The notes beneath the pieces were generated by a model. It made no database searches. It was not told the DNA's origin and worked only from the letters and a program-made list of their open reading frames with translations. This document shows, in pieces, positions 1 through 64,000 of a DNA stretch of 64,000 nucleotides. The position numbers and the translations under genes were made by a program. Origin of the DNA: Desulfatiglandales bacterium (GTDB taxonomy: Bacteria > Desulfobacterota > DSM-4660 > Desulfatiglandales > Desulfatiglandaceae); contig OY762721.1 of the NCBI GenBank assembly GCA_963666345.1, forward strand, positions 3,104,001-3,168,000, given 5' to 3'. Numbering within the stretch: position 1 is the stretch's first letter; each line of letters begins with the position of its first letter.

Positions 1-358
1 ATGTCAAATAACATGCTGCTGGTAGTTATGTAAAGTGGGACGTCCTTAAACAATCAAATAAGTCAAGGTAGAATGAAAGAATGGGGGCTGAATCTACACT
101 CTTAACAAATGACAGGATAGATACCTGATGCTTGAAAAATACATAAAGATCTTTTTAAACCTGCGGACAGACCATTATGCGTGCCCATATTCACTTGATT
201 CCGAGATAAGACGGCGATAGCCCGAATCCCAGAGGCGGCGTAAGGGGCGTCATACCTGACAAGATGGCATATTGGAAGAACTTAGTGTGAGTTCAAGGCT
301 TTTCGAAGTTTCAGTTTGCGATCTCAGCGTTTTCTTTCTGAGGTAATTTAAAATCACT

Positions 359-387
359 TTGACTATTTGTATCCTACGAGATACACT
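359..387 (+). promoter_or_regulatory. sigma70-type promoter with overlapping operator for the first TA module
   Basis: TTGACT (359-364), 17 bp, TACACT (382-387); inverted repeat TGTATC-N6-GATACA (368-385) overlaps it. Confidence 0.55.
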
Positions 388-393
388 TAGGGC

Positions 394-522
394 ATGAAAT
401 ACAAACTCCGAAGTACGAAACAATTATGACAAATGGTTTTCCTACTGGCCGGTGGTAACAAGTCCAGCCAGGAAAAAGATATTGAAAAGGTCGCTGAACT
501 TTTGAAAGAATTGGAGGATTGA
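394..522 (+). pseudogene. RelE/HigB-like addiction-module killer toxin, internally deleted
   Basis: Starts MKYKLRSTKQ and ends LLAGGNKSSQEKDIEKVAELLKELED*, the typical LLxGGDKSTQxxDI C-terminus; central part absent and frame broken. Confidence 0.75.
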
Positions 523-525
523 ATC

Positions 526-804
526 ATGAAACTTAAAACAAAATCGTTTGATATTGCCGAACATTTGAATACCCTTGAAGAGATTCGCGTCTTTCTGCAA
601 GAGGTTGTTGCTACTGGCGACGAATCCGACTTCATCCACGCCTTGAATACCGCTGCCAGAGCAATAGGCATGACCGAGGTCGCTAAAAAAGCCGGAGTCA
701 CCCGCGCAGGCCTATATAAATCTCTTGCCGAAGACGGCAATCCAAAATTTATCACAATCAGCAAAGTAACAAAGGCCCTTGGCTGTAAGATAGGTGTTTT
801 GTAA
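526..804 (+). CDS. Addiction-module antidote protein (HigA-like HTH antitoxin)
   Basis: FDIAEHL...ARAIGMTEVAKKAGVTRAGLYKSLAEDGNPKF motif; GGAGG RBS; follows toxin remnant. Confidence 0.9.
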   Translation: MKLKTKSFDIAEHLNTLEEIRVFLQEVVATGDESDFIHALNTAARAIGMTEVAKKAGVTRAGLYKSLAEDGNPKFITISKVTKALGCKIGVL

Positions 805-866
805 AGGGCATTTCAAGAACATATTTTCAACCGTGTAAACGACTTTCCAACAACTGCAGTATAATT

Positions 867-983
867 GGGGTCGCCGAGATAACCATCTTAAATAAGGCTA
901 AAATGCCGGAATTTTGAGCATTTTTTGACAACAGGTCCTTTTGGAATGATTAACATGTGTAATCAATAGGTTGGCGTGACCCC
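867..983. mobile_element. GGGGTC...GACCCC mini-element, copy 1 (shortest)
   Basis: Ends GGGGTCGCC / GGCGTGACCCC; 3' part TTTTGGAATGATTAACATGTGTAATCAATAGGTTGGCGTG shared with the copies ending at 6317 and 11138. Confidence 0.65.
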
Positions 984-999
984 AAATTCCACAAATTCA

Positions 1000-1625
1000 C
1001 CATTAAATAACCCCTTAATCCACCAGTTTTACTGGTGGGTCCCAGCTATGCTAAGCGGGTAGCGTGGTGGTGACAAAAAAAGAATACCTCCATAATATCG
1101 GGGTAGGTGACCCTGAAGATAAAAGGAGGTATTCAATGAATGATTTTAGAAAATTAGCACATGCGATCTGGGATTGCAAATACCACATAGTTTGGTGCCC
1201 GAAATATCGATTCAGGATTCTGAAAGGTGCAGTAAGAAAATCAGTCTGTGAAATTATAAAGCAGCTGTGCGAATGGAAGAAGCTTGAAATTCTGGAAATG
1301 AATGTCCAGAAAGACCATGTGCATCTTGTGATATCAATACCACCGAAGTTATCGGTTTCGGAAGTAACAGGTTTTTTGAAAGGCAAATGCGCCATAAAGA
1401 TCTTTGATAGGCATCTGGAGTTGGAAAGGCGGTACTGGGGAAGGCATTTTTGGGCGAAGGGATACTGTGTCAGTACCATAGGACTGGATGAGGAGAAGAT
1501 CAGAAAGTATGTCAAATGGCAGTTGGAAAAAGATAAGCGCATGTAATTGCCTAGTATAAGGATGTAAATGTTACCCTTTTAGGGTCACCTTTTAGTCCAC
1601 CCCTTTTAGGGGTGGTTGTTAAATT
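1000..1625 (+). mobile_element. IS200/IS605-family element, tnpA only (ends approximate)
   Basis: Subterminal hairpins CCACCAGT-TTT-ACTGGTGG (1020-1038), ACCCT-TTT-AGGGT (1573-1585) and CCACCCCT-TTT-AGGGGTGG (1597-1615) flank tnpA. Confidence 0.8.
1136..1546 (+). CDS. tnpA: IS200-type Y1 (HUH) transposase
   Basis: YHIVWCPKYR, DHVHL (HUH), FWAKGYCVSTIG, YVKWQ catalytic Tyr; AGGAGG RBS before ATG 1136. Confidence 0.95.
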   Translation: MNDFRKLAHAIWDCKYHIVWCPKYRFRILKGAVRKSVCEIIKQLCEWKKLEILEMNVQKDHVHLVISIPPKLSVSEVTGFLKGKCAIKIFDRHLELERRYWGRHFWAKGYCVSTIGLDEEKIRKYVKWQLEKDKRM

Positions 1626-1755
1626 CATCAAATTCCACAAATTCAAGGATTGCCAAGGCTGTTTGTCAAACCGGCTTAATCAACCGAACCGCCCTGGTAC
1701 GTGATCCGTATGCCGGGTGGTGTGGGCTTACTATTACCCATAAGTCTAGACGATT

Positions 1756-2067
1756 TTATCGCCGAGTTTCTTCCTTAAAAGCCTCAATATTTGCCTCAAC
1801 AAGTTGCTCGATCAGTTTCCTTAGTCGGGCATAATTGGCGATCATCTTTCGCATTCTGGTTAACTGGTCTCTTTTAACATAAACGCTACGTGTTTTTTGT
1901 TGGCTATCCTTATAGGTCAGCCGATATGCCATCCGGGATGACTTTTTTGAGCATATGCATCTCGCTCTGTTGCATGTGGAACAAACGCTTGTAATCGACC
2001 CGCGAACAAATTCAGGGAATTGGGCTAATTTTTTTAAAAGATCATTTCGTTTTTTGACAGGATTCAT
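1756..2067 (-). CDS. DUF6788-like small basic Cys-containing protein, IS passenger
   Basis: RGSITSVCSTCNRARCIC...YRLTYKD...KTRSVYV pattern; GGAGG RBS before MNPVKK; lies inside the IS ends. Confidence 0.7.
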   Translation of the reverse strand: MNPVKKRNDLLKKLAQFPEFVRGSITSVCSTCNRARCICSKKSSRMAYRLTYKDSQQKTRSVYVKRDQLTRMRKMIANYARLRKLIEQLVEANIEAFKEETRR

Positions 2068-2088
2068 CCTTGACACCTCCCTATCGTA

Positions 2089-2117
2089 ATAGTAGACGTA
2101 TATAATACGTCTACTAT
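2089..2117. promoter_or_regulatory. Palindrome between the divergent IS genes, putative operator
   Basis: ATAGTAGACGTAT-ATA-ATACGTCTACTAT, 13-bp perfect arms, contains TATAAT. Confidence 0.6.
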
Positions 2118-2148
2118 ACAAATGTCAACTTTTAATGGGAGGCGTTCA

Positions 2149-3594
2149 ATGAACCCAAAAAATAGATCAAGTTGGGCGGCGGAAGAGTTTGCAGAGGTCA
2201 AGCTCGGAGATAAAAGACTCGATGCAAGGCTGATTAAGCTGTGTGATAGATTTTCGGATGCTCCAGAGAGCCCCATCAACCAAGCATGCGTGGATTGGGC
2301 AGAGACCAAAGCTGCTTATCGTTTTTTTCAAAACAACAAAGTTGAGGTTGGTAAGATGTTGGCGGCCCACCGATGTAAAACAGCTCAGCGTACTAAGGAA
2401 CACAAAACGGTTCTTGCACTCCAAGATACCAGTTATTTTGTCTATACTGACCATCCGAAGACCGAAGGACTCGGGAAGATGTCTTTAAAGAAGGGTAAAA
2501 ACGTGAAAAATATCTATTCCAACGGCCTGATAATGCATACATGTCTGGCTGTAACAACTAAAGGCCTCCCACTCGGACTGTTGGATCAAAAAATATTTTC
2601 ACGGAAACTCCGGAAAAAGGATAACAAAAAAGCAAAACCTCACGCCAATCTCCCGATAGAGGAAAAGGAAAGCTATAGATGGCTTGAGGCATTAGAAAAC
2701 ACTAAGGAATTAACAGGTTGTACCCGAATCGTCACAGTCTGCGATCGAGAAGCCGATCTATACGATTTCTTTATGCGTAGCCATCAAATCAATGCCCCTG
2801 TCCTCGTTCGAGCAAACGTAGATAGGATTATAAATCGTAAATCCCGTTATGCAGAAAAGAATGTCGAAAAACTTTGGGAGAATATGCGAAAACAGCCTGA
2901 TTCAGGTTCTTACGTGGTAGAAATCGCGAAAAGGTCTAAGTCGAAGCATGCCAAAGAAAGGGAAGCACGCACCGCGATGGTCTCTGTACGTTTCGGCTCT
3001 TTTACCCTCAATCCTCCCCGCAATAGTATCAGGCACAGCACTGAGAAACTTCCAGACATTGAGATGCACGCAGTCTATGTTATAGAAACAAATCCGCCTG
3101 ATAGCGAGGAAGCTATCGAGTGGATGCTCCTGACCAATCTTCCAGTCATGTCGTATGAAGATGCTTATGAAAAAGTTTTGTGGTACTGCTTACGCTGGCG
3201 AATTGAAATGTACTTCAAGGTCTTAAAGTCCGGTTTTAGGGTCGAATCATGTCGGCTAGGGCATGCCGATCGGCTGGCAAAATACCTCACAGTTATGAGC
3301 ATTGTAGCTTGGAGGATCTTCATGATTACCTTGATCGCTCGTACCGATCCGACAACACCCTGCTCAACTTTCCTTACCGATCAGGAGTGGAAAGCCCTTT
3401 TCCTGCATGCAAATATAAACAAACCTATACCGAAAAAGCCACCAACCATTGGTATTGTAGTCATCTGGATTGCAAAACTAGGAGGTCACCTAGCCCGAAA
3501 AAACGATGGGCCTCCTGGTACTATCACATTATGGAGAGGATGGAAGCGTCTTGCAGATCTGAGTGAAGGCTTGAAACTGGCGGATCAGCTATGA
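2149..3594 (+). CDS. IS4-family DDE transposase (Tn5-like)
   Basis: WAAEEF..LGDKRL N-terminus, LQDTS, VCDREAD, YCLRWRIEMYFKVLKSG (YREK), PPGTITLWRGW C-terminus. Confidence 0.95.
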   Translation: MNPKNRSSWAAEEFAEVKLGDKRLDARLIKLCDRFSDAPESPINQACVDWAETKAAYRFFQNNKVEVGKMLAAHRCKTAQRTKEHKTVLALQDTSYFVYTDHPKTEGLGKMSLKKGKNVKNIYSNGLIMHTCLAVTTKGLPLGLLDQKIFSRKLRKKDNKKAKPHANLPIEEKESYRWLEALENTKELTGCTRIVTVCDREADLYDFFMRSHQINAPVLVRANVDRIINRKSRYAEKNVEKLWENMRKQPDSGSYVVEIAKRSKSKHAKEREARTAMVSVRFGSFTLNPPRNSIRHSTEKLPDIEMHAVYVIETNPPDSEEAIEWMLLTNLPVMSYEDAYEKVLWYCLRWRIEMYFKVLKSGFRVESCRLGHADRLAKYLTVMSIVAWRIFMITLIARTDPTTPCSTFLTDQEWKALFLHANINKPIPKKPPTIGIVVIWIAKLGGHLARKNDGPPGTITLWRGWKRLADLSEGLKLADQL

Positions 3595-3681
3595 TACTTA
3601 TGGGTAATAGTAAGGTGGTGTGGGAGGAGGGGAGTTGCGAGGCTCCTCCCTATCCCGATTAACCGTTTGGAAATTTCCCCC

Positions 3682-3710
3682 TTGCCAAAAGCTTTTTTAT
3701 GATCTATATT
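3682..3710 (+). promoter_or_regulatory. sigma70-type promoter of the Phd/RelE cassette
   Basis: TTGCCA, 17 bp, TATATT. Confidence 0.5.
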
Positions 3711-3755
3711 AAGACCAATAAAAAAACATAATATAGCACATTAAAGGAGTTGAAA

Positions 3756-4007
3756 ATGGAATCGGTTTTAGCAAAATGTTCAGCAAGTATTTCAGAGCTA
3801 AAAAAGAATCCCTCTTCTCTTATCCAACAAGCAGAAGGCGAGCCTATTGCTATTCTGAACCACAATAAGCCGACTGCATATCTTATTCCGGCTGATACAT
3901 ACGAAATAATGCTTGAGCAGATAGAAGATTATCACCTGGGCTTAATCGTCAAAGAACGTCAGCATGAAAAAGAGTATGCTGTCGAGGTGAACCTCAATGA
4001 GTTATAG
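3756..4007 (+). CDS. Phd/YefM (StbD-like) antitoxin
   Basis: SASISELKKNP...EPIAILNHNKPTAYLIP motif; start may be TTG 3750. Confidence 0.9.
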   Translation: MESVLAKCSASISELKKNPSSLIQQAEGEPIAILNHNKPTAYLIPADTYEIMLEQIEDYHLGLIVKERQHEKEYAVEVNLNEL

Positions 4008-4277
4008 GCTTAAATTCCTTCCATCGGCATTAAAGGAATGGAAAAAACTCGATAACTCCTTGCAACCCCAATTAAAAAAAAACTTGCTGAGCGATTTGAA
4101 AATCCACGAATTATTTCTGCTAAACTTTCGGGATTTGAAAATCACTACAAAATCAAACTAAGAGCAAGCGGTTATCGACTTGTATACGAAGTTGTTGATG
4201 AAGAACTTATCGTGTATGTGATAGCTGTTGGAAAACGAAAGAGGAATGTCGTCTATAAAAAAGCAAAAAATAGATGA
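3997..4277 (+). pseudogene. RelE/StbE toxin, frameshifted in an A9 run
   Basis: MSYRLKFLPSALKEWKKLD...QL then, in another frame, LAERFENPR...YKIKLRASGYRLVYEV...VIAVGKR; A-run 4074-4082 is one base short; missing from the ORF track. Confidence 0.85.
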
Positions 4278-4281
4278 TTTC

Positions 4282-4407
4282 GGTTGACAAAACGCTGCAG
4301 CCGACCCGGGTGAGCGCGGCTTTCTTATAGTCCTTTGTTTTTGATAAAATTTGGCTTTTACAACGTACTCGGCAATTTTCCCCGGTGGGCTGAGCTTAAC
4401 GTTATGC
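4282..4407 (+). other. attC-like recombination site
   Basis: R'' GGTTGAC; L'' arm GCT(G)CAGCCGACCCGGG pairs with CCCGGTGGGCTGAGC leaving an extrahelical base; R' GTTATGC. Confidence 0.75.
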
Positions 4408-4605
4408 GCCTTGCGACGAAAGCAAAACATTCCTTTATTTGTGGTTGTGCGGAGGTGTAGTTTGGTTTAGCAGAAGCGGCCAAGGATATGAACTACCCTT
4501 GTCCGCCCAAATCGCCGTAGCGGGTGTTAACTGATGGATTGCCTATCGGCATTTGGTCTTGCCGTTTGTCAGTTTATTCGTGAAAGGTTGCTATGTACTT
4601 GCTGT

Positions 4606-4881
4606 TTACTTCAAATCCATCTTTTCGGGTTCACACAAGAGGCCCGGATTGATAGCCGTCTTTCCGCAATTTTTGCACGAATACCGATTATTGTTGACAC
4701 GATTTTGGCAGGCTTGGGGTGGAGGCAGATCTTTTGAGCCGCACCAGTCTGCTTTGGTGATCCTTCCGGCAGGGTTACATATATTGTTTTGATCCAAGGA
4801 TACGGCACCGCAGTTGCCGCAGTAGAACGCCTTGGTGTCTTTAGGCAGAGGCGTGTGTTTTTTCATGTCAGCTTCAGTCAT
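4606..4881 (-). CDS. Small Cys-rich putative metal-binding protein
   Basis: Two CxxCG...CxP units plus WCG and one further Cys; AAGGAG RBS. Confidence 0.7.
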   Translation of the reverse strand: MTEADMKKHTPLPKDTKAFYCGNCGAVSLDQNNICNPAGRITKADWCGSKDLPPPQACQNRVNNNRYSCKNCGKTAINPGLLCEPEKMDLK

Positions 4882-5100
4882 CTACAAATCTCCTTTTAAG
4901 TTCAACCATTTAATAAACCGGGGCTTCCCATATCAAGTTTAACTCATGTAATCTACCTTCTGTGGAGTTATTTCCCATTATGTTCTATTTGCGCTTGGCC
5001 GTCAACAACTGGCAATGAATCGGTGCTGAGCATTTCTTCCACCACGGGTTTCTTGCAGATCGAACAGCACCTTCGTTTGACAAGTAGTACCAGTGGGGGC

Positions 5101-5301
5101 ACATAACAACTCATTGGAGCCGACTGCAATGGGCGTGCACCCCTGAGTCTGGCCCATTTCCAAAACCCGCTTCCGCTTCAACTTTGCGCTCGACAAACGG
5201 TTGACTCTGAATCATGTCGTCAGTTACACTGGCACCAATGAAGTGGGCGCAAATGCTCGATTAGCTTGCACCCTTTCATCGGCTCAATTCGGGCGTTAGG
5301 G
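5101..5301 (+). other. Long attC-like site (201 bp)
   Basis: R'' ACATAAC; ATTG(G)AGCCGA pairs with TCGGCTCAAT; R' GTTAGGG. Confidence 0.7.
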
Positions 5302-5335
5302 CGTAGGAGCTTAGCAATTCTCTTAATGAATAGCC

Positions 5336-5896
5336 ATGACAGTCTTCGATGATATCCGGCTTGCATTATTCATCGCCACAATTGTGGTAATGACGTTCAT
5401 TTCACGGAAGACTATCCTCAATTTCCGATCACACGGATTCTATCGGTTCCTTGCGTGGGAAGCAATCGCTGCACTAATCATTTGGAACTTGCCTCATTGG
5501 TTCTCTGATCCTTTCTCCGTCAAGCAGTTGATATCATGGATATTATTAATTGTATCTGTTTATGTTCTATGGCAAGGGGTGTCGCGGCTTCGCGCAGCGA
5601 AACGATCCAACAGTCGCAGCTCGAAGGAATTGTATGCCTTTGAACGGACATCAGAACTCGTAACCTCAGGAATCTACCGCTATATTCGACATCCACTCTA
5701 TACTTCCCTGTTTTACCTCGCATGGGGGGCATTTCTTAAGGAGATTTCATGGGTTTCCATCATTCTGATAATCATGGCAAGTTTATCACTATTTGCCACT
5801 GCCAGAGCTGATGAGCACGAGTGTATTCAATATTTTGGTGATCGGTACAAAGAATATATGGAGGGCACGAAAAGATTCATTCCATTCGTATTTTGA
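5336..5896 (+). CDS. Isoprenylcysteine carboxyl methyltransferase / PEMT-family membrane protein
   Basis: LVTSGIYRYIRHPLY and FGDRYKEYMEGTKRFIP motifs; several TM segments. Confidence 0.9.
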   Translation: MTVFDDIRLALFIATIVVMTFISRKTILNFRSHGFYRFLAWEAIAALIIWNLPHWFSDPFSVKQLISWILLIVSVYVLWQGVSRLRAAKRSNSRSSKELYAFERTSELVTSGIYRYIRHPLYTSLFYLAWGAFLKEISWVSIILIIMASLSLFATARADEHECIQYFGDRYKEYMEGTKRFIPFVF

Positions 5897-5916
5897 CTCT
5901 ATGCAACTGCCACTGA

Positions 5917-6317
5917 GGGGTCGGTGAGGGGTCGGGAGGGGTCGGGGTCGGGCCATGGTAACACTCTGAAATAACTTCGAAAGACGACTGAAAAGGGCCT
6001 GAAATAGGGTCTATATTGCGTTTTTTGATACCAAAAAGGGCATTATAGGTTCTTGGTGATGGCAAGAGCAAAAAGACATTTGAGATGAAAAGAGGATCGA
6101 TGGTGTAGGGCGCACCTGTTTTTAGAGATGTCGAATTCGCTTTTGCTTGGAGGCGCAGTCGTCAGAAAGATAAAACAATCCGGAGAGGGCTATGAGCTTC
6201 GAGAGCCTGTAAATCCCTATATCGTCAATTTTGAGGCTGAAGACGGCGATACAGGCCTTGAAAACAGGTATTTTTGGAATGATTAACATGTGTAATCAAT
6301 AGGTTGGCGTGGCCCCC
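5917..6317 (+). mobile_element. GGGGTC...GGCCCC mini-element, copy 2, with transposase-like terminal coding remnants
   Basis: Four GGGGTC at 5917, 5928, 5938, 5944; ATG 6059 MARAKRH; 6182-6286 GEGYELREPVNPYIVNFEAEDGDTGLENRYFWND*; 6055-6317 closely similar to 10879-11138. Confidence 0.7.
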
Positions 6318-6548
6318 AAGTATCAGAAAGGTGATGACTAAAGGATCATAAAACCATACACACAAACCACTAGCTTCTACAATATGTGAAGCCAGGAAAA
6401 TGGTCTGAACCGTCAACTAGCAGCATCCGGACATGGACTGCCAACTTCAATTGGACTTTATCTACAGAGTCGTTGGCATCCAGCAAATTTTTCTTGAAAT
6501 ACACCAAAACAACCTATATTTTGTGTATATGTGATTGGAGGTGATCAT

Positions 6549-6749
6549 ATGGGCAGAACAAACGTGGTGATTGATGATAATCTGGTCAATGAATGTCAAA
6601 AATTGACCGGAATTCGTACACGGCGCGCTCTTATAGACTACGCGCTACATGAGGTGCGACGCCGTGGTCGTCAGAAACGATTGCTTGAACTGAAGGGCAC
6701 TATCAAATGGGAGGGTGACCTTACCGAGTGGCGGGAGGCTCGTGATTAA
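6549..6749 (+). CDS. vapB: VapB antitoxin
   Basis: RTNVVIDDNL...LLELKGTIKWEGDL motif; GGAGG RBS. Confidence 0.85.
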   Translation: MGRTNVVIDDNLVNECQKLTGIRTRRALIDYALHEVRRRGRQKRLLELKGTIKWEGDLTEWREARD

Positions 6750-7138
6750 TGGTGCTTGTCGATACATCAGTTTGGATCGACTTATTTGCAGGCCGTAACG
6801 AGTCACATGTGATGTCACTTCAGGAACTGATCGAGAGTGAAGAGGATTTGTCACTCTGTGGAGTTATCCTTGCGGAAGTTCTCCTAGGTATCCGTTCTGA
6901 TGCAGATTTTACCAAAACAAAGGAGTATCTTGGCGACCTTATTTTCCTGCCCATGCGGCAAGCATCATTTGTAAAAGCAGCTGAGCTCTATAGGTCCCTT
7001 CGAAAGAAAGGGGTTTCAATTCGGAAACCAGTTGATTGTATGATTGCTTCTGTTGCAATTGAGTACAATATCCAACTGCTTCACAATGACCGCGATTTCA
7101 ACCATATTGCCAGGCACTCAAAGCTTAGAATATTTTGA
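6749..7138 (+). CDS. vapC: VapC PIN-domain toxin
   Basis: VLVDTSVWID, AEVLLG, VDCMIA, LLHNDRDF. Confidence 0.92.
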   Translation: MVLVDTSVWIDLFAGRNESHVMSLQELIESEEDLSLCGVILAEVLLGIRSDADFTKTKEYLGDLIFLPMRQASFVKAAELYRSLRKKGVSIRKPVDCMIASVAIEYNIQLLHNDRDFNHIARHSKLRIF

Positions 7139-7145
7139 TTGAAAA

Positions 7146-7273
7146 TGCCAACCACAGTTTGGAGAGGGACCGGGAAAACTGGGCCGTTTTTGGCCAGTCT
7201 TTTCATTGCTTCTTCTCTGGCTGTCTCTTCATTCAGTGGTAATCGGTCCCGGTCTCTCAAACTTAAGTTTGCA
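7146..7273 (+). other. attC-like site closing the vapBC cassette
   Basis: R'' TGCCAAC; GTTTG(G)AGAGGGACCGGGA pairs with TCCCGGTCTCTCAAAC; R' GTTTGCA; ATGCCAAC is the exact complement of cassette start GTTGGCAT (6472-6479). Confidence 0.75.
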
Positions 7274-7292
7274 ATCATCACAGGAAATCTAA

Positions 7293-10200
7293 ATGAAGAC
7301 AAGTAGTATTGATTCAACAAAAATCGACGGCAATCGAAGCATCAGGCAAGGTGGAACATTTATCCGGGCAATTACATGCTTAATGCTCCCGGTAATCATC
7401 TCTATTCTGTTGATGGGCCTTCCTTCGGTCGGGCATGGAACCGAGGATCCCCTGACACCTGAGGAAAGAGCCTGGCTGAAGCAGCATGACGAGAAGATTA
7501 TTGTAAATAATGAAGCAGGCTGGCCGCCGATTATAGATAGGGATAACGATGGCAATTCGTTTGGAATTGTTATGGATTATCAAAGATTGATTGAAAAGAA
7601 GCTTAATTTTAAGTTCAAAATGGACAAGTTGGACAGCTGGAAAAACTTTATGGAGAGGTTTCGTAAAGGAGAAATTGACGTAAATAATAATCTTCAAAAA
7701 TCTCCTAAGCGAACTGAATATGCACTTTTTACAAAGCCCTATATAGAGATTCCAAATGCCATCATCGTCAGAAAAGAAAATAAAAGCGTTCTCACCTTAG
7801 AAAAGATGCGTGAAATGAAAATCGCGGTTACCAATGACTTTGCCATTCATGGCTACATCAAAAACAATTATGATTATTTACAACTCATACCGCTTGATGA
7901 TGATCTCAGTTGTTTGCTTGAAACCTCCACCAAAAACGTAGATGCAGCGGTCGTGAATCTGGCTGTTGCATCATTTATTATAGAAAAGATGGGGATAGCC
8001 AACCTTCGCGTCGCAGGATATGCCGAGTATACAAATGCGCTCTGTTTTGCGTCAAGAAAGGATTGGCCGATCCTGAACCGGATACTGGATAAGGGACTTA
8101 ACCTCATCAGCCAGGCAGAAAGGAAAGCCATTTACAGAAAGTGGATCTCTTTGAGATATATACCTTTTTACAAAACCCGTAATTTCTGGATCGTTTCCTG
8201 TAGCGTAGCCGCGGCAGTTATAGCAATTATCATTATGATACTTGTTTGGAATCGAAGTCTGAAAAGGCAAATTGAGTTACGAACAGAGAAACTTGAAACA
8301 ATCAATGTTCAATTGAAAAATGAGATAGATGATCGCAAGAAGGCGGAAGAGTCACTAAAGGAGAGTAAAGATAATTATCGCATTTTGTTCGATAATGCCC
8401 CCGACTTAATTATCGTAATCAATACTGAAGGAATTTTTCTTGATTTAAATAAAAAGTTTGAGCAAGAAAGCGGTTACAGCCGAGAGGAGATGATAGGGAA
8501 AAGTGTCTTCACAAGCGGGATATTAACAGAATCATCTGTTAATTTATCAATACCTTACTTTGAAAAGCTTCTTGCGGGGGGGAAACGGGCCTTACTTGAA
8601 ATTGAAGGTGTGACAAAAGGTGGCAGTAAAGTTCCTTATGAGCTAATGGCGGTTCCTATTAAGAAAGATGGTAAGATAGTGGCAGCTCAGGCGACACTGA
8701 GGAATATGACCGATCGCAAGCAGGCGGAGGAGGAAAAAGATAAGCTGCAGGAGCAGCTGTCCAGTGCTGTGGAAATGGCCCGTCTGGGCCATTGGGAGTA
8801 CGACGTCGCCAAGGACCTCTTCACGTTCAATGACCATTTCTACAAAATATTTCGCACCACAGCCAGGCAAGTCGGAGGGTATACGATGTCATCGGCTGAA
8901 TACGCCCGTCGATTTGTCCATCCTGACGATATGACTGTTGTCGAAGAAGAAAATCGAAAAGCTATTGAAGCAACCGATCCCAACTTTAGCCGACAACTGG
9001 AACACCGAATGGTTTATGCCGATGGGACGGTCGGCCATATCACCGTTCGGTTTTTCATCATCAAGGACGCCCACGGTAGGACGGTCAAGACCTATGGCGT
9101 GAATCAAGATATTACCGAGCGCAGGAGGACGGAGGAGGCGTTACGGAAGAGCGAGGAGAAATACCGGAATATTCTTGAAAACATTGAAGATGGCTATTAT
9201 GAAGTAGACATTGCTGGAAACTTTACTTTTTTTAACAAATCAATGTGCAAGATCCTTGGATATTCAGCCGATGAGTTAATGGGCAAGAATAATCGTGAGT
9301 ACACGGATGGAGAAAATGCAAAAAAGATTTTTCAGGCCTTTCATGACGTGTATCAAACAGGAATAGCCACCAAGGCACTTGATTGGAAACTTATCAGAAA
9401 AGATGGTTCCGAGTGTTTTGTCGAAACGGTGGTGTCTCTTGTAACGGATTTAAATAACAACAAAGTGGGATTTAGGGGAATCGCCAGAGATGTCAGTGAA
9501 CGCAAGTCTATCGAAGCACAGCTTCACCAAGCACGAAAAATGGAGTCAATCGGCACCCTGACAGGCGGCATCGCCCATGATTTTAATAACATTATGGGTA
9601 TTATTGTTGGAAACACGGAACTGGCTTTAGATGATGTCCCGGAGTGGAACCCGGTTCATTCCAACCTTGAAGAGATCAAAACAGCCAGCCTAAGGGCAAC
9701 AAATATAGTAAGGCAACTTCTCAGCTTCAGCCGCAAGACCGACCAGAAACTGCAACCCATGGAAATTGCCTTAGTCATTAAAGATGCACTCAGATTTTTG
9801 CGATCAACGATTCCAACCTCCATAGACATTCAGCAGGATATTCGAGCCACGGATGAAGCTATTCTTGCAGAGCCAACCCAGATCAACCAGATCATGATGA
9901 ACCTGTGCATCAACGCTTCCCATGCCATGGAAAAAACCGGCGGAAATATTGCAGTCAATGTGGAAAAGGTGATTCTGGACGATAGTTCGGCCAAAGACTA
10001 TCCAGATTTGAGAAGCGGCAAACATGTCAAGGTAACGGTAAGCGATACAGGCCCGGGAATAGACCCTGCAATCATCGACCGAATCTTTGACCCCTATTTT
10101 ACCACCAAGGAAGTGGGAAAAGGCTCAGGCATGGGCCTTGCTATGGTGCAAGGCATTGTCAAGAACCTTAGCGGAGCGATTTTGGTTGACAGTAGGCCCG

Positions 10201-10658
10201 GCCAAGGCACTACTTTTACGATGCTTTTTCCACTGATTGAAGGAAAAACAGCGGTTGAAACAGAAACAATACAGGTGCTTCCCAGGGGAAGTGAAACCAT
10301 ACTATTCGTGGATGATGAACTGTCGATTGTAAAGATGGTGCGGAAAATGCTCGAGCGCCTGGGATACAAAGTCGAAACCTCCATGACGCCGCAAGATGCT
10401 TTGGAACGGTTTCGCCTGAATTCCGATCAGTTTGATTTAGTCATTACTGATATGACTATGCCGCAGATGACCGGTGTTAAGCTGTCTGAAAAGATAATGG
10501 AAATCCGAGAAGATATCCCAATCATCATCTGCACGGGGCATAGTGCCCTTGTCGATGAAGAAAAGGCGAAAGAATTAGGTTTAGCCGCCTATATCATGAA
10601 ACCAATAAACATGTCAGTAATCGCGCAGACCATTCGGAAGGTGTTTGACAAAAAATAA
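7293..10658 (+). CDS. Hybrid sensor histidine kinase: periplasmic binding domain, TM, three PAS, HisKA, HATPase, receiver
   Basis: LTPEERAWL..WPP; GGIAHDFNN H-box; FTTKEVGKGSGMGL; ILFVDDE, ITDMTMP; exact start uncertain. Confidence 0.93.
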   Translation: MKTSSIDSTKIDGNRSIRQGGTFIRAITCLMLPVIISILLMGLPSVGHGTEDPLTPEERAWLKQHDEKIIVNNEAGWPPIIDRDNDGNSFGIVMDYQRLIEKKLNFKFKMDKLDSWKNFMERFRKGEIDVNNNLQKSPKRTEYALFTKPYIEIPNAIIVRKENKSVLTLEKMREMKIAVTNDFAIHGYIKNNYDYLQLIPLDDDLSCLLETSTKNVDAAVVNLAVASFIIEKMGIANLRVAGYAEYTNALCFASRKDWPILNRILDKGLNLISQAERKAIYRKWISLRYIPFYKTRNFWIVSCSVAAAVIAIIIMILVWNRSLKRQIELRTEKLETINVQLKNEIDDRKKAEESLKESKDNYRILFDNAPDLIIVINTEGIFLDLNKKFEQESGYSREEMIGKSVFTSGILTESSVNLSIPYFEKLLAGGKRALLEIEGVTKGGSKVPYELMAVPIKKDGKIVAAQATLRNMTDRKQAEEEKDKLQEQLSSAVEMARLGHWEYDVAKDLFTFNDHFYKIFRTTARQVGGYTMSSAEYARRFVHPDDMTVVEEENRKAIEATDPNFSRQLEHRMVYADGTVGHITVRFFIIKDAHGRTVKTYGVNQDITERRRTEEALRKSEEKYRNILENIEDGYYEVDIAGNFTFFNKSMCKILGYSADELMGKNNREYTDGENAKKIFQAFHDVYQTGIATKALDWKLIRKDGSECFVETVVSLVTDLNNNKVGFRGIARDVSERKSIEAQLHQARKMESIGTLTGGIAHDFNNIMGIIVGNTELALDDVPEWNPVHSNLEEIKTASLRATNIVRQLLSFSRKTDQKLQPMEIALVIKDALRFLRSTIPTSIDIQQDIRATDEAILAEPTQINQIMMNLCINASHAMEKTGGNIAVNVEKVILDDSSAKDYPDLRSGKHVKVTVSDTGPGIDPAIIDRIFDPYFTTKEVGKGSGMGLAMVQGIVKNLSGAILVDSRPGQGTTFTMLFPLIEGKTAVETETIQVLPRGSETILFVDDELSIVKMVRKMLERLGYKVETSMTPQDALERFRLNSDQFDLVITDMTMPQMTGVKLSEKIMEIREDIPIIICTGHSALVDEEKAKELGLAAYIMKPINMSVIAQTIRKVFDKK

Positions 10659-10718
10659 TTCCGCGTCAATGATTATCCCTGTACGTAATAAAATAGAGAT
10701 TGACTCTTGAGTGTCTAA

Positions 10719-11138
10719 GGGTCGTCATCCGCCTGCTTTTATTGGTAAACCTTAAGAAAGGGGCAGATATGACCCGAGAGATGATAAGACCATGGCATGA
10801 AGGTTTCCCCCCCCAGGACTTTGTCAAAGGCTTCAAACCCATCCCCTTTATATAGACCTTAAACCCGCTTAGGTCCGTGGTGACGGCAAGAGCAAAAAGG
10901 CATTTGAGATGAAAAGCGGATCGATGTTGTTGGGAGCACGTGTTTTTAGAGATGTCGAATTCGCTTTTGCTTGGAGCCGCAGTCGGCAGAAAGGTCAGGC
11001 AATCCGGAGACGGCTATGAGCTTCGAGAGTCCGTAAATCCCTCGTCAATTTTGAGGCTGAAAACGGCGATACAGGCCTTGTGAAAACAGGTATTTTTGGA
11101 ATGATTATCATGTGTAATTACCAGGTTATCGCGACCCC
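10719..11138 (+). mobile_element. GGGTC...GACCCC mini-element, copy 3
   Basis: 10879-11138 aligns by eye with 6055-6317; start codon reads ACG here; ends GCGACCCC. Confidence 0.65.
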
Positions 11139-11140
11139 AA

Positions 11141-11159
11141 GTCTCCACCCTATCCTGAT
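11141..11159 (+). mobile_element. Very short group II intron 3'-end remnant
   Basis: CTCCACCCTATCCTGAT resembles CTCCTCCCTATCCCGAT at 3643-3659. Confidence 0.55.
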
Positions 11160-11230
11160 TGGCCTAACTTAATCGGTGACCACATCGCTCAAAATGGCTA
11201 TACTTAGGCTATACATTAGGAGGTGATCAA

Positions 11231-11428
11231 ATGCTTACAAAAATTCAGAAATGGGGAAATATCCAAGGTCTTCGTCTTCCCAAAAATTTGCTCAATGACG
11301 TACAGCTTGGGGTCGGTGATGATGTGGATATCAGTGTAAAAGACGGTGTAATTATTGTCACACCAGCCAAAATGGTCCGTGGCTTCTTATGTCCCAAACC
11401 AAGGGGATATTATCGCATTCACCTTTGA
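11231..11428 (+). pseudogene. mazE: MazE/AbrB-type antitoxin lacking its C-terminal half
   Basis: KIQKWGNIQGLRLPK AbrB fold; after PAKMVRG the frame runs directly into mazF sequence. Confidence 0.75.
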
Positions 11429-11717
11429 TCCCCAATCCGGTCACGAACAAAAAGGGCGACGTCCTGCTTTAGTTGTCAGTAAGGAGCTGTTCAATCGAAG
11501 TACCGGTTTAGCTATTGTGTGTCCTATTACAAATACACAGTGTGGTTTTCCATTTCATGTCCCTATACCAAAGGACAGCAGGCTAACAGGTTTCATTATG
11601 GTTGAGCAAATTAAATCAGTTGATTTTAGAGCCCGGCGTGCCAAACGAATTGAGCAGCACAGCAATGATGAATTGCTTTCTGAAGTCCTGTCTATACTGG
11701 ATGCCTGCATTTATTAG
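11379..11717 (+). CDS. mazF: MazF/PemK endoribonuclease toxin
   Basis: GDII..FDPQSGHEQKGRRPALVVS, VCPIT, EQIKSVDF; GTG start with no clear RBS. Confidence 0.88.
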   Translation: MASYVPNQGDIIAFTFDPQSGHEQKGRRPALVVSKELFNRSTGLAIVCPITNTQCGFPFHVPIPKDSRLTGFIMVEQIKSVDFRARRAKRIEQHSNDELLSEVLSILDACIY

Positions 11718-11719
11718 GC

Positions 11720-11794
11720 GGCCAACCTAAGGGTCAACAAGGACCAGCTTTTCCGGCTTGCTTCAAATCCGGCCTGTTACCCAGGCAGTGTGCC
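11720..11794 (+). other. Degenerate attC-like site closing the mazEF cassette
   Basis: R'' GGCCAAC; GGGT(C)AACAAGGACC pairs with GGCCTGTTACCC; R' degenerate GTGTGCC. Confidence 0.6.
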
Positions 11795-11852
11795 GGGCAT
11801 TGCACGTAGCTAGTGAGGTGCTCCATGCCGAAAGACTGGGAAACGGATATTA

Positions 11853-12050
11853 TCATCTTCCCCCGGTCGGAAAGGCCATCTCGTCGCACCTCCAGCAACC
11901 CTGCTCCCTGAAGTCTTTTTCAGGGTCGATACCCTTATCACAAAGCCATCCATATCCGTCCCTGTCCTTGAAAAACTTCAATGGCCGCGCCGGTTTGTGG
12001 GTATCGGTTGTAATCTTTTCTCTATCGTCATAATAAGTTTCCTCTGCCAT
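11853..12050 (-). CDS. Small hypothetical protein with WLCD and CWRC motifs
   Basis: AAGGAG RBS and sigma-54 promoter upstream. Confidence 0.7.
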   Translation of the reverse strand: MAEETYYDDREKITTDTHKPARPLKFFKDRDGYGWLCDKGIDPEKDFREQGCWRCDEMAFPTGGR

Positions 12051-12110
12051 GGTAATCTCCTTTATTGTCTGGGGTTGAGGTTGAATCACGCCCTGTTCAT
12101 TTTATATATG

Positions 12111-12270
12111 AGCACAATCCGTGCCAGGGAAACGGATTCGGCTGAACAATAAATTGTCCCGGTATTTCAGGAAGATATGATGCCAAAAGGCAGGGGATAA
12201 GAAAGGGGGAAACAATCGTTAAATGCAACTTCGCTACCTGTTACGGATTTACCGGTTGCAATACTGCTTC
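12111..12270 (-). promoter_or_regulatory. sigma-54 promoter with paired upstream activator sites
   Basis: TGGCACGGATTGTGCT (minus, 12126-12111); ATGCAACTTCGCTAC (12223-12237) and TTGCAATACTGCTTC (12256-12270). Confidence 0.75.
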
Positions 12271-12271
12271 C

Positions 12272-13660
12272 TTATTTTGCCCTGTTGGAACTGCCCACCT
12301 GTTCAGGCGGCCTGATGTCGAGCTTTTTCATCTTGCGGAACAGCGTTGTCTTGTGGATTTTCAGCTCTTTGGAGGTGGCGAGTCGATTCCATTTATTCTT
12401 TGTAAGAACTGATATGATGAACTGCTTTTCCACTTCAGCCAGGCTGGAAGCGGTGCCCATATTTTCTGTCCGGGGTCGCAGCGATTCGGGTAAGTGCCTG
12501 ACCCGGATTAAATTGCCGGGGCACAGGACGCAGCCATGTTCAATGATGTTTTCCAGCTCCCTGACGTTTCCGGGGTAATCATGGCTCATCAGTATGGTTA
12601 AGGCATCAGGGGAAATACCGTTGATATCTTTGTCGTGAAGGGCTGAAAATCGCCCGATGAAGTGATTTACGAGTAACGGCACATCTTCCATCCGTTCACG
12701 AAGCGGTGGAATTTCCAGCTTGATTACATTAATCCTGTAATAGAGGTCCTGCCGAAATGTCTTTTTGGCAACCATCAATTCCAAGTCACGGTTTGTTGCA
12801 GTGACAATTCGAACATCGGCCTTCACGGAACGAACACCACCCAGGGGTTCATATGTTTTTTCCTGAAGTACGCGGAGGAGCTTTATCTGAAGGAGCGACG
12901 GGAGGTCCCCGACCTCGTCAAGGAACAGCGTGCCCCCTTCGGCCAGGGCGAAACGTCCAGGCTTGGCCTTGACGGCACCGGTGAAGGCGCCAGCCTCGTA
13001 CCCGAAAAGCTCCGACTCTATAAGCGTTTCCGGAAAACCGCCGCAGTTTATGGCGACAAACCGTCTTTTACTACGTCTACTGAGGTTGTGAAGGGCACGG
13101 GCGAAAACCTCCTTGCCCGTTCCACTTTCACCCGTTATCAAGACGTTGCTCTCATTCAGGGCTATGGTAGGCAGGATGTCCAGGATCTGTTTGATTTTGT
13201 TGTTTTTGCTGATAATATCTTCAAAGGTATATGTCTTTTCTATTTCTTTTCGCAGCTCTTCAACGTGTCTCAGATCCCGGAAACTCTCCACCCCACCGAT
13301 CAGTCTGCCTTGTCTGTCTCTGAAAAGCGCCGTGGAAACGCTTATCGGGATCTGCGCCCCCTGTCTATTGGTGAGGTACACCGTAAGGTTTACGACCGGT
13401 CTGCCGGTTTCTATCGTATACTGTATGGCACAGGCATCTCTGCAGATGTTTGATTTAAAAACCTCATAGCAGCGGCGCCCCAGCGCCTCCGAGCGCGGTA
13501 TGCCTGTGATTTTCTCTGCAGCGCGGTTAAAGCAGGTAATACGCCACTCACGATCCACAGTAAAAACTCCCTCGCTTATACTGTGAATTACCGCCTCAAA
13601 ACGCTCAGGCGACGGCTCGCCCAGAAAAGCCGCTGAATTGAGTCTGTCCTTTTCCGTCAT
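12272..13660 (-). CDS. PAS-domain sigma-54 enhancer-binding protein with Fis-type HTH
   Basis: GESGTGKE, GAFTGA, LFLDEVG, YPGNVRELEN; N-terminal PAS. Confidence 0.95.
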   Translation of the reverse strand: MTEKDRLNSAAFLGEPSPERFEAVIHSISEGVFTVDREWRITCFNRAAEKITGIPRSEALGRRCYEVFKSNICRDACAIQYTIETGRPVVNLTVYLTNRQGAQIPISVSTALFRDRQGRLIGGVESFRDLRHVEELRKEIEKTYTFEDIISKNNKIKQILDILPTIALNESNVLITGESGTGKEVFARALHNLSRRSKRRFVAINCGGFPETLIESELFGYEAGAFTGAVKAKPGRFALAEGGTLFLDEVGDLPSLLQIKLLRVLQEKTYEPLGGVRSVKADVRIVTATNRDLELMVAKKTFRQDLYYRINVIKLEIPPLRERMEDVPLLVNHFIGRFSALHDKDINGISPDALTILMSHDYPGNVRELENIIEHGCVLCPGNLIRVRHLPESLRPRTENMGTASSLAEVEKQFIISVLTKNKWNRLATSKELKIHKTTLFRKMKKLDIRPPEQVGSSNRAK

Positions 13661-13765
13661 TTTTCCCTTTCACATTCCACCGTCTGCGGCTGACCGAGAG
13701 CAATACCGTGTGGTTGCCGGAACGACTTGCGTCGTAAAACCAGGGGTGGAAGGCGCCCTTTCAAT

Positions 13766-15640
13766 CTAAGGAGTGGCATTATATGAGTGTCCCCTGGTCA
13801 ATGTCTCCATCCGCTTTTTTGAATATCCCAGGATTTCCCAGGCCTCTTTGTAGACCGGCCTTCCGTCCCTGTTAAAGGGATCAATAAGGATTTTTCGATT
13901 AAAAAAGGGAGAAGGCTTTAAGTGGCAGTCTTTACACCCTTTGGATCCGAGGGCAAATTTGCCGCTGACCACATTATGGCTGAGATCAAAGGGTTCGCAG
14001 CATTTGAACCCCCCGTCGCGCGTAGGCATTAGAGCCTTGTTCAATTGATTGTGATCGAGATAATATATCATGCCGCCCTTTACCAGAACAGGCGAGTGGT
14101 ACACGATCCGGCACCCGAATCTGTCCTTGCCCTCTGATATGGCCTTGAGGTATGTCGTTATTTCTTCCGCAGTGTTTACCTGTTTTGATCCGTTTAGCGC
14201 CTCCAAAAGGGCATAGTTGGTGATGGAAAAATTGTTCTTGGGTCCGGCTCCGGTGAAGTCCCTGATTCTCCACAGGACAATGGGGATAACACGATGAGAA
14301 GACCTGTCCCAATCTCCCCACCATACGACCTGCATAGGGTCAACCGGCTTGATCTTTCCTTTGTATTTTACAAACGCGGGGCACCAGCTGCTTTTCGGAA
14401 ACCTTCGGCAGGATTGAGCGGGATTCAGGGGATCATTAGATAAAAAATCCGAGGTCAGGTATCGGATACTGTGTCCTGTTGTCGCGTTGTCCATTACTGA
14501 AGTGGCTGCGTTGATTTTGTACGGGATATGACATGTTTCACAAGATATTTTATCGATATGCAGATCCGGGAATTTATGATCAGGTCTCGGCGCACGGCTG
14601 TCCGCTCCCTTTAAATGACAATCCGCACAGCCCTTCATGCTCACATCAATATCATCCCTTACGGACCCGACCAGTATGTCACCCTTGGCAATTTCATGAT
14701 TTTCACCGCCGCTGTGACAGTATGTGCATGATAGATTTTTTGCCTTGTGGACGTCTGTTGCGGCATCCCAGCTTCTGCCTCTTTTCATGCCGTCAGGCAT
14801 GACATGACAATTCCAGCAGTTTTCGTCAGGGACCTCTCCGGTTATGGATGCGGCAAGATCCGCCGGGTCGGCGACCCCCGTCTTTGTGTAATCAAGGCCG
14901 AATGAAAGGGCTTTAGCAGGCAGTGAAGGAAGGGCCGGTTTAGACGCCTTGAGATCGCGATACCATCCGGCCCCCACCATGGGTGCCTCGTAAAAAAATC
15001 CTCCTCTAAGGGCGAGCGTCCGTGCTTTCCAGTCATACCCTTTGAGGTGGCAGCTCAGGCAATCAGCCTCAATCACGCCGCTTTTTGTCCAATTTGATTG
15101 ATAATAGTCACCGTCAAGATAATTATCGCCTCTGGGTATGATATTATTGGCGGGGTCTCTTGCGAATTCATCGTAGCGATTTCCCTTGCGGTCATACTCG
15201 CCTGGCCCACCTCCCGGATGGCAGACGCCGCAGGTCTTTGCCCAAAAATACGATGACTTGTCAATGTCACAGCGCCTCATGTTTACCTTCCTTGCCAACT
15301 GGCTGGAATCCGAAGAGGGGGGTCACCACTTGCCGTACATGCCGCGTGAAATCAGCCAGGGGTTTTTGGAGTCCATGTCGTCCCTGACGATTATATTGCC
15401 CGCAGCATCGGTTCGACCATGTTGAAAGTGATAGGCGTTGGTTATGGCGTCATAATCATGACATTCCCCGCATGTGTTTTTGGGGCTGTAAGGGATGTTG
15501 CTCTCAAGCGGTATTTCATTTCCATCGTAATCCATCAGTATGACTTCCGGATGGGGTGCCTTCTCAGAAGCCTCGGAAACGGGAAACAAAAAGGGCATCA
15601 ATAACGTCCACAAAATAAAAAGAAAGCCAGATTTTCGCAT
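13766..15640 (-). CDS. Exported octaheme cytochrome c with in-frame TGA (probable selenocysteine 106), 624 aa
   Basis: ORFs 15323-15640 and 13766-15298 are in the same frame, joined by GMYGKW-TGA-PPSSDSSQLARK; signal peptide; eight CxxCH motifs. Confidence 0.8.
15288..15325 (-). promoter_or_regulatory. Putative bacterial SECIS hairpin
   Basis: After UGA: UUCC-A-GCC-AGUU-GGC-AA-GGAA; apical loop starts 22 nt downstream with G in position 2. Confidence 0.5.
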
Positions 15641-15808
15641 GGGGAGACTCCTTTCACAGTTGGTTTAAACCGGTTTTCCTTTTATCGTACAGGTCCGGTG
15701 CCGTGAAATAAAAAAAGAAACCGCTATGGATCGGAAGATATATAAGGCTTCAATCCCGCAAATGATAAAGCCGCCCTTTCTCCGGTTCGGTGTTCGATCC
15801 TTCGGAAT

Positions 15809-16465
15809 TTATCTCCTGTGTAATTGCTCTGCCTGATCCAGAAGAAGGGACTTGAAATGATCAAGCTTTACGGGATATCCCTGGATCGGAATCCCCATCC
15901 AATCGGAGTACTCCAGGAATTTCTCCGGGTTTTTAGCCATATACTTTTCAACATATCCGATTGCATCAAGTACGATCGCACCTCCCGTATGCCGGGGAAA
16001 ATTTTCATTGGCAAGCCCCTTGTCCCAACCTTTGAAGACATTGTGCCTGAATTTGATCCAGCCGGGCGTCATCCACCAGATTTTTTCATCGCCTGCCACC
16101 TCCCGAGCGATTTGTTCACGTTCCGCTTCACCGGCGATCATATCCATGCAGTGTGTCGCCTCAATTCTCGCCACACCCGGGCCTTGCTCTTCAATGACTT
16201 TGCGCATGGTGCGAGCGGGCTCCTTGGCGTTGACGTAACAGAACTTGCCCCCGTATACTACGAGGACCTTGTCCACCTTTTCCTTTGCCTTGTTGATTTG
16301 CTCAATGAGTTGATGTTCCAGTTCAGGGACATCTTCATGGAGCCCGGGCGTTGTGAAAAACAGATGATGAGTATCCAGAAAGCCTTCCTCCTTTAAATGG
16401 TTCAGTTCCATAATCAAAGTGCCGCACGAGACCACCGCAATATCAGAAAAGGACACCTGGTTCAT
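15809..16465 (-). CDS. DUF1638-like protein
   Basis: VVSCG, PGLH, VVYGGKFC, THCMDM, WWMTPGW, IVLD pattern; AAGGAGG RBS. Confidence 0.75.
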   Translation of the reverse strand: MNQVSFSDIAVVSCGTLIMELNHLKEEGFLDTHHLFFTTPGLHEDVPELEHQLIEQINKAKEKVDKVLVVYGGKFCYVNAKEPARTMRKVIEEQGPGVARIEATHCMDMIAGEAEREQIAREVAGDEKIWWMTPGWIKFRHNVFKGWDKGLANENFPRHTGGAIVLDAIGYVEKYMAKNPEKFLEYSDWMGIPIQGYPVKLDHFKSLLLDQAEQLHRR

Positions 16466-16527
16466 TTCCATACCTCCTTTCAGGTTGAGGATTGGATAAT
16501 CCTTACCTAATTCCCTGTTCATATATA

Positions 16528-16687
16528 GGCACAATCCATGCCAATGAAAACAGGCCGGTCTATCCGAGAGATTATCGCAGGTATTTCAGCATTATACAAA
16601 CGCCTGCGATGAAAACTTAAAATGGGGGAAAGCAAAGGGATGCAATATTGCTACCTTTTAGCCTGCCTACGATTGCAATATCGCAAC
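16528..16687 (-). promoter_or_regulatory. sigma-54 promoter with paired upstream activator sites
   Basis: TGGCATGGATTGTGCC (minus, 16543-16528); ATGCAATATTGCTAC (16640-16654) and TTGCAATATCGCAAC (16673-16687). Confidence 0.75.
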
Positions 16688-16802
16688 CCTATTTTCCCTG
16701 GCAATATTAAGCAAAATAGAAGAATGGAGAAAGAAACCGGGGCTGCCCTGACAAAAAGATATTGACAGGAAAGGCCGAGAGGAGTTAATAACTTAATAGT
16801 TT

Positions 16803-16818
16803 AACTAAACGTTTAGTT
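16803..16818. promoter_or_regulatory. Probable TetR operator
   Basis: Perfect palindrome AACTAAACGTTTAGTT downstream of TTGACA (16762). Confidence 0.65.
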
Positions 16819-16830
16819 TAACTTTCAGGC

Positions 16831-17517
16831 ATGGGCTCACCTTTGAAAGGAGAAAAAGTGAGGGACAAAAAGAGGCGGGAGACTGTTAACGTCATACTGG
16901 ATGCGGCCACGGAAGTGTTTGCAGAGGTGGGTTTTGCGGGTGCTCGCGTCGATGAGATAGCCGTAAAGGCCGGAGTAAACAAGGCCATGATCTATTACCA
17001 CATAGGGGACAAAAAGACCCTTTATGCGAAAGTGCTTCAAAGGGTCTTTAAAAAGACTACGGATACCATTTCTCACGATATAAGAGACGATCGTTCACCT
17101 GAAGAGAAACTTGGTACCTATGTCGGAAACATGACATCGGCAATAGAAAACAACCCGCATATCCCTCCTATCATGCTGAGGGAACTGGCCTCGGGTGGAA
17201 AATCGTTTCCTCCGGTCGTTGCCGAGGATTTTTCAAATCTTCTTTCCACCCTCTGCGGCATCTTAAGTGATGGAGTTGATAAGGGCGTTTTCATAGAGGT
17301 TTCCCCTCTGATCCTCCATTTGATGATAGTCGGTACCTTTGTTCTCAGCAGGCGGGTCGATGTCCTGACTGAACAGGTTGAGGCAAAAGGCGCCTTGCGT
17401 GAAGCCATGAAGGGAGAAGGTCCTGAAACCGTTTCGGATCTGATAAGGCGGATACTGCTTAACGGTATAATAAAAAGGGATTCAAGGATTCCAGGCTCCG
17501 AGGGTTCAAGTGGATGA
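16831..17517 (+). CDS. TetR-family regulator
   Basis: ILDAATEVFAEVGFAGARVDEIA..AGVNKAMIYYHIGDK HTH. Confidence 0.92.
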   Translation: MGSPLKGEKVRDKKRRETVNVILDAATEVFAEVGFAGARVDEIAVKAGVNKAMIYYHIGDKKTLYAKVLQRVFKKTTDTISHDIRDDRSPEEKLGTYVGNMTSAIENNPHIPPIMLRELASGGKSFPPVVAEDFSNLLSTLCGILSDGVDKGVFIEVSPLILHLMIVGTFVLSRRVDVLTEQVEAKGALREAMKGEGPETVSDLIRRILLNGIIKRDSRIPGSEGSSG

Positions 17518-18084
17518 TATTTAAGAATGGTATCGCTGCATCATCGAATCTTCTATTGTTTGTATGAACATATTTTATAGATTAAAAAATAGGGATCATC
17601 TCCAAATTAGTTGGTCGATGATCAGGATTCAAGGATTCAAGGATTCAAGGGGTCGAGGGGTCGAGGGGTCGAGGGGTCGAGGGGTCGAGGGGTCGAGTGA
17701 AAGACTTAATAATTACGATAATATGAACGTAGCCCAATATTATATTATGTCAAGACTCTATATCGCCCATAGATGGAATATAAGGCCGTTAAAGTAAATA
17801 ATGCCATCTTTTGAGCTTTTTTTATCTAAGAGTCGTGTGCTTGAGGTAAAAAAGATAATTAGTTCTTGTACTTAAATATCTTTTACTTACAGATAAAACG
17901 ATTAAAAAAAACAAACACTTGAATCCTAGAACCCTAGAATCCTTGGCCACTTTCTCCCAACTAATTGGGAGAAGAACCAAAAATAGAACCCCAATCAATT
18001 TTTCTTTGTTTTTGACTCAGGCACTTGGCCTCTTGACTCCAGGAACACTTGGACCCTCTTCGCCAACTAAGTTGGAGAAGAATT
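17477..18084. mobile_element. Octamer-repeat MITE, outer copy (interrupted; left end not identifiable)
   Basis: 17502-17592 and 17987-18084 match the internal sequence and right end of the 51405-51718 element. Confidence 0.6.
17593..17978. mobile_element. Octamer-repeat MITE, nested inner copy
   Basis: TIRs GGATCATCTCCAAATTAGTTG / CAACTAATTGGGAGAAGAACC; perfect 8-bp duplication AAAAATAG (17585-17592, 17979-17986); tandem GGATTCAA and GGGGTCGA octamers. Confidence 0.75.
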
Positions 18085-18120
18085 AACGACCCCGGAAGAT
18101 AAATTAAAGGTGAAAAGGAC

Positions 18121-19308
18121 ATGAAAAAGCTCATAAGGATATTACTCCTGATCCTCATAGTGGGCCTTGGGTTCTGGGCATACCACTCCTTTATCAAGGG
18201 CCATGGCAGGGATGATTCGTTAACCCTTTCAGGTAATATAGAGGTTACCGAGATTCGACTCGGTTTCAAGGTCTCCGGACGGATGACCGAGCGTCTTGTA
18301 GATGAGGGAGACATCGTAAGAAAAGGACAACTCGTGGCCCTGCTTGAAAATACTGATGAAAGAATAGCGGTTTCCGAGGCCGGGGCAAGACTTTCCTACG
18401 CAGAGGCGGTTGTCTCGGAGCTAGAGGCGGGCAGTCGAAAGGAGGATATAAGAAAGGCCCTGGCAATGGTGAGGGAGAAAACCGCCAGGCTCCGGGAGCT
18501 TCAAAAGGGATTCCGGAGCCAGGAGATAGAGGCGTCACGCGCTGAAGTCGAAAGGGCCAGAGCATTACTTGAAGGGGCCGGGTCTCAGCTTGAACTGGCA
18601 AGGGCGGATTATGAACGCTACAAAGACCTCAGAAAGCAGGGGGTTGTCAGCGAAAGCGAATACGATATCGTTTACAGGAGGTTCGAATCCGCTCTCAGTT
18701 CTTATGAGGAGGCAGGGGCGGGGCTCAGGAGCGCCGGGGAAAATCTGGATCTCAGACAGGAAGGAACCAGATCCGAACGAATAGCACAGGCTCGTCAGGC
18801 CCTTGAGCAGGCAGAGGCAAACTATGAGCTTGTAAAGACCGGCCCCAGGATCGAGACCATTGAACAGGCAAGGGCCCAGGCCGATGTCGCCCGCGAAGCA
18901 CTTCGCAGCGCTCAACAGAAACTCATCTATACAAAACTCTTTTCCCCTTCAGACGGTATCGTCCTGTCCAAGGCGGCCGAGCCGGGTGAGTACGTCAACC
19001 CCGGTTCTCCGGTCATAACCGTGGGCGATCTTGATAATGTGTGGCTCAGGGCCTATGTGAATGAGAAAGACATGGGCCTGGTGACCCTGGGCCGGGAGGT
19101 TGAGGTCACGACGGATGCCGGCCCCGGGAAAATCTACAAGGGAAAACTCACTTTCATAAGCAGTGAGGCGGAGTTTACCCCAAAGTCGGTCCAGACCTTT
19201 GAGGAGCGTGTGAAATTGATGTACCGGATAAAGGTGAGTATACAAAATCCAAACCGGGAGCTTAAGATAGGGCAGCCTGCCGACGCAAGATTCAGGACCG
19301 GAAGGTAG
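18121..19308 (+). CDS. HlyD/YbhG-like periplasmic adaptor
   Basis: SGNIEVTE, long coiled coil, AEFTPKSVQT. Confidence 0.92.
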   Translation: MKKLIRILLLILIVGLGFWAYHSFIKGHGRDDSLTLSGNIEVTEIRLGFKVSGRMTERLVDEGDIVRKGQLVALLENTDERIAVSEAGARLSYAEAVVSELEAGSRKEDIRKALAMVREKTARLRELQKGFRSQEIEASRAEVERARALLEGAGSQLELARADYERYKDLRKQGVVSESEYDIVYRRFESALSSYEEAGAGLRSAGENLDLRQEGTRSERIAQARQALEQAEANYELVKTGPRIETIEQARAQADVAREALRSAQQKLIYTKLFSPSDGIVLSKAAEPGEYVNPGSPVITVGDLDNVWLRAYVNEKDMGLVTLGREVEVTTDAGPGKIYKGKLTFISSEAEFTPKSVQTFEERVKLMYRIKVSIQNPNRELKIGQPADARFRTGR

Positions 19309-19312
19309 GCCC

Positions 19313-21244
19313 ATGGCCCGCTTTCACACGGCAATAGAGGCCAAAGGCCTTACAAAGCGCTTTAATGAGCTTACCGCGGTTGACGGGCTGTCCTTTGAAG
19401 TCGGACCGGGTGAAATCTTCGGACTCGTAGGGCCTGACGGTGCCGGAAAATCCACTACCCTCAGGATGCTGACCGCTATCCTGACACCATCGGAAGGGAC
19501 CGTACGGGTCGCAGGCTGTGACGTGACCGAAGACCCCCTCGGTGTAAAGGACAGGATCGCATACATGAGCCAGCGCTTTGGCCTGTACATGGACCTCACG
19601 GTAAGGGAAAACATAGAATTCTACTCGCGCCTTTACAATGTCCCCAAAAAAGGCAGAAAAAAGCGAATCGAAGAACTCCTTGACTTCAGTTACATGTTAC
19701 CCTTCAAAAACCGGAGAGCGGGAAACCTTTCAGGGGGAATGAAACAGAAACTTCAACTGATCTGCGCACTTATCCATACCCCGGAGGTCCTGCTGCTGGA
19801 TGAGCCTACGAACGGGGTCGACCCCGTAAGCAGGAGGGATTTCTGGCGCATCCTTTACCGGTTGTTGAAGCAGGGTGTCGCCATAGTGGTTACTACCGCG
19901 TATATGGACGAGGCTGAAAGATGCGGCAGGGTGGGACTGCTGGACCACGGCAGACTCCTGGCTGCAGGGTCCCCATCCGATGTAAGGGGCCTTGTAAAGG
20001 GAAAGATAATCGCCGTTCGAAGCAGTGAGGCGAGAAAGGTGAGCAGGCTGTTTTCCAGGAAAATGAGATCTGAAAGCATCAATGTGTTTGGAGATAATGT
20101 CCATGTCTTGACCTCCAATCCGTATGATACGGAAAGACAAGTGAGAGAACTGCTTGAAGCCGGGCGGATTCCATGGAATGAAATCCGAACTCAGGCCCCT
20201 TCCATGGAGGATGTCTTTGTCAGTATACTGGGAGGCAACAGTGACAAAAAAGAGATCAGGATGAAAGGAAGGGAAATTGTAAAACAGGAAATAGAAAAAA
20301 CTTCGAAGGAAAATGACTCACATGCCGTGAGCGTGAGCCGGCTTACAAAGCGCTTCGGTGATTTTACAGCGGTAAACAGCGTGAATTTTGAAGTGGCAAG
20401 AGGTGAGATATTCGGATTTCTGGGGCCTAACGGCGCGGGTAAAAGTACCGTGATAAAAATGCTTTGCGGTCTTCTTCCTCCAAGCGAAGGAAGCGGCACG
20501 GTTCATGGATTCGATGTCAATACCCAGTCCGAACAGATCAAACGCCACATAGGGTACATGAGTCAGAAGTTTTCCCTATACGAAGACCTTGCGGTCGAGG
20601 AAAACATAGATTTCTACGGCGGAATTTACGGGCTCAAAGGAGGTCGTCTTGAACAGCGAAAGGCCTGGGCGGTTGAAACGGCAGGCCTTAAAGGACATGA
20701 AAAAGATAAAACCTCGATCCTGAGCGGGGGATGGAAGCAGCGCCTGGCCATGGCCTGCGCCTGCCTGCACCAGCCTCCCGTGATATTTCTCGATGAACCC
20801 ACAAGCGGGGTGGACCCTCTGAGCCGCAGGCGCTTCTGGGACCTTATCTATGAGATGGCGGAGGCCGGAACTACGATTTTTGTGACCACCCACTACATGG
20901 AAGAGGCTGAGTACTGTGACCGGATAGCCCTCATATTCAGAGGCGACATGATCGCTCTCGGAACACCGGCTGATCTGAAGACAAAAAGAATGCGCCATAA
21001 GATACTCGATATCAAATGTCCCGATCCTGAAAGGGTGCTCGAAGCTCTGAGTTCCTTGAAATCGGTAAGGGACGCGGCCCTTTTCGGAGCGGGCATTCAC
21101 GCGGTTGTGACAGATGATGAAAAGGCTCTCAGCGAAATCGGCTGCGAACTCAAAAGACTTGGTTCCGAGCCCTATGAAATTGAAAAACGCTCTCCCACAA
21201 TGGAAGATCTCTTTGTATCTCTTATCGAAGAGGCATCCAAATGA
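19313..21244 (+). CDS. YbhF-like ABC ATPase with two nucleotide-binding domains
   Basis: GPDGAGKS / LSGGMKQ and GPNGAGKS / LSGGWKQ. Confidence 0.95.
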   Translation: MARFHTAIEAKGLTKRFNELTAVDGLSFEVGPGEIFGLVGPDGAGKSTTLRMLTAILTPSEGTVRVAGCDVTEDPLGVKDRIAYMSQRFGLYMDLTVRENIEFYSRLYNVPKKGRKKRIEELLDFSYMLPFKNRRAGNLSGGMKQKLQLICALIHTPEVLLLDEPTNGVDPVSRRDFWRILYRLLKQGVAIVVTTAYMDEAERCGRVGLLDHGRLLAAGSPSDVRGLVKGKIIAVRSSEARKVSRLFSRKMRSESINVFGDNVHVLTSNPYDTERQVRELLEAGRIPWNEIRTQAPSMEDVFVSILGGNSDKKEIRMKGREIVKQEIEKTSKENDSHAVSVSRLTKRFGDFTAVNSVNFEVARGEIFGFLGPNGAGKSTVIKMLCGLLPPSEGSGTVHGFDVNTQSEQIKRHIGYMSQKFSLYEDLAVEENIDFYGGIYGLKGGRLEQRKAWAVETAGLKGHEKDKTSILSGGWKQRLAMACACLHQPPVIFLDEPTSGVDPLSRRRFWDLIYEMAEAGTTIFVTTHYMEEAEYCDRIALIFRGDMIALGTPADLKTKRMRHKILDIKCPDPERVLEALSSLKSVRDAALFGAGIHAVVTDDEKALSEIGCELKRLGSEPYEIEKRSPTMEDLFVSLIEEASK

Positions 21245-22377
21245 TAAGCCTTAATCGATTTTACGCTATCGCGCAAAAGGAATTCATACATATTGTCAGA
21301 GACTGGCGAAGTCTCTTCCTAGCGTTGGCTATCCCCATGGTCCTCATACTTCTTTTCGGTTACGCCCTAACCCTGGATCTCAAAAATGTCCCCACCATAG
21401 TGCTTGACAGGTCGGGCTCACCTCAAAGCCGCCGGCTTTTGAGTCTCTTCGACGGATCTCCCTATTTTTCTATAACGCGGTTCTGTTATGATTACAGGGA
21501 GATCGAAGATGCCCTTGACAGGGGAAGGGCGATGCTGGCGATTGTCATACCGGGCGATTTCAGCAGAAAGCTTCTTTCCGGTAAGAATGTGAAGATCCAG
21601 GTCCTTGCGGATGGAAGCGACGCAAACAGCGCCCGGCTGGCACTGGGCTATGTGAAAAGCCTTGCAATGATATATTCGGAAAAAATCCAGGCCGAAAGGG
21701 TCAGCCTGGCAGGTAAAGACAGTGTCGCCACTCCCGTAAGACTCAACTTCAGGGCCATGTACAACCCCGACCTGAGAAGCCAGAACACCATAATCCCCGG
21801 AATACTGGCAGTGGTTATGGTCGTAATCGCCGCCATGCTTACGAGTGTTACGGTCGCCAGAGAATGGGAGACGGGCAGCATGGAACAGCTCATAAGCACC
21901 CCGGTAAGGGTGCCCGAACTGGTCCTTGGCAAGGTGGGTCCCTACTTCATAATCGGCATGGTCGATGTCGCAATTGCCGTTTTTATGGGACGCTGGCTTT
22001 TCGAAGTTCCCCTTAGAGGCAATGCAGGCCTTCTTTTTGCGGTGGCGGCAATATTTTTGACCGGGGCGCTTTTTTTCGGCATGCTTCTCAGTATCGTTCT
22101 AAAGACCCAGGTCCTTGCCAACCAGATGGCCATTCTGGGAAGTTATCTTCCTACCCTGCTTTTGAGCGGGTTTGTATTTGCAATAGAAAACATGCCGCAC
22201 CCCATTCAGATCCTTACATATATAGTGCCTGCAAGGTATTTCATAGCCCTTTTAAGGGGTATTTATCTGAAAGGAATCGGGCTTGAGACATTGTGGTTAA
22301 ACGTCCTTCTGCTGACCCTCTACGCGCTTATAATGGTCATCCTGGCAAACAGGAAGATGAGACTTTCCCTGGAGTAA
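21241..22377 (+). CDS. ABC-2 permease (YbhS-like)
   Basis: AREWETGSMEQL, multiple TM segments. Confidence 0.92.
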   Translation: MISLNRFYAIAQKEFIHIVRDWRSLFLALAIPMVLILLFGYALTLDLKNVPTIVLDRSGSPQSRRLLSLFDGSPYFSITRFCYDYREIEDALDRGRAMLAIVIPGDFSRKLLSGKNVKIQVLADGSDANSARLALGYVKSLAMIYSEKIQAERVSLAGKDSVATPVRLNFRAMYNPDLRSQNTIIPGILAVVMVVIAAMLTSVTVAREWETGSMEQLISTPVRVPELVLGKVGPYFIIGMVDVAIAVFMGRWLFEVPLRGNAGLLFAVAAIFLTGALFFGMLLSIVLKTQVLANQMAILGSYLPTLLLSGFVFAIENMPHPIQILTYIVPARYFIALLRGIYLKGIGLETLWLNVLLLTLYALIMVILANRKMRLSLE

Positions 22378-22380
22378 AAT

Positions 22381-23508
22381 ATGCTGGAACGGATTAAAAG
22401 GATGCTGGTTAAGGAGTTCCTTCAGATGCTGAGAGACCCCCGTATGAGGGTGGTGGTATTCGGCGCCCCCGTCATCCAGATGACCGTTCTTGCCTTTGCC
22501 CTGACAACTGACGTGGATCGGATAAAGATGGCGCTTATCGATTCGGACAGGAGCCCTGCCTCCAGACAGATCGTCGAGAAAATGACATCAAGCGGCCATT
22601 TCGAAATCCATGAACTGCCTGCCAAAGGGGCCGGCGACCGGCTTCTTGATGAGGGATCGGTAAGGGCGCTTATGCATCTGCCCGCGGGCCTTGGAAACGA
22701 TCTTAAACGGGGAGAAAGCGCAGGCATACAGCTGCTGGTAGACGGAACGGACAGCAACACTACCTCTATCGTACTGGCATATGCCTCTCAGATCATACAG
22801 GAATATTCAAACCGGCTGCTTGCCGAAAATCTGGAAAAGGCCCCGGGCCTTTCCGTGGTGCCGGGCCGAATCGAGATAGAGGCGCGCGCCTGGTTTAATC
22901 CGAACCTGGAATCCAGGTACTATTATGTGCCCGGACTGATCGCTGTTATGCTGCTTCTCGTCAGCATGATACTTGCCAGCATAGCGATAGTTAAAGAAAA
23001 GGAGATCGGGACCATCGAGCAGATAATGGTCACACCCATAAGCCGCCTCGAATTCATACTGGGAAAGACCATTCCCTTCATGATCACCGGTTTTATAACA
23101 ATGACGATCATGTTTATGGTGGCCATGCTTATATTCGGTATCCAGGTCCAGGGCAGCTGGCTGCTTCTGTATATACTTACCGGAGTTTATCTCGCCGGCA
23201 ATCTGGGCCTTGCCCTCCTTGTAAGCGCCGGGTCCTCCACACAGCAGCAGGCCCTGTTGACCGCCTTTTTGATCCTTATGCCCTCCATCCTTCTAAGCGG
23301 TTTCATGTTCCCCATAAGCAACATGCCTGAGCCCGTGCAGTATGTCACGTTTCTTAATCCGATGAGCTGGTATCTCGAGATATTGAGGGGCGTAGTCATG
23401 AAGGGGGTAGGCATAGAGTCCCTGTGGGGCCCTGCAGCCGCGCAGTCGGTCCTGGCATTCCTTGCAATTCTGACCGCCTCTCTGAGATTTAAGAAGACCC
23501 TGGAATAG
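22381..23508 (+). CDS. ABC-2 permease (YbhR-like)
   Basis: VKEKEIGTIEQ, multiple TM segments. Confidence 0.92.
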   Translation: MLERIKRMLVKEFLQMLRDPRMRVVVFGAPVIQMTVLAFALTTDVDRIKMALIDSDRSPASRQIVEKMTSSGHFEIHELPAKGAGDRLLDEGSVRALMHLPAGLGNDLKRGESAGIQLLVDGTDSNTTSIVLAYASQIIQEYSNRLLAENLEKAPGLSVVPGRIEIEARAWFNPNLESRYYYVPGLIAVMLLLVSMILASIAIVKEKEIGTIEQIMVTPISRLEFILGKTIPFMITGFITMTIMFMVAMLIFGIQVQGSWLLLYILTGVYLAGNLGLALLVSAGSSTQQQALLTAFLILMPSILLSGFMFPISNMPEPVQYVTFLNPMSWYLEILRGVVMKGVGIESLWGPAAAQSVLAFLAILTASLRFKKTLE

Positions 23509-23715
23509 GCAGTAAACCCGTCACCGGGGCCTGTTTTTCCCGCATAGCCCGGGAAAGACTCTCCCTTGCCTGCAGGTAATAGGACTGGAAATGTGAAGGC
23601 TTCCGTGGTAATCTCCCTGCATTAATTTGTGCACGCCCGGCCTGGCAGGATGAAATTTTTGCCCCTTGAGTTTTTCCCGGGTGAGCCTTCAAAGGTTCTT
23701 TTTGATTAACAATAA

Positions 23716-25647
23716 TTGATGGTATTTCAGATTATGCAGTCAAAGTGGGAAGATATTTATGAAGGCAAAAGGGTCACCCTTGAAAAGGCGCTCCAAGCCG
23801 TAAAAAGGGGGGCAAAGGTATTTATCGGGACGGCGTGCGCAGAACCGCAGTTTCTTTTTAACGGTCTCATAGAAAACGCCTCCAACCTGAGAGGGGTGGA
23901 ACTGCTGCACTTTGTCACCCTCGGGAAAAAGCCCTATAGTGAAAAGAGATTCGACTCAAGGTTCCGCCACAACGCATTTTTTGTGGGACCCAACAGCCGC
24001 GATGCCATAAATCAGGCAAGGGCCGATTATACGCCCGTTTTTATCTCCGAGATCCCCGACCTGTTCAGGCGGCGGATCGTATCTCTTGATGTGGCGTTGG
24101 TGCAGACTTCCTACCCCGACACCCATGGATTCGTGAGTCTCGGCATATCCGTGGATATTGTAAAGGCTGCGGTCGAATCATCAAAGGTAGTCATTGCCCA
24201 GGTAAACAGGCATATGCCCCGGACACTTGGTGAAACATTTATCCATTTAAGCGAACTCGACTTCATAGTCGAGCATGATGACCGGCTGGTTGAATTCGAA
24301 TATCCCGAACCTGACGAAGTCGGCATGAAGATCGTAGCCAATGCCTCAAAACTCATAAATGACGGGGACACCATCCATGCGGGGTTCGGTCATCTTCCCT
24401 ATGGCGTGCTGTCCCGTCTCAAGGGCAAAAGAAACCTCGGTATCCATACCGAAGTTATGAGCGACGCCATAATCGATCTTATAGAGTGCGGCGCGGTTAC
24501 GGGAAAATACAAATCGATCAACCCGGGAAAAGTAGTGTGCAGCTTTTGCATAGGAACGGAGAGGACCTATGAATATGTTAACGATAACCCACGAATTGCC
24601 TTTTTCCCTGCCGAGTATGTCTACAATCCGATCATAATAGCAGGAAATGACAGGATGGTTTCCATCGGAAGCGCGCTCGAGGTTGATCTGAGCGGTCAGA
24701 TCTGCTCCGAGTCTAAGGGCTTTCACTTTTACAGCGGAATAGGGGGAAGACTCGATTTTATAAGAGGCGCGGCCATGTCCAAGGGGGGGAAGTCGATCAT
24801 AACCCTTCCTTCCTCCACAAAGGACGGCACCCAGTCAAGAATAATGCCGCACCTTCAGGAGGGCTCCAGTGTAGTGGCGACCAGGGGCGATGTCCATTAC
24901 GTTGTGACCGAATACGGGATAGCCTATCTGCACGGCCGTTCGATAAGGGAAAGGGCCATGGCCCTTATAAATATAGCCCACCCCAAATTCAGAAAAGAAC
25001 TCCTGGAAGAGGCCAAAAGAAGGGCGTACGTCTACCCTGACCAGATCTTTATCCATACCAGGACCCATCCCTATCCGGAAGAGGAAGAAACGAGTGTGAA
25101 ACTGATTGACCATACCAAGGTGACCATACGCCCGGTAAAGCCGACGGATGAGCCGCTTCTTCAGGATTTTTTCTACTCGCACTCCGATGAAACCATTTAC
25201 AGGCGATATTTCCGCTCCGTACGCGCGATGCCTCACGCGACCGCCCAGACGCTTGTTAACGTGGATTACAAGGATACCATGGCACTTGTCGCCACCCTGG
25301 GTGCCATAGGTTTTGAAAGGATAATCGGGGTGGGCCGCTATGGGGCTGAATCCGACAGACCTGGCATGGTCGAGGTGGCCTTTACTGTACACGAAGATTA
25401 CCAGGGCAAGGGCCTTGGCGCCATACTCGTCAAGCGCCTTGAGGACTACGCGCGTCGTAAGGGCTTCAAGGGGGTGTCGGGGTATCTTTTTCAGGACAAT
25501 ACAGCCATGTTGAAGATTTTTGCAAAACAGGGCCCTTATCACGGAGAAGATTTCGAAGACGGTATATTGAGGGTCTGGCACATGTTTGATGAAAGGGAAG
25601 AGGCGGATAAGACACAACAGGCCCGGAAGGAACCGACTCCCAAATGA
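23716..25647 (+). CDS. Acetyl-CoA hydrolase/CoA-transferase fused to a C-terminal GNAT domain
   Basis: GIHTE, SGIGGRLDF, VVTEYG; then IRPVKPTDE, EVAFTVHEDYQGKGLG; start may be ATG 23734. Confidence 0.9.
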   Translation: MMVFQIMQSKWEDIYEGKRVTLEKALQAVKRGAKVFIGTACAEPQFLFNGLIENASNLRGVELLHFVTLGKKPYSEKRFDSRFRHNAFFVGPNSRDAINQARADYTPVFISEIPDLFRRRIVSLDVALVQTSYPDTHGFVSLGISVDIVKAAVESSKVVIAQVNRHMPRTLGETFIHLSELDFIVEHDDRLVEFEYPEPDEVGMKIVANASKLINDGDTIHAGFGHLPYGVLSRLKGKRNLGIHTEVMSDAIIDLIECGAVTGKYKSINPGKVVCSFCIGTERTYEYVNDNPRIAFFPAEYVYNPIIIAGNDRMVSIGSALEVDLSGQICSESKGFHFYSGIGGRLDFIRGAAMSKGGKSIITLPSSTKDGTQSRIMPHLQEGSSVVATRGDVHYVVTEYGIAYLHGRSIRERAMALINIAHPKFRKELLEEAKRRAYVYPDQIFIHTRTHPYPEEEETSVKLIDHTKVTIRPVKPTDEPLLQDFFYSHSDETIYRRYFRSVRAMPHATAQTLVNVDYKDTMALVATLGAIGFERIIGVGRYGAESDRPGMVEVAFTVHEDYQGKGLGAILVKRLEDYARRKGFKGVSGYLFQDNTAMLKIFAKQGPYHGEDFEDGILRVWHMFDEREEADKTQQARKEPTPK

Positions 25648-26999
25648 CGGCAAAAATCAAATCGGTTTTCATATGTCAGAACTGCGGGTACCAGACTCCC
25701 AAGTGGATGGGCAGATGCCCTGACTGCGGTCAGTGGAACTGCATGGTAGAAGAGCTTGAGGAAAATGAAAAGGCCGTCAAAAGGCCGTTTCTTAAGGGCC
25801 GTCCAAAGGGTATAAACAATATATCCCTTGTGTCCGAGATGAGGCTCAAGACCGGCATGGATGAATTCGACAGGACCCTGGGCGGGGGAGTAGTCCCCGG
25901 CTCCCTTATCCTTATAGGTGGAGATCCGGGCATAGGAAAATCCACCCTGATACTCCAGGCGGCGGAAAGACTGGCACAGAAGGGGCTTGTTTGCCTCTAT
26001 ATCTCAGGAGAGGAATCACCGGCGCAGATCAAGCTCAGGGCTGAAAGGCTGAACGTTAATTCCGAGAACCTCTATGTAATAACCGGAACCTGCATCGAGG
26101 CCCTATTTGAGGAGGTGGAACCTCTAAAGCCCGACCTGATGATCATAGATTCGATACAATCGGTCTACACCGATTCCCTGAACTCGGCCCCCGGCAGCGT
26201 AGGTCAATTGAGAGAGACCTCATCACGGCTCATGGTCTTTTCAAAGGAGACCGGCATCCCGGTGTTTCTGATAGGCCATGTAACCAAGGAGGGCGCGATC
26301 GCAGGTCCCAAGGTGCTCGAACACTTGGTAGACACGGTCCTCTATTTTGAAGGGGAAAGAGGGCATCTTTTCAGGGTCCTGAGGTCCGTGAAAAACCGTT
26401 ACGGATCAACTAATGAGATAGGCATCTTTGAGATGAAAGACAGCGGCCTTGCCGAGGTCGGAAACCCCTCCAGGCTTTTTCTGGAAGAGAGGCCGCAGGA
26501 TGTCTCAGGCTCCGTGGTCATCCCATGTATCGAGGGAACCAGGCCCCTGCTGCTGGAGATACAGGCCCTGGTCGGCCCAAGCCCCCTGGGCATGCCCAGA
26601 AGGACCACCCTGGGTGTTGATCACAACCGGATATCGCTGCTGGTTGCGGTGCTCGGAAAAAAGATGGGTCTGGAGCTTGGAGATCAGGACATATTCGTCA
26701 ACGTGGCAGGCGGCCTGAAAGTGGATGAGCCTGCAGCAGATCTGGGTATAATATCGGCCATGATATCCAGTTTCCTGGACAGGCCTGTGGAAAGGCATCT
26801 GGTCATGTTCGGTGAGGTCGGTCTTGCAGGAGAGATCCGGGGGGTAAGCCAGCCTGAAATGAGGATCAGGGAGGCGCGGAAACTGGGGTTTTCAAGGTGC
26901 GTCCTGGCCAAAAGCAATCTTGAAGGGTCGGCTTCCATCAAGGGTATGACACTTGACGGGGTGGAAACGATAAAGGAACTCTACGACATACTTTTTTAA
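25644..26999 (+). CDS. radA: DNA repair protein RadA/Sms
   Basis: CQNCG..CPDC zinc finger, GDPGIGKS, KNRYG. Confidence 0.97.
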   Translation: MTAKIKSVFICQNCGYQTPKWMGRCPDCGQWNCMVEELEENEKAVKRPFLKGRPKGINNISLVSEMRLKTGMDEFDRTLGGGVVPGSLILIGGDPGIGKSTLILQAAERLAQKGLVCLYISGEESPAQIKLRAERLNVNSENLYVITGTCIEALFEEVEPLKPDLMIIDSIQSVYTDSLNSAPGSVGQLRETSSRLMVFSKETGIPVFLIGHVTKEGAIAGPKVLEHLVDTVLYFEGERGHLFRVLRSVKNRYGSTNEIGIFEMKDSGLAEVGNPSRLFLEERPQDVSGSVVIPCIEGTRPLLLEIQALVGPSPLGMPRRTTLGVDHNRISLLVAVLGKKMGLELGDQDIFVNVAGGLKVDEPAADLGIISAMISSFLDRPVERHLVMFGEVGLAGEIRGVSQPEMRIREARKLGFSRCVLAKSNLEGSASIKGMTLDGVETIKELYDILF

Positions 27000-27140
27000 C
27001 GGCCCCACCGAACCTGCCGGCCGTTTAAGATCAGGTTTGCCGGTCTTGGGCAGGCACCTGATACGTAACCACCTTTTCGGAAAATCCCTTAATCTCCACA
27101 GGCGGTTTTTTTGACAGGGGCCGGGGATTTTACCCTTTTC

Positions 27141-27461
27141 GATCCTCTCCCTTTCGGAAAGCCCCCTTATCATGCGGTTGCCTGCATCCCCCAGATCCCC
27201 GATCTCGTCATTTGAAAAGACCTTTATCCTCGTGGAAAAATCCCCCTCCCTTACCCTGCCGACGACTCCGAGTATCTCATTGAGAGGGTTGAGGATCGAT
27301 CCCTCCACCAGAGAATTCAATCTCAGCGCGATAAAGAAAAAGACGCCCACCAGAGCGGCGGCGAACATAAGGATCTCTTTTGCCAGTTCATAGGGCGATA
27401 TGGGAAAGTCTTTGAGCTCCAGGAGTGTCAGAAGCAGGGCCTCTCTGGTTAATCCCTCCAT
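27141..27461 (-). pseudogene. TM plus HAMP fragment of a signalling protein, probably an adenylate/guanylate cyclase
   Basis: GDFSTRIKVFSNDEIGDLGDAGNRMIRGLSERERI followed by non-homologous-looking sequence. Confidence 0.55.
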
Positions 27462-28099
27462 CTTACCAGTTCACCGATGGGGGCGCGTTCAGACCTTGCC
27501 ATGTTGATTTTTCCTTCAGGGTCGGGGTAGCCTATGGCTATCCCTATTACCACCTCTTTTTCATCAGGAAGGCTTAATTCTTCCTTTATATCCTCGTCAA
27601 AGGCTGTGATTATTCCGATCGGGCATGTGCCAAGCCCCTTTGAGTGGCAAACCAGGAGAAGATAGCCCACAAATACCCCCAGATCGGTCAGGCGCGCCTT
27701 TGAAAATACCTTGTCAATAGTGACAATTACGGCGGTGGGAGCTCCGTAGAAATTGCAGCTGCCTTCATTGATGAAATCCTGAAACTTCTTCTCAGCCGGC
27801 AGATGCGGAAGCATAACCTCCAAAAGCCCCCTCTGCCTGTTTATGAAGTATTGCTGAAGGGGGTTCTTTGCTCCGGGACCGCAGGAGATATTTCTTTCTT
27901 TCATTCTTTTTACCAGCAGGCGGCTGAGCCTCTTTTTCTCCTCGCCCGATACCACCGTAAGTTCCCATGGCTGCAGATTAATCGCGGAAGGGGCCCTGGC
28001 GGCGATAGTAATAATCTCCTCCAGCCTCTGTCTTTCGACAGGTCTTGCCAAAAAAGCCCTTGTGCTTCTTCTTTCTCTTATCGCACTAATCAGTTCCAT
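27449..28099 (-). CDS. Nitroreductase-family protein
   Basis: RRSTRAF, APSAINLQPW, GLGTCP, IAIGYPD. Confidence 0.93.
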   Translation of the reverse strand: MELISAIRERRSTRAFLARPVERQRLEEIITIAARAPSAINLQPWELTVVSGEEKKRLSRLLVKRMKERNISCGPGAKNPLQQYFINRQRGLLEVMLPHLPAEKKFQDFINEGSCNFYGAPTAVIVTIDKVFSKARLTDLGVFVGYLLLVCHSKGLGTCPIGIITAFDEDIKEELSLPDEKEVVIGIAIGYPDPEGKINMARSERAPIGELVRWRD

Positions 28100-28242
28100 A
28101 TGGTTCCTCCCTGCTCAGCCGGCACAATTTCAACTTGAATTGTCAATGAGACCATCACTGAAATGCGGCCATGTCAAAGGCAACTGCGGCTTTACGGATC
28201 AATAGATATCAAAAGGATCTAATCATTGCCGCCGAATATCTA

Positions 28243-29979
28243 CTAAAGGGAAATCTTCAGAAGGGTATAACCCTTTTCCGACAGGACAGCCTTTATCTGC
28301 TCCGGGATTTCCAGATCCGTCGCCATGATCCTCTTCCCCTGTTTGTCGGAAAAAACGATTGAAGAGAGACTGATTTTGATGTTTCTTTTCTCTTCTCTTG
28401 CCGAAGCCGATATATAATTTGGAGACGGGTCATATTTTACACTTAGAAAATCGAGGGTGCGGGATACCATTTTTATCGGGTCTGTTTCTTCGGCCAGGGT
28501 GAGAACCGAAAAACCATGGTCCTTTAAAAGGGCTGTCATTTCATCTGAAAGGCCGCTGAAATCTATGATCGCCTCTGTGCCTTTCAGTTTAAAGAGAATG
28601 TCGGCCTTTATTATTACACTGAATCCGGCCTTTTCGCTTTGAACCGCAGGTATATCCTCCCTGGAGGTAAAGGAGTGGCCACTGAGACCAAGGATTGTCT
28701 CTATAAGTTCTCTGGCTCCATTGACGGAATCAAGCTGCGTGATCTCCCTATTGTCAGGGGATGTTTCCCCCTCTTCCGGGTAGTCTACTACCCTGACACC
28801 CACCTGCTCAAGGTATTCCCTCACTGCGGCGGGAGTCGATGGAGTATCCTTGCCTCTGAGTGTGATTACCGCAACTTCGGGATCAGCTCCGGGGCCCTTT
28901 TCAGAGGAGACCACTACCCAGTCTCCCGTCAGGATAAGGGGGATCTCTTTCCCCAGTTTATAGGGCTTACCATTCTTGTAGACCCCGGCATAATTACACG
29001 CCGAAAACGCCTTTTCCAAGGCCGCCCTTAAGTCGTCTCCTTGGGCAAGTTTTATGATCCGGTAGTCCTTCCACCTCGATTGGATGAGTTTGGACATCTT
29101 CTCAGGGAGAAGACCACCAATGTCGCAAATGACCTGGATGCCGTTTTTCAGATTTATTATGGGAAATGCCTCTGCCTTGAGATTGATCTGCCCCTCTGAT
29201 TTCAGGGGGACAAAGTGCTCCCCTGAATCCACCCATTGCTCTCCCATCTTGAGAAATATTTGCTTCATGGCCTCAATAACGGCCCCTTTGCCGCTTCCAA
29301 GAGGCAGCGAACCCCCCTTTTCTTCCTGAAACGGTCTTTTTTTAATAGGTTTTCTGAGGATTTGAGGGGAATAGATCGGCAGTCTGATAAACTGTCCCGG
29401 ATATACCCTGTCGAGGTTGTCAATGGACGGATTCAGTTTCTTTACAATCGTAAGGTACTCTTTAAAAGTATCTTCATCGGAGATGTCGTATCTGGCATCT
29501 ATGACCTTGCTTATGGTGTCGCCCGGTCTTATGGTGTAGCTTTCAAAGCTGGTGTCCTTCAACTCCTTGAGAGGTTTTACTTCCTCTATGGGGGAGATCT
29601 CCTCCTGAAATCCCCCGACTGGTAAAATCTTGAGGGGAATGATAATCTTTTCACCCGGGTGCACCAGGTCGAGATTTTCAAAGGAGGCGTTCAGCTCTTT
29701 CAGGGTGTGGAGAATCTCGGCGACCTGGCGGTTATCAAGCAGGCCCTTGTTTCTCAGTACCTTATAGATGTATTCTCCCTTCTTAATCGTGTGAACCTCG
29801 GTGAGCACCTTCTTGTCGCCCACTTTGCGGATGCTTTTGTCCACCTCCGCGGTCTTGACAAGGGATATGGAATAGGTCTTTTCTTCTTCTGCATTACAGA
29901 CAGGGCAGGAAAAAAAGGATAACAGCATTACCATCAAGAGGTATACGGGAAACTTTAAAAAGGGGAGGCATGTGTTCAA
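28243..29979 (-). CDS. Exported protein with two LysM domains
   Basis: Signal-like N-terminus; HTIKKGE..LN..LDLVHPGEKIIIP and YTIRPGDT..LNP..LDRVYPGQFIRLP; start uncertain. Confidence 0.8.
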   Translation of the reverse strand: MNTCLPFLKFPVYLLMVMLLSFFSCPVCNAEEEKTYSISLVKTAEVDKSIRKVGDKKVLTEVHTIKKGEYIYKVLRNKGLLDNRQVAEILHTLKELNASFENLDLVHPGEKIIIPLKILPVGGFQEEISPIEEVKPLKELKDTSFESYTIRPGDTISKVIDARYDISDEDTFKEYLTIVKKLNPSIDNLDRVYPGQFIRLPIYSPQILRKPIKKRPFQEEKGGSLPLGSGKGAVIEAMKQIFLKMGEQWVDSGEHFVPLKSEGQINLKAEAFPIINLKNGIQVICDIGGLLPEKMSKLIQSRWKDYRIIKLAQGDDLRAALEKAFSACNYAGVYKNGKPYKLGKEIPLILTGDWVVVSSEKGPGADPEVAVITLRGKDTPSTPAAVREYLEQVGVRVVDYPEEGETSPDNREITQLDSVNGARELIETILGLSGHSFTSREDIPAVQSEKAGFSVIIKADILFKLKGTEAIIDFSGLSDEMTALLKDHGFSVLTLAEETDPIKMVSRTLDFLSVKYDPSPNYISASAREEKRNIKISLSSIVFSDKQGKRIMATDLEIPEQIKAVLSEKGYTLLKISL

Positions 29980-30430
29980 GTCTTATCCTTTTTGGGAGCA
30001 GTGGTGAAATGATAACCGAAGATCCTTGGGTTTAATAATAGATAGGAGCTTCAGAAAATGTCAATATCATTCAAGATCGACCGCTTGTTTCATTATGGAA
30101 AACCGTGAGTCATTTTATGTTGTTTTTTTTGAGCGGCAGGGTTCCTTGCTTCAGCCGGCGGAAAAACCCGGCATGGCCGGTCCTGTGGGCCGGGATTCTA
30201 TGGCTCACTATATATTGATGATTCAGGTACAGGTCGATACATTATGTGGTATTTTAGCTTTACATCCGCATCTTGATATGATAAAAAATATCTGCTTAGC
30301 GGTTGCTGGCAGGTCCCTTTCCGGAGGCAGCTACTTATCCTGATCAGGCAGTGAAAATCGCCCGATTTTGACGGATTTTCAGTTCACTGCGGGAAAATTT
30401 GAGAGGCAACCAGGGGCATCGGAGGAGGTT

Positions 30431-33400
30431 ATGAGGATCAACAGGCTTTCAATACTCGGTTTCAAGTCGATAATGGACCGGGTTGAAATAAAATTTCCAC
30501 ATGGAATAAGCGGAATAGTAGGCCCCAACGGTTGTGGAAAAAGCAATATCGTCGACGCGATAAGGTGGTGCATGGGCGAGCAGAGTCCCAAGCAACTTCG
30601 CGGTCGGCAGATGGAGGATCTCATATTCAGCGGCACCGGGGATTACAAGCCGATGGGCATGGCAGAGGTATCTCTTGCCTTTGCAAACGGCGACGGCTCC
30701 TTTCCGGAGGCCTATGCAAACGAGACGGAACTTACGGTAACCAGGCGTTTGTACAGGTCGGGGGAAAGCGAGTACCTTATTAACAGCATGCCTTGCAGAC
30801 TCAAGGACATAGCCGAGATATTCATGGATACGGGCCTTGGAAACAGGGCCTACTCGATCATAGGCCAGGGTCAGATAGGCACTATCCTGGAACAGAAACC
30901 GGAGGAGACCAGGGTAATGCTGGAGGAGGCCGCAGGGATTACCAAATACAGGAAAAAGGTGGAGGCCTCCAGGAAAAAGATAGAACTTACGGAGGCCAAC
31001 CTGCAGAGAGTCGAAGATATAATGGGAGAGATCGAACGGCAGGTGAGGTCTCTCAAAAGGCAGGCCTCCAAGGCCAGACGCTACAAACAGCTGTCTGAAA
31101 AGATAAAGGAACTCGAGCTGATAATGCACGCAAATAACTACAATCAGCTCAAAGAGAAATCGGGCGAAAAACTCAAATCAACTGAAGAACTTGTTCAAAG
31201 AGAATTCACTCAGCAGACCGAATTGAGCAAGCACCAGACGGACGTCGAGGGGATGAATCTCAAGCTTGATGAGATGGATTCCTCTCTTTCAGGCCTTAGA
31301 AAGGCCCATTTCCGTTTGAATGAAAAGGCGAACAGAAAGTCGTCCGAGCTGGAAGGCCTTCAAAGGGAAATGGGGATGCAGGAAGAACTCGAACGAAAGC
31401 TGGTTCAACAAGAGGAGGATCTCAAAAGAAAACTTGTTGAACTTAGATCGGAAAGAGAGAAAATCAAAAAGGAAATTGATGCGAAAGACAAGGCCTGCGA
31501 TGAACTTGAAGGAGAAATCGAGCTCAAGAAAAACCTGCTTAAAGGACGCAGAGAATACCTCAATTCAGCTAAGGATGAGTATGAAAAGGCAAGAGCGGAG
31601 CTTGCGGAGGGGTCCAACAAGGAAATCGGACTTGATCACAAGTCGGGCTATCTAAGGAAGATGATCGACCAGATCAGTGACAACAGATCCAGATTGGAAA
31701 ATGATCTGGATGAGATCGAGGAAAAAACGGAAAAGATCCTCGCGGCATCGGAAAAAAAAGTCCAGGCAAGAGATTCTACGAATCAAAGACTGTCCGATAT
31801 AGAGCGGTCCACTGAAGATCACAAGCTCAAGCTGGAAAAGTATGAGGATAAGAAAAACAGCCTTGAGGCCGAGCTGAAAGCAAGGGAAAAGGAACTGAAC
31901 CTGAGTCAATCCAGGCTCTCAAGCCTTAAGGCCCTGACTGAAAGTTTCGAAGGATACAAGGTCGGAGTCAGAACGATAATGAAGGCCCAGGACTTCCAAC
32001 CAAAGCAGGAAGGTCGGATTTTGGGAGTGCTGGCGGATCTGATACAGGTGGAACCTGAATATGAACCTGCTGTCGAGGCCGCCCTCACAGACAGACTTCA
32101 ATATGTAATCGTTGAAACAAAGGAGGATGGGGAAAAGGCTGTAGGCTATTTGAAAAACAAGGAAAAAGGCAGAGGCAGCTTTGCGCCGCTTGATGAACTC
32201 AATCTTCCTGTGAAATCTTCAGAGAACTGCAAACTCCCGTTTTTGTGTGACTATGTGTCCATAGACGAACCTCTAAGGCGTCTTGTTGAAAATATACTGG
32301 GAAAGACCGTGTTAGTCAAAAGCCTCCATGAGGCCTTTGAGCTGAGAAATGGAGATGAAAACGGTTTTTCTTATGTAACCATGGAGGGTGATTTTGTCGA
32401 TCAGCATGGAATAATAACCGGGGGAAGAATTTCTCGCAGCTCTCAGGGTATCCTGGCCAGAAAGCGTGAAATCGTACAACTCAAGGAGACATGCGCCGGT
32501 CTTGAAAAAGGCGTTGCCAAGCTCGCAGGTGAAATGGAAGAGACCGTCAGCAGGCTTCGGAACAGCAAAAAGCTGCTTGAAGATCTGACTGATAAGAGGT
32601 GGGAGTGCCAGGGGGAAATAAATGAGCTGGACAAAATCGTCTTCCGTTTAAGCCAGGAACTGGATCAACTTGAAAGACAATCGGAAAATATAACGCACGA
32701 CCTCAAGACAAAGGATACGGAAAAAAACAGGCACAGGGAGGAATTGAAAAGGGTCGAAGAAGAACTTCAGATGTGCAGGACAAGGCGCAAGGAGGAATCT
32801 GAATATTTTCAGAAAAAAGAAGCGGAACTGAGGGAATGTGAAGAGGAATTTGATAAATTTCGTGAAGAGATAAACAGACTGGAGGGGGATTCCAGGGTGC
32901 TGAAAGAGGAACAGCGAGGTCTTAAACGGGAACTGGAACGAATTCAGGACTATGGTAATGAATCAAAAAACAGGCTTGAAAAGATCGGAGACGACATCCT
33001 GACGGCCCGCAGGCGTGGCGAGGAATGCGGCGAGGAGGTCGAGATCTTAAAAGAGGCTATTTCATTCCTGTACGATGAGGTCAATGGGGCACAGGAGTCC
33101 GTATCTCAGGCCGAAAGGGAGCGGCATTCGTTTCAGGATCTAATAAGGGAACAGGAAGACAGGACCGGGCTTTGCAGAAGCGAGCTGAACGAGACAAAAG
33201 AAAAGATAAATATGGCCAGGATGGAGAGCTCGGAGATTCAGTACAGGATGAATACCCTGAAGGATACCGTCAGTGAAAGATTCAATATGGATCTGGCCTC
33301 CTGTTACGAAGAATACCTGGATGAGAATTTTTCGGCAGGCGAGATGGAAAAGCAGATCATTCAGGACAAAGACGCGAGACAGAAACTGGGAGAGGTTAAT

Positions 33401-34033
33401 CTTACCGCGATAAAGGAACATGAGGCATTAACGGAACGATATGAATTCATAACAAAGCAGAGAGAAGACCTTGTGGGATCCATCGATTCTCTAAGGGTTG
33501 CGATCAACAAGATAAACAAGACCTCTCTTGAAAGATTTAATGAGACCTTTACTGCCGTTGACAGCAAACTTAAGGAGATATTCCCCATACTATTTAACGG
33601 CGGAACAGCTGGCCTTGAGTTGACGGACGAGTCCAGACCGCTTGAAAGCGGTGTCCTGGTCACTGTTCAGCCACCAGGCAAGAAACTTGGGCATATGGGG
33701 CTGCTTTCAGGAGGGGAGAAGGCCCTGGTGGCGATGGCGCTTCTTTTCGCTATCTACATGATAAAACCGAGCCCTTTTTGTCTTCTTGACGAGGTCGACG
33801 CCCCGTTGGATGAAGCCAATGTGGATCGGTTCAATAACCTCCTTAAAAGGATAAAGGGCTCCTCCCAGATTATAATGGTTACGCATAATAGAAGAACGAT
33901 GGAAATCGCGGACCGTCTCTACGGCATGACCATGGAAAAGGCGGGAGTATCCAAAACCGTATCCGTGGATCTTCAGGTTATAAAGGAAAAGCTCTCAACC
34001 GGTGATAAAGCCGAACAGATCACCGTCCATTAG
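30431..34033 (+). CDS. smc: Chromosome segregation protein SMC
   Basis: GFKS, GPNGCGKSN, hinge, LSGGEK, LDEVDAPLD; GGAGG RBS before ATG 30431. Confidence 0.97.
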   Translation: MRINRLSILGFKSIMDRVEIKFPHGISGIVGPNGCGKSNIVDAIRWCMGEQSPKQLRGRQMEDLIFSGTGDYKPMGMAEVSLAFANGDGSFPEAYANETELTVTRRLYRSGESEYLINSMPCRLKDIAEIFMDTGLGNRAYSIIGQGQIGTILEQKPEETRVMLEEAAGITKYRKKVEASRKKIELTEANLQRVEDIMGEIERQVRSLKRQASKARRYKQLSEKIKELELIMHANNYNQLKEKSGEKLKSTEELVQREFTQQTELSKHQTDVEGMNLKLDEMDSSLSGLRKAHFRLNEKANRKSSELEGLQREMGMQEELERKLVQQEEDLKRKLVELRSEREKIKKEIDAKDKACDELEGEIELKKNLLKGRREYLNSAKDEYEKARAELAEGSNKEIGLDHKSGYLRKMIDQISDNRSRLENDLDEIEEKTEKILAASEKKVQARDSTNQRLSDIERSTEDHKLKLEKYEDKKNSLEAELKAREKELNLSQSRLSSLKALTESFEGYKVGVRTIMKAQDFQPKQEGRILGVLADLIQVEPEYEPAVEAALTDRLQYVIVETKEDGEKAVGYLKNKEKGRGSFAPLDELNLPVKSSENCKLPFLCDYVSIDEPLRRLVENILGKTVLVKSLHEAFELRNGDENGFSYVTMEGDFVDQHGIITGGRISRSSQGILARKREIVQLKETCAGLEKGVAKLAGEMEETVSRLRNSKKLLEDLTDKRWECQGEINELDKIVFRLSQELDQLERQSENITHDLKTKDTEKNRHREELKRVEEELQMCRTRRKEESEYFQKKEAELRECEEEFDKFREEINRLEGDSRVLKEEQRGLKRELERIQDYGNESKNRLEKIGDDILTARRRGEECGEEVEILKEAISFLYDEVNGAQESVSQAERERHSFQDLIREQEDRTGLCRSELNETKEKINMARMESSEIQYRMNTLKDTVSERFNMDLASCYEEYLDENFSAGEMEKQIIQDKDARQKLGEVNLTAIKEHEALTERYEFITKQREDLVGSIDSLRVAINKINKTSLERFNETFTAVDSKLKEIFPILFNGGTAGLELTDESRPLESGVLVTVQPPGKKLGHMGLLSGGEKALVAMALLFAIYMIKPSPFCLLDEVDAPLDEANVDRFNNLLKRIKGSSQIIMVTHNRRTMEIADRLYGMTMEKAGVSKTVSVDLQVIKEKLSTGDKAEQITVH

Positions 34034-34184
34034 TCCTTCCCCCCCCCATTTGCTGATGAATGAAGCGCCCCGCCGCATCTTGAACGGGGTATCCCGGATT
34101 GAAATACCTGTGGCCGGCGTATCGTTTAACCGGCGGCCGCCGGGATTGATATAGGGAGGACACGGATGTTCCGATTGGATATCT

Positions 34185-36623
34185 TCAATCAGGCGGAGCG
34201 GTCCCTGTTTCCAGAAAGGTGTCTATCTCAATATCTCCGTTTTCAACCTTGACGGTTGCTGCGCCTGATTTATCTATCCTTATGACGGCGCATCCGTAAC
34301 CCTTCAGCCTTTCAACAACCTCTTCGTGGGGGAAACCGAACGGGTTTGCGCGACCGCAGGAAATAATGCATTGTCCGGGCCTTACCATCTCAAGAAAATC
34401 AACCGAGCATGAGGTACTGCTTCCATGATGAGGGCAGAGCAAAAAATCGCTTTTAAGGGCCGCACCTGACCTCGATACAAGTATGCGTTCTCCTTCAGCC
34501 TGAATATCCCCTGGAAACAGAAATGTTTTACCCATGTAGGAAATCCTGAGCACAAGTGAGTTGTTGTTGAGGTCCCTACCAGACTTATATGGAAAGGGGA
34601 GCCTTTTATCGCTTAAAGGATGGAGCAGCCGGACCTCGGCGCCGTTTATGTCTATGGTACCTCTGAGGTGTTCGGGAAGAAGCATGTCGATGCCCTTTTT
34701 ATCTATTATACCCATAAGCTCTTTAAAGGAATCGGTGTATGACCTGTCGCCGTTACACCAGAATTGAGTGGGGCTGAAGTTTTGGGCGATAAAGCGAAGA
34801 CCGTTCATATGATCTGTCTGAGGGTGGCTTAAAACCAGATAGTCAACATCCATTATCTTGGATCGCCAGAGAAACGGCGCTATTACCATCCTGCCTGAAT
34901 CAAAGGTGTCGCCGGGAAATCCACCTCCATCTATTAACATCTTTTTCCCCATTGGAAATTCCACCAGGGCGGAGTTCCCCTGACCAACGTCCAGGTATGT
35001 TACCTTAAGGGAATCCCTGAAATGGACATCGTGGATCCAGTAGGCGACATCCGACAGCCAGAAAAGCGTGATAGCAAGGATCGCGGCCCCGGCCCATCTC
35101 TTTTTCAAAACAAAGGGGAGAACAATGAGACAGTAAAAAAAAAGGGTCTCGAGCATGTTCGGTTTCGGAAGCCACATGTAAGACCATGAAAAGGAAGAAA
35201 AAAATCTGATTATGCCGATCATGATGTCAAGCCCCGCCGCCCCGATATTTATCAGCAGCAAGGCGAGTTGCCCGGAGACGGGCAACAGCAGGGCTGCCAT
35301 GAATCCGAAAGGGATTACCCATAGCCCAAGGATCGGAACGACGGTTATGTTCGCTGGTATGCCGACGACGGATACCCTGTTGAAATAAAAGGCGATAACC
35401 GGCAGAAGAAACAGGGTCGCAGAAACCGTCACCGCGGCAAGGCCGGCAAGGTATTCAAAGACCTTATCCCTCAGGTTTTTTTCAGGCCTCTTTAACCAGC
35501 CGAAGAGGATGGGTGAAAGCCATACGATTCCGACCACCGCGCAGAAAGAAAGCTGAAACGATACATCAAACAGGGCAGGGGGGTTGACTGCCAGGATTAT
35601 GAGTCCTGCAAGGGCAAGTGTGGACCATACGTCCTTTTCCTTACCGAGGATAATGGAAAGGAGATAGACTAGCACCATGATCATGGCCCTCTGGCTGGAG
35701 ATCTGAAATCCTGCCAGAACCGTGTAGCCTATAACCGGAAGACAGGTGATTGCGGCTGCAGTCTTCCTGATGTCTATGGTCAGCATGAGTCTGTATGATA
35801 TGGAAAGAAGAGCCCTCACGATGAAGAAGCTTACCCAGGCCACAAGTCCTATGTGAAGGCCGGAGACTGCAAGTATATGCCCCAGGCCTGTTCTGTCAAA
35901 AGGCTCTCTGAGATTTCCGTCTATTCCCTGGCGTTCTCCCAGCAGAAGGGCCCTGTAGAGGGCGAAGCCCTGTGAACTGAGTCCCTTTTTCAGGAGGACC
36001 CTGACAGGTCTTTGAAACCTTTCAACGGCCGAGTAGGGAAAGGGAAGGAAACCGGGTCCCATAGGCACTATTCCCCTTCCGTCTGATACAGACAAGGCAC
36101 ATGAAACACCCTTTAATTTCATTGCGGATCTGTAGTCGTAACTGCCAGGGTTGTTAAAGTTTTTGAACGGCTTAAGCCTTCCGCGCAGCCTGATTTTATC
36201 TCCCGGCTTCAAGTTCGGAATGTCTTTGTAGACCTTTACCAGTAAAATCGCTTTTACTTCTTTTGAACCGCTTTCAGAATAAACGGATTCGGTCCTGAGC
36301 CTGAACCTCCCCCTTGCTTGTGAAATCCTGGGAGGTTCGAGCACCGTACCCTGCACCGTTACTTTGGGGTGCGCATCTGCGATATCATCCAGAAGGGTTG
36401 AGGTGTCTCTTGAGATATAAAGGGCTATTGCTGCGAGAAAAAATACGCCGATTATCAGAAAGTTTGCGGCCCTGTATGGGATGAAAAGAACGGCCGTCAG
36501 CAACAGACAGATAAAAATTGCCGACACAATCGTAATAAAGGGGTTATGGGGGAGAAACCGGTGGGCAAAAAGAACGCCCCCGGCAAATGCCGTGAAGATG
36601 GGTATCAGGGGGCGATGGAACAT
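34185..36623 (-). CDS. comEC: ComEC/Rec2 DNA uptake protein
   Basis: HILAVSGLH, SFQLSF, DVGQG, SHPQTDH, HHGS. Confidence 0.95.
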   Translation of the reverse strand: MFHRPLIPIFTAFAGGVLFAHRFLPHNPFITIVSAIFICLLLTAVLFIPYRAANFLIIGVFFLAAIALYISRDTSTLLDDIADAHPKVTVQGTVLEPPRISQARGRFRLRTESVYSESGSKEVKAILLVKVYKDIPNLKPGDKIRLRGRLKPFKNFNNPGSYDYRSAMKLKGVSCALSVSDGRGIVPMGPGFLPFPYSAVERFQRPVRVLLKKGLSSQGFALYRALLLGERQGIDGNLREPFDRTGLGHILAVSGLHIGLVAWVSFFIVRALLSISYRLMLTIDIRKTAAAITCLPVIGYTVLAGFQISSQRAMIMVLVYLLSIILGKEKDVWSTLALAGLIILAVNPPALFDVSFQLSFCAVVGIVWLSPILFGWLKRPEKNLRDKVFEYLAGLAAVTVSATLFLLPVIAFYFNRVSVVGIPANITVVPILGLWVIPFGFMAALLLPVSGQLALLLINIGAAGLDIMIGIIRFFSSFSWSYMWLPKPNMLETLFFYCLIVLPFVLKKRWAGAAILAITLFWLSDVAYWIHDVHFRDSLKVTYLDVGQGNSALVEFPMGKKMLIDGGGFPGDTFDSGRMVIAPFLWRSKIMDVDYLVLSHPQTDHMNGLRFIAQNFSPTQFWCNGDRSYTDSFKELMGIIDKKGIDMLLPEHLRGTIDINGAEVRLLHPLSDKRLPFPYKSGRDLNNNSLVLRISYMGKTFLFPGDIQAEGERILVSRSGAALKSDFLLCPHHGSSTSCSVDFLEMVRPGQCIISCGRANPFGFPHEEVVERLKGYGCAVIRIDKSGAATVKVENGDIEIDTFLETGTAPPD

Positions 36624-36642
36624 CTTTTATCCTTTAACGGCT

Positions 36643-37905
36643 TTATCCTGTTTCCCGCCGCATGTTTGCCCCTAGGCTTATGAATTTTTTTTCCAGGGAC
36701 TCATATCCCCGGTCAAGGTGATAGATCCTTTGAACCTCTGTTTCGCCGCCCTTTGCGACAAGACCTGCCAGGATGAGAGATGCGCTTGCCCTCAGATCGG
36801 TTGCCATGACAGGGGCTGCCAGGAGGTGCTCTCTGCCCCTTACCAGCGCCTGATTTCCGTTGATTTCAATATCCGCACCCATCCTCTTGAGCTCGCCTAT
36901 GTGAATGAACCTGTTTTCAAAGACGGTCTCTCTTATCATGCTCCATCCATCGGCCACGCACATGAGCGCCATGAACTGCGCCTGCAGATCCGTTGGAAAG
37001 CCGGGAAAGGGCATTGTCTTTATATCAACGCTTTCTATGGTCTCGGATCCCTTGACTATAAGATCTTCTCCCGATGTCCTTATGTCCGCGCCCGAGGATT
37101 CAAGCTTTTCGGTAATGGCTCCAAGGTGTTCGCTTCTGCATCCCTTGAGTCGTATCTCTCCTTTTGTCATTGCGGCGGCTATCATGAAGGTGCCGGCCTC
37201 AATCCTGTCGGGAATAACGGTATGAACCGCGGGCCTCAGTTCCTCGACCCCCCTGATTTTGATAGTGTTGGTGCCGTCTCCCTCGATATCGGCACCCATG
37301 TTGCGCAGCATGTCTGCCAGGTCATTTATTTCAGGCTCCTTTGCCGAGTTCCTGAGGATGGTTTCACCCTTTGCCGTGACAGCCGCCATCATTATATTTT
37401 CAGTGCCTGTTACGGTAGGTATATCGAAAAATAGATCGACGCCTTTGAGTTGCGATGCCTTGGCGTTTATATAGCCCTGCTCAAGATATATGTCCGCTCC
37501 CATGGAAACGAGCCCTGAAAGGTGCATGTTGACCGGCCTTGCGCCGATGGCACACCCTCCCGGAAGAGATATCCTGGCCCTGCCGTAACGGGCGAGCATC
37601 GGTCCAAGAAGCAGGATCGAGGCGCGCATGGTTTTTACCAGTTCATAAGGTGCCTTATAGCCCTTCAGGCCCTCGGAGTTTACCTCTAATGAGTCCTGTT
37701 CATTCCCCTGTCTGAACTGAACGCCCAGCCCCGACATTATGCGTTTGATGGTTTTAACGTCTTTGAGACCGGGGATGTTTCTCAGTTTGTGCCAGCCACC
37801 GGTCAAAAGACACGCGGCCAAGGCAGGAAGGGCGGCATTTTTTGCCCCGCTTATATTCACAACACCTTTCAGCGGATCACTCTGTTTGATTAATATCCTG
37901 TCCAT
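36643..37905 (-). CDS. murA: UDP-N-acetylglucosamine 1-carboxyvinyltransferase
   Basis: GAKNAALP, LPGGCAIGARP, FPTDLQ, DLRASA. Confidence 0.97.
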   Translation of the reverse strand: MDRILIKQSDPLKGVVNISGAKNAALPALAACLLTGGWHKLRNIPGLKDVKTIKRIMSGLGVQFRQGNEQDSLEVNSEGLKGYKAPYELVKTMRASILLLGPMLARYGRARISLPGGCAIGARPVNMHLSGLVSMGADIYLEQGYINAKASQLKGVDLFFDIPTVTGTENIMMAAVTAKGETILRNSAKEPEINDLADMLRNMGADIEGDGTNTIKIRGVEELRPAVHTVIPDRIEAGTFMIAAAMTKGEIRLKGCRSEHLGAITEKLESSGADIRTSGEDLIVKGSETIESVDIKTMPFPGFPTDLQAQFMALMCVADGWSMIRETVFENRFIHIGELKRMGADIEINGNQALVRGREHLLAAPVMATDLRASASLILAGLVAKGGETEVQRIYHLDRGYESLEKKFISLGANMRRETG

Positions 37906-38309
37906 TGAAATATCAACATCTCCATTTTCTCCGGGCAATTTTATCTCGAAAATGCCCTAACGATTCCCTGCAGCCTGCTGCCGGGAGTTTGAATCCTTGA
38001 GGAAAATCTATTTCCGCGGGGGTGGGCCTTGTAAATAAGCAAAAAGGAGCGCAGAATACAGGTTCCCTTTACCCATTTTTTCTGTCTTGTTTCAATATGA
38101 AAAACCTTATCCTCCGGGCCGGGACTCTCTGTTTCCCGTTAAGTCTTTTCGGAAGTATTTCTATGTATCTATAACAATTAAAAGGTGTCGTCAATAAATC
38201 TGGAATCCCTGATAAAGCTTCAACAAGCAATATGCGGCCTATGACCCCTACGCCGCGGTAATTTGATAACAGTTCGTTCAGACATATGCATTTCCGAGGA
38301 TGATGAACC

Positions 38310-38792
38310 TTGAAATTTTTGGCAGACTCCATGCTGGGAAGACTGGCAAAGTGGCTTAGGATACTCGGCTTTGACACCATTTATCTTCGTCAGCCGCACG
38401 AAGATTCCCTGGATCGACTGCTTGAGGAAGAAAGGCTTCTTTTGACGCGTCACAGGGCCACGGCCGAAAAATACCGGAACTCCCTGCTTATTACTCAAGA
38501 CCATGTAGAGGGGCAACTGGCCCAGCTGAAAAGGGAACTCGATCTCGCACCCGCGCCTTCGGCCATTTTCAGCAGATGCATCCTGTGTAATTCTCTTCTG
38601 ACGAATGCGGACCCTGAAGAGGTAGAGGACCTTGTGCCTGAATATGTCTTTTACAGAAAAGTTGATAAGATCAGATATTGCCCCCAATGCGGCCGCTATT
38701 TCTGGCCCGGGACTCACAGACAGAGTATGCTGGACCAGGTCCGGAGATGGGGGCTTTTGCCGGAGAAAGCGCAGGACAATGCCGTTTATTGA
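38310..38792 (+). CDS. Mut7-C RNase-domain protein
   Basis: FLADSMLGRLAKWLRILGFDT, RCILCN, CPQCGRYFWPGTH. Confidence 0.9.
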   Translation: MKFLADSMLGRLAKWLRILGFDTIYLRQPHEDSLDRLLEEERLLLTRHRATAEKYRNSLLITQDHVEGQLAQLKRELDLAPAPSAIFSRCILCNSLLTNADPEEVEDLVPEYVFYRKVDKIRYCPQCGRYFWPGTHRQSMLDQVRRWGLLPEKAQDNAVY

Positions 38793-38983
38793 TGGACAAG
38801 CCTTCCCTCCGGCGCAGGTTTTTCTTTCCTTTTTTCAGGATGGGCTTGTCTGTTTTTTAAGGTTTTGATATCCTTATTATAATAAACGGCGAAAAAGTCC
38901 TATTCCAGAAAGAAAGGAGGTGTTCCCGGAAGGTGCGGTAAGTCATTGACCTTAACATCATAGATAAGAAAAGGAGGATCAAA

Positions 38984-39199
38984 ATGGCTGGAAGCACTTA
39001 CAAGGTCATACAACTGGTGGGTTCAAGCGATCAGTCCTGGGAGGATGCCGCAAAGACAGCCCTGGAGACGGCATCTTCAAGCCTGAAGGATCTCAGGATC
39101 GCTGAGGTGACCAAGATGGACGTTACAGTCGAGAACGGCAAGGTAACCTCTTACAGGACGAGGCTGAATGTCTCCTTCAAGTACCAGAAGGACGATTAA
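38984..39199 (+). CDS. Dodecin-family protein
   Basis: YKVIQLVGSSDQSWEDA...VSFKY. Confidence 0.9.
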   Translation: MAGSTYKVIQLVGSSDQSWEDAAKTALETASSSLKDLRIAEVTKMDVTVENGKVTSYRTRLNVSFKYQKDD

Positions 39200-39349
39200 C
39201 CGGCGAATGCCCTCTGACCTTTTGCCCCTTTCATATGAAAATCTATCGGCCGTCCCTTAAATCTGTCTTCAGGACTCTCTTTTCTAAAATAGGCGTGCGA
39301 ATATTTTAAAGTCAGGGTCCAGGACCCGGGAAAAAGGTCAGGGGCGGAA

Positions 39350-40006
39350 TTAATGCTTTTTGAACAACAGGGTATGCCTTTTGGCCCCTTTCTGAGGAAG
39401 ATCGTAGGATACTTTTTCATGCAGGAAGATGCCGGTTTTTCTCATTATCTTTGAGCTTTTTTTTATGGCTTCCGCAAAGTCGCCGCCCTGAAAATTTATC
39501 ATAAGGCCTGTCTGCTTGAGATGGGGGGCACACCACCTGATGACCTTTTCGAGAGGCGCCACGGCCCGTGCGGTTATGATATCATAACCTGCCGGATCGA
39601 GAAGATCTCCGTCCGTCTCTATCCTTCCCCTTTTGACGTTTATCCCTGAAAGCCCTGTAAGGCGGATCACATGTTTGAGGAAATTGACCTTCTTGTTGTT
39701 CGCTTCCATAAGGTGGGTGTTAAGACCCATTCTGCAGATCTTGATCGGAATTATGGGAAAACCGGCGCCTGAGCCCAGATCAAGTATGCTCCCCTGTTCA
39801 GGAATATAGGAAAGGGGAACCAGGGAGTCGAGCAGAAGTTCCTTTATGATCCTGTCCCTTGAGCTGATGCCTGTCAGGTTCGTTTTCTTGCTCCATTCAC
39901 AGAGTTCATCAAGAAATAGTCCCATAGTCTCCGCCCTTTCGGGAGTCAACTCAATCCCCATTTCAAGGGCACAGTCAATCATTTGCCGCTGTTCACGTTC
40001 TTCCAC
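39350..40006 (-). CDS. rsmG: 16S rRNA m7G527 methyltransferase
   Basis: TNLTG, DLGSGAGFP, ITARAV. Confidence 0.9.
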   Translation of the reverse strand: MEEREQRQMIDCALEMGIELTPERAETMGLFLDELCEWSKKTNLTGISSRDRIIKELLLDSLVPLSYIPEQGSILDLGSGAGFPIIPIKICRMGLNTHLMEANNKKVNFLKHVIRLTGLSGINVKRGRIETDGDLLDPAGYDIITARAVAPLEKVIRWCAPHLKQTGLMINFQGGDFAEAIKKSSKIMRKTGIFLHEKVSYDLPQKGAKRHTLLFKKH

Positions 40007-40008
40007 CC

Positions 40009-40662
40009 CTATATTATAACTCTCCTTTTTATGATCTTTACCGCCTCTTCAGGGCTGTCGACTACATTGAATATCTCGAAATCCGATTCCGTTATCATGT
40101 CATTTTTGATAAAGGCCTCCTTTATCCAGCCGAGCAGCCCCTTCCAGTATTCCGAGTCCATGAGTATGACGGGGAAGTACCTTATTCTCTTGGTCTGTAT
40201 CAGAGTAAGTGCCTCGAAAAGTTCGTCCATGGTCCCGAATCCGCCGGGCATTATAATATATGCCACCGCGTATTTTACGAACATGACCTTTCTGATGAAA
40301 AAATACCTGAACTGGAGGCTTATATTGGAGTATTGATTGGCCTTCTGTTCATTCGGAAGATGTATGTGCAGGCCCACGGATTTCGCTCCCCCGTCTGAAG
40401 CGCCTTTATTTGCGGCCTCCATAACGCCCGGCCCGCCTCCCGATATGACGTTGTAGCCCTCCTCGGCAAGAAGCCTGGCAGTCTGCTCGGTATTCTTATA
40501 TGTAAGGCTTTCAGGCTTGACCCTGGAGGAACCAAAGATGGAAACCGCCGGGTATACATCGGGAAGGTACTCGAAGCCCTCCACGAATTCGGCCATTATA
40601 TTGAACATCCTCCATGAATCGTTGAGTGTGAGTTCGTCTACCAGGTATTGTTTTTCAGGCAT
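40009..40662 (-). CDS. LOG-family Rossmann-fold protein
   Basis: GGGPGVMEAAN, PGGFGTMDE. Confidence 0.92.
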   Translation of the reverse strand: MPEKQYLVDELTLNDSWRMFNIMAEFVEGFEYLPDVYPAVSIFGSSRVKPESLTYKNTEQTARLLAEEGYNVISGGGPGVMEAANKGASDGGAKSVGLHIHLPNEQKANQYSNISLQFRYFFIRKVMFVKYAVAYIIMPGGFGTMDELFEALTLIQTKRIRYFPVILMDSEYWKGLLGWIKEAFIKNDMITESDFEIFNVVDSPEEAVKIIKRRVII

Positions 40663-40920
40663 GTTTTTTTCCTTTCAGAAACAATGTCCCAACGGTTGAT
40701 GATATTATACCCCTTTTTTGCCCCAAAAGGCATCGCCGATGTAGTATAATCAGTCCTTACGGCCGTGCCCGGGGCTCAAACGACCCTGATAAATGAAAAA
40801 TTAATTGATCTTTCAGCATTTTTCGTTTAGCTTTCTCTGGCATATAGCGCCCATAATAAGTTCGGCCTTTGATGGTGTCAAGAAACCATAATCGGTCGCT
40901 GCTGCAGGGCAGGAAAAAAT

Positions 40921-40947
40921 TCACCCTTATCAAGGGTGGTTTTTTTT
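40921..40947 (+). terminator. Intrinsic terminator-like hairpin upstream of the oxidoreductase operon
   Basis: CACCCTT-ATC-AAGGGTG followed by a T run and preceded by an A run. Confidence 0.55.
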
Positions 40948-41045
40948 AAGGTGCCTAAAAAGAAATGCCTGAATGTCCAGATAACGTGGCATATAAGAAG
41001 ATCGGAACTATATTTTATAATGAGAGGGGCTAACGTATTTTTGTT

Positions 41046-41249
41046 ATGGCAAAGATAGAATTTAGAGAAGAAAGGTGCAAGGGCTGCGGGCTTTGCGTGA
41101 CGGTCTGTCCCAAGAACCTTATCTCGGTTGATTCAAAGATAAACAGATCCGGTTACCATGTCGCCTGTATCGACGATCAGGAAAGATGCACCGGTTGCGC
41201 ACTATGCGCGGAGATGTGCCCCGACATGGTGATTACCGTCTTTAAATAG
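41046..41249 (+). CDS. 2x[4Fe-4S] ferredoxin (delta subunit)
   Basis: CKGCGLCVTVCP, CTGCALCAEMCP. Confidence 0.93.
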   Translation: MAKIEFREERCKGCGLCVTVCPKNLISVDSKINRSGYHVACIDDQERCTGCALCAEMCPDMVITVFK

Positions 41250-41266
41250 GTAAAAGGAGTCTAAAA

Positions 41267-42328
41267 TTGAAGGACCTGTCACTTGTAAAAGGCAATGACG
41301 CGGTTGCAATGGGGGCTATTGAGGCCGGATGCCGTTTTTATTTCGGGTATCCCATTACACCGCAAAACGAGATCCCCGAATATATGGCAAAGCACCTTCC
41401 TTCAGTGGGCGGGACATTTATACAGGCGGAAAGTGAAATAGCATCCATAAATATGCTCCTGGGGGCCGGGGTAACGGGGGTAAGGGCCATGACGTCCTCC
41501 TCAAGTCCCGGGATCTCGCTCAAGCAGGAGGGAATATCCTACATGTGCGGAAGCCGCATTCCGGGGGTCATAGTGAATATGAGCAGGAGCGGTCCCGGCC
41601 TTGGCGGTATTTCTCCTTCCCAGGGGGATTATTTTCAGTCAACAAGGGGGGGAGGCCATGGAGACTACAGGACGATAGTGCTTGCGCCCCATTCGGTTCA
41701 GGAAAATTACGATCTTACGATGAAGGCCTTTGATCTGGCCGATAAATACAGAAACCCGGTCGTTATACTGGGCGACGCTCTGATGGGTCAGATAAAGGAA
41801 CCCCTTGCAAGGCGTAAATACAGAAAGAGGGAGTATCCAAAGGACTGGACCCTGACAGGCGCGACCGGAAGGGAACCGAGACTCGTAAAGTCACTTTATC
41901 TGTCTGAAGGGGAACTGACCAAGCATAACTGGAACCTGAACAGGATATATAAGAGCATGAAACGGGAAATAATGTTTGAGACCCATCTGCTCGAAGATGC
42001 AAGGCTCGTGCTCGTGGCATTCGGTTCGGTTGCAAGGATACTCAAAAGTTCCATTTATATGGCAAGACAGAAGGGTATGAAGGTGGGGCTTTTCAGGCCG
42101 ATAACCCTTTATCCCTTTCCTTCGGCGCAGCTCGCGAAGGTGGCTCTTTCAATAAAAAACTTCATGGCCATCGAGCTTAACACCGGTCAGATGATCGAGG
42201 ATGTTATGCTTGCGGTCCGTCATAAAGGGCACCATGTGGATTTTTACGGAAGACCTCCCGGTTCTATCCCGTCACCTGATGAACTCTTTGATGAAATAAA
42301 GAAGATTTATAAAAAAAGGATAAGATAA
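41267..42328 (+). CDS. 2-oxoacid:ferredoxin oxidoreductase alpha subunit (VorB-like)
   Basis: GYPITPQ, QAESE, TSSSSPG. Confidence 0.93.
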   Translation: MKDLSLVKGNDAVAMGAIEAGCRFYFGYPITPQNEIPEYMAKHLPSVGGTFIQAESEIASINMLLGAGVTGVRAMTSSSSPGISLKQEGISYMCGSRIPGVIVNMSRSGPGLGGISPSQGDYFQSTRGGGHGDYRTIVLAPHSVQENYDLTMKAFDLADKYRNPVVILGDALMGQIKEPLARRKYRKREYPKDWTLTGATGREPRLVKSLYLSEGELTKHNWNLNRIYKSMKREIMFETHLLEDARLVLVAFGSVARILKSSIYMARQKGMKVGLFRPITLYPFPSAQLAKVALSIKNFMAIELNTGQMIEDVMLAVRHKGHHVDFYGRPPGSIPSPDELFDEIKKIYKKRIR

Positions 42329-43069
42329 ATGAAACAGGTTTTCAGAAGGCCTGAGGCCCTGGTAGATGTGCCTTTCCATTTCTGTCCGGGATGCCATCAT
42401 GGCATAATCCACAGACTGGTGGCCGAGGCGATTGATCAATTCGCTCTGAGGGAAAAGACGATCGGAGTCGCCTCTGTGGGCTGTTCGGTTTTTCTCTATG
42501 ATTATTTTAACGTTGACGTTGTCGAGGCGCCCCATGGAAGGGCCGCCGCCGTGGCTACAGGCGTAAAGCGTGCAATGCCGGATAATTTCGTTTTTACCTA
42601 TCAGGGTGACGGCGATCTGGCGGCTATCGGGACTGCCGAGATAATACATGCCGGTAACAGGGGTGAGAATCTTACGGTGATATTCGTCAACAATATGGTC
42701 TTCGGAATGACCGGAGGTCAGATGGCTCCCACCACCATGGCCGGCCAGGAGACGACAACCACCCCTTACGGAAGGGATCCCGAATCAAACGGTTACCCGA
42801 TCAGAATGTCCGAGGTCATGGCACAGCTGCCGGGTACCACGTTCGTGGCAAGGGCGTCAGTGAGCGATCCAAAGAACCTTATGAAGGCCAAAAAGATGAT
42901 CAGGAGGGCGGTAGAGGTTCAGGTAAACAGGGAGGGTTTCGGATTTGTTGAATTGCTTTCAGCCTGCCCTACCAACTGGAAGATGAGCCCTCAGGACGCC
43001 ACAAAGAGGGTTCAGGAGGAGATGTCCTCCTATTTTCCGTTAGGAGTCTATAAAGGGGAGGTTGATTGA
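42329..43069 (+). CDS. 2-oxoacid:ferredoxin oxidoreductase beta subunit (TPP-binding)
   Basis: [24 protein letters not shown]. Confidence 0.93.
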
Positions 43070-43617
43070 TGTATTTTGACTGTATATTCGCTGGGTTCGG
43101 CGGGCAGGGGGTCATGCTCATGGGAAATATCCTTGCCTACGCCGCAATCGGTGAAAAGAAAAAGGTTACCTATATGCCCGTATACGGCGTTGAGATGAGG
43201 GGTGGAACCGCAAACTGCACGGTTGTTATCTCGGACAGGGATATCGGCTCCCCTATCATACAGAGCCCCTTGACCGCGGTGGTGATGAATCTTCCATCCA
43301 TGGAAAAGTTTGCTCCCAGGGTGAAAAAAGGGGGCCTGGTCGTGGTGAATTCATCCCTGGTGCCGAAGGAGGAGGTAAATACAAAGGGAGTAGAGAGCCT
43401 CATGGTGCCGAGTAATGAACTGGCGGAGGAGCTTGGAAACGACAGACTTGCAAATATGGTCGTGCTTGGCGCGGCAATAGAAAAGAGCGGTGTCGTGGCG
43501 CTTGATTCCGTTAAAAAGGCCCTTTATCCGGCACTTGACCCCAGGTATCACAAGATGATAAACATTAATACAGAGGCCCTTGAAAGGGGAGCCAGGTTTG
43601 TACGGGAAGGAGTATAG
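43066..43617 (+). CDS. 2-oxoacid:ferredoxin oxidoreductase gamma subunit
   Basis: [21 protein letters not shown]. Confidence 0.93.
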
Positions 43618-43664
43618 GACGACCCTTGTGCAGTTAAGCGAGCGACTTGAGCTGAAAGGTCATT

Positions 43665-44366
43665 ATGGAAAAAAAAGGTGAAAAGGATGTCGAAAGGGAT
43701 GCCTACCAGGATTTTCTAGGTGAGGTTTCAGGTCGGTTTTCAGGTGGAGATGAAGAGCGGGCCTTTATGGACAGCATCGGATCCGGCACGCCTGATGAGG
43801 AGTTACCGGTAAAGGTGGGAGAGCGGGTCCGGATGGTGAGGGAAGAGCGTGGATTGAGCCTCAACGATATCTCCCGGAGGACCGGTATTGATGTGCAGAT
43901 TCTTGAACAGGTGGAGGATGGGTCTGTGGCGCCTCCTTTGGGAACGGTCATAAGGCTTGCAAAGGCGCTTGACATGAAGATGGGCTATTTTATCTCAGGT
44001 GAGGAAAACCAGCCCTACACCATTGTGCAGCAGGGAGATCGAAAGGTGGTGTCCCGCTACGATTCGGAAAAAGACAAACAATACGGATACGAATATGAGT
44101 CTCTGGCACCGCACAAAAAGGACAGGCACATGGAACCCTTCCTTGTAACCCTGAGCCCCTCCAAGACGGAAGAGGAGAGATCCACCCATGACGGGCAGGA
44201 ATTTATATATGTCATCAGGGGGCAGATGGAGGTGCGCCTGGGAGATGAGGTACATGTCCTGAAACCTAGGGACAGCATATACTACGACTCGACCATGCCT
44301 CACCTTGTGAAATGTCACGGGCAAGAGGAAACCAAGATCCTGGCGGTACTTTACACAGAAAGATGA
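43665..44366 (+). CDS. XRE-family HTH plus cupin regulator
   Basis: HTH VGERVRMVRE...; HDGQEFIYV, DSIYYDSTMPH. Confidence 0.9.
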   Translation: MEKKGEKDVERDAYQDFLGEVSGRFSGGDEERAFMDSIGSGTPDEELPVKVGERVRMVREERGLSLNDISRRTGIDVQILEQVEDGSVAPPLGTVIRLAKALDMKMGYFISGEENQPYTIVQQGDRKVVSRYDSEKDKQYGYEYESLAPHKKDRHMEPFLVTLSPSKTEEERSTHDGQEFIYVIRGQMEVRLGDEVHVLKPRDSIYYDSTMPHLVKCHGQEETKILAVLYTER

Positions 44367-44367
44367 T

Positions 44368-45228
44368 ATGCCCCTTTTAGGCGCCCATATGTCTATTGCA
44401 GGGGGGCTGGAAAACGCCCTTTTGAGGGGTAGAAAGAGGGGTTGCAGCGCAATCCAGATCTTTACCCGAAACAGCAACCGCTGGGATGTAAAACCCCTTG
44501 AAAAAGATGAAACAGGCAGGTTTCAAAGGGCTAGAAAAGAAACCGGGGTTGAGCCTGTAGCGGTCCATGACAGTTATCTCATAAACCTTGCATCCCCGAG
44601 GCAGGAGGTGAGGGACAGGTCGCTTAAGGCGCTTTTCGAGGAGATAAAAAGGACCGAGGCGCTCAACATACCCTATCTTGTCATGCACCCGGGGGCACAT
44701 CTTGGGCAGGGCGAGAAGGCGGGAATCAAAAGGGTGTCGGATGCCTTTGACCTTATATTGGAACGCTGCGGTAAGACTACTGTAACCATACTGCTTGAGA
44801 CTACCGCAGGGCAGGGCTCGTCACTGGGATACCGTTTTGAGCATATTGCCGGAATAATCGAGCGCGTCAGAAAAAAGGAGCGCTTCGGTGTGTGCCTTGA
44901 TACATGCCACATATTCGCTGCAGGCTATGATTTCAGGACGCCTGGGACATATGCGGATTTGATCGGGAGTTTTGATGAAACAATAGGCCTTGACCGGCTC
45001 AGGCTTTTTCACTTCAATGATTCGAAAAAGGATCCCGGTTCCCGTGTCGATCGGCATGAACATCTTGGCAGGGGTAAAATAGGGAAGACCGGATTGTCCT
45101 TTTTCCTCAAGGACCCCCGCTTCCGGGACATTCCTTTTGTGCTTGAAACGCCTAAGGGGGCCGACCCGAACGGTGATGACTGGGATGAAGTTAATCTGAA
45201 ATTCATGAGAGAGATTCTGGAGGAATAA
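44368..45228 (+). CDS. nfo: Endonuclease IV
   Basis: GAHMSIAGG, HDSYLINL, ETTAGQG, DTCH, DRHE. Confidence 0.95.
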   Translation: MPLLGAHMSIAGGLENALLRGRKRGCSAIQIFTRNSNRWDVKPLEKDETGRFQRARKETGVEPVAVHDSYLINLASPRQEVRDRSLKALFEEIKRTEALNIPYLVMHPGAHLGQGEKAGIKRVSDAFDLILERCGKTTVTILLETTAGQGSSLGYRFEHIAGIIERVRKKERFGVCLDTCHIFAAGYDFRTPGTYADLIGSFDETIGLDRLRLFHFNDSKKDPGSRVDRHEHLGRGKIGKTGLSFFLKDPRFRDIPFVLETPKGADPNGDDWDEVNLKFMREILEE

Positions 45229-45235
45229 TTTCCAA

Positions 45236-45655
45236 ATGATGGTGTTTGATCTTGAGTGCTCCAGGGGCCATACATTCGAGGGCTGGTTTGACAGCCTTGA
45301 GGCCTTTGAGGAGCAGCAGATAAAAAAGATGATCACCTGCCCTTTCTGTGATGATATCGAGATCAGAAAAGTCCTTTCACCCGTGTCTGTAAGCAGCGGG
45401 TCTTCCAGGCCGGTGCCGCAGGGGGCCATTGACTACAAAAAACTGGCGATGGAAGTCAGCGATTACATGCAGAAAAATTTTGAAGATGTGGGAACCAAGT
45501 TCGCCGCCGAGGCCCTTAAGATGCATTACGGCGTCTCTGAAAAAAGAAATATAAGGGGTTCTGCAACACAGGAAGAGGAAAATACCCTTGCCAGCGAAGG
45601 GGTGGAGTTTTTCAAGGTGCCTTTACCGAAAACGGATGACAAAAAAAAGAATTAG
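45236..45655 (+). CDS. DUF1178-family protein
   Basis: FDLEC..GHTFEGWF, CPFC, FAAEALKMHYG..RNIRG. Confidence 0.85.
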   Translation: MMVFDLECSRGHTFEGWFDSLEAFEEQQIKKMITCPFCDDIEIRKVLSPVSVSSGSSRPVPQGAIDYKKLAMEVSDYMQKNFEDVGTKFAAEALKMHYGVSEKRNIRGSATQEEENTLASEGVEFFKVPLPKTDDKKKN

Positions 45656-45703
45656 GAATTCAAGGATAAACCCTTTCACGAAATGAGAACAGGAGGAGTA
45701 TTA

Positions 45704-46300
45704 ATGGCAAAGATAGAGAGGGCGATAATCAGCGTGACCGACAAGACCGGAATAGTGGAATTTGCAAAAGCCCTTTCCCCATTTGGCGTAAAGATCCTGT
45801 CCACAGGCGGAACGGCCCGCGTAATGAGGGATGGAGGAATCGATGTCACGGATATCTCTGCATATACCGGATTTCCTGAAATGATGGACGGCCGCGTTAA
45901 GACCCTTCACCCGAAGGTGCATGGAGGCCTTCTGGGCCTGAGGAGCAATGACGAGCACATGAAGGTTATGAAGGAACATGGCATAGACACCATCGATATG
46001 GTGGTGGTAAACCTCTATCAGTTTGAAAAGACGGTGGCAAAGCAGGGAGTGAGCCTGGAAGAGGCGATAGAAAATATAGATATCGGAGGGCCCTCCATGC
46101 TCAGGTCTTCCGCCAAGAATTTCAAGGACGTGACCGTGATCGTGGACCCAGCGGACTATGAGACGGTCTTAAAGGAGATGGCGGAATCGGGCGGGGAAAC
46201 AACCCTTGAAACCAGGTTCAGGCTTGCCAGAAAGGTATTCAGGCTTACTCATGAATATGACGGCGCCATATCCGATTATCTTGAAGGGGTAGAGGTATAA
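45704..46300 (+). CDS. Stand-alone IMP cyclohydrolase (N-terminal domain of PurH)
   Basis: [27 protein letters not shown]; ends before the transformylase domain. Confidence 0.9.
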
Positions 46301-46476
46301 GACACCTCTTCGCTTTTGAGACGACTCGCTTTTTCAGCACAAGGCATGTTCTTATGGACATGCCTTTTCTTTTTGGCGCAATAGATCGCCTGAAAGGTCC
46401 GGCAGCTGCCTGAGCCGTCCATGTCAGTTTCTTTTGGCCAGGATGCGTACTTGCAGTTTAGGTCGCAGAAATCCAT
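46276..46476 (-). CDS. Small Cys-rich hypothetical protein
   Basis: [21 protein letters not shown]......HKN.PC. Confidence 0.6.
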
Positions 46477-46606
46477 TACTGTTCCATAATGGTGTTGTAA
46501 AGCCCGCATCTGCCGAGTTGCGTTCGATCTTCGTCATTTCAACGTGCTCATGCACTTTGCATCTGCAGCTTTTTCAACACCCTTTTAGATCCGAAATTAT
46601 TCCGAA

Positions 46607-47290
46607 TTACTCACATTGTTTTACCCAGCGGCACACAAGAAACGCCCCGGTATCGAGACCCTCCTTTTCACCTTTTTCTTCAAGCACCTTTGCCCTGCCC
46701 GGCTCATCGGTTTTTTCGAAATGTATGGCTGATCTTGCCTCTCCCTTAAAAGGTGTGCATGACATAAGATCGTCAGGGGATCTGAAAAAGGCCTTTTTAA
46801 AAATTGCGTGTCCCTTTTTACCCGCATCCTTCCTGCGCTCCGCCCAGGGGCTGAGGCTGTTGAGAGTGGCAACTATGACCGAACCGCCCGGCCTGGTCAC
46901 TCTGAACAGTTCTTCTATGGCGATGCAGGCATCCTCGATAAACTCGATTGCTGTGACGGAAACCGCCTTGTCAAAGTAATTGTCTGAAAAGGGAAGCCTT
47001 GTCATATCCCCCGGAACCATGTGGAATGGATGGCCCGTAAGTTTTTCCCGAGCCCTTTTGAGCATCGGAATTGAAATCTCAAGTCCCACAACCTCAGCGC
47101 CCAGATCAAGCAGATCCTTCGTAAACACCCCTGTGCCGCAGCCCGCATCCAGTATCTTTTCGCCCTGTTTCGGCTCCGTCATGTCAAGTACGAGCCTTCC
47201 CTCATAATACCTGATCAGTTTACCGATCGGTGTCTGAAACCATTTGTCATATTTTTCCGGCCAGTCATCAAAGACCGTTTTATCGTTCAT
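46607..47290 (-). CDS. Class I SAM-dependent methyltransferase
   Basis: LDAGCGTG, LPFSDNYFD; GGAGG RBS. Confidence 0.92.
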   Translation of the reverse strand: MNDKTVFDDWPEKYDKWFQTPIGKLIRYYEGRLVLDMTEPKQGEKILDAGCGTGVFTKDLLDLGAEVVGLEISIPMLKRAREKLTGHPFHMVPGDMTRLPFSDNYFDKAVSVTAIEFIEDACIAIEELFRVTRPGGSVIVATLNSLSPWAERRKDAGKKGHAIFKKAFFRSPDDLMSCTPFKGEARSAIHFEKTDEPGRAKVLEEKGEKEGLDTGAFLVCRWVKQCE

Positions 47291-47700
47291 TATTCCTCCA
47301 AGCCTTAACGTTAAAAAAGCGTATAGCAATTTATCAAAATTATGAGTAGCGAAGTATAGATAATGGATGAATCAAAATCAAGAGTCATGACAGGTCCTTT
47401 TTTACTGGGGCGAGAAAAAACAGGCCTTATGCTGAACTTTTTGCCTCGGATAAAGGATTATAGAAGGCTTTCAGGGGGTATCAAATGATCTTAAGATAGC
47501 TGAATCGACGGAACATTCATAAAATGGTTATAACCGTCGTGGCTGGTGCCAAAAAAGGCTTTCTCCAATTGTCGGCTGAATCACCGCAGAGTCAATTCCA
47601 TATACCCCGTCGTGTGGTCCGGTGGGGGGAAGTCCTTTTCAGGAATTGCGGTGTCATCACTATATCGTGAGTCGTAATAGAATAATGACTTCCTGGCGCC

Positions 47701-48186
47701 TCATTTGGAAATAAACGATTCAAAGTAGAGATTTTCAACCGGTTTATCGATGTGACGGTTTACTATCTTAAGGAACTCGGCCTTTATGGCCCTCAAGTTC
47801 CCCTCTTTTACCCATTTATCTATCTGTATCTGATCAAGGCTGGTCAAAAAATCGCTTTTTATAATATGCAGCTTGCTTGTTAAATCAGATACCTGATCTT
47901 CATCTTCACAAGGAATGACCATTTCCATGGACAGTAAACCTTGTTTGCCGATATTCAGGACCGTAGCGCACTTAACTTGTTCGTTGCTTTTTTCACCCCT
48001 TATCGTCTTTAAAATCGATATGTTGGAAAGATTAAGTCGCTTCTCATAGTGAAAAAAGGCCCATGAGCAAAATATCAGGGACCCTACAATGAAGGTTGTT
48101 ACAAACCAATTTTTCTTCACATTATGTCCCACTGAGATTCTCTGATAAATTTCTATAAATAATAGCCTGACAAGTTGCTCATTCAT
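47701..48186 (-). CDS. FliL-like single-TM protein
   Basis: One TM segment; C-terminal IVN....VENLYFESF resembles FliL; start uncertain. Confidence 0.55.
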   Translation of the reverse strand: MNEQLVRLLFIEIYQRISVGHNVKKNWFVTTFIVGSLIFCSWAFFHYEKRLNLSNISILKTIRGEKSNEQVKCATVLNIGKQGLLSMEMVIPCEDEDQVSDLTSKLHIIKSDFLTSLDQIQIDKWVKEGNLRAIKAEFLKIVNRHIDKPVENLYFESFISK

Positions 48187-48637
48187 CAGTGTGAATTATA
48201 TCGCAGAAGCTTCAAAGGCTACCACGGGAGCCTGTTTGTCCGAATGAAACAATCCGTCCTTTGTTCAAAGGGGAAGCTCCAACAATTACCCTGCCACAGC
48301 ATTTTCAATTAAACGCCATGCCGCTAGTTTTCACAGGGTTTTTGACATTACCTCTCGTATCATGGTTTTTCAAGCTTTTTCACAAGAAAAGCGCCTTAAT
48401 GCCGCCAGTCAGGTTCAGGCCGGAAATTGCAACCCGGTCGTTGGTTTTATGTCGTAACCATAAGAATTCGATATATCCGGATAAAAATCGAAGATAGGGC
48501 CTGTGGTGACAATTTTAATTGTGAAAAGAAAATATGGCCTTTCTAAGTTGGTGGTTTTGAGATATTATTCGATTAATCAGTGTGTTATCGAAAGCTGGAA
48601 GGCGAGGAAACCGTTAGATGTGCAGGGTTGGTGTTAG

Positions 48638-49249
48638 ATGCTGGATGATCTTATGAAGACGCAAAAAATTGGGCAAAAATGCTATAATACCGTGGGCCTG
48701 CTCAGTATTGCCGCTTTTACAATAGGCTGCGTACTTGCAATTGCTGTCAACCTGTTACATGCGGAGGAAAAAATGTCGTTTACTCTTACATCTGATGCAT
48801 TTGTCAATGGGGGGGAAATTTCCATGAAATATACATGTGAAGGCAAGGATATTTCACCGCAATTGGAATGGGAAGGGGTGCCGGAAGGTGCGCGCAGCCT
48901 TGTCCTGATAGTCGATGACCCGGATGCCCCTGATCCTGAAGCACCTAAGATGACATGGGTGCACTGGGTCCTCTACAACATACCTCCGGATGCGACCGGT
49001 CTGGCTGAAGGGGTTGTCTCGACGAGCCTTCCACCCGGAACAGAGCAAGGCGCAAATGACTGGGGAAGGACCGGCTACGGTGGCCCGTGCCCTCCTATCG
49101 GCCGACATAGATATTTTCACAAGTTATATGCCCTGGATACGGTTTTAAAAGGGCTCAATAAGCCGACCAAGCAACAGGTCGAGGCTGCTATGAAAGGGTG
49201 TATCATCGCCGTAACCGAGCTTGTCGGGACCTATGAGAAATCCAGGTAG
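48638..49249 (+). CDS. YbhB/YbcL (PEBP) family protein
   Basis: DPDAP, WVHW, GYGGPCPP, HRY. Confidence 0.92.
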   Translation: MLDDLMKTQKIGQKCYNTVGLLSIAAFTIGCVLAIAVNLLHAEEKMSFTLTSDAFVNGGEISMKYTCEGKDISPQLEWEGVPEGARSLVLIVDDPDAPDPEAPKMTWVHWVLYNIPPDATGLAEGVVSTSLPPGTEQGANDWGRTGYGGPCPPIGRHRYFHKLYALDTVLKGLNKPTKQQVEAAMKGCIIAVTELVGTYEKSR

Positions 49250-49454
49250 CCTATCGGCCGGTTTATTCCGATTTCCATTGAGGATTTCAATAAAATTCAC
49301 TATACCGGCATACTCATGACAAAGATCGCGTCAGGAGCTGTCAGGCTCGTGATTAAACAAAGGCGGGCACAAGGTCACAAGGGATAGCGATGCGAGAGAT
49401 ATCCAAGTGCCATGCCTTGAGTAACAGGTAGAGACAATTAATCGGGGGGATTAA

Positions 49455-49970
49455 ATGAATAATTTTACTGATCGTATCATAAGGGCCGCGAAGCTGGATA
49501 AAAATCTTTATGAGGAGGTGGAAGCGGACAAGGGAGCCCTGGGCCAGGCTATGACCGTGGTAGTTCTTTCCAGTCTGGCGGCAGGCATCGGGGGGCTTCA
49601 AAAGGGTGGATTAGGCATGTTTTTTATCGGAATGATTCTGGCCCTTGTCGGATGGTTTATATGGGCATACCTGACATACATCATAGGGACCAAGATTCTT
49701 CCCATGCCTGAGACAAAAGCGGATTACGGCGAACTTTTAAGGACCATCGGTTTTTCCAGTTCTCCCGGTCTGATCAGAGTGTTGGGTATCATCCCGGGAC
49801 TTGCGAATTTCATATTCATGATCGCAGGGATATGGATGCTCATAGCCATGGTCATAGCGGTAAGACAGGCGCTTGATTACACAAGCACCATGCGTGCGGT
49901 CGGTGTCTGTATTATCGGCTGGATCATACAGGCGATAGTGCTTGGAATATTTTTTGGAATGATTCATTGA
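49455..49970 (+). CDS. YIP1-family membrane protein
   Basis: YEEVEAD, LLRTIGF, AVRQALD; several TM segments. Confidence 0.8.
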   Translation: MNNFTDRIIRAAKLDKNLYEEVEADKGALGQAMTVVVLSSLAAGIGGLQKGGLGMFFIGMILALVGWFIWAYLTYIIGTKILPMPETKADYGELLRTIGFSSSPGLIRVLGIIPGLANFIFMIAGIWMLIAMVIAVRQALDYTSTMRAVGVCIIGWIIQAIVLGIFFGMIH

Positions 49971-50067
49971 ATTTGATTCAAGACCTGAAGCCTTGAGTGC
50001 CGGACGGAACCGATACGGGACGCCTATCGGATCAGGTCCGCTATTATTAATATCAGGAGAATGCAAA

Positions 50068-51381
50068 TTGAACTTACTTAGTAACGTTCTTAAACATGAC
50101 GTCTTTCCTTCGCTCGGCTGCACAGAACCGATTGCCGTTGCCCAGGCAGCAAGTGCCGCAGCCAGACAGCTTGACGGCGAAATATCTAAGGTCCGTATAT
50201 CCGTGGATCCGGGGGTCTACAAAAACGGTTTTGCCGTGACCATTCCAAATACCGGAGGAGAACGGGGTAACCTGATCGCAGGTGTTATCGGGGCACTGAT
50301 CAGGCGGCCCGAATTGAAAATGGAGATAATGGGGGCGGTAACCGAGGAGATCCTGGACCGCGCCAAGGAGATTATAAAAACGGGCAGAGCCGATATCGGT
50401 TGTGACAGATCAAAAAAACAGCTTTACATTGATGTGTCTGTCAGCTCGGGAAAGGATACTGCCAGGGCGGTCGTAGAAGGCTCTCACAATAACCTTGTGA
50501 GCCTGGAAATAAACGACAGGGAAATTTTAAAATCGGATAATGCCGTTGATCGCACAGGTGATGATGAGTTGAAGAACGCGTTGAGGAATTCAAGGGTCGC
50601 AGATCTGGTTGACATGGCGGAGCAGATCGACCCTGATGACTATGAATATGTAAAGCGCGGAATCGAAATGAATCTCCGCATCAGTGAAGAGGGAAAAGGC
50701 CTGAAAAAGGTGGGTTATTATATCTCCGAATTGATATCGGAGAGGCTTCGACAGGACGATCTCATTTCATCATGTGAAGTAATAACTACCTGTGCGGCTG
50801 ATGCCAGAATGGCCGGGCTGGATCTTCCCGCCATGACAAGCGGAGGAAGCGGAAACCAGGGAATTGTCACTATCCTGGTACCCTATTTGGTCGGAAAACA
50901 CTATGCCCTGGCCGAAGAAACTATTGTTCGAAGTATCGCCCTGTCCCATTTGATAAACAGTTATATAAAGAGTTTTACCGGGGATCTGTCTCCTCTTTGT
51001 GGGTGCGCTATAGCGGCGGGGGTGGGTGCCGCAGCCGCCCTCGTATATCAACGCGCAGGCAAGGATATGGAAAAGATAACCCTGGCCGTGAACAACCTGG
51101 TCAGTGACCTGGGCGGCATGCTCTGCGACGGTGCAAAGGAGGGTTGCGCCCTGAAGGTTGCAAGTTCGACAAATTCCGCAATACGTTCCGCTCACATGGC
51201 CTTGAACGGGCATGGTATTACACAGGTTGAAGGTTTTGTCGGCGATACGGCTGAAGCCACTATCCGTAATTTGAGTATTATCGGCACGGAAGGTCTGTCT
51301 CTTGCAGATAATACAACTATCGGGATAATGATAGACAAGGAGGCCAGACGAGCCGCTAATGATCAGGCTCCGGATCAATGA
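50068..51381 (+). CDS. YhaM/CyuA-like L-cysteine desulfidase (serine dehydratase alpha-like)
   Basis: LGCTEP, DARMAG, SGNQG, LSPLCGC, CDGAKEGCALK; TTG start after AGGAG. Confidence 0.9.
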   Translation: MNLLSNVLKHDVFPSLGCTEPIAVAQAASAAARQLDGEISKVRISVDPGVYKNGFAVTIPNTGGERGNLIAGVIGALIRRPELKMEIMGAVTEEILDRAKEIIKTGRADIGCDRSKKQLYIDVSVSSGKDTARAVVEGSHNNLVSLEINDREILKSDNAVDRTGDDELKNALRNSRVADLVDMAEQIDPDDYEYVKRGIEMNLRISEEGKGLKKVGYYISELISERLRQDDLISSCEVITTCAADARMAGLDLPAMTSGGSGNQGIVTILVPYLVGKHYALAEETIVRSIALSHLINSYIKSFTGDLSPLCGCAIAAGVGAAAALVYQRAGKDMEKITLAVNNLVSDLGGMLCDGAKEGCALKVASSTNSAIRSAHMALNGHGITQVEGFVGDTAEATIRNLSIIGTEGLSLADNTTIGIMIDKEARRAANDQAPDQ

Positions 51382-51404
51382 TCAAACCTCTTATAACCAA
51401 ATAT

Positions 51405-51718
51405 GGTTCTTCTCCAATTTAGTTGTGTGAAAAGGGTTCAAGGATTCTTCGCCCTCGCTTAGCTCAGCTCAGTCCCACAGCTTCGCAGCGGGTTCCCAGC
51501 TTCCAGGGTTCCAGGGTTCAAATGGTTGATATTTAAGAATGTTATTGCTGACACATTGAATTTTATTTTGTTTGTGCGCACATATTTTATCGACTAAAAA
51601 TCAGAGTTCCATTAAATTTTTCTTTGCTTTTCACTCGCACCCTTGAACCCTCGAATCCTGACATGTTGTGCCGTGTAAAAAAGATATGCTAATTGACCAA
51701 CTAATCGGGAGAAGATCC
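51405..51718. mobile_element. Octamer-repeat MITE, complete copy
   Basis: 21-bp imperfect TIRs GGTTCTTCTCCAATTTAGTTG / CAACTAATCGGGAGAAGATCC; flanks CCAAATAT / ACAAATAT (7 of 8 identical). Confidence 0.75.
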
Positions 51719-51774
51719 ACAAATATAGAGTTGGCGCTGCCTTGACGGGGATATCAACTGCATGAATTTATTCA

Positions 51775-54700
51775 TCAATTGACGGCGGATGAGAAGTAAT
51801 GCTCTACTCCCGCCTTGAATCCTCCCTCGAACCCTCCGAGGTCTATCTTAGGATCTTTGGCCATATCGTACAGCCCCTTGAGGTTCTTATAGGTCCCGAC
51901 TGCTCCTGATCCAGTGCCCGTGTATGAGGCCTCAGGTTTTGAGTCTCCCGGCTTGGCCTTAAACTCGAAGTCACCCACCTTGATGGTGGCGCCGAAGTTG
52001 TCGGCTATTCCAAGCGCGAACTTCTTGGCTGCAGCCATAATCTCCTTGTAATCGCTCATCTGAAGGGAAAAGGCGCTCACCGACCAGATGGAGGAACTGA
52101 CGCCGACCAGGCCTCCCACGATGAAGTCAAGGCCGTCCTTCCACAAATCACTGAAAACCCTTTCAACCATGGCCCCCCTGTCTCCCGTGTGGAGCATCGA
52201 GATGGTCTCAAAGGTGTTCGGATTTACCTCAAGCCAGGCCCAGTGGGGTTTACCCCTGATTATTGCCGGCTTGGAAGGAAAGAGGGCCACGTTAGGGCTT
52301 TCTTCAAGCAGCCGGATCATCCGCTCCGGGTATCCCTGTTCCCTCATGGAGTCGTAGAACTGATAACGGTCGTTAGCCGAAAGCCACATGAGCCTGGTGT
52401 CTGCCGGATAACGAGCGAGCATCCCGAAGAACCCGCTCCCCCCCCGGGGCAGGACGCTTTCCTCCAGTTTGGATGCGTATATGCCGCTCATGATGTTGAA
52501 GGCGTGTTTTGCCTCCTCTGTCGGGCCTGAATCGGGAATGGCCCGGTCAAGCATGGCCTTGCGGGTTCCCTCGTGCACCTGATTAACGGTCCGTGCCAGA
52601 TCTATGGTAGTTATGAGAGATTTATCCCGGGCAGATTTTCGCACACTTACGGCTACGCACCTGGGTCTTTCGTTTCGGCCGGTCAACAGGTCCAGTTTTT
52701 CGGCGATCTCGTTTTCATATCGGCTCTGGGCGCAGACAAAACGGTAGATCAGATTCCTGGTAAACCACCTGAGAGCCGAAAGGTTGGAGGGGGCCTCGGA
52801 TGTGCCATGTCTTTTTTCCATGGCCTCATCAAGTGCCTCAAGACCTTTTTGATTTAGGTCGGGCAGGTTGATGCCCAGGGTGTGGAAGCGATCAACTATT
52901 TGCTCTTTTTCCTCAAGACTGTTTTCAAGTACCACTGTTTCGCTTCCCATGGAAATCTCTATACGTTCACCAACGATGTTGTATTGACCGGTATCGATAA
53001 TCTCACTTCCGATAACGCGTTTATCCACCCCTTCAAATATCGCCTTCACCACAGGCCCGTTCTGGAAACCAACAACTGTGTAGCCTATGTCGACCGCACC
53101 CCTGGAAAGTTCCGGCAGGGAGGGGTTGGCGGTTAACATATAGATAGAAGCAGGTTCATCCGAGTCGCTTTCACCTGCCAGGCCGTTTGAAAGATCCCTT
53201 GCCGCCTGATTCTGGCCCTCCTGTATCGGTATTGCCAGCAGTGACACAGTTATGGTCGTTCCCTGTGGATCCAAAGAAATTTCGTACGGTTCAACGGGCT
53301 TTACCAGCCCTTTGAGACGGGTTATGTGTTCCATGAAAGGTGCAACCAGGACATATTTGAGCCCTTTGGGATCCCTGTAGGAAAGGGCTGGGAGTTTTTC
53401 AAGCTCGACATCCACAAGCCCGGCCCTTGCCGCAAGGGCTTCTCTTCCCTTTTCTGTCAGCAGGACTTCGCTGCGTTCGGCTGCAAAACCCTGCCTGGCA
53501 AGAACTATTTCCGCCATGCGGGCAAAGTCACCCTCCGTGCCCCATGACTGGGCCATCACGGCTTCAGGTGCGAACATGTGCGCCCAGCCCGTCTGCCGTG
53601 AGGGAAGAAAGCGGATGCGGCAAAGTCTTTTCCTAAGTGCCTCTATATCCCTGATATCTTTGAAGCTCAAAGCCCCTGCCTGTACAAAGTCGGGTACTGG
53701 TACGGATTCGGCAGGAGGCGCCTCGTTGTCGAACCGCTTCTGTTTCGGTTTGTATGCACCCGGTCTCTTAATGTTTTGAGACTCATGCCGTCTTTTTGCG
53801 CACGCCACGGCTTCGTTGAGGGCGGCAATGTAGCTGTCGCTTAATTCAAGATCGATATCCATGCGTTCGGCAAGCAGGCGTTCGTGACTGTATATTCCAT
53901 CACCCAGCTCCGCCTTAAGGTCTTTGAACAGGGGGGAGGTCAGCTCCCAATCCGCCGGATCTGTATCACCGAAAGGAAGCTTGAAAACCACCAGCCCCCT
54001 GAGACTCCGTCCGTCCGGAATAACCGTTTCATCCGTGATACCAAAGATGAGTTGTTCTGTAACGGAGTCAGGCGGCATGATTCCGACAGGTATTATGGCA
54101 TTACCGGCGGCAAAAGAGGCAAGACCCTTTGACCGGGTAAGCTCCGGGCCGGCCATCTGCGTGCCGGAAGTCCTCTTTTCAGTGAAGCCCTTTTTCTTGA
54201 GTATGAAGGCCCCTGTCATGGCCGTAGCCTTGCCGTCTCTGGCATCAAAGAGGGTGAGATCGGCCACGAACATATCCTCCGAGTCCCTGTAGCGCTCGAT
54301 CCGGTTAACTTTCAGATCGATGCCGTCTCCTTTCAGGCTGTCCGCAGGGGAAGGAACGACAGGTGCCTTTTCAGCCTGCTCATCAAGGGGAATGACGACG
54401 CCTCCCCCTTTGACATCCACGACCAGTTCGCCCTTTCCGGCCTCGGCAGCGATATCGCCCGGCACTCTGAAGACAAGACGTATCCGGTTGTTGGAGCCGG
54501 GTGCCAGCATGGTGGGTGCCATGAAACCGAGCGGCAGAAGTCCTGTTAAGTTATGGAGCCTGACAGGGAGCGCACCTTCCCTGGTGTTCATGCGAAGTGA
54601 GAAGCGTTCGGCAGGCCTGATATCCAGGAGGGCCTGGACCTTCGAGATCATGTCCGCCTCGACAATACGGAAGATTGCATCGGAACCGGCTTCATGACGG

Positions 54701-57700
54701 CCGATTTTTTCAACATCCCTTACCTCCCTGATGGCGAGAGCAAAGGTCTTGGAAAGCTCTGACGGCGGTTTTGCGGGAAGGTCACTTATGCGGTCCGGAT
54801 CTAAAGGCAGGGTTCCAACCAGCGGCAGGTCGAAGTGCCCGTAGTTCATGTCGTAAAAATGCAGTGACATCTGATGCATGGCCGCCTCCGGGACCATAAA
54901 AACGAGCGCGCCGACAACGGTCTCTTCGGGACTCACTGCCAGGCTGTTTTCACCAGGCATGGTCAGGGGCGCCTGCGTAAGCCATGTGGCAGGTGACAGA
55001 GGCACCATATGCTCACTGTTCCAGCGAAGAAAAAGGTGCCTTTTCATATCAGGTATGACATAGGTCGGTACCATCTTAACCGTCTTTCCTCTGGTAGCAG
55101 CCTCATTTCCAACCCAGGAAGCGGGATGGCTGGTACCGTCCGGATAGACCGTCACCTCCTGCTCAGGCAGGACATTCCGAATTTCAAGGACAAGCGAGAG
55201 AAAACGGCTGCCTTCAGGTGCATCCAACCCCTTGAGACGGTTTAAGAACAGTGCCTCTTTTGCGGTGAACAGGGCCGCCTGATTTTTACCGCTGACACCT
55301 ATCGGAATACGCTTGATTATCCTGGCGTCTCGTACCGGCATTGCGTCCCCTGTCACCAGACTGGCTGTCCCTGAATCATAGCGGGTCTTAAGGGGCCTTA
55401 TCCGGTAACTGATGCTGGCGGGTATTTCTATCCCGGCGCCTTCCCCGGGAGCGGGCATTAATGCCTGGGCGGCATTTGCGAAGGTCAGGTTACGGCCTGA
55501 TTTTTGACGATATCTCAATGTAAGTTCTATAAGGGTTTCTGCGTCACCGGTTTTCCTGGGTAGCGATTTGATATCCGAGGTTACTTGCGAGAATGTCTGT
55601 TTCAGCTTCTTGGGGTCTTCGGTAATGATATAGCGCCCGGCCGACAGTTCGGCGGCACGCTTAAACGGCTGATCATTCAGATTACCGATACCCACCCAGA
55701 GGCATTGTATGTTTTCATCGGCAAGACGGCCAAGCAGGGTCTCGAACTGAATCTGCTTTTCCTCGTCCACGCCCAGAGCCGCATCGGTTATAAATATCAT
55801 GTATCGTTTGTTTGAGGGGATGGCCGCCTGGGAGTGAAGGGCACTGTCGACCGCACCCAGGATGTTGGTGCCGCCTCCTGCGTAGAATTGCGCGACCCCG
55901 GTTAGCAGTTCGCCTTTGTTAGAGGTGGTCACCTGGTTGACGTAGACATCGTCCTCAAAGGCCATGACCTGGCCCAGGATATCATCCGGAAGGGTGACGA
56001 TAAAATCGTGGAGCAGGTTTTTTACCTTGTCGATCCGGTAGTCACAACCCGATTTATCAGGAGTGGTGTCCATGGACCCGCTTATATCGACCATGAATGT
56101 GACGACCGGGACATCAGATGGACGCGCTCCGGCAGGTCTTTTATAGCGGGCAATAAAGGTGCTGGTCAAACTGGAGTTAATGACTGAAAAGGCATCACTG
56201 AGCGCGTTCGGGTCACTTGCCGGATAATAGTTTCCTCCTGAAAGCGAGGAGATGCGGTTGAGGGTGTTGACATCATGCCCTTTTCCAAAACCTATGGTAA
56301 AGACAGGAATGCCTGCCTGGGAGACCCTGTCAAGGACTTCTTTTTTAGTGGCCTTGCTGCCCGGCCCGGTGTCGTTATAATTGGCGTCAAAGCCGTCGGT
56401 AAACACCAGCAGGGCGGGACGGTCGGCCCCTTGAAGCATATCAAGCCCCATCAGGATGGAATCGTTAAGAGCAGTGGCGCCGTTGGCCCTTACGCCTTTA
56501 AGCCCCTTTAAGACCTCGGCCCTGCTCTTGCCTTTTATGGGGCGGGGTTTGGTGTCAAAATCTACCACGCGCAGTGATGCGTCCTCAGGCAGGGACTCGA
56601 TAAATTTGCGTGTGGCATTCAGCGCCTTTTTCATCTGCCCCTTCATCGATCCGGAGGAGTCTATCAGCATTACAATTTCGAGAGGTACCGGGCTGCGTTC
56701 CACGCCGAGCACATGTGCGGGCGCACCTCCCTCCTTTATTTCGAGACCGCCTGGCTCAGGTAAGACAGCGGCTGCATCACGGCCCAGCAGTGTGAAAGTG
56801 ACATCCACCTCGTCTCCGGATCTCTTGACACGGTTTATCCTGAGACCTGCGTCCCCTTCTTCACCGAACACCGTTGTCATGGCCAGGGGCCAGTCAAGCA
56901 GGGTTTCCTTTCCAGAGTGGACCGGTATATGGAGCGCGCGGAGGGCGCATGCCTTCTGCCTGGCCTTGGGGCCTACCTCCACCTGCCAGAGCCCTGCCGG
57001 CAGGAGAAAAAAGGAGTCACCTTCAGGGGTGACATCGCCATTTTCGAATCCGCTGCCGCCCGGAAATTCAGGGTGCTCGGTGTAGGTCGTGGTGCCGAAG
57101 GGTATGGCAGGGAGCACCTTGGCAAGGCCGTAGGGTATGTTTTTTATGCGGATGGCACCCGGTTTCTGGCCCATTTCGACTTTGGGGACAGGAAAGTCAT
57201 ATTCGACAAGTTCTACCGTGATGTCTGTCAGTGGATTTCCCTGGTCACTGGTTAGGCTGAACAGGCACCTTCCCGCCTCCTGCGGGATATCGTCTATGAC
57301 GAAACGGTTGGATCTGATGCTTGCCATGTACCACTTGTTATTGATCACGCGTCTATAGGCGCCTGACCTGATGGTCAGTTCGGCCTGAAGGCTGACTTCT
57401 CCATCAGGCACTGTTACGATGATGGAACGGAATTTCCCACCCGGGTTGTCTGTATGGAAACGGACATCAAGAACCCCCTCATCCCCCATCTTGAACGTGG
57501 CAGGGCGGCCGGGAATAAGCCTGAATTCCTTCACTATGGTAAGGTCCATGCCGTATTCGATAAGCGCCTTGCACCACCATAGAGTGGTATCATTTTCTTC
57601 AACCGAAAAAATGGCCATGTAGTTGTCAAAGTGATGGATCTTGCCGTTGATCGATTCTGCGTAGGCCCTGAGCTGATCGCGCACCGCCTCCTGATTTTTG

Positions 57701-58014
57701 CTTTCAGCCGCCTGCAGGTACCAGGTCTCACCTTGGACAAGGACTGTGCGCAATGCGTCTCCCTCAGGTATCTGCAATTCAAGCGAGCTGTCTTTGGAGT
57801 AGTTGAGATTCTGGTATAGAGACAAATCTCCTGCAGGATTTATAAGAGGAGCCGGGATTTCATCCGGGTCCATGCACAGACCTGTTGAAAAGGTGATCAT
57901 GATCGAAAGGGAAGCGAATGTCAGGGCGGAAATATAATGTCGGATTAGGCCTGCCTTCAGGGATTTGCAGGTTAGGCTTCGCTGTAGGCTGATAACAGAT
58001 CTAAAGAAAGTCAT
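51775..58014 (-). CDS. Giant exported protein with two VWA domains (~2080 aa)
   Basis: MIDAS motifs IDSSGS..T..FTDG and VDISGS..T..ITDA; hydrophobic N-terminal segment; AAAGGA RBS before ATG 58014. Confidence 0.85.
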   Translation of the reverse strand: MTFFRSVISLQRSLTCKSLKAGLIRHYISALTFASLSIMITFSTGLCMDPDEIPAPLINPAGDLSLYQNLNYSKDSSLELQIPEGDALRTVLVQGETWYLQAAESKNQEAVRDQLRAYAESINGKIHHFDNYMAIFSVEENDTTLWWCKALIEYGMDLTIVKEFRLIPGRPATFKMGDEGVLDVRFHTDNPGGKFRSIIVTVPDGEVSLQAELTIRSGAYRRVINNKWYMASIRSNRFVIDDIPQEAGRCLFSLTSDQGNPLTDITVELVEYDFPVPKVEMGQKPGAIRIKNIPYGLAKVLPAIPFGTTTYTEHPEFPGGSGFENGDVTPEGDSFFLLPAGLWQVEVGPKARQKACALRALHIPVHSGKETLLDWPLAMTTVFGEEGDAGLRINRVKRSGDEVDVTFTLLGRDAAAVLPEPGGLEIKEGGAPAHVLGVERSPVPLEIVMLIDSSGSMKGQMKKALNATRKFIESLPEDASLRVVDFDTKPRPIKGKSRAEVLKGLKGVRANGATALNDSILMGLDMLQGADRPALLVFTDGFDANYNDTGPGSKATKKEVLDRVSQAGIPVFTIGFGKGHDVNTLNRISSLSGGNYYPASDPNALSDAFSVINSSLTSTFIARYKRPAGARPSDVPVVTFMVDISGSMDTTPDKSGCDYRIDKVKNLLHDFIVTLPDDILGQVMAFEDDVYVNQVTTSNKGELLTGVAQFYAGGGTNILGAVDSALHSQAAIPSNKRYMIFITDAALGVDEEKQIQFETLLGRLADENIQCLWVGIGNLNDQPFKRAAELSAGRYIITEDPKKLKQTFSQVTSDIKSLPRKTGDAETLIELTLRYRQKSGRNLTFANAAQALMPAPGEGAGIEIPASISYRIRPLKTRYDSGTASLVTGDAMPVRDARIIKRIPIGVSGKNQAALFTAKEALFLNRLKGLDAPEGSRFLSLVLEIRNVLPEQEVTVYPDGTSHPASWVGNEAATRGKTVKMVPTYVIPDMKRHLFLRWNSEHMVPLSPATWLTQAPLTMPGENSLAVSPEETVVGALVFMVPEAAMHQMSLHFYDMNYGHFDLPLVGTLPLDPDRISDLPAKPPSELSKTFALAIREVRDVEKIGRHEAGSDAIFRIVEADMISKVQALLDIRPAERFSLRMNTREGALPVRLHNLTGLLPLGFMAPTMLAPGSNNRIRLVFRVPGDIAAEAGKGELVVDVKGGGVVIPLDEQAEKAPVVPSPADSLKGDGIDLKVNRIERYRDSEDMFVADLTLFDARDGKATAMTGAFILKKKGFTEKRTSGTQMAGPELTRSKGLASFAAGNAIIPVGIMPPDSVTEQLIFGITDETVIPDGRSLRGLVVFKLPFGDTDPADWELTSPLFKDLKAELGDGIYSHERLLAERMDIDLELSDSYIAALNEAVACAKRRHESQNIKRPGAYKPKQKRFDNEAPPAESVPVPDFVQAGALSFKDIRDIEALRKRLCRIRFLPSRQTGWAHMFAPEAVMAQSWGTEGDFARMAEIVLARQGFAAERSEVLLTEKGREALAARAGLVDVELEKLPALSYRDPKGLKYVLVAPFMEHITRLKGLVKPVEPYEISLDPQGTTITVSLLAIPIQEGQNQAARDLSNGLAGESDSDEPASIYMLTANPSLPELSRGAVDIGYTVVGFQNGPVVKAIFEGVDKRVIGSEIIDTGQYNIVGERIEISMGSETVVLENSLEEKEQIVDRFHTLGINLPDLNQKGLEALDEAMEKRHGTSEAPSNLSALRWFTRNLIYRFVCAQSRYENEIAEKLDLLTGRNERPRCVAVSVRKSARDKSLITTIDLARTVNQVHEGTRKAMLDRAIPDSGPTEEAKHAFNIMSGIYASKLEESVLPRGGSGFFGMLARYPADTRLMWLSANDRYQFYDSMREQGYPERMIRLLEESPNVALFPSKPAIIRGKPHWAWLEVNPNTFETISMLHTGDRGAMVERVFSDLWKDGLDFIVGGLVGVSSSIWSVSAFSLQMSDYKEIMAAAKKFALGIADNFGATIKVGDFEFKAKPGDSKPEASYTGTGSGAVGTYKNLKGLYDMAKDPKIDLGGFEGGFKAGVEHYFSSAVN

Positions 58015-58241
58015 GGTAATATCCTTTCTTATGTATATTGAAGATATAGCGGCATAGGTGCTGAAAAGGGCAAGGGTCTTAATAGTCATAAAGCGTATTA
58101 ATGCCTCAGTGAGTTCAATCCTTTTAACATACGGTATCGTTTTGTTCAACAATACCGTATGTTCCCATACCCAGGGAAACTTAGGATACATATCTGAAGT
58201 GAAAGGGAAAGGCGGGTGTTTTGTTGATTGAATGAAAATTT

Positions 58242-58270
58242 GCCTGGAGGAATTGTTAATCCCTCCAGGC
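58242..58270 (-). terminator. Hairpin after the osmoprotectant transporter operon
   Basis: GCCTGGAGG...CCTCCAGGC. Confidence 0.55.
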
Positions 58271-58284
58271 CTTTAACCGAAAGG

Positions 58285-59196
58285 TTAATTTATTGCATCT
58301 ATTTCCTTGAGCCAGGCAGTTGCTACCTCGCGTACCTGCTTGTGTTCCACATCGACTGAGGCATTGAGTTGCTGCATTTTTTCAGTTGTCATATTATCTG
58401 CAATGGGCTTCAAGATTTCCCTGATCTCAGGATATTTATCTAAAACCTCTTTTCGAACAACCGGCACGGGATTGTAGACAGGGAAAAATAGTTTGTCATC
58501 AATCAGGTTGACAAATCCAAAGGCCGCTATGCGGCCGTCCGTGGCAAAACCCATCGCCGAATTAACCAGGCCTTCCTTGAGGGCCTTATAGGTGAGGCCG
58601 ATAGACATCTTTTTGACCTGTTTGGCGGGCAATTTGAATTTATAGGTCTTCATGACTTTCTTGAAACCATCTGGTCGTTCCCAGAATTCCGAATCAAGCG
58701 CAAAGATGAGTTCGTCCGGATTTTCATTTACGTACCCTGCAAGGTCGGAGATGGTTTTGAGACCAAGGGAGTCGGCCTGGGATTTTTTCATCATCAGCGT
58801 ATAGGTGTTGTTGAATTTTACAGGGTCGAGCCATATAAGGTTTTTTTTCTCGTCCGCTTTTTTGACCCAGTCGTAGACCTTTTCAGGTACGGTCATGATT
58901 TCCATGTCCTTTTGCTTGTAGTAAAGAGTGTAGGCCGTACCGGTGTATTCGAAATAGATGTCGAACTGGTCGCTTTCCAGAGACTTTCTTGCGATAACCG
59001 AACCGACCCCCGTTTTCAGGGTTACGTCAAATCCCTTATCCTGAAGAAGGATGCCTGCCAGCTCTGAAAGGAGATACTGCTCAGTAAAGTTTTTGCCGCC
59101 CACGATGATCTTTTTATCCTTGGCAAGAAGAGTGCCGGGCAAAAGAAAAGTTAGAACGATAATAGCGGACACAAATAGTTGAATGATTCTTTTCAT
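58285..59196 (-). CDS. Osmoprotectant ABC transporter substrate-binding protein (OpuCC/OsmF-like)
   Basis: GGKNFTEQ, EYTGT, NNTY, TDGRI, FFPVY. Confidence 0.93.
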   Translation of the reverse strand: MKRIIQLFVSAIIVLTFLLPGTLLAKDKKIIVGGKNFTEQYLLSELAGILLQDKGFDVTLKTGVGSVIARKSLESDQFDIYFEYTGTAYTLYYKQKDMEIMTVPEKVYDWVKKADEKKNLIWLDPVKFNNTYTLMMKKSQADSLGLKTISDLAGYVNENPDELIFALDSEFWERPDGFKKVMKTYKFKLPAKQVKKMSIGLTYKALKEGLVNSAMGFATDGRIAAFGFVNLIDDKLFFPVYNPVPVVRKEVLDKYPEIREILKPIADNMTTEKMQQLNASVDVEHKQVREVATAWLKEIDAIN

Positions 59197-59266
59197 ATCT
59201 TTTTCTCCTTATTTTGACTTTCGGCGCAATGTGAAGCGCCTTGCATGGTTAGTGTTTGTAATCTTT

Positions 59267-59998
59267 TCAGCCGGAAAGGCGCAGCCCTTTTGAGATCAGG
59301 ATGTATCCCATAAAATCGGCGAGGCCGTCTGCAATAAGGGCCATGAGGGTGATCGGGATGGCACCGGCCAGGAGTTTTTCCGTCTGCATCAGACTGATTC
59401 CGGTAAATATGAGATCCCCCAGCCCCCCGGCGCCGATTAGATAGGACAGAGCGGCTGTTCCGATATTGATAATGAGGGCGATCCTGAATCCTGTGATAAT
59501 TACCTTCATGGCATTGGGAAGTTCTACTTCAAAAAGGATCTTTAAGGGAGTCATTCCCATGCCTCTGGCTGCATCTATGAAAGAAGTCGGTACCGCCGTT
59601 ATGCCGGCCAGGGTGTTTCTTGCTATGGGAAGAATGGAATATATGGAAAGGGCAAAAATCGCCGGCTTCAAGCCGATACCGAGAAAGCTCATTGCGATTG
59701 CGAGAACCGCAAGGGAAGGGATGGTCTGTCCCAGCCCTACAATGTACATGCAGATACCGGCGTACCGGCGAAACCTCTTTCTGGTGAGAATAATTCCCGC
59801 ACCTAATCCTATGATCGTTGCAAAGGTCATGCTTATGGCCACGATATAGAGGTGCTGCACCAAGAGTTCTATAATGACGGGATATTCGTAAGGGTCGGAA
59901 AGATATTCAACCAGGCCGGTTCTCTCGGCCATGACTCCGGCAATGAGGATTATGAGCATCAGCATGAGTCGGTATGTCTTTCCCATAAGTTTATTCAT
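59267..59998 (-). CDS. Osmoprotectant ABC permease
   Basis: QTIPSLA, DAARGMGM, GAGGLG; true start MNKLMGK. Confidence 0.9.
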   Translation of the reverse strand: MNKLMGKTYRLMLMLIILIAGVMAERTGLVEYLSDPYEYPVIIELLVQHLYIVAISMTFATIIGLGAGIILTRKRFRRYAGICMYIVGLGQTIPSLAVLAIAMSFLGIGLKPAIFALSIYSILPIARNTLAGITAVPTSFIDAARGMGMTPLKILFEVELPNAMKVIITGFRIALIINIGTAALSYLIGAGGLGDLIFTGISLMQTEKLLAGAIPITLMALIADGLADFMGYILISKGLRLSG

Positions 59999-60663
59999 CT
60001 CAGGATATTCCTTTGAAGTTTGATGCCTTCGGGTGTTGCTAGTCTCTCCAGCATAGCCATGAAACCATCCACAATTATAGCCAGGAGAGAGACCAGAATA
60101 GCTCCGCTCATGATCATCTCCGGATACACACGGTCGATTCCCTGTTGGATGTAAACTCCCAGTCCCCCTGAACCAATGTAGACGGCTATGGCTGCGATAC
60201 CTATATTCATGACCGCGGCCGTCCGCAGACCTGCAATTATGATAGGGGTGGCAAGAGGTATCTGGACCTCTTTGAGGAGTTCCCACCTGTTCATTCCCAT
60301 ACCCCTGGCAGCATCCACAAGTGGACCGGGAACGTTTTTGATGGCCGTATAGGTGTTTCTGATTATGGGAAGCTGGCTGTATAGAACGAGGGCTATAACC
60401 GCCGGGACCTTGCCCAGGCCGAGATTGACAAGTGCCAGGATTGGCAGCATTATTCCGAAAAGTGCAATGGACGGGATGGTCATAAGAATGTTGGCTCCGT
60501 TCAATACACGGGAGGCCAGATTCTTATGCCCTGTAATGAAGATTCCCAGAGGAACCCCGATCACGGTTGCGATCATAAGTGCCAACCCGACGATCCATAT
60601 GTGCTCCCAGGAAAGAAAGAGAACCTGTGCATAGTTATCTATGATAAATTGAATAGTGCTCAC
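59995..60663 (-). CDS. Osmoprotectant ABC permease
   Basis: TIPSIA, DAARGMGM, GSGGLG. Confidence 0.92.
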   Translation of the reverse strand: MSTIQFIIDNYAQVLFLSWEHIWIVGLALMIATVIGVPLGIFITGHKNLASRVLNGANILMTIPSIALFGIMLPILALVNLGLGKVPAVIALVLYSQLPIIRNTYTAIKNVPGPLVDAARGMGMNRWELLKEVQIPLATPIIIAGLRTAAVMNIGIAAIAVYIGSGGLGVYIQQGIDRVYPEMIMSGAILVSLLAIIVDGFMAMLERLATPEGIKLQRNILR

Positions 60664-60665
60664 CG

Positions 60666-61808
60666 CTACACCTCGTTTCCGTTTGCCTCGGCCTCGTCCG
60701 CATAGCTTTCCCTGACTACTTTCTGTATGTCATTATAGGTAACGGTTCCGGCAAAGTTCCCGTTTTCGTCCAACACGCAAAAGGTACCGGTATCGTACAT
60801 GAGCATAAAGGAGAGGACATCCCGAAGCGAGGTCCTCTCTTTAAGCAGGAGAGGATATGATTCCGCCAGGTCTCTGACCAGGCTTTCTTCATATTTAAGT
60901 ATTTTTTGCGTGACGGATCCTATCGGTTTGCCGTTCTCTATAACGATGCCGTAGCGAAATCCATTGTCGTCAAGGAATTTCAAGGCATCCTGTGCCGGAT
61001 CACTTCCGGGGATCATATTTTTCGGTTTGCGATTGATTACATCCATGACCCTCATAAGACCCAGGACTTTCAATGCCCTGTCCGCACCTACGAAGTCCGC
61101 CACAAACTTATTCTTGGGGTGTGTCAGTATGACTTCGGGTACTTCGTACTGTATCAGACGACCTTTGTCGAAAAGTGCGATGCGATCCCCCATCTTCATT
61201 GCCTCGTGTATGTCGTGAGAGACAAAGGCGATGGTTTTTTTCAGCTTTGCCTGAAGCTTGAGGAATTCGTTTTGAATTTCTTCCCTGTTTATGGGGTCTA
61301 TGGCTCCGAAAGGCTCGTCCATGAGGAGTATTTCCGGGTCTGCCGCCAGTCCTCGCGCCACACCTACCCTCTGCTGCTGTCCACCCGAAAGCTCAACAGG
61401 ATAACGATCCCGGTAGAGCTCCGGTTCCAGATTGGTCATTTCAAGCAGTTCATCAACCCGTTCCCGGATACGTCTTTTGTCCCATCCCAGAAGCCTCGGA
61501 ACGATTGCGATGTTTTCGGCTATGGTCTTATTGGGAAAGAGTCCGATGGCCTGTATGACATAACCCATCCGCTGCCTGAGTTGTATGATGTCCATGTCCA
61601 TTATGTTTTGATTTTCTATGGTTATGTTTCCGCGAGTGAGGGTTTCCAACCGGTTGGTAAGCCGAAGAGTGGTGGTCTTGCCGCATCCTGAGGGGCCGAG
61701 AAAGACCACGATTTCGCCTTTGGGTATGGTCAGGCTTACATTGTCGAGGGCAGTTACCGCATCTCTTCCGGATCCGAATATTTTTGTAACCGACTCATAG
61801 GTGATCAT
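60666..61808 (-). CDS. Osmoprotectant ABC ATPase with CBS pair (OpuCA-like)
   Basis: GPSGCGKT, LSGGQQQR, MDEPFGAID. Confidence 0.95.
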   Translation of the reverse strand: MITYESVTKIFGSGRDAVTALDNVSLTIPKGEIVVFLGPSGCGKTTTLRLTNRLETLTRGNITIENQNIMDMDIIQLRQRMGYVIQAIGLFPNKTIAENIAIVPRLLGWDKRRIRERVDELLEMTNLEPELYRDRYPVELSGGQQQRVGVARGLAADPEILLMDEPFGAIDPINREEIQNEFLKLQAKLKKTIAFVSHDIHEAMKMGDRIALFDKGRLIQYEVPEVILTHPKNKFVADFVGADRALKVLGLMRVMDVINRKPKNMIPGSDPAQDALKFLDDNGFRYGIVIENGKPIGSVTQKILKYEESLVRDLAESYPLLLKERTSLRDVLSFMLMYDTGTFCVLDENGNFAGTVTYNDIQKVVRESYADEAEANGNEV

Positions 61809-62245
61809 TCGGTGTATCTCCTGTTGCAGGTCATAGCATTATCAAATGGTGGTGATTTTAGCAGAAGGGTTTCATCTGTTTCTGTATTAGTATATGCCTG
61901 TTGATGAGCCTGTGTTTCTTTCTGCGATAAAACCATAGGCAGATCAAGGAGTATGGATGGAACCGCCGCGTTTGAATCTTTTTGACTTTAAAAAGTTTAA
62001 ATAAACAAATTTCTATCATGAAAATTTGAATGAGTAGTAGTTTCAACTAATACTAAATTTAAATACCATAAGATATATTTGTTGTCAAATCAGGCTGTCT
62101 GATCCAATATTAAGACTTAATCTTCGGCTCTGAGTAACGAGTGCCTGAATTTTTGCGGCAAACTGGGCAATAGTGGTAGGAAGTTGTATAAAGTAAAGAT
62201 AATATATCGGGAGAGGACCCGATATGGCCCTCTCCTGATGGTCAT

Positions 62246-63604
62246 TTATTCTTTGACTGCGGCCCGCATCATGGCAAGCGCCTGGTGCGAGGCATTGATC
62301 AGGGGATGTACAGTCGGCGCTGCAGTAAGGAGCGGATGAGTGGCTATCTGAATCATGTCCAGTTCCCTTACCGTAACGCCCTTCTGTATTGCAAGGGCTA
62401 TCACATTGATTAATTCACCCACGGCTGCACATCCATATACCTGGCCTCCCAGTATGATCCCTGATCTGGGTGAAAAACAGAGTTTGACTTTGCATTCACA
62501 GGCATCAGGAAGGGTTATTGGGTGCCTGTCGTAGGCTGCCGCGCTTGAGGAGATTGAATGGAAATTTTCTTTCTTGCCTGTACGGCATATCATTCCGGCA
62601 CTCGCGAAGGAGACTCCTCCCAGCCTGGTTGAAAATGCGGCAATGGTTCCAGGCATCTGATTGAGCACGCGAATTCCGTATAGATTGACCCCGGCGTTCC
62701 TGGCCTCCGAGGTCGCAGTCGAAGCGAGCCATACCGGGACCTCCCGTCTTGTGAAAAAATCCCGTTTGAGCGCGCAGTCGCCAACCGCAAATACACCTTC
62801 CGTGTCTGTCTGCATATAATCATCAACCCATATGGAGCCTTTGTCCGTAATACGCAGGCCTGCCTGCCTGGCAATCTCAACCGAAGGTTTTGCCCCTGCA
62901 CTGAGAATAACGACGTCCGCGGGGATGATCCGGCCGTCTTCCAGCGTAACCGAGTCCACGTGGCCGTTACCGTTTATCGACATAACACGGCTGTCTGTAT
63001 GCAGGTTGACCCCTTGTTCAACCAGCACCTCTTCCACCTTGTCACAAAACTCGTCATCAAATGCCGCCGACAGAAGCTTGGGCAGAATTTCAACGAGGTG
63101 AGTTTCCATCCCGTCTATCTTGCTTAATTCATCCGCAAATTCGGCCCCGATAAATCCGCCTCCGATGATCACTATTTTTCTCGAGTGCTCTATTTTATCA
63201 CGAAGACTTGTCATGTGAGACAGGCTTTTTCGAATGGTATAGACTCCCTCTTTTTCGATTCCCGGAATAGGCGGTTTGACGGATTCCGTACCTGTGGCAA
63301 GGACAAGCCTTTCGTAGGAAATCGTCTGTCCTGACTCTATGGTAACGGTTTTTGCCTTTCTGTCAATGGAGACAACCTTGCCGACAATGATTTTCACCCC
63401 TGCATTATTGAGCGGTTGATCACCCATTGCGTTTTGTTTGGGGTCAGGCATGGTATTCATCATATATGGTATGGCGCAGGGGATGACGCTGTCTCCGATT
63501 TCCTTGATAAGGCAAACTGATTTTTCAGGGTACACGCTTTTTGCCGTCATACCTGTTATTACGCCTGCAGGGCCACCACCAATGATAACAACGTTAAATT
63601 CCAT
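62246..63604 (-). CDS. FAD-dependent pyridine nucleotide-disulfide oxidoreductase (CoA-disulfide reductase/NADH oxidase type)
   Basis: GGGPAG, single redox Cys in IPCAIPY, GGGFIG, FAVGDC; AGGAG RBS. Confidence 0.92.
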   Translation of the reverse strand: MEFNVVIIGGGPAGVITGMTAKSVYPEKSVCLIKEIGDSVIPCAIPYMMNTMPDPKQNAMGDQPLNNAGVKIIVGKVVSIDRKAKTVTIESGQTISYERLVLATGTESVKPPIPGIEKEGVYTIRKSLSHMTSLRDKIEHSRKIVIIGGGFIGAEFADELSKIDGMETHLVEILPKLLSAAFDDEFCDKVEEVLVEQGVNLHTDSRVMSINGNGHVDSVTLEDGRIIPADVVILSAGAKPSVEIARQAGLRITDKGSIWVDDYMQTDTEGVFAVGDCALKRDFFTRREVPVWLASTATSEARNAGVNLYGIRVLNQMPGTIAAFSTRLGGVSFASAGMICRTGKKENFHSISSSAAAYDRHPITLPDACECKVKLCFSPRSGIILGGQVYGCAAVGELINVIALAIQKGVTVRELDMIQIATHPLLTAAPTVHPLINASHQALAMMRAAVKE

Positions 63605-64000
63605 AAAAGTCTCCTTAAAATTGATCTTGATTGAAGAAATGGTTGAATACAAACTTCTCTGCCGTCTCAATTATCATGTTATTACAGCTGATTAATTTGT
63701 ATAAGGTAATCCACCCAATGGAGGCTAAAGTCCCCGGACAGGAAACGGAATCCGCGGTTGAGACAGTCCTGCAGCGCGGGTCAATGCCGGTCCTCTAACA
63801 GATTATTTGAGCGGATTTACAGTAAAGGCGGGATATCTCCGGTGTCAAAAACTTGAAATATCTTTGACTCTGACAGGGGAGGCATCCCGGGGAATGTGTG
63901 AAGTCACTGTTTCCAACAGCTTCTTATATGAATTCAAAGATGGGGTTCAAAGATATGCGGTATTTCTGTCATGTTTTAGTTTTTTGACCTTCCTGAATTT

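Follow-up and report, generated by a model that had tools for sequence, protein, structure and literature searches.

The window, i.e., the whole stretch of 64,000 nucleotides of Desulfatiglandales bacterium DNA analysed here, very probably holds three decayed pieces of a single lineage of group IIC introns, all on the + strand. Taken together, the evidence gives good confidence that this lineage comprises class C introns homing to the top strand of attC, at the GT|T of the R' core site, and that the relics in the window are decayed members of it.

Intron relics in the window

Relic 1 corresponds to the final ~115 nt of a 5'-truncated copy (end of the RT ORF, domains V and VI) and is embedded among mobile elements as follows.

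925..999, + strand: what is left of the right end of an IS200-like (Y1_Tnp) element, making up the upstream portion of the composite that precedes relic 1; same repeat family as 6258-6319 and 11080-11141, with a fuller copy at G000:1344316-1342986 (G000 being this genome; Y1_Tnp 39 bits)
1000..1628, + strand: IS200-type insertion (Y1 transposase ORF 1064-1546; Pfam Y1_Tnp 136.9 bits) with a 17-nt direct repeat on both sides (983-999 / 1629-1645)
1646..1726, + strand: left half of relic 1, aligning over 80 nt with positions 1760-1839 of L028, a full-length relative, at 88.75% identity; last ~40 nt of the RT ORF and domain IV tail (1646-1687), then domain V (1688-1721)
1727..3614, + strand: IS4-family (Tn5-like) element of 1,888 bp in the domain V-VI linker (transposase 2122-3594; Pfam Tnp_DNA_bind, Dimer_Tnp_Tn5, DDE_Tnp_1), with perfect 19-nt inverted repeats (1727-1745 and 3596-3614) and a 10-nt duplication, GTGGTGTGGG (1717-1726 and 3615-3624)
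3615..3659, + strand: right half of relic 1, i.e., the duplicated 10 nt and domain VI, folding as in the intact copy U (see below)

In the fold of domain V, the 3' strand carries a 2-nt bulge, while domain VI exhibits a GNRA loop, a bulged TA and a branch-point A at 3652, 7 nt before the end; the right half is 83-86% identical to domain VI of the plasmid introns described below. The sequence CCCTATCCCGAT occupies 3648-3659, with 3659 as the last base before the 3' splice site, and TAACCG follows at 3660-3665. Once the IS4-family element is removed computationally, the two halves fold as domains V-VI, with 70 of 79 columns matching copy U. An Rfam search, advised in the initial annotation, returned no intron at gathering score anywhere in the window (nor any in positions 1-16000 at E<=10), because the IS4-family element parts domain V from domain VI in relic 1, and was positive for copy U upstream (RF02001, 83.7 bits; RF01998, 49.7 bits). 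Domains V-VI of this lineage score low on RF00029 (23.1 bits for copy U against a cut-off of 40), and none of eight relative and plasmid loci reached gathering score with that model.

The two further relics flank a second cassette.

10870..11141, + strand: remnant, with an internal deletion, of the Y1_Tnp element also seen at 925..999, 88-90% identical to 6046-6319, forming a composite upstream of relic 2
11143..11159, + strand: relic 2, made up of the 17 nt of domain VI that end at the 3' splice site and identical to 3643-3659 at 15 of 17 positions
11160..11787, + strand: MazE/MazF cassette (Pfam MazE_antitoxin, PemK_toxin), starting T|TGGCC
11788..11820, + strand: relic 3, 33 nt from the very start of an intron, GTGTGCCGGGCATTGCAC...

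Relic 2 ends with CCCTATCCTGAT (11148-11159), followed by TGGCC. Such a match is short, includes two mismatches and lacks an adjoining domain V, as a chance resemblance might, and this was the weakness that the initial annotation had itself named. The probability of coincidence is nevertheless practically nil, since the window, when up to two mismatches are allowed, contains the 17-mer CTCCTCCCTATCCCGAT at two places (3643-3659 and 11143-11159) against 0.01 expected from shuffles, of which none in 100 reached two; besides, relic 2 is preceded by the element remnant seen before two other copies (the order of remnant then intron end is common to relic 2, relic 1 and G000:3792540-3792644) and stops exactly at T|TGGCC, the complement of GGCCAAC. 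Both motifs initially annotated as intron 3' ends are therefore true 3' ends of a IIC lineage. Relic 3, which the initial annotation did not include, shares 85-88% identity over 33 nt with intron positions 1-33 of L028 and of the introns of plasmids pVb0499 and pPp47; its 5' flank ends with GCA, not CGT, and the preceding stretch has no fold.

Target site of the lineage

Complete relatives start with GTGTGCC..., end with ...CCCTATCCCGAT and have as 5' exon an attC-like hairpin ending CGT; the intron-encoded protein (IEP) of L028 possesses RVT_1 and GIIM domains. Among 21 sampled 5' junctions (19 junctions from 18 loci in related genomes and two from resistance plasmids, with L030 and L031 not independent because their flanks are identical), the exon ended CGT in 19 and GT in 20, whereas the first base of the 3' exon was T in all 18 cases (11 relatives, two plasmids and five in this genome). 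At 19 of 22 sites, a hairpin with 8 bp or more ended within 14 nt of the junction, and none was detectable at three of the 22. In 13 of these 22 sites AAC was located no more than 16 nt upstream of the hairpin, and among the 13 the 5' arm had the larger number of unpaired bases in 10 and the 3' arm in three. In the aadA1 attC used as control, the 5' arm has bulged C and A and the 3' arm none; L033 and L039 are alike, and L035 has T and A on the 5' arm and none on the 3' arm. For attC in general, the accessible text of PMC3053210 gives a T-N6-G rule on the bottom strand.

With the position of the EBS1 loop taken from RF02001 alignments, the loop reads GCACGTGA in all 14 structurally intact introns having a CGT-ending exon, as well as in copy U, and GTACGGGA in the single copy with a TTGT-ending exon. 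Judged from base complementarity, the invariant domain-I loop GCACGUGA is able to form an EBS1-IBS1 pairing with CGU at the end of the exon.

In class 1 integrons, the lineage is found at the GT|T of R' in the aadA1 and aacA4 attC sites, co-oriented with the cassettes. The intron of pVb0499 follows the aadA1 attC (...GCGT|GTGTGTC...) and that of pPp47 the aacA4 attC (...ACGT|GTGTGCC...), the 3' junction being ...CCCTATCCCGAT|TAGATG; both introns are full-length (1838-1840 nt) and are 71-76% identical to copy U in domain I and 88% in domains V-VI, with the same termini and EBS1 loop.

Copy U itself is an ORF-less intron located 1.3 kb upstream of the window (G000:~3101750-3102682), at a genuine attC end. 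The attC that it follows belongs to a methyltransferase cassette (start TTAGCCC, R'' GGGCTAAC, bulged A on the hairpin 5' arm) that is 97% identical to one in the true integron of this genome and that, together with its relic attI, is paralogous to that integron beside intI (TIGR02249, 472 bits). Copy U is followed by a cassette starting T|TAGTGC, whose attC opens with GCACTAAC, an 8/8 complement, and has a hairpin z of -6.5. The 5' junction of copy U is damaged (...GATCTCGATG|CTAGGCATGG) and lacks GTGTG, so its original insertion point is ambiguous by up to 3 nt. Together, the CGT| and |T junctions, the GT|T of the aadA1 and aacA4 R' sites and the location of copy U after an attC uphold the earlier proposal of an intron lineage targeting the other strand of attC. 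The genome also encodes a full-length intron located after a rho-independent terminator (G000:2891421), a location that the initial annotation had considered adverse for relatives of the relics, but this copy belongs to a different sublineage, with 52% IEP identity to L028, the one full-length relative whose IEP was compared, and another EBS1 loop and 3' end.

Cassettes of the window and orientation of their attC sites

Two further features of the array bear on the orientation of the relics.

3660..4408, + strand: Phd/ParE cassette, starting T|TAACCG, with a Phd/YefM antitoxin at 3750-4007 (Pfam PhdYeFM 48 bits) and a frameshifted ParE-type toxin in two parts, 3997-4161 / 4056-4277 (ParE_toxin 36 bits, second frame)
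7146..7273, + strand: the only well-formed attC of the window, following VapBC (TGCCAAC ... GTTTGCA)

In the Phd/ParE cassette, the R''-like motif CGGTTGAC (4281-4288) is complementary to TTAACCG at 7 of 8 positions, and a possible R', GTTATGC, lies at 4402-4408; the arms after CGGTTGAC form a duplex of -14.8 kcal/mol, matched by 17 of 300 shuffles and thus marginal. A second copy of CGGTTGAC occurs at 5198. In the MazE/MazF cassette, the R''-like GGCCAAC (11720-11726) is directly 3' of the MazF stop and complementary to the junction bases TTGGCC, as the initial annotation had noticed for both cassettes; in the search for its attC, a convincing hairpin was not found (z 0.43, arms after GGCCAAC equalled in 66 of 300 shuffles). 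Because these two hairpins are poor, the initial argument that extrahelical bases place the attC top strand of both cassettes on the + strand is not confirmed. As for the claimed GT|T junctions, their 3' side holds in the window and the full GT|T in relatives and plasmids, while in the window the 5' side is missing because relics 1 and 2 have no 5' exons. Since both 3' splice sites abut cassette starts and the R''-like motifs are complementary, the most likely reading is that two toxin-antitoxin cassettes formerly had their R' sites where relics 1 and 2 now end.

The relics might instead derive from one decayed composite (Y1-element remnant and intron 3' end) that was recombined or duplicated without homing, its position at cassette starts being secondary: relics 1 and 2 and copy X1 have in common the upstream remnant and the junction CCCCAA(A/G)T + (T)CCAC/ACAAAT, and all three lack a 5' exon, so they may be recombination copies and not three homing events. 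Their 3' flanks differ, though, each with T exactly at the splice site, in relics 1 and 2 this flank is the complement of the R''-like motif that the next cassette carries, and recombination inside the composite would not yield exact splice-site joins to unrelated cassettes, which leaves this scenario improbable.

Less probable still is that the arrays are to be read on the - strand, which would put the relics on attC bottom strands like ordinary IIC-attC introns. The attC at 7146-7273 folds at -21.4 kcal/mol (arm duplex -18.7 kcal/mol, equalled in 0 of 300 shuffles) and leaves GG and T unpaired on the + strand 3' arm, opposite to the controls, and on reasoning alone the complementarity between R'' and cassette start does not tell the strands apart. 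The bulge order of that site fits the canonical T-N6-G in neither orientation, however, and against the - strand stand (i) the cassette ORFs, all on the + strand with R''-like motifs directly 3' of their stops, (ii) the upstream array, joining a relic attI to a + cassette as in the true integron, (iii) the attC sites before and after copy U, with extra bases on the + 5' arm, and (iv) the co-orientation of the lineage with aadA1 and aacA4, where orientation is fixed by intI1.

Finally, the relics had also been proposed to be remains of intron-assisted cassette formation. In the Leon and Roy model, as described in the accessible text of PMC7923331 and PMC3053210, introns in a terminator and an attC recombine and join a gene to the attC. 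The MazE/MazF cassette does have an intron 3' end upstream and an intron 5' end past its R''-like motif, and this genome carries a terminator-homing IIC intron as well. Yet that intron has an EBS1 of AAAU along with the sublineage differences given above, homing of an intron into each of two consecutive attC sites is a simpler account, and a gene-intron-attC intermediate was not found; with nothing pointing to it, this origin appears very doubtful.

Proposed mechanism

As the sequences of complete relatives show, the intron spans 5' GUGUGCC... to ...CCCUAUCCCGAU 3' and sits directly 3' of a hairpin made by the attC top strand. The insertion point separates the T pair of the R' core (...CGT|T...) and is one base away from G|TT, where the integrase crosses over, and the first base of the 3' exon, always T, is IBS3; entry at the GT|T of R' on the top strand orients the intron with the cassettes. 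By analogy with IIC introns lacking an endonuclease, the RNA-protein particle may reverse-splice into the transiently single-stranded top strand as lagging-strand template, the hairpin replacing IBS2 and nascent DNA priming reverse transcription. Cumulative GC skew places its minimum at 2.14 Mb and its maximum at 0.13 Mb, and in both cassette arrays and every intron copy of this genome the top (sense) strand is the leading-strand sequence, with which the lagging-strand model fits; according to the accessible text of PMC5371416, the bottom strand lies on the template of the leading strand in 25 of 30 chromosomal integrons. The copies in the window would later have been destroyed by truncation, IS200-type and IS4-type insertions, and deletions.

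Comparison with known systems

Among the closest known counterparts are the IIC-attC introns (S.ma.I2 and relatives), described in the accessible text of PMC3001079 and PMC7923331 as inserted in the bottom strand at R'', between gene and attC, and opposite to cassette transcription. Both groups have a class C ribozyme and an endonuclease-less IEP, target an attC stem-loop with a short GT-ending IBS1 and an IBS3 T after it (TTGT/T in theirs, CGT/T here) and insert one base from the GTT core; the present lineage differs in using the top strand, at R' and after the attC, in its co-orientation with the cassettes and in its EBS1 loop, ACGU. The bottom-strand rule that the initial annotation took as known holds for these introns and is incomplete, as PMC7923331 cites, in its accessible text, a 2012 top-strand case, namely the "unusual" IIC intron of an Enterobacter cloacae class 1 integron (Rodriguez-Martinez et al., 2012). 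That intron, likened here through the statement of this 2021 paper, is in the attC top strand and in cassette orientation, so top-strand attC homing is not new in kind. Compared with the introns of pVb0499 and pPp47, which are full-length and on resistance plasmids, those of the window are decayed pieces in the chromosomal array of an environmental bacterium.

The terminator-homing intron at G000:2891421 starts with GTGCG and is almost the same in domain V, but differs in its EBS1 loop (GCAAAUAU), IBS1 (GUUU) and 3' end (...CTACTCGAT), the relics in the window having the attC-type 3' end. The IIB introns of integrons and CALINs (UHB.I2, H.ha.F1/F2) likewise lie in cassette orientation just 3' of attC-like hairpins, and the H.ha copies are 5'-truncated to domains V-VI alone, beside toxin-antitoxin cassettes and IS200/605 elements; they differ in their class, IIB, and AGC triad, and the accessible part of PMC7923331 reports no conserved exon motif for them. 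Viewed against these systems, the relics of the window would be leftovers of the mirror image of the usual IIC-attC behaviour, by introns of a kind rarely reported.

Intron relics within the window

The window holds three intron relics on its plus strand, in or beside a toxin-antitoxin cassette array (coordinates prefixed G000 are those of the whole host genome, and | marks an intron/exon or cassette junction).

Relics and attC-like features of the window
1646-1726 and 3615-3659, plus strand: relic 1, the end of a group IIC intron, preceding the Phd/ParE cassette
6439-6479: mini R''/R' pair
7146-7273: attC of the VapBC cassette
11143-11159, plus strand: relic 2, preceding the MazEF cassette
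11788-11820, plus strand: relic 3, the first 33 nt of the intron

The motifs on which the initial annotation was built are all present, with CGGTTGAC at 4281 and GGCCAAC at 11720, and the 17-mer that ends the first of them occurs at two sites of the window (3643-3659 and 11143-11159, at up to two mismatches) where shuffled sequences predict 0.01. Since an Rfam search returned no intron at gathering score in the window, and none at E<=10 over 1-16000, the label of intron end is unproven by that test alone. Between the two parts of relic 1, the ORF 2122-3594 encodes a Tn5-type transposase within an element bounded by perfect 19-nt inverted repeats (1727-1745 and 3596-3614) and flanked by a 10-nt duplication, GTGGTGTGGG, at 1717 and 3615, so that an IS4-family element splits what was one sequence, which accounts for the silence of Rfam here. 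Once this element and one copy of the duplication were removed by script, relic 1 adopted a fold like that of copy U, an ORF-less intron lying upstream of the window, with 70 of 79 columns matching. Over 80 nt, positions 1646-1726 share 88.75% identity with L028, a full-length relative, in the end of its intron-encoded protein (IEP) ORF and domain V, which makes relic 1, as judged from its sequence, a 5'-truncated copy of an ORF-bearing intron. Of the IEP ORF, the window keeps only the last ~40 nt (1646-1687), and the ribozyme domains I-IV are missing from the window relics themselves.

That relic 2 could be a chance match had been envisaged from the start. The same order of elements, namely a remnant end CCCCAA(A/G)T, a short shared stretch and the intron 3' part, is common to relic 1, to the copy X1 (G000:3792540-3792644) and, with a larger deletion, to relic 2; together with the shuffle expectation, this composite order rules out chance for the match at 11143-11159. 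Relic 3, found by a pattern search for the 5' end of the lineage, is 85-88% identical to positions 1-33 of three full-length introns; it begins 61 nt past the MazEF cassette's GGCCAAC, and its 5' flank ends GCA, not CGT. The MazEF cassette hence has an intron 3' end on its upstream side and an intron 5' end on its downstream side, and the cassette array stops at relic 3.

Respective to the cassettes, the one after relic 1 starts T|TAACCG and bears CGGTTGAC after its toxin ORF (complementary at 7 of 8 positions), while the one after relic 2 starts T|TGGCC and bears GGCCAAC after the MazF stop codon. Complementarity between R'' and cassette start was rejected by reasoning as a test of strand, being symmetrical between strands. 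The attC calls rest on free folds and arm duplexes, the AAC...GTT folding scan being crude though it found good sites. The VapBC attC (128 nt) is well formed, with unpaired GG and T on the plus-strand 3' arm and an arm duplex of -18.7 kcal/mol that none of 300 shuffles equalled; for the Phd/ParE and MazEF sites, at -14.8 and -9.6 kcal/mol, 17/300 and 66/300 shuffles were as good. Apart from the VapBC site and the mini pair (z -3.0), the attC sites of the window are degenerate. The bulge side of the VapBC attC is opposite to that of the aadA1 control and of the other attC sites of the genome. The ParE-type toxin gene (3997-4277) lies in two frames, split at an A-run at ~4071-4080, beside an intact antitoxin gene.

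Of the proposal that two intron ends sit on R', the motifs and the recurring 17-mer thus hold good, while the attC hairpins are poor and only the 3' side is readable. Taken alone, the window is one-sided, partly degraded evidence, and the argument leans mainly on copy U, the relatives and the plasmids.

Copy U and the integrons of this genome

A genome-wide search retrieved an unsplit homologue of relic 1, 1.3 kb upstream of the window, which ends ...CCCTATCCCGAT at G000:3102682 and lies within copy U.

Integron features outside the window
G000:1359012-1359980: intI of the true integron (472 bits, one internal TGA), whose cassettes are on the minus strand
G000:3097163-3097258 (L017:11163-11258): C-terminal fragment of an integron integrase, 42 aa
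G000:3100920-3101030 (L017:14920-15030), plus strand: relic attI

The true integron has plus-strand paralogues upstream of the window, namely the relic attI and, joined to it at CTCACTAG|TTAGCCC, a methyltransferase cassette, of which the last 100 nt are 97% identical to the copy in the true integron. With this integrase fragment and relic attI at its upstream side, the window array looks like a decayed second integron, or else a CALIN derived from the true integron at 1.36 Mb. The methyltransferase cassette has the R'' GGGCTAAC and an attC hairpin with a bulged A on the 5' arm; copy U follows it at ...GATCTCGATG|CTAGGCATGG. As copy U is without its first bases (GTGTG), the original junction would have been ...TCGT| or ...GATGT|. 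An IS4 fragment lies inside copy U, and the cassette that follows starts T|TAGTGC, in full (8/8) complement to GCACTAAC, with which its attC begins (hairpin z -6.5).

Class C identity of the lineage

Domains I-IV of copy U are recognisable (RF02001, 83.7 bits; RF01998, 49.7 bits), RF00029 scoring only 23.1 bits for a cut-off of 40; RF02001 reaches 110-126 bits in the relatives L023, L024, L025 and L028, and 117 bits in the plasmid pVb0499. When folded, copy U has in its domain V a bulge of 2 nt on the 3' strand; what we take to be the 'CGC' triad was assigned there by eye, by comparison with IIC structures. Its domain VI is capped by a GNRA loop and has a bulged TA lying 7 nt ahead of ...GAT, from which the 3' splice site is set after GAT. 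Both the 2-nt bulge of domain V and the bulged A of domain VI recur in the fold of relic 1 freed of its insertion sequence. The IEP of L028 (442 aa) matches RVT_1 (131 bits) and GIIM (68 bits) and no further domain, i.e., reverse transcriptase and maturase with no endonuclease, and shares 54-59% identity with many IIC IEPs from plasmids.

Complete members in related genomes

With domains I-IV of copy U as query, matches at E<=1e-5 came from 44 of 209 genomes in the order of the host, and matches at E<=1e-34 from 20 besides the host genome. Nineteen 5' junctions were read in 18 fetched loci, two of which (L030 and L031) have identical flanks. There the intron starts GTGTGCC(R)GGCATGGCAC, and the 5' exon ends in CGT at 17/19 junctions, the others being one TTGT and one degenerate copy; with two plasmid junctions, the count is 19/21. 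At 3' ends with a proper domain VI, the next base is T in 11/11, a count that leaves out three two-mismatch pattern hits in which the domain VI stem is missing (two at L033, one per strand, and one on the minus strand of L039). Free folds of the 5' exons at 22 sites, copy U and the two plasmid sites included, gave, for 19, a hairpin of at least 8 bp whose end is no more than 14 nt from the junction and, for 13, an AAC at most 16 nt upstream of the hairpin; in 10 of these 13, more bases are unpaired on the 5' than on the 3' arm. Reading the 5' exons of complete relatives, the check proposed at the outset, returned CGT after attC-like hairpins.

ORF-less copies with both termini intact, 229-841 nt long and four of them with RF02001 (domain I) hits, were also encountered in this survey outside the window.

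Loci with ORF-less miniatures in related genomes
L023, L024, L025, L037, L038, L039 and L041

Class 1 integrons of known orientation

Plasmids searched at protein level with the L028 IEP yielded two class 1 integrons, both on resistance plasmids. In pVb0499, the array cmlA5, blaOXA-10, aadA1, intron, qacEdelta1 and sul1 is all on one strand, and the intron is joined at ...GTCTAACAATTCGTTCAAGCCGACGCCGCTTCGCGGCGCGGCTTAACTCAAGCGT|GTGTGTC... and ...CCCTATCCCGAT|TAGATGCACTAAG. In pPp47, a like intron follows the aacA4 attC (...GTCAAACGT|GTGTGCC... and ...CCCGAT|TAGATGC), cassettes and intron being co-oriented and intI1 divergent. In the aadA1 attC, as read on the cassette strand, the 5' arm has C and A unpaired; seen on the opposite strand, these are the T-N6-G extrahelical bases described as read by the integrase (PMC3053210). 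The L033 and L039 sites show the same pattern of unpaired bases, and the strand taken by this lineage is the one whose attC 5' arm bears the extra bases. As the aadA1 pattern recurs at environmental sites, the lineage enters the attC top strand, at GT|T of R' and in the same orientation as the cassettes. This arrangement was found for the relatives, the plasmids and copy U, and the window ends bear on it through their 3' side only. The initial suggestion of an intron lineage targeting the other strand of attC is in this way upheld by copy U, the relatives and the plasmids; for its companion, that the relics witness intron-assisted cassette formation, no support was found.

Exon recognition

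RF02001 alignments locate a loop at the place that EBS1 occupies in class C introns. Among 22 aligned copies, GCACGTGA occurs in 14/14 structurally intact introns with a CGT exon end as well as in copy U, whose loop reads GCACGUGA; the sole intron with a TTGT exon end has the loop GTACGGGA, and the full-length terminator-homing intron of the host genome combines the loop GCAAAUAU with an exon ending GUUU. The exon end CGT, seen at 19/21 junctions, can pair with the loop ACGU, which fits an IBS1-EBS1 pairing of 3 bp, IIC introns being described with pairings of 3-4 bp (PMC7923331).

Replication strand

Cumulative GC skew is lowest at 2.14 Mb and highest at 0.13 Mb, which puts the top strands of both the window array (plus, 3.10 Mb) and the true integron (minus, 1.35 Mb) on leading-strand sequence, i.e., on the template for lagging-strand synthesis. 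All located intron copies have one common orientation relative to replication. Bottom strands are reported to be on the template of the leading strand for 25/30 chromosomal integrons (PMC5371416). From this strand bias of integrons, the top strand would be the accessible single strand for an endonuclease-less intron.

Neighbouring mobile and structured elements

All copies of the IS4-family (Tn5-like) element, 3/3 in the host genome and 3/3 in three further genomes of the order, interrupt a group II intron at its domain V-VI linker. They have both orientations, 9-10-bp target duplications and at least three different intron types as targets, and the element would seem to be an insertion sequence dedicated to group II introns. 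Among its hosts is the full-length terminator-homing intron, the only one of the genome with an intact IEP; the terminator that this intron directly follows belongs to a c-di-GMP-I riboswitch (RF03167, 70 bits).

A ~290-nt repeat (925-986, 6046-6319, 10870-11141), which precedes relics 1 and 2, was considered as part of the intron and rejected, being the 3' remnant of an IS200-like element; Rfam gave no match within it. The fuller copy of this element has a Y1_Tnp domain, its own inverted ends and a GIY-YIG ORF interrupting the transposase gene, while the internally deleted remnants have the inverted ends TTGGGGTCGGGCCA and TGGCCCGACCCCAA. The right end of the element adjoins intron remnants at four places. 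Another IS200-type element (1000-1628) has a perfect 17-nt direct repeat on each side (983-999 and 1629-1645), which is unusual as the IS200 family is normally without target duplication.

A 153-nt GC-rich structured element (ATGGCRCGG...GGGGCCG), with six copies in the host genome and present in 7/209 genomes, always separates, to the base, G from TT in the core of an attI or attC and shows compensatory changes at eight base pairs. Its end, ...CCGT|T, resembles the intron homing site, and at two sites it stands where the homologous attC carries an intron. It was not accepted as the attC of this genome, since it has no conserved R'' and lies within attI as well as attC sites.

Mobile and structured elements
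1727-3614 of the window, G000:2893278-2895165, G000:3787537-3789424, L065, L066, L067 and L069: IS4-family element
L021:825-899 and 921 onward (G000:2891325-2891421): riboswitch and full-length intron
5944-6322 and 10870-11141 of the window: IS200-like (Y1_Tnp) remnants
G000:1344316-1342986: fuller copy of the IS200-like element
L017:12501-12653, L020:6351-6516, 7222-7387, 8423-8588 and 13524-13689, and G000:3278075-3278226: 153-nt element

Comparison with known group IIC introns

Tentatively, and with a confidence slightly short of even, the relics can be regarded as members of a separate and widely distributed lineage that is sister to the IIC-attC introns and, by way of its invariant EBS1 loop (ACGU), is specialised on the mirror-image target, the attC top strand with CGT|T at R'. 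Were this so, its entry one base away from where the integrase crosses over would also tie adjoining cassettes to each other. An intron at GT|T interrupts the R' core and should prevent the cassettes on either side from being excised. Intron ends, even of 17 nt, mark former cassette boundaries and are as such useful for integron annotation; the window itself adds dead copies only, and its direct value is modest.

For IIC-attC introns, the described insertion site is R'' of the bottom strand (TTGT/T), with an orientation opposite to that of the cassettes (PMC3001079, PMC7923331), and one 2012 case of a class IIC intron, stated to lie outside the IIC-attC group, in the attC top strand is cited in PMC7923331. 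A literature search on group IIC-attC introns and integron group II introns returned no further top-strand description. The kind is thus already known, and its environmental spread, invariant EBS1 loop and many ORF-less copies may be new. In contrast to the bottom-strand insertion at R'', the introns considered here stand after L' at R', co-oriented with aadA1, aacA4 and the cassettes of this genome. attC homing has two mirror-image forms, of which the top-strand one was a single clinical oddity as cited in 2021; here, the query from copy U matches 44/209 genomes of one environmental order, and the form also occurs in class 1 integrons on resistance plasmids.

Follow-up and report, generated by a model that had tools for sequence, protein, structure and literature searches.

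On the minus strand of the window, that is, the whole 64,000-nucleotide stretch of Desulfatiglandales DNA analyzed here, two open reading frames (ORFs) that together carry eight CxxCH heme motifs are separated by a TGA codon. This locus raises the question of whether the TGA ends a small cytochrome or encodes selenocysteine (Sec) in a larger one, and what role a Sec residue would have beside eight hemes.

A cytochrome gene divided by an in-frame TGA

The ORFs of 105 aa (15323-15640, counting its stop) and 510 aa (13766-15298) share a common frame on the minus strand, and their junction reads ATG TAC GGC AAG TGG TGA CCC CCC TCT (GMYGKW*PPS). When the TGA is read through, 13766-15640 yields a translation of 624 residues in which there is a single internal stop and all eight CxxCH motifs are found. 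The TGA is codon 106 and lies between heme motifs 1 and 2. Judged by eye, the N-terminus consists of MRK, a hydrophobic stretch, and SEA, and the AlphaFold2 (AF2) model has a helix of low pLDDT at residues 5-17. No signal peptide was seen on the part downstream of the TGA. AGGAG is located 7 nt upstream of the first ATG. The layout described in the initial annotation (one frame, eight motifs, no signal peptide except at the extreme N-terminus, and a UGA between hemes 1 and 2) thus holds. Judged from its sequence, the gene product is a c-type cytochrome of 624 residues with eight hemes, exported to the periplasm and soluble there. The features of the gene are as follows.

13766..15640, minus strand: putative octaheme c-type cytochrome selenoprotein gene (624 codons, stop included), an open frame once the TGA is read through
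15566..15640, minus strand: probable Sec-pathway signal peptide, approximately residues 1-25, MRK...VSEA|SE, judged by eye
15458..15472, minus strand: heme motif 1, CGECH (57-61), from the read-through translation
15323..15325, minus strand: in-frame TGA, predicted Sec codon 106, with homologous TGA in relatives and in an independent contig
15218..15232, minus strand: heme motif 2, CGVCH (137-141), from the translation; proposed catalytic heme by analogy with OTR
15047..15061, minus strand: heme motif 3, CLSCH (194-198), from the translation; aligned to OTR heme 3
14804..14818, minus strand: heme motif 4, CWNCH (275-279), from the translation; aligned to OTR heme 4
14714..14728, minus strand: heme motif 5, CTYCH (305-309), from the translation; aligned to OTR heme 5
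14615..14629, minus strand: heme motif 6, CADCH (338-342), from the translation; aligned to OTR heme 6
14528..14542, minus strand: heme motif 7, CETCH (367-371), from the translation; aligned to OTR heme 7
13922..13936, minus strand: heme motif 8, CKDCH (569-573), from the read-through translation

Decoding of codon 106

We compared the homologous codon over 98 aligned loci and found TGA in 39, TGC or TGT in 33, and other codons in 26. After removal of duplicates, the distinct loci numbered 30 with Sec, 33 with Cys, and 25 with another residue. At 13 places in the same bacterial class, the match covered the full length and had a single TGA, located at the homologous codon; these were orthologues of 64-80% identity and paralogues of 38-52% identity. 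Overall, the TGA was kept in orthologues (60-80% identity) as well as in paralogues (35-50% identity), and the protein sequence was conserved on both of its flanks. All 32 of the 32 closest database proteins lacked the N-terminal part, indicating that gene callers stopped at the UGA; in relatives, they predict 504-aa proteins. A profile search returned 1418 representatives at E <= 0.001, many of them cut exactly at the Sec codon.

The residue at this site is not always a chalcogen. The initial annotation had taken variable residues at this position as evidence against Sec, and such variation does occur in clade B, where 23 of 26 rows carry S, M, L, T, Q, or F. On the tree, however, the clade B rows without a chalcogen branch from within Sec forms and look like derived losses, and all deep branches are occupied by Sec or Cys. 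With these residues at the site, the scaffold is evidently workable without a chalcogen.

The genome of the window has the machinery for Sec insertion. Profile matches to selA (608.9 bits), selB (393.8 bits), and selD (372 bits) and a tRNA-Sec (74.6 bits) were all above the curated cut-offs. The selD gene of this genome itself contains a TGA. An independent contig from run X8 of a different study spans 15297-15558 with zero differences, TGA included, so a sequencing error is excluded; runs X6 and X11 did not cover the TGA codon. Metatranscriptome contigs were found at 15141-15313 and 15409-15512; none bridges the UGA, and since they may stem from DNA carry-over, they are not evidence of expression.

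Bacterial SECIS (bSECIS) elements are stem-loops immediately 3' to the UGA whose apical loop, approximately 16-37 nt downstream, carries G(U). The window contains a hairpin that fits this description.

15288..15308, minus strand: bSECIS-like hairpin with a stem of 4 bp, an internal loop, and 3 bp; AGUU apical loop at 15300-15297

The hairpin reads UUCC.A.GCC[AGUU]GGC.AA.GGAA from 15308 to 15288, and its loop begins 22 nt past the UGA. The AGUU loop was present in 29 of 30 Sec genes versus 2 of 33 Cys genes and 8 of 25 other genes, and the Leu codon was TTG in 29 of 30 Sec genes versus 5 of 33 Cys genes. Stems of 6 bp or more were found in 20 of 30 Sec, 1 of 33 Cys, and 7 of 25 other genes. The mean minimum free energy (MFE), uncorrected for G+C content, was -14.0 kcal/mol for Sec genes versus -8.6 and -8.7 kcal/mol for Cys and other genes, respectively. 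Distant Sec members retained the AGUU loop on differently built, compensatory stems. By itself, the 76-nt stretch of the window was not unusually stable (MFE -15.7 kcal/mol, z +1.46), with 193 of 200 shuffles folding at least as well. The significance of the hairpin rests on its conservation across genomes, part of which is protein-driven because the coding sequence for the conserved SQLA(R/K)K motif overlaps it.

The alternation of TGA and Cys codons among relatives, the hairpin specific to TGA-bearing genes, and the presence of selA, selB, selD, and tRNA-Sec indicate that codon 106 is almost certainly read as Sec, in agreement with the initial annotation. It is very improbable that the UGA is instead a site of near-cognate read-through (Trp, Cys, or Arg), or that the locus encodes a separate 105-aa monoheme protein and a 504-aa protein starting at ATG121. 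The two-protein arrangement would fit the 504-aa proteins predicted in relatives, the unremarkable stability of the hairpin, and the Shine-Dalgarno-like AAGGAAGG 5 nt upstream of ATG121. However, the codons for the invariant R/K117-K118 lie in this Shine-Dalgarno-like stretch, which also makes up the 3' arm of the hairpin. Heme attachment to CxxCH motifs requires periplasmic maturation, yet the downstream product, with seven such motifs, would have no signal peptide. Near-cognate decoding is opposed by the alternation of TGA with Cys codons and not with those of Trp or Arg, and neither version accounts for a loop specific to TGA genes in a genome with complete Sec machinery. Only the stop codon itself speaks for a recent pseudogene or a faulty assembly. 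Both are ruled out: many genomes share the same TGA, in 30 distinct sequences with both flanks conserved, and the X8 contig is identical across the codon.

Fold and the segment between hemes 1 and 2

The AF2 model based on an alignment of 149 sequences had a pLDDT of 90.7 and a pTM of 0.89; an earlier alignment of 46 sequences gave a pLDDT of 46 and was discarded. In a Foldseek search, only 1sp3, the structure of the octaheme cytochrome OTR, was found below E 0.001 (E 6.9e-8), and the next match had E 1.8. VIA-align superposed residues 26-618 of the model on residues 1-438 of the 1sp3 chain with a Z score of 12.9 and an rmsd of 4.1 Å over 328 of 436 residues; the runner-up after 1sp3 had a Z score of 2.4. 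Alignment of profiles by hhalign against the OTR family gave 99% probability and E 2.7e-18 over hemes 3-7. Searching solved structures by sequence was uninformative (NrfB at E 0.0074 with the single sequence and a 'Cytochrome c' chain at E 0.022 with the profile), and Pfam and NCBIfam returned generic multiheme matches only, all under the cut-offs. The score against TIGR04315 (OTR) was 35.7 bits versus a cut-off of 375, which places the protein outside that family. These results make it very likely that the window protein is an octaheme cytochrome of the OTR superfamily, and within it the protein represents a separate, unnamed family with the OTR fold and a one-to-one heme order.

The catalytic site of OTR consists of the heme-2 motif, a Lys ligand, and a Cys, according to passages of 10.1101/2023.04.20.537704 and PMC3769277. 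In the window protein, the following residue is a candidate counterpart of the Lys ligand.

15287..15289, minus strand: Lys118, candidate equivalent of the heme-2 Lys ligand of OTR, from conservation and a weak alignment to OTR K55

Lys118 and Asn120 were invariant in 87 of 87 family sequences. Lys118 is located 19 residues before heme motif 2, the same spacing as that of K55 in OTR, although the N-terminal hhalign alignments were weak and conflicting and paired K55 with K104 (85%/78%) or with K118 (4-11%). Neither of these two weak alignments placed Sec106 on OTR Cys64, which was paired with D127 or S114-115 instead. Sec106 precedes the candidate lysine in either alignment, whereas the Cys of OTR lies after its lysine. 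By sequence position, Sec106 falls between hemes 1 and 2, where OTR holds the Lys ligand and the catalytic Cys. For its eight hemes, the family has seven conserved non-motif His residues in clades A and B, and H30 is mostly Cys in clade C. The invariant His residues of OTR match six of the seven; the seventh corresponds to an N-terminal His or to the His of the heme-2 motif.

Possible role of Sec106 and comparison with known systems

By analogy with OTR, hemes 1 and 3-8 would be bis-His electron-transfer hemes, and heme 2 (C137xxCH) would be the odd, substrate-facing heme, with Lys118 as its putative lysine ligand. Sec106, predicted to lie on a family-specific loop just before Lys118, could serve as a redox-active nucleophile: its chalcogen would attack a substrate containing sulfur, selenium, or a metalloid next to heme 2, and electrons delivered through the heme chain would then reduce the resulting adduct. 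The logic would be that of Cys64 in OTR and Sec325 in MccSep. We give even odds to a role of Sec106 as the catalytic nucleophile next to heme 2. The explanation as a whole, an exported Sec-containing octaheme cytochrome with the OTR fold in which Sec106 attacks its substrate beside heme 2, is in our judgment the best one and probably correct.

Sec106 might instead be an axial heme ligand (His/selenolate or Lys/selenolate) that tunes the potential or gates the site, and would then not be a free nucleophile. The number of conserved non-motif His residues, only seven for eight hemes, the Cys forms at 33 distinct loci, and the catalytic His/Cys-ligated hemes of MccSep, TsdA, and SoxAX (PMC13510729) are consistent with such a role. 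On the other hand, the odd heme of OTR has a Lys ligand and an open distal side, and the invariant Lys118 is available here. Moreover, the Leu, Phe, Gln, Thr, and Ser of clade B cannot ligate iron, yet the rest of the site is conserved. Axial ligation by Sec106 is thus unlikely.

The gene neighborhoods bear on the nature of the substrate. Among clade C relatives, which are of the Cys/Sec type, approximately 33-35% identical to the window protein, and usually fused to a cytochrome b, arsenic genes adjoin 14 of 23 loci: acr3 above the cut-off at five, arsC-type genes at two, ArsD and ArsR at one, ArsF-family genes at three, and a SaoE/ArsP-like permease at six. Together with the selenite reduction by MccSep, this context would suit a periplasmic heme-dependent redox enzyme whose Sec/Cys site binds or transforms arsenic or selenium species and not sulfur. 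However, no ars neighbors were found at the window gene or at the clade A and B relatives scanned, and clade C is only distantly related and usually carries a cytochrome b that is absent from the window protein. We regard a metalloid-specific function of the window protein as rather doubtful. Neither clade A (36 of 61 ORFs, 7 loci scanned) nor clade B (31 of 88 ORFs, 16 loci scanned) had a conserved redox partner or substrate clue in its neighborhoods.

Returning to Sec106 as a nucleophile, clade A, to which the window gene belongs, offers a more specific but tentative picture, to which we give about one chance in several. Clade A might represent a new class of heme-selenium enzyme in which Sec106 and the clade-only C510 and C547-C548, often with C124, act together as a chalcogen relay or as a small metal site by the Lys-ligated heme 2, and the wider family might have begun as a periplasmic Cys/Sec-dependent reductase of sulfur, selenium, or arsenic species, with a chalcogen that arose independently of OTR Cys64. 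To our knowledge, such Cys/Sec-dependent sulfur, selenium, or arsenic reductase chemistry is undescribed for any multiheme cytochrome.

Expression of the cytochrome gene may depend on the following adjacent gene.

12272..13660, minus strand: sigma-54-dependent PAS-domain activator, directly downstream, from Pfam matches

A gene of this type also adjoins the orthologues L051 and L053, and the activator is a possible regulator of the cytochrome gene. Upstream of 11 loci, a plausible sigma-54-type -24/-12 promoter was present in three; that of the window has GT for GC at -12. From their sequences, these promoter matches are suggestive only.

Multiheme selenoenzymes have been given a function only recently (MccSep, 2026). 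Within the OTR superfamily, a second branch, which is large and has no solved structure, appears to use Sec as well, at a position within the active-site region that differs from that of true OTRs. In the full-text literature outside subscription journals, we found no description of this family as a selenoprotein; the cytochrome passages of a 2026 selenoprotein review (PMC13188914) name ExtKL, the CXXCH-containing GSU2204 family, and OTR, and not the family of the window protein. Because such genes are split or truncated by gene callers, the cytochrome counts, selenoproteome sizes, and metabolic reconstructions obtained for sulfate reducers and sediment bacteria are systematically wrong where these genes are concerned. 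With Sec, Cys, and non-chalcogen variants on one scaffold, the family is a good system for examining the role of selenium in heme-based sulfur and metalloid chemistry.

Three known systems can be compared with the window protein. The CbcL type, which we take to be a multiheme c domain fused to an FdnI-like diheme cytochrome b, is represented among its distant relatives: P0126 and P0131 have a C-terminal FdnI-like cytochrome b (TIGR01583, 157 and 136.8 bits, respectively; cut-off 115.85), suggesting that the quinone pool can supply electrons to the octaheme module. In contrast, the window protein stops after the octaheme module and has no membrane domain by Pfam and NCBIfam. Fusions of multiheme c and FdnI-like cytochrome b are listed in PMC11492766.

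MccSep of Geobacter sulfurreducens (GSU2937-2936) was shown in 2026 to be a pentaheme selenoprotein polysulfide reductase that also reduces selenite, and it demonstrates that in a multiheme polysulfide reductase the catalytic residue can be a Sec adjacent to a heme (PMC13510729). Like the window protein, MccSep/ExtKL (NF040886) is a periplasmic multiheme cytochrome c whose annotation is split at an in-frame UGA, and in both proteins Sec is followed by Pro (G-U-P in MccSep and W-U-P in the window protein). Its Sec is beside the non-bis-His heme 2, and in the working model the selenolate attacks the chalcogen substrate, followed by heme-driven reduction. However, MccSep has five hemes and a C-terminal Ig-like domain that supplies Sec325 on a D-G-U-P loop, whereas the window protein has eight hemes and Sec at residue 106. 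NF040886 had no match to the window protein at E <= 0.1 and none in its genome, and an identity as MccSep/ExtKL was rejected. MccSep was not among the fold and sequence matches in solved structures, which says nothing on similarity because it may be absent from the sets searched.

OTR of Shewanella oneidensis (SO4144, PDB 1SP3; TIGR04315) was the sole structural match and was aligned over its whole length. Both proteins have eight CxxCH motifs in identical order, the same pattern of conserved distal His, and a conserved Lys and Cys/Sec in the stretch that separates heme motif 1 from heme motif 2. Both families include Sec forms: Sec-bearing true OTRs are already known, and in true OTRs of the bacterial class, TGA replaced exactly the catalytic Cys in seven of seven checked. 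Contrary to the initial annotation, which had called multiheme selenoproteins rare, 20 of the 58 OTR-family places listed in this class carry one TGA. No true OTR was found in the genome of the window among the matches listed. The two proteins differ in length (approximately 450 residues in OTR versus 624 in the window protein, which has long insertions) and are approximately 21% identical in the structural alignment, and the clade-specific Cys510 and Cys547-Cys548 are not in OTR. The Cys/Sec of OTR is located 9 residues after its Lys, whereas Sec106 precedes the invariant Lys by 12 residues, on a loop absent from OTR.

Reading frame and predicted selenocysteine decoding

As the initial annotation had proposed, the ORF listing and translation placed a 105-aa ORF and a 510-aa ORF in one frame, and together they form the octaheme cytochrome gene split by a UGA (codon 106).

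13766-15640, minus strand: octaheme cytochrome gene, 105-aa ORF plus 510-aa ORF
15323-15640, minus strand: 105-aa ORF, same frame as the 510-aa ORF
15323-15325, minus strand: in-frame TGA, sole separator of the two ORFs (GMYGKW*PPS)
13766-15298, minus strand: 510-aa ORF, same frame as the 105-aa ORF
15308-15288, minus strand: bSECIS-like hairpin UUCC.A.GCC[AGUU]GGC.AA.GGAA, loop 22 nt after the UGA
12272-13660, minus strand: sigma-54 PAS-domain activator, after the cytochrome gene

The read-through product has 624 residues, and all eight CxxCH motifs claimed for it were located in the translation (residues 57, 137, 194, 275, 305, 338, 367, and 569); the AGUU-loop hairpin was likewise present as described. 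AGGAG was found upstream of the first ATG, and on inspection by eye the N-terminus of the read-through protein is its sole part resembling a signal peptide. The Sec machinery on which the initial annotation had made its reading depend was found, with selA, selB, selD, and tRNA-Sec each above the curated cut-off. selD itself (locus L010, genome C1:620342-621268, outside the window) has an in-frame TGA (GSG*ASK), which makes the selenophosphate synthetase of this genome a selenoprotein as well. A contig from another study's run spans 15297-15558 with zero differences, TGA included; the TGG or TGC that would have spoken against Sec did not appear.

A word-indexed protein search with the cytochrome gave 1305 matches. 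The 32 closest (59-90% identity) were all 400-507 aa long and missed the N-terminal fifth, while full-length matches began only at about 46% identity, a pattern expected where a conserved UGA is taken for a stop by gene callers. Six-frame searching of 209 same-class genomes gave matches in 18, with exactly one in-frame TGA at 13 places. Translation of these matches put the TGA at one shared codon, in orthologues at 64-80% identity (GKW*PPS) as well as in distant paralogues (GKR*PPA, GKH*PPS, and GGRW*SPGP). At this codon three paralogues encode Cys (GGNWCSPAP), and one orthologue uses TCA (Ser). Scanning one genome per species added 80 loci. Among all 98 loci aligning across the site, duplicates between two fetches included, the codon was TGA in 39, TGC/TGT in 33, ATG in 7, TCA in 5, and CTG in 5, the remaining nine sharing eight further codons; many homologues thus carry the conserved TGA or Cys that the initial annotation had named as support for Sec.

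In isolation, the stability of the hairpin was ordinary (z +1.46; 193 of 200 shuffles folded equally well or better); its meaning must come from comparison across genomes. Removal of identical sequences left 30 Sec-type, 33 Cys-type, and 25 other loci, sorted by the residue at codon 106; locus L082, which has no QLA motif, was left out of the loop and stem comparison. The AGUU loop was found in 29/30, 2/33, and 8/25 loci, TTG as the loop Leu codon in 29/30, 5/33, and 13/25, and a loop-flanking stem of 6 bp or more in 20/30, 1/33, and 7/25, respectively. Over the 57 nt that follow the codon, the mean MFE was -14.0, -8.6, and -8.7, respectively (G+C not controlled). The RNA signal separates the three groups. 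Distant Sec members keep the AGUU loop on differently composed stems, e.g., UUUUCGCC[AGUU]GGCGAAGA and CCAGUC[AGUU]GGCUGG. Hairpin-keeping genes of the other type include Ser variants. TCA stands at the Sec column in five loci (L029:1816-1818, L066, L069, L074, and L087). TCA is one step from TGA, and the AGUU hairpin retained by L029, L069, and L074 suggests recent Sec-to-Ser conversions.

A maximum-likelihood tree was built from 87 distinct full-length translations, leaving out duplicates and fragments below 450 aa, with a midpoint root for drawing only. Clade A (17 rows, SH-aLRT 100), which includes the studied gene, has 16 Sec rows and one Ser row. In clade B, two Sec rows are basal, and of the other 26 rows 3 have Sec and 23 have S/M/L/T/Q/F. 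In clade C, 31 Cys rows are monophyletic, and the clade also includes six Sec rows and a small mixed group (Cys, Sec, and Tyr). L092 is a Sec row on a long branch. Eight changes of state at the site suffice on the tree, against a shuffled mean of 40.6. The variable residues that the initial annotation had counted against Sec do occur, in 23/26 rows of clade B, but every deep branch has Sec or Cys, and the forms lacking a chalcogen are nested within these. Because the codon pattern, the group-specific hairpin, the Sec machinery, and the matching contig are found together, UGA 106 is, by the usual computational criteria, a predicted Sec codon of a bacterial selenoprotein.

Cysteines confined to clade A were C510 (16/17; about 14111-14113), C547-C548 (17/17; about 13997-14002), and C124 (12/17). 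The C547-C548 pair is within a 4-residue insertion (FKCCEP) beside a low-confidence loop of the AF2 model.

Fold and relation to octaheme tetrathionate reductase

Pfam and NCBIfam returned generic multiheme matches only, all under cut-off, and searches of solved structures by sequence and by profile gave nothing useful. Among 1.84 billion representatives searched by profile, 1418 matched at E <= 0.001, 304 of them at E <= 1e-30, which by sequence places the cytochrome in a large family. Within the best 150 matches, 79 span the Sec site, most often with Cys (20), Leu (17), or Ser (9) there, and another 43 start no more than 60 alignment columns past it. Truncation of Sec forms by gene callers would give such starts, although some of these matches may be fragments.

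The AF2 model made with a 149-sequence alignment reached pLDDT 90.7 and pTM 0.89 (pLDDT 46 with a shallower alignment). Its sole significant Foldseek match was Shewanella octaheme tetrathionate reductase (OTR, PDB 1SP3; E 6.9e-8, next 1.8), and an independent aligner agreed (Z 12.9, rmsd 4.1 A, 328/436 residues; next Z 2.4), with model residues 26-618 against chain 1-438. Profile-profile comparison with an OTR-family alignment of 19 genes from related genomes reached 99% probability across hemes 3-7 (E 2.7e-18). Both families have eight heme motifs in the same order and six corresponding invariant non-motif His (H71/H298/H315/H355/H361/H555 here, H39/H184/H203/H241/H250/H425 in OTR). In both, the seventh could be the His of heme motif 2 or one at the N-terminus, and one heme would therefore lack a distal His. 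In OTR, this odd heme is heme 2, ligated by Lys56 in a catalytic site with a conserved Cys (PMC3769277; 10.1101/2023.04.20.537704), and the penta-coordinate heme is in the N-terminal module (PMC9250108). The protein is thus modelled as having an OTR-type octaheme fold. OTR-family (TIGR04315) membership was rejected (35.7 bits, cut-off 375), as was identity with MccSep/ExtKL, the pentaheme selenoprotein polysulfide reductase (no NF040886 match in protein or genome).

Position of Sec106 and proposed chemistry

The segment between heme motifs 1 and 2, which in OTR bears the Lys ligand and the catalytic Cys, contains Sec106. The 46-sequence profile alignment pairs GMYGK104 with OTR IGK55 (85% and 78%), whereas the 87-sequence alignment pairs K118 with K55 and W105 with W42 at low values (4-11%). 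K118 is the favoured counterpart of K55 on sequence grounds, because it is invariant (87/87, as is N120), K104 being N/T/R in clade C, and because K118 and K55 alike are 19 residues ahead of heme motif 2. Sec106 comes before the lysine in either alignment, whereas the OTR Cys follows it, and residues ~74-114 resemble an insertion relative to OTR; therefore, Sec106 probably occupies a different column from Cys64. It resembles a separately positioned chalcogen in a family-specific loop adjoining the same catalytic region.

True OTRs of the same class had one TGA in 20/58 places listed, and it fell exactly at the catalytic Cys (NNF-U) in 7/7 genes fetched (L126, L131, L132, and L136-L139), followed by strong hairpins. 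In L132 and L136-L138, a further Cys, possibly a resolving one, stands two residues ahead of heme motif 2 (NWC[RS]CTSCH).

We propose that heme 2 would be the substrate-facing heme, with K118 as its lysine and Sec106 as a nucleophile beside it, and that electrons would arrive via seven bis-His hemes from a periplasmic or membrane donor. The long distant relatives P0126 and P0131 carry a C-terminal FdnI-like cytochrome b above cut-off, so the octaheme module can be quinol-fed. By analogy with OTR and MccSep, whose chemistry serves as the model (PMC13510729 for MccSep), the reaction may cleave a chalcogen or metalloid bond reductively. Sec106 is unlikely to be an axial heme ligand instead. Plain read-through, two separate products, or a pseudogene are very unlikely for a UGA with the codon pattern and hairpin described.

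Gene neighbourhoods and comparison with known systems

A metalloid-directed function is suggested by the arsenic-gene context of clade C and appears doubtful. In 67 of 143 same-strand neighbour ORFs scanned at 23 clade C loci, arsenic-type genes occurred at 14/23: acr3 over cut-off (5), arsC-type (2), ArsD plus ArsR (1), ArsF-family (3), ArsE-family (1), SaoE/ArsP-like permeases (6), and ArsG-like (2). None were found in the 36 of 61 neighbour ORFs scanned at seven clade A loci or the 31 of 88 at 16 clade B loci. In the acr3 cluster of L100, a DF-family (seleno)protein gene (5273-5575, plus strand; NF049942, under cut-off) is directly 3' of the clade C octaheme/cytochrome b gene.

The window neighbours of the cytochrome gene are a DUF1638 gene and the sigma-54 PAS activator. 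Orthologues have sigma-54 activators at 2/7 loci and also Usp, GAF, DUF1638, and DAC genes; clade B genes stand alone, with esterase or EF-Tu adjoining. A sigma-54-like -24/-12 element (GGCAC-N5-CTGT, GT for GC at -12; 15687-15703, minus strand) starts at -62, about 60 nt ahead of the start codon, and orthologue loci L047 and L053 have better motifs (TGGCA[CT]-N5-ATGC). Elsewhere in the window, a 1121-aa SBP-PAS hybrid histidine kinase (7293-10658) stands between a PIN-domain ORF (6749-7138, plus strand) and a MazF/PemK-type toxin ORF (11355-11717, plus strand), both of which probably belong to toxin-antitoxin modules.

Pfam and NCBIfam hold no model for this cytochrome family, a full-text literature search gave no description of it as a selenoprotein, and the cytochrome-related entries that the available text of a 2026 review (PMC13188914) names do not include it; that review enters Sec-OTR as a GenBank-annotated selenoprotein. 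Sec-containing multiheme cytochromes are already a known kind, represented by ExtKL/MccSep and Sec-OTR; here, one gene combines the hallmarks of Sec decoding with those of an OTR-type octaheme fold.
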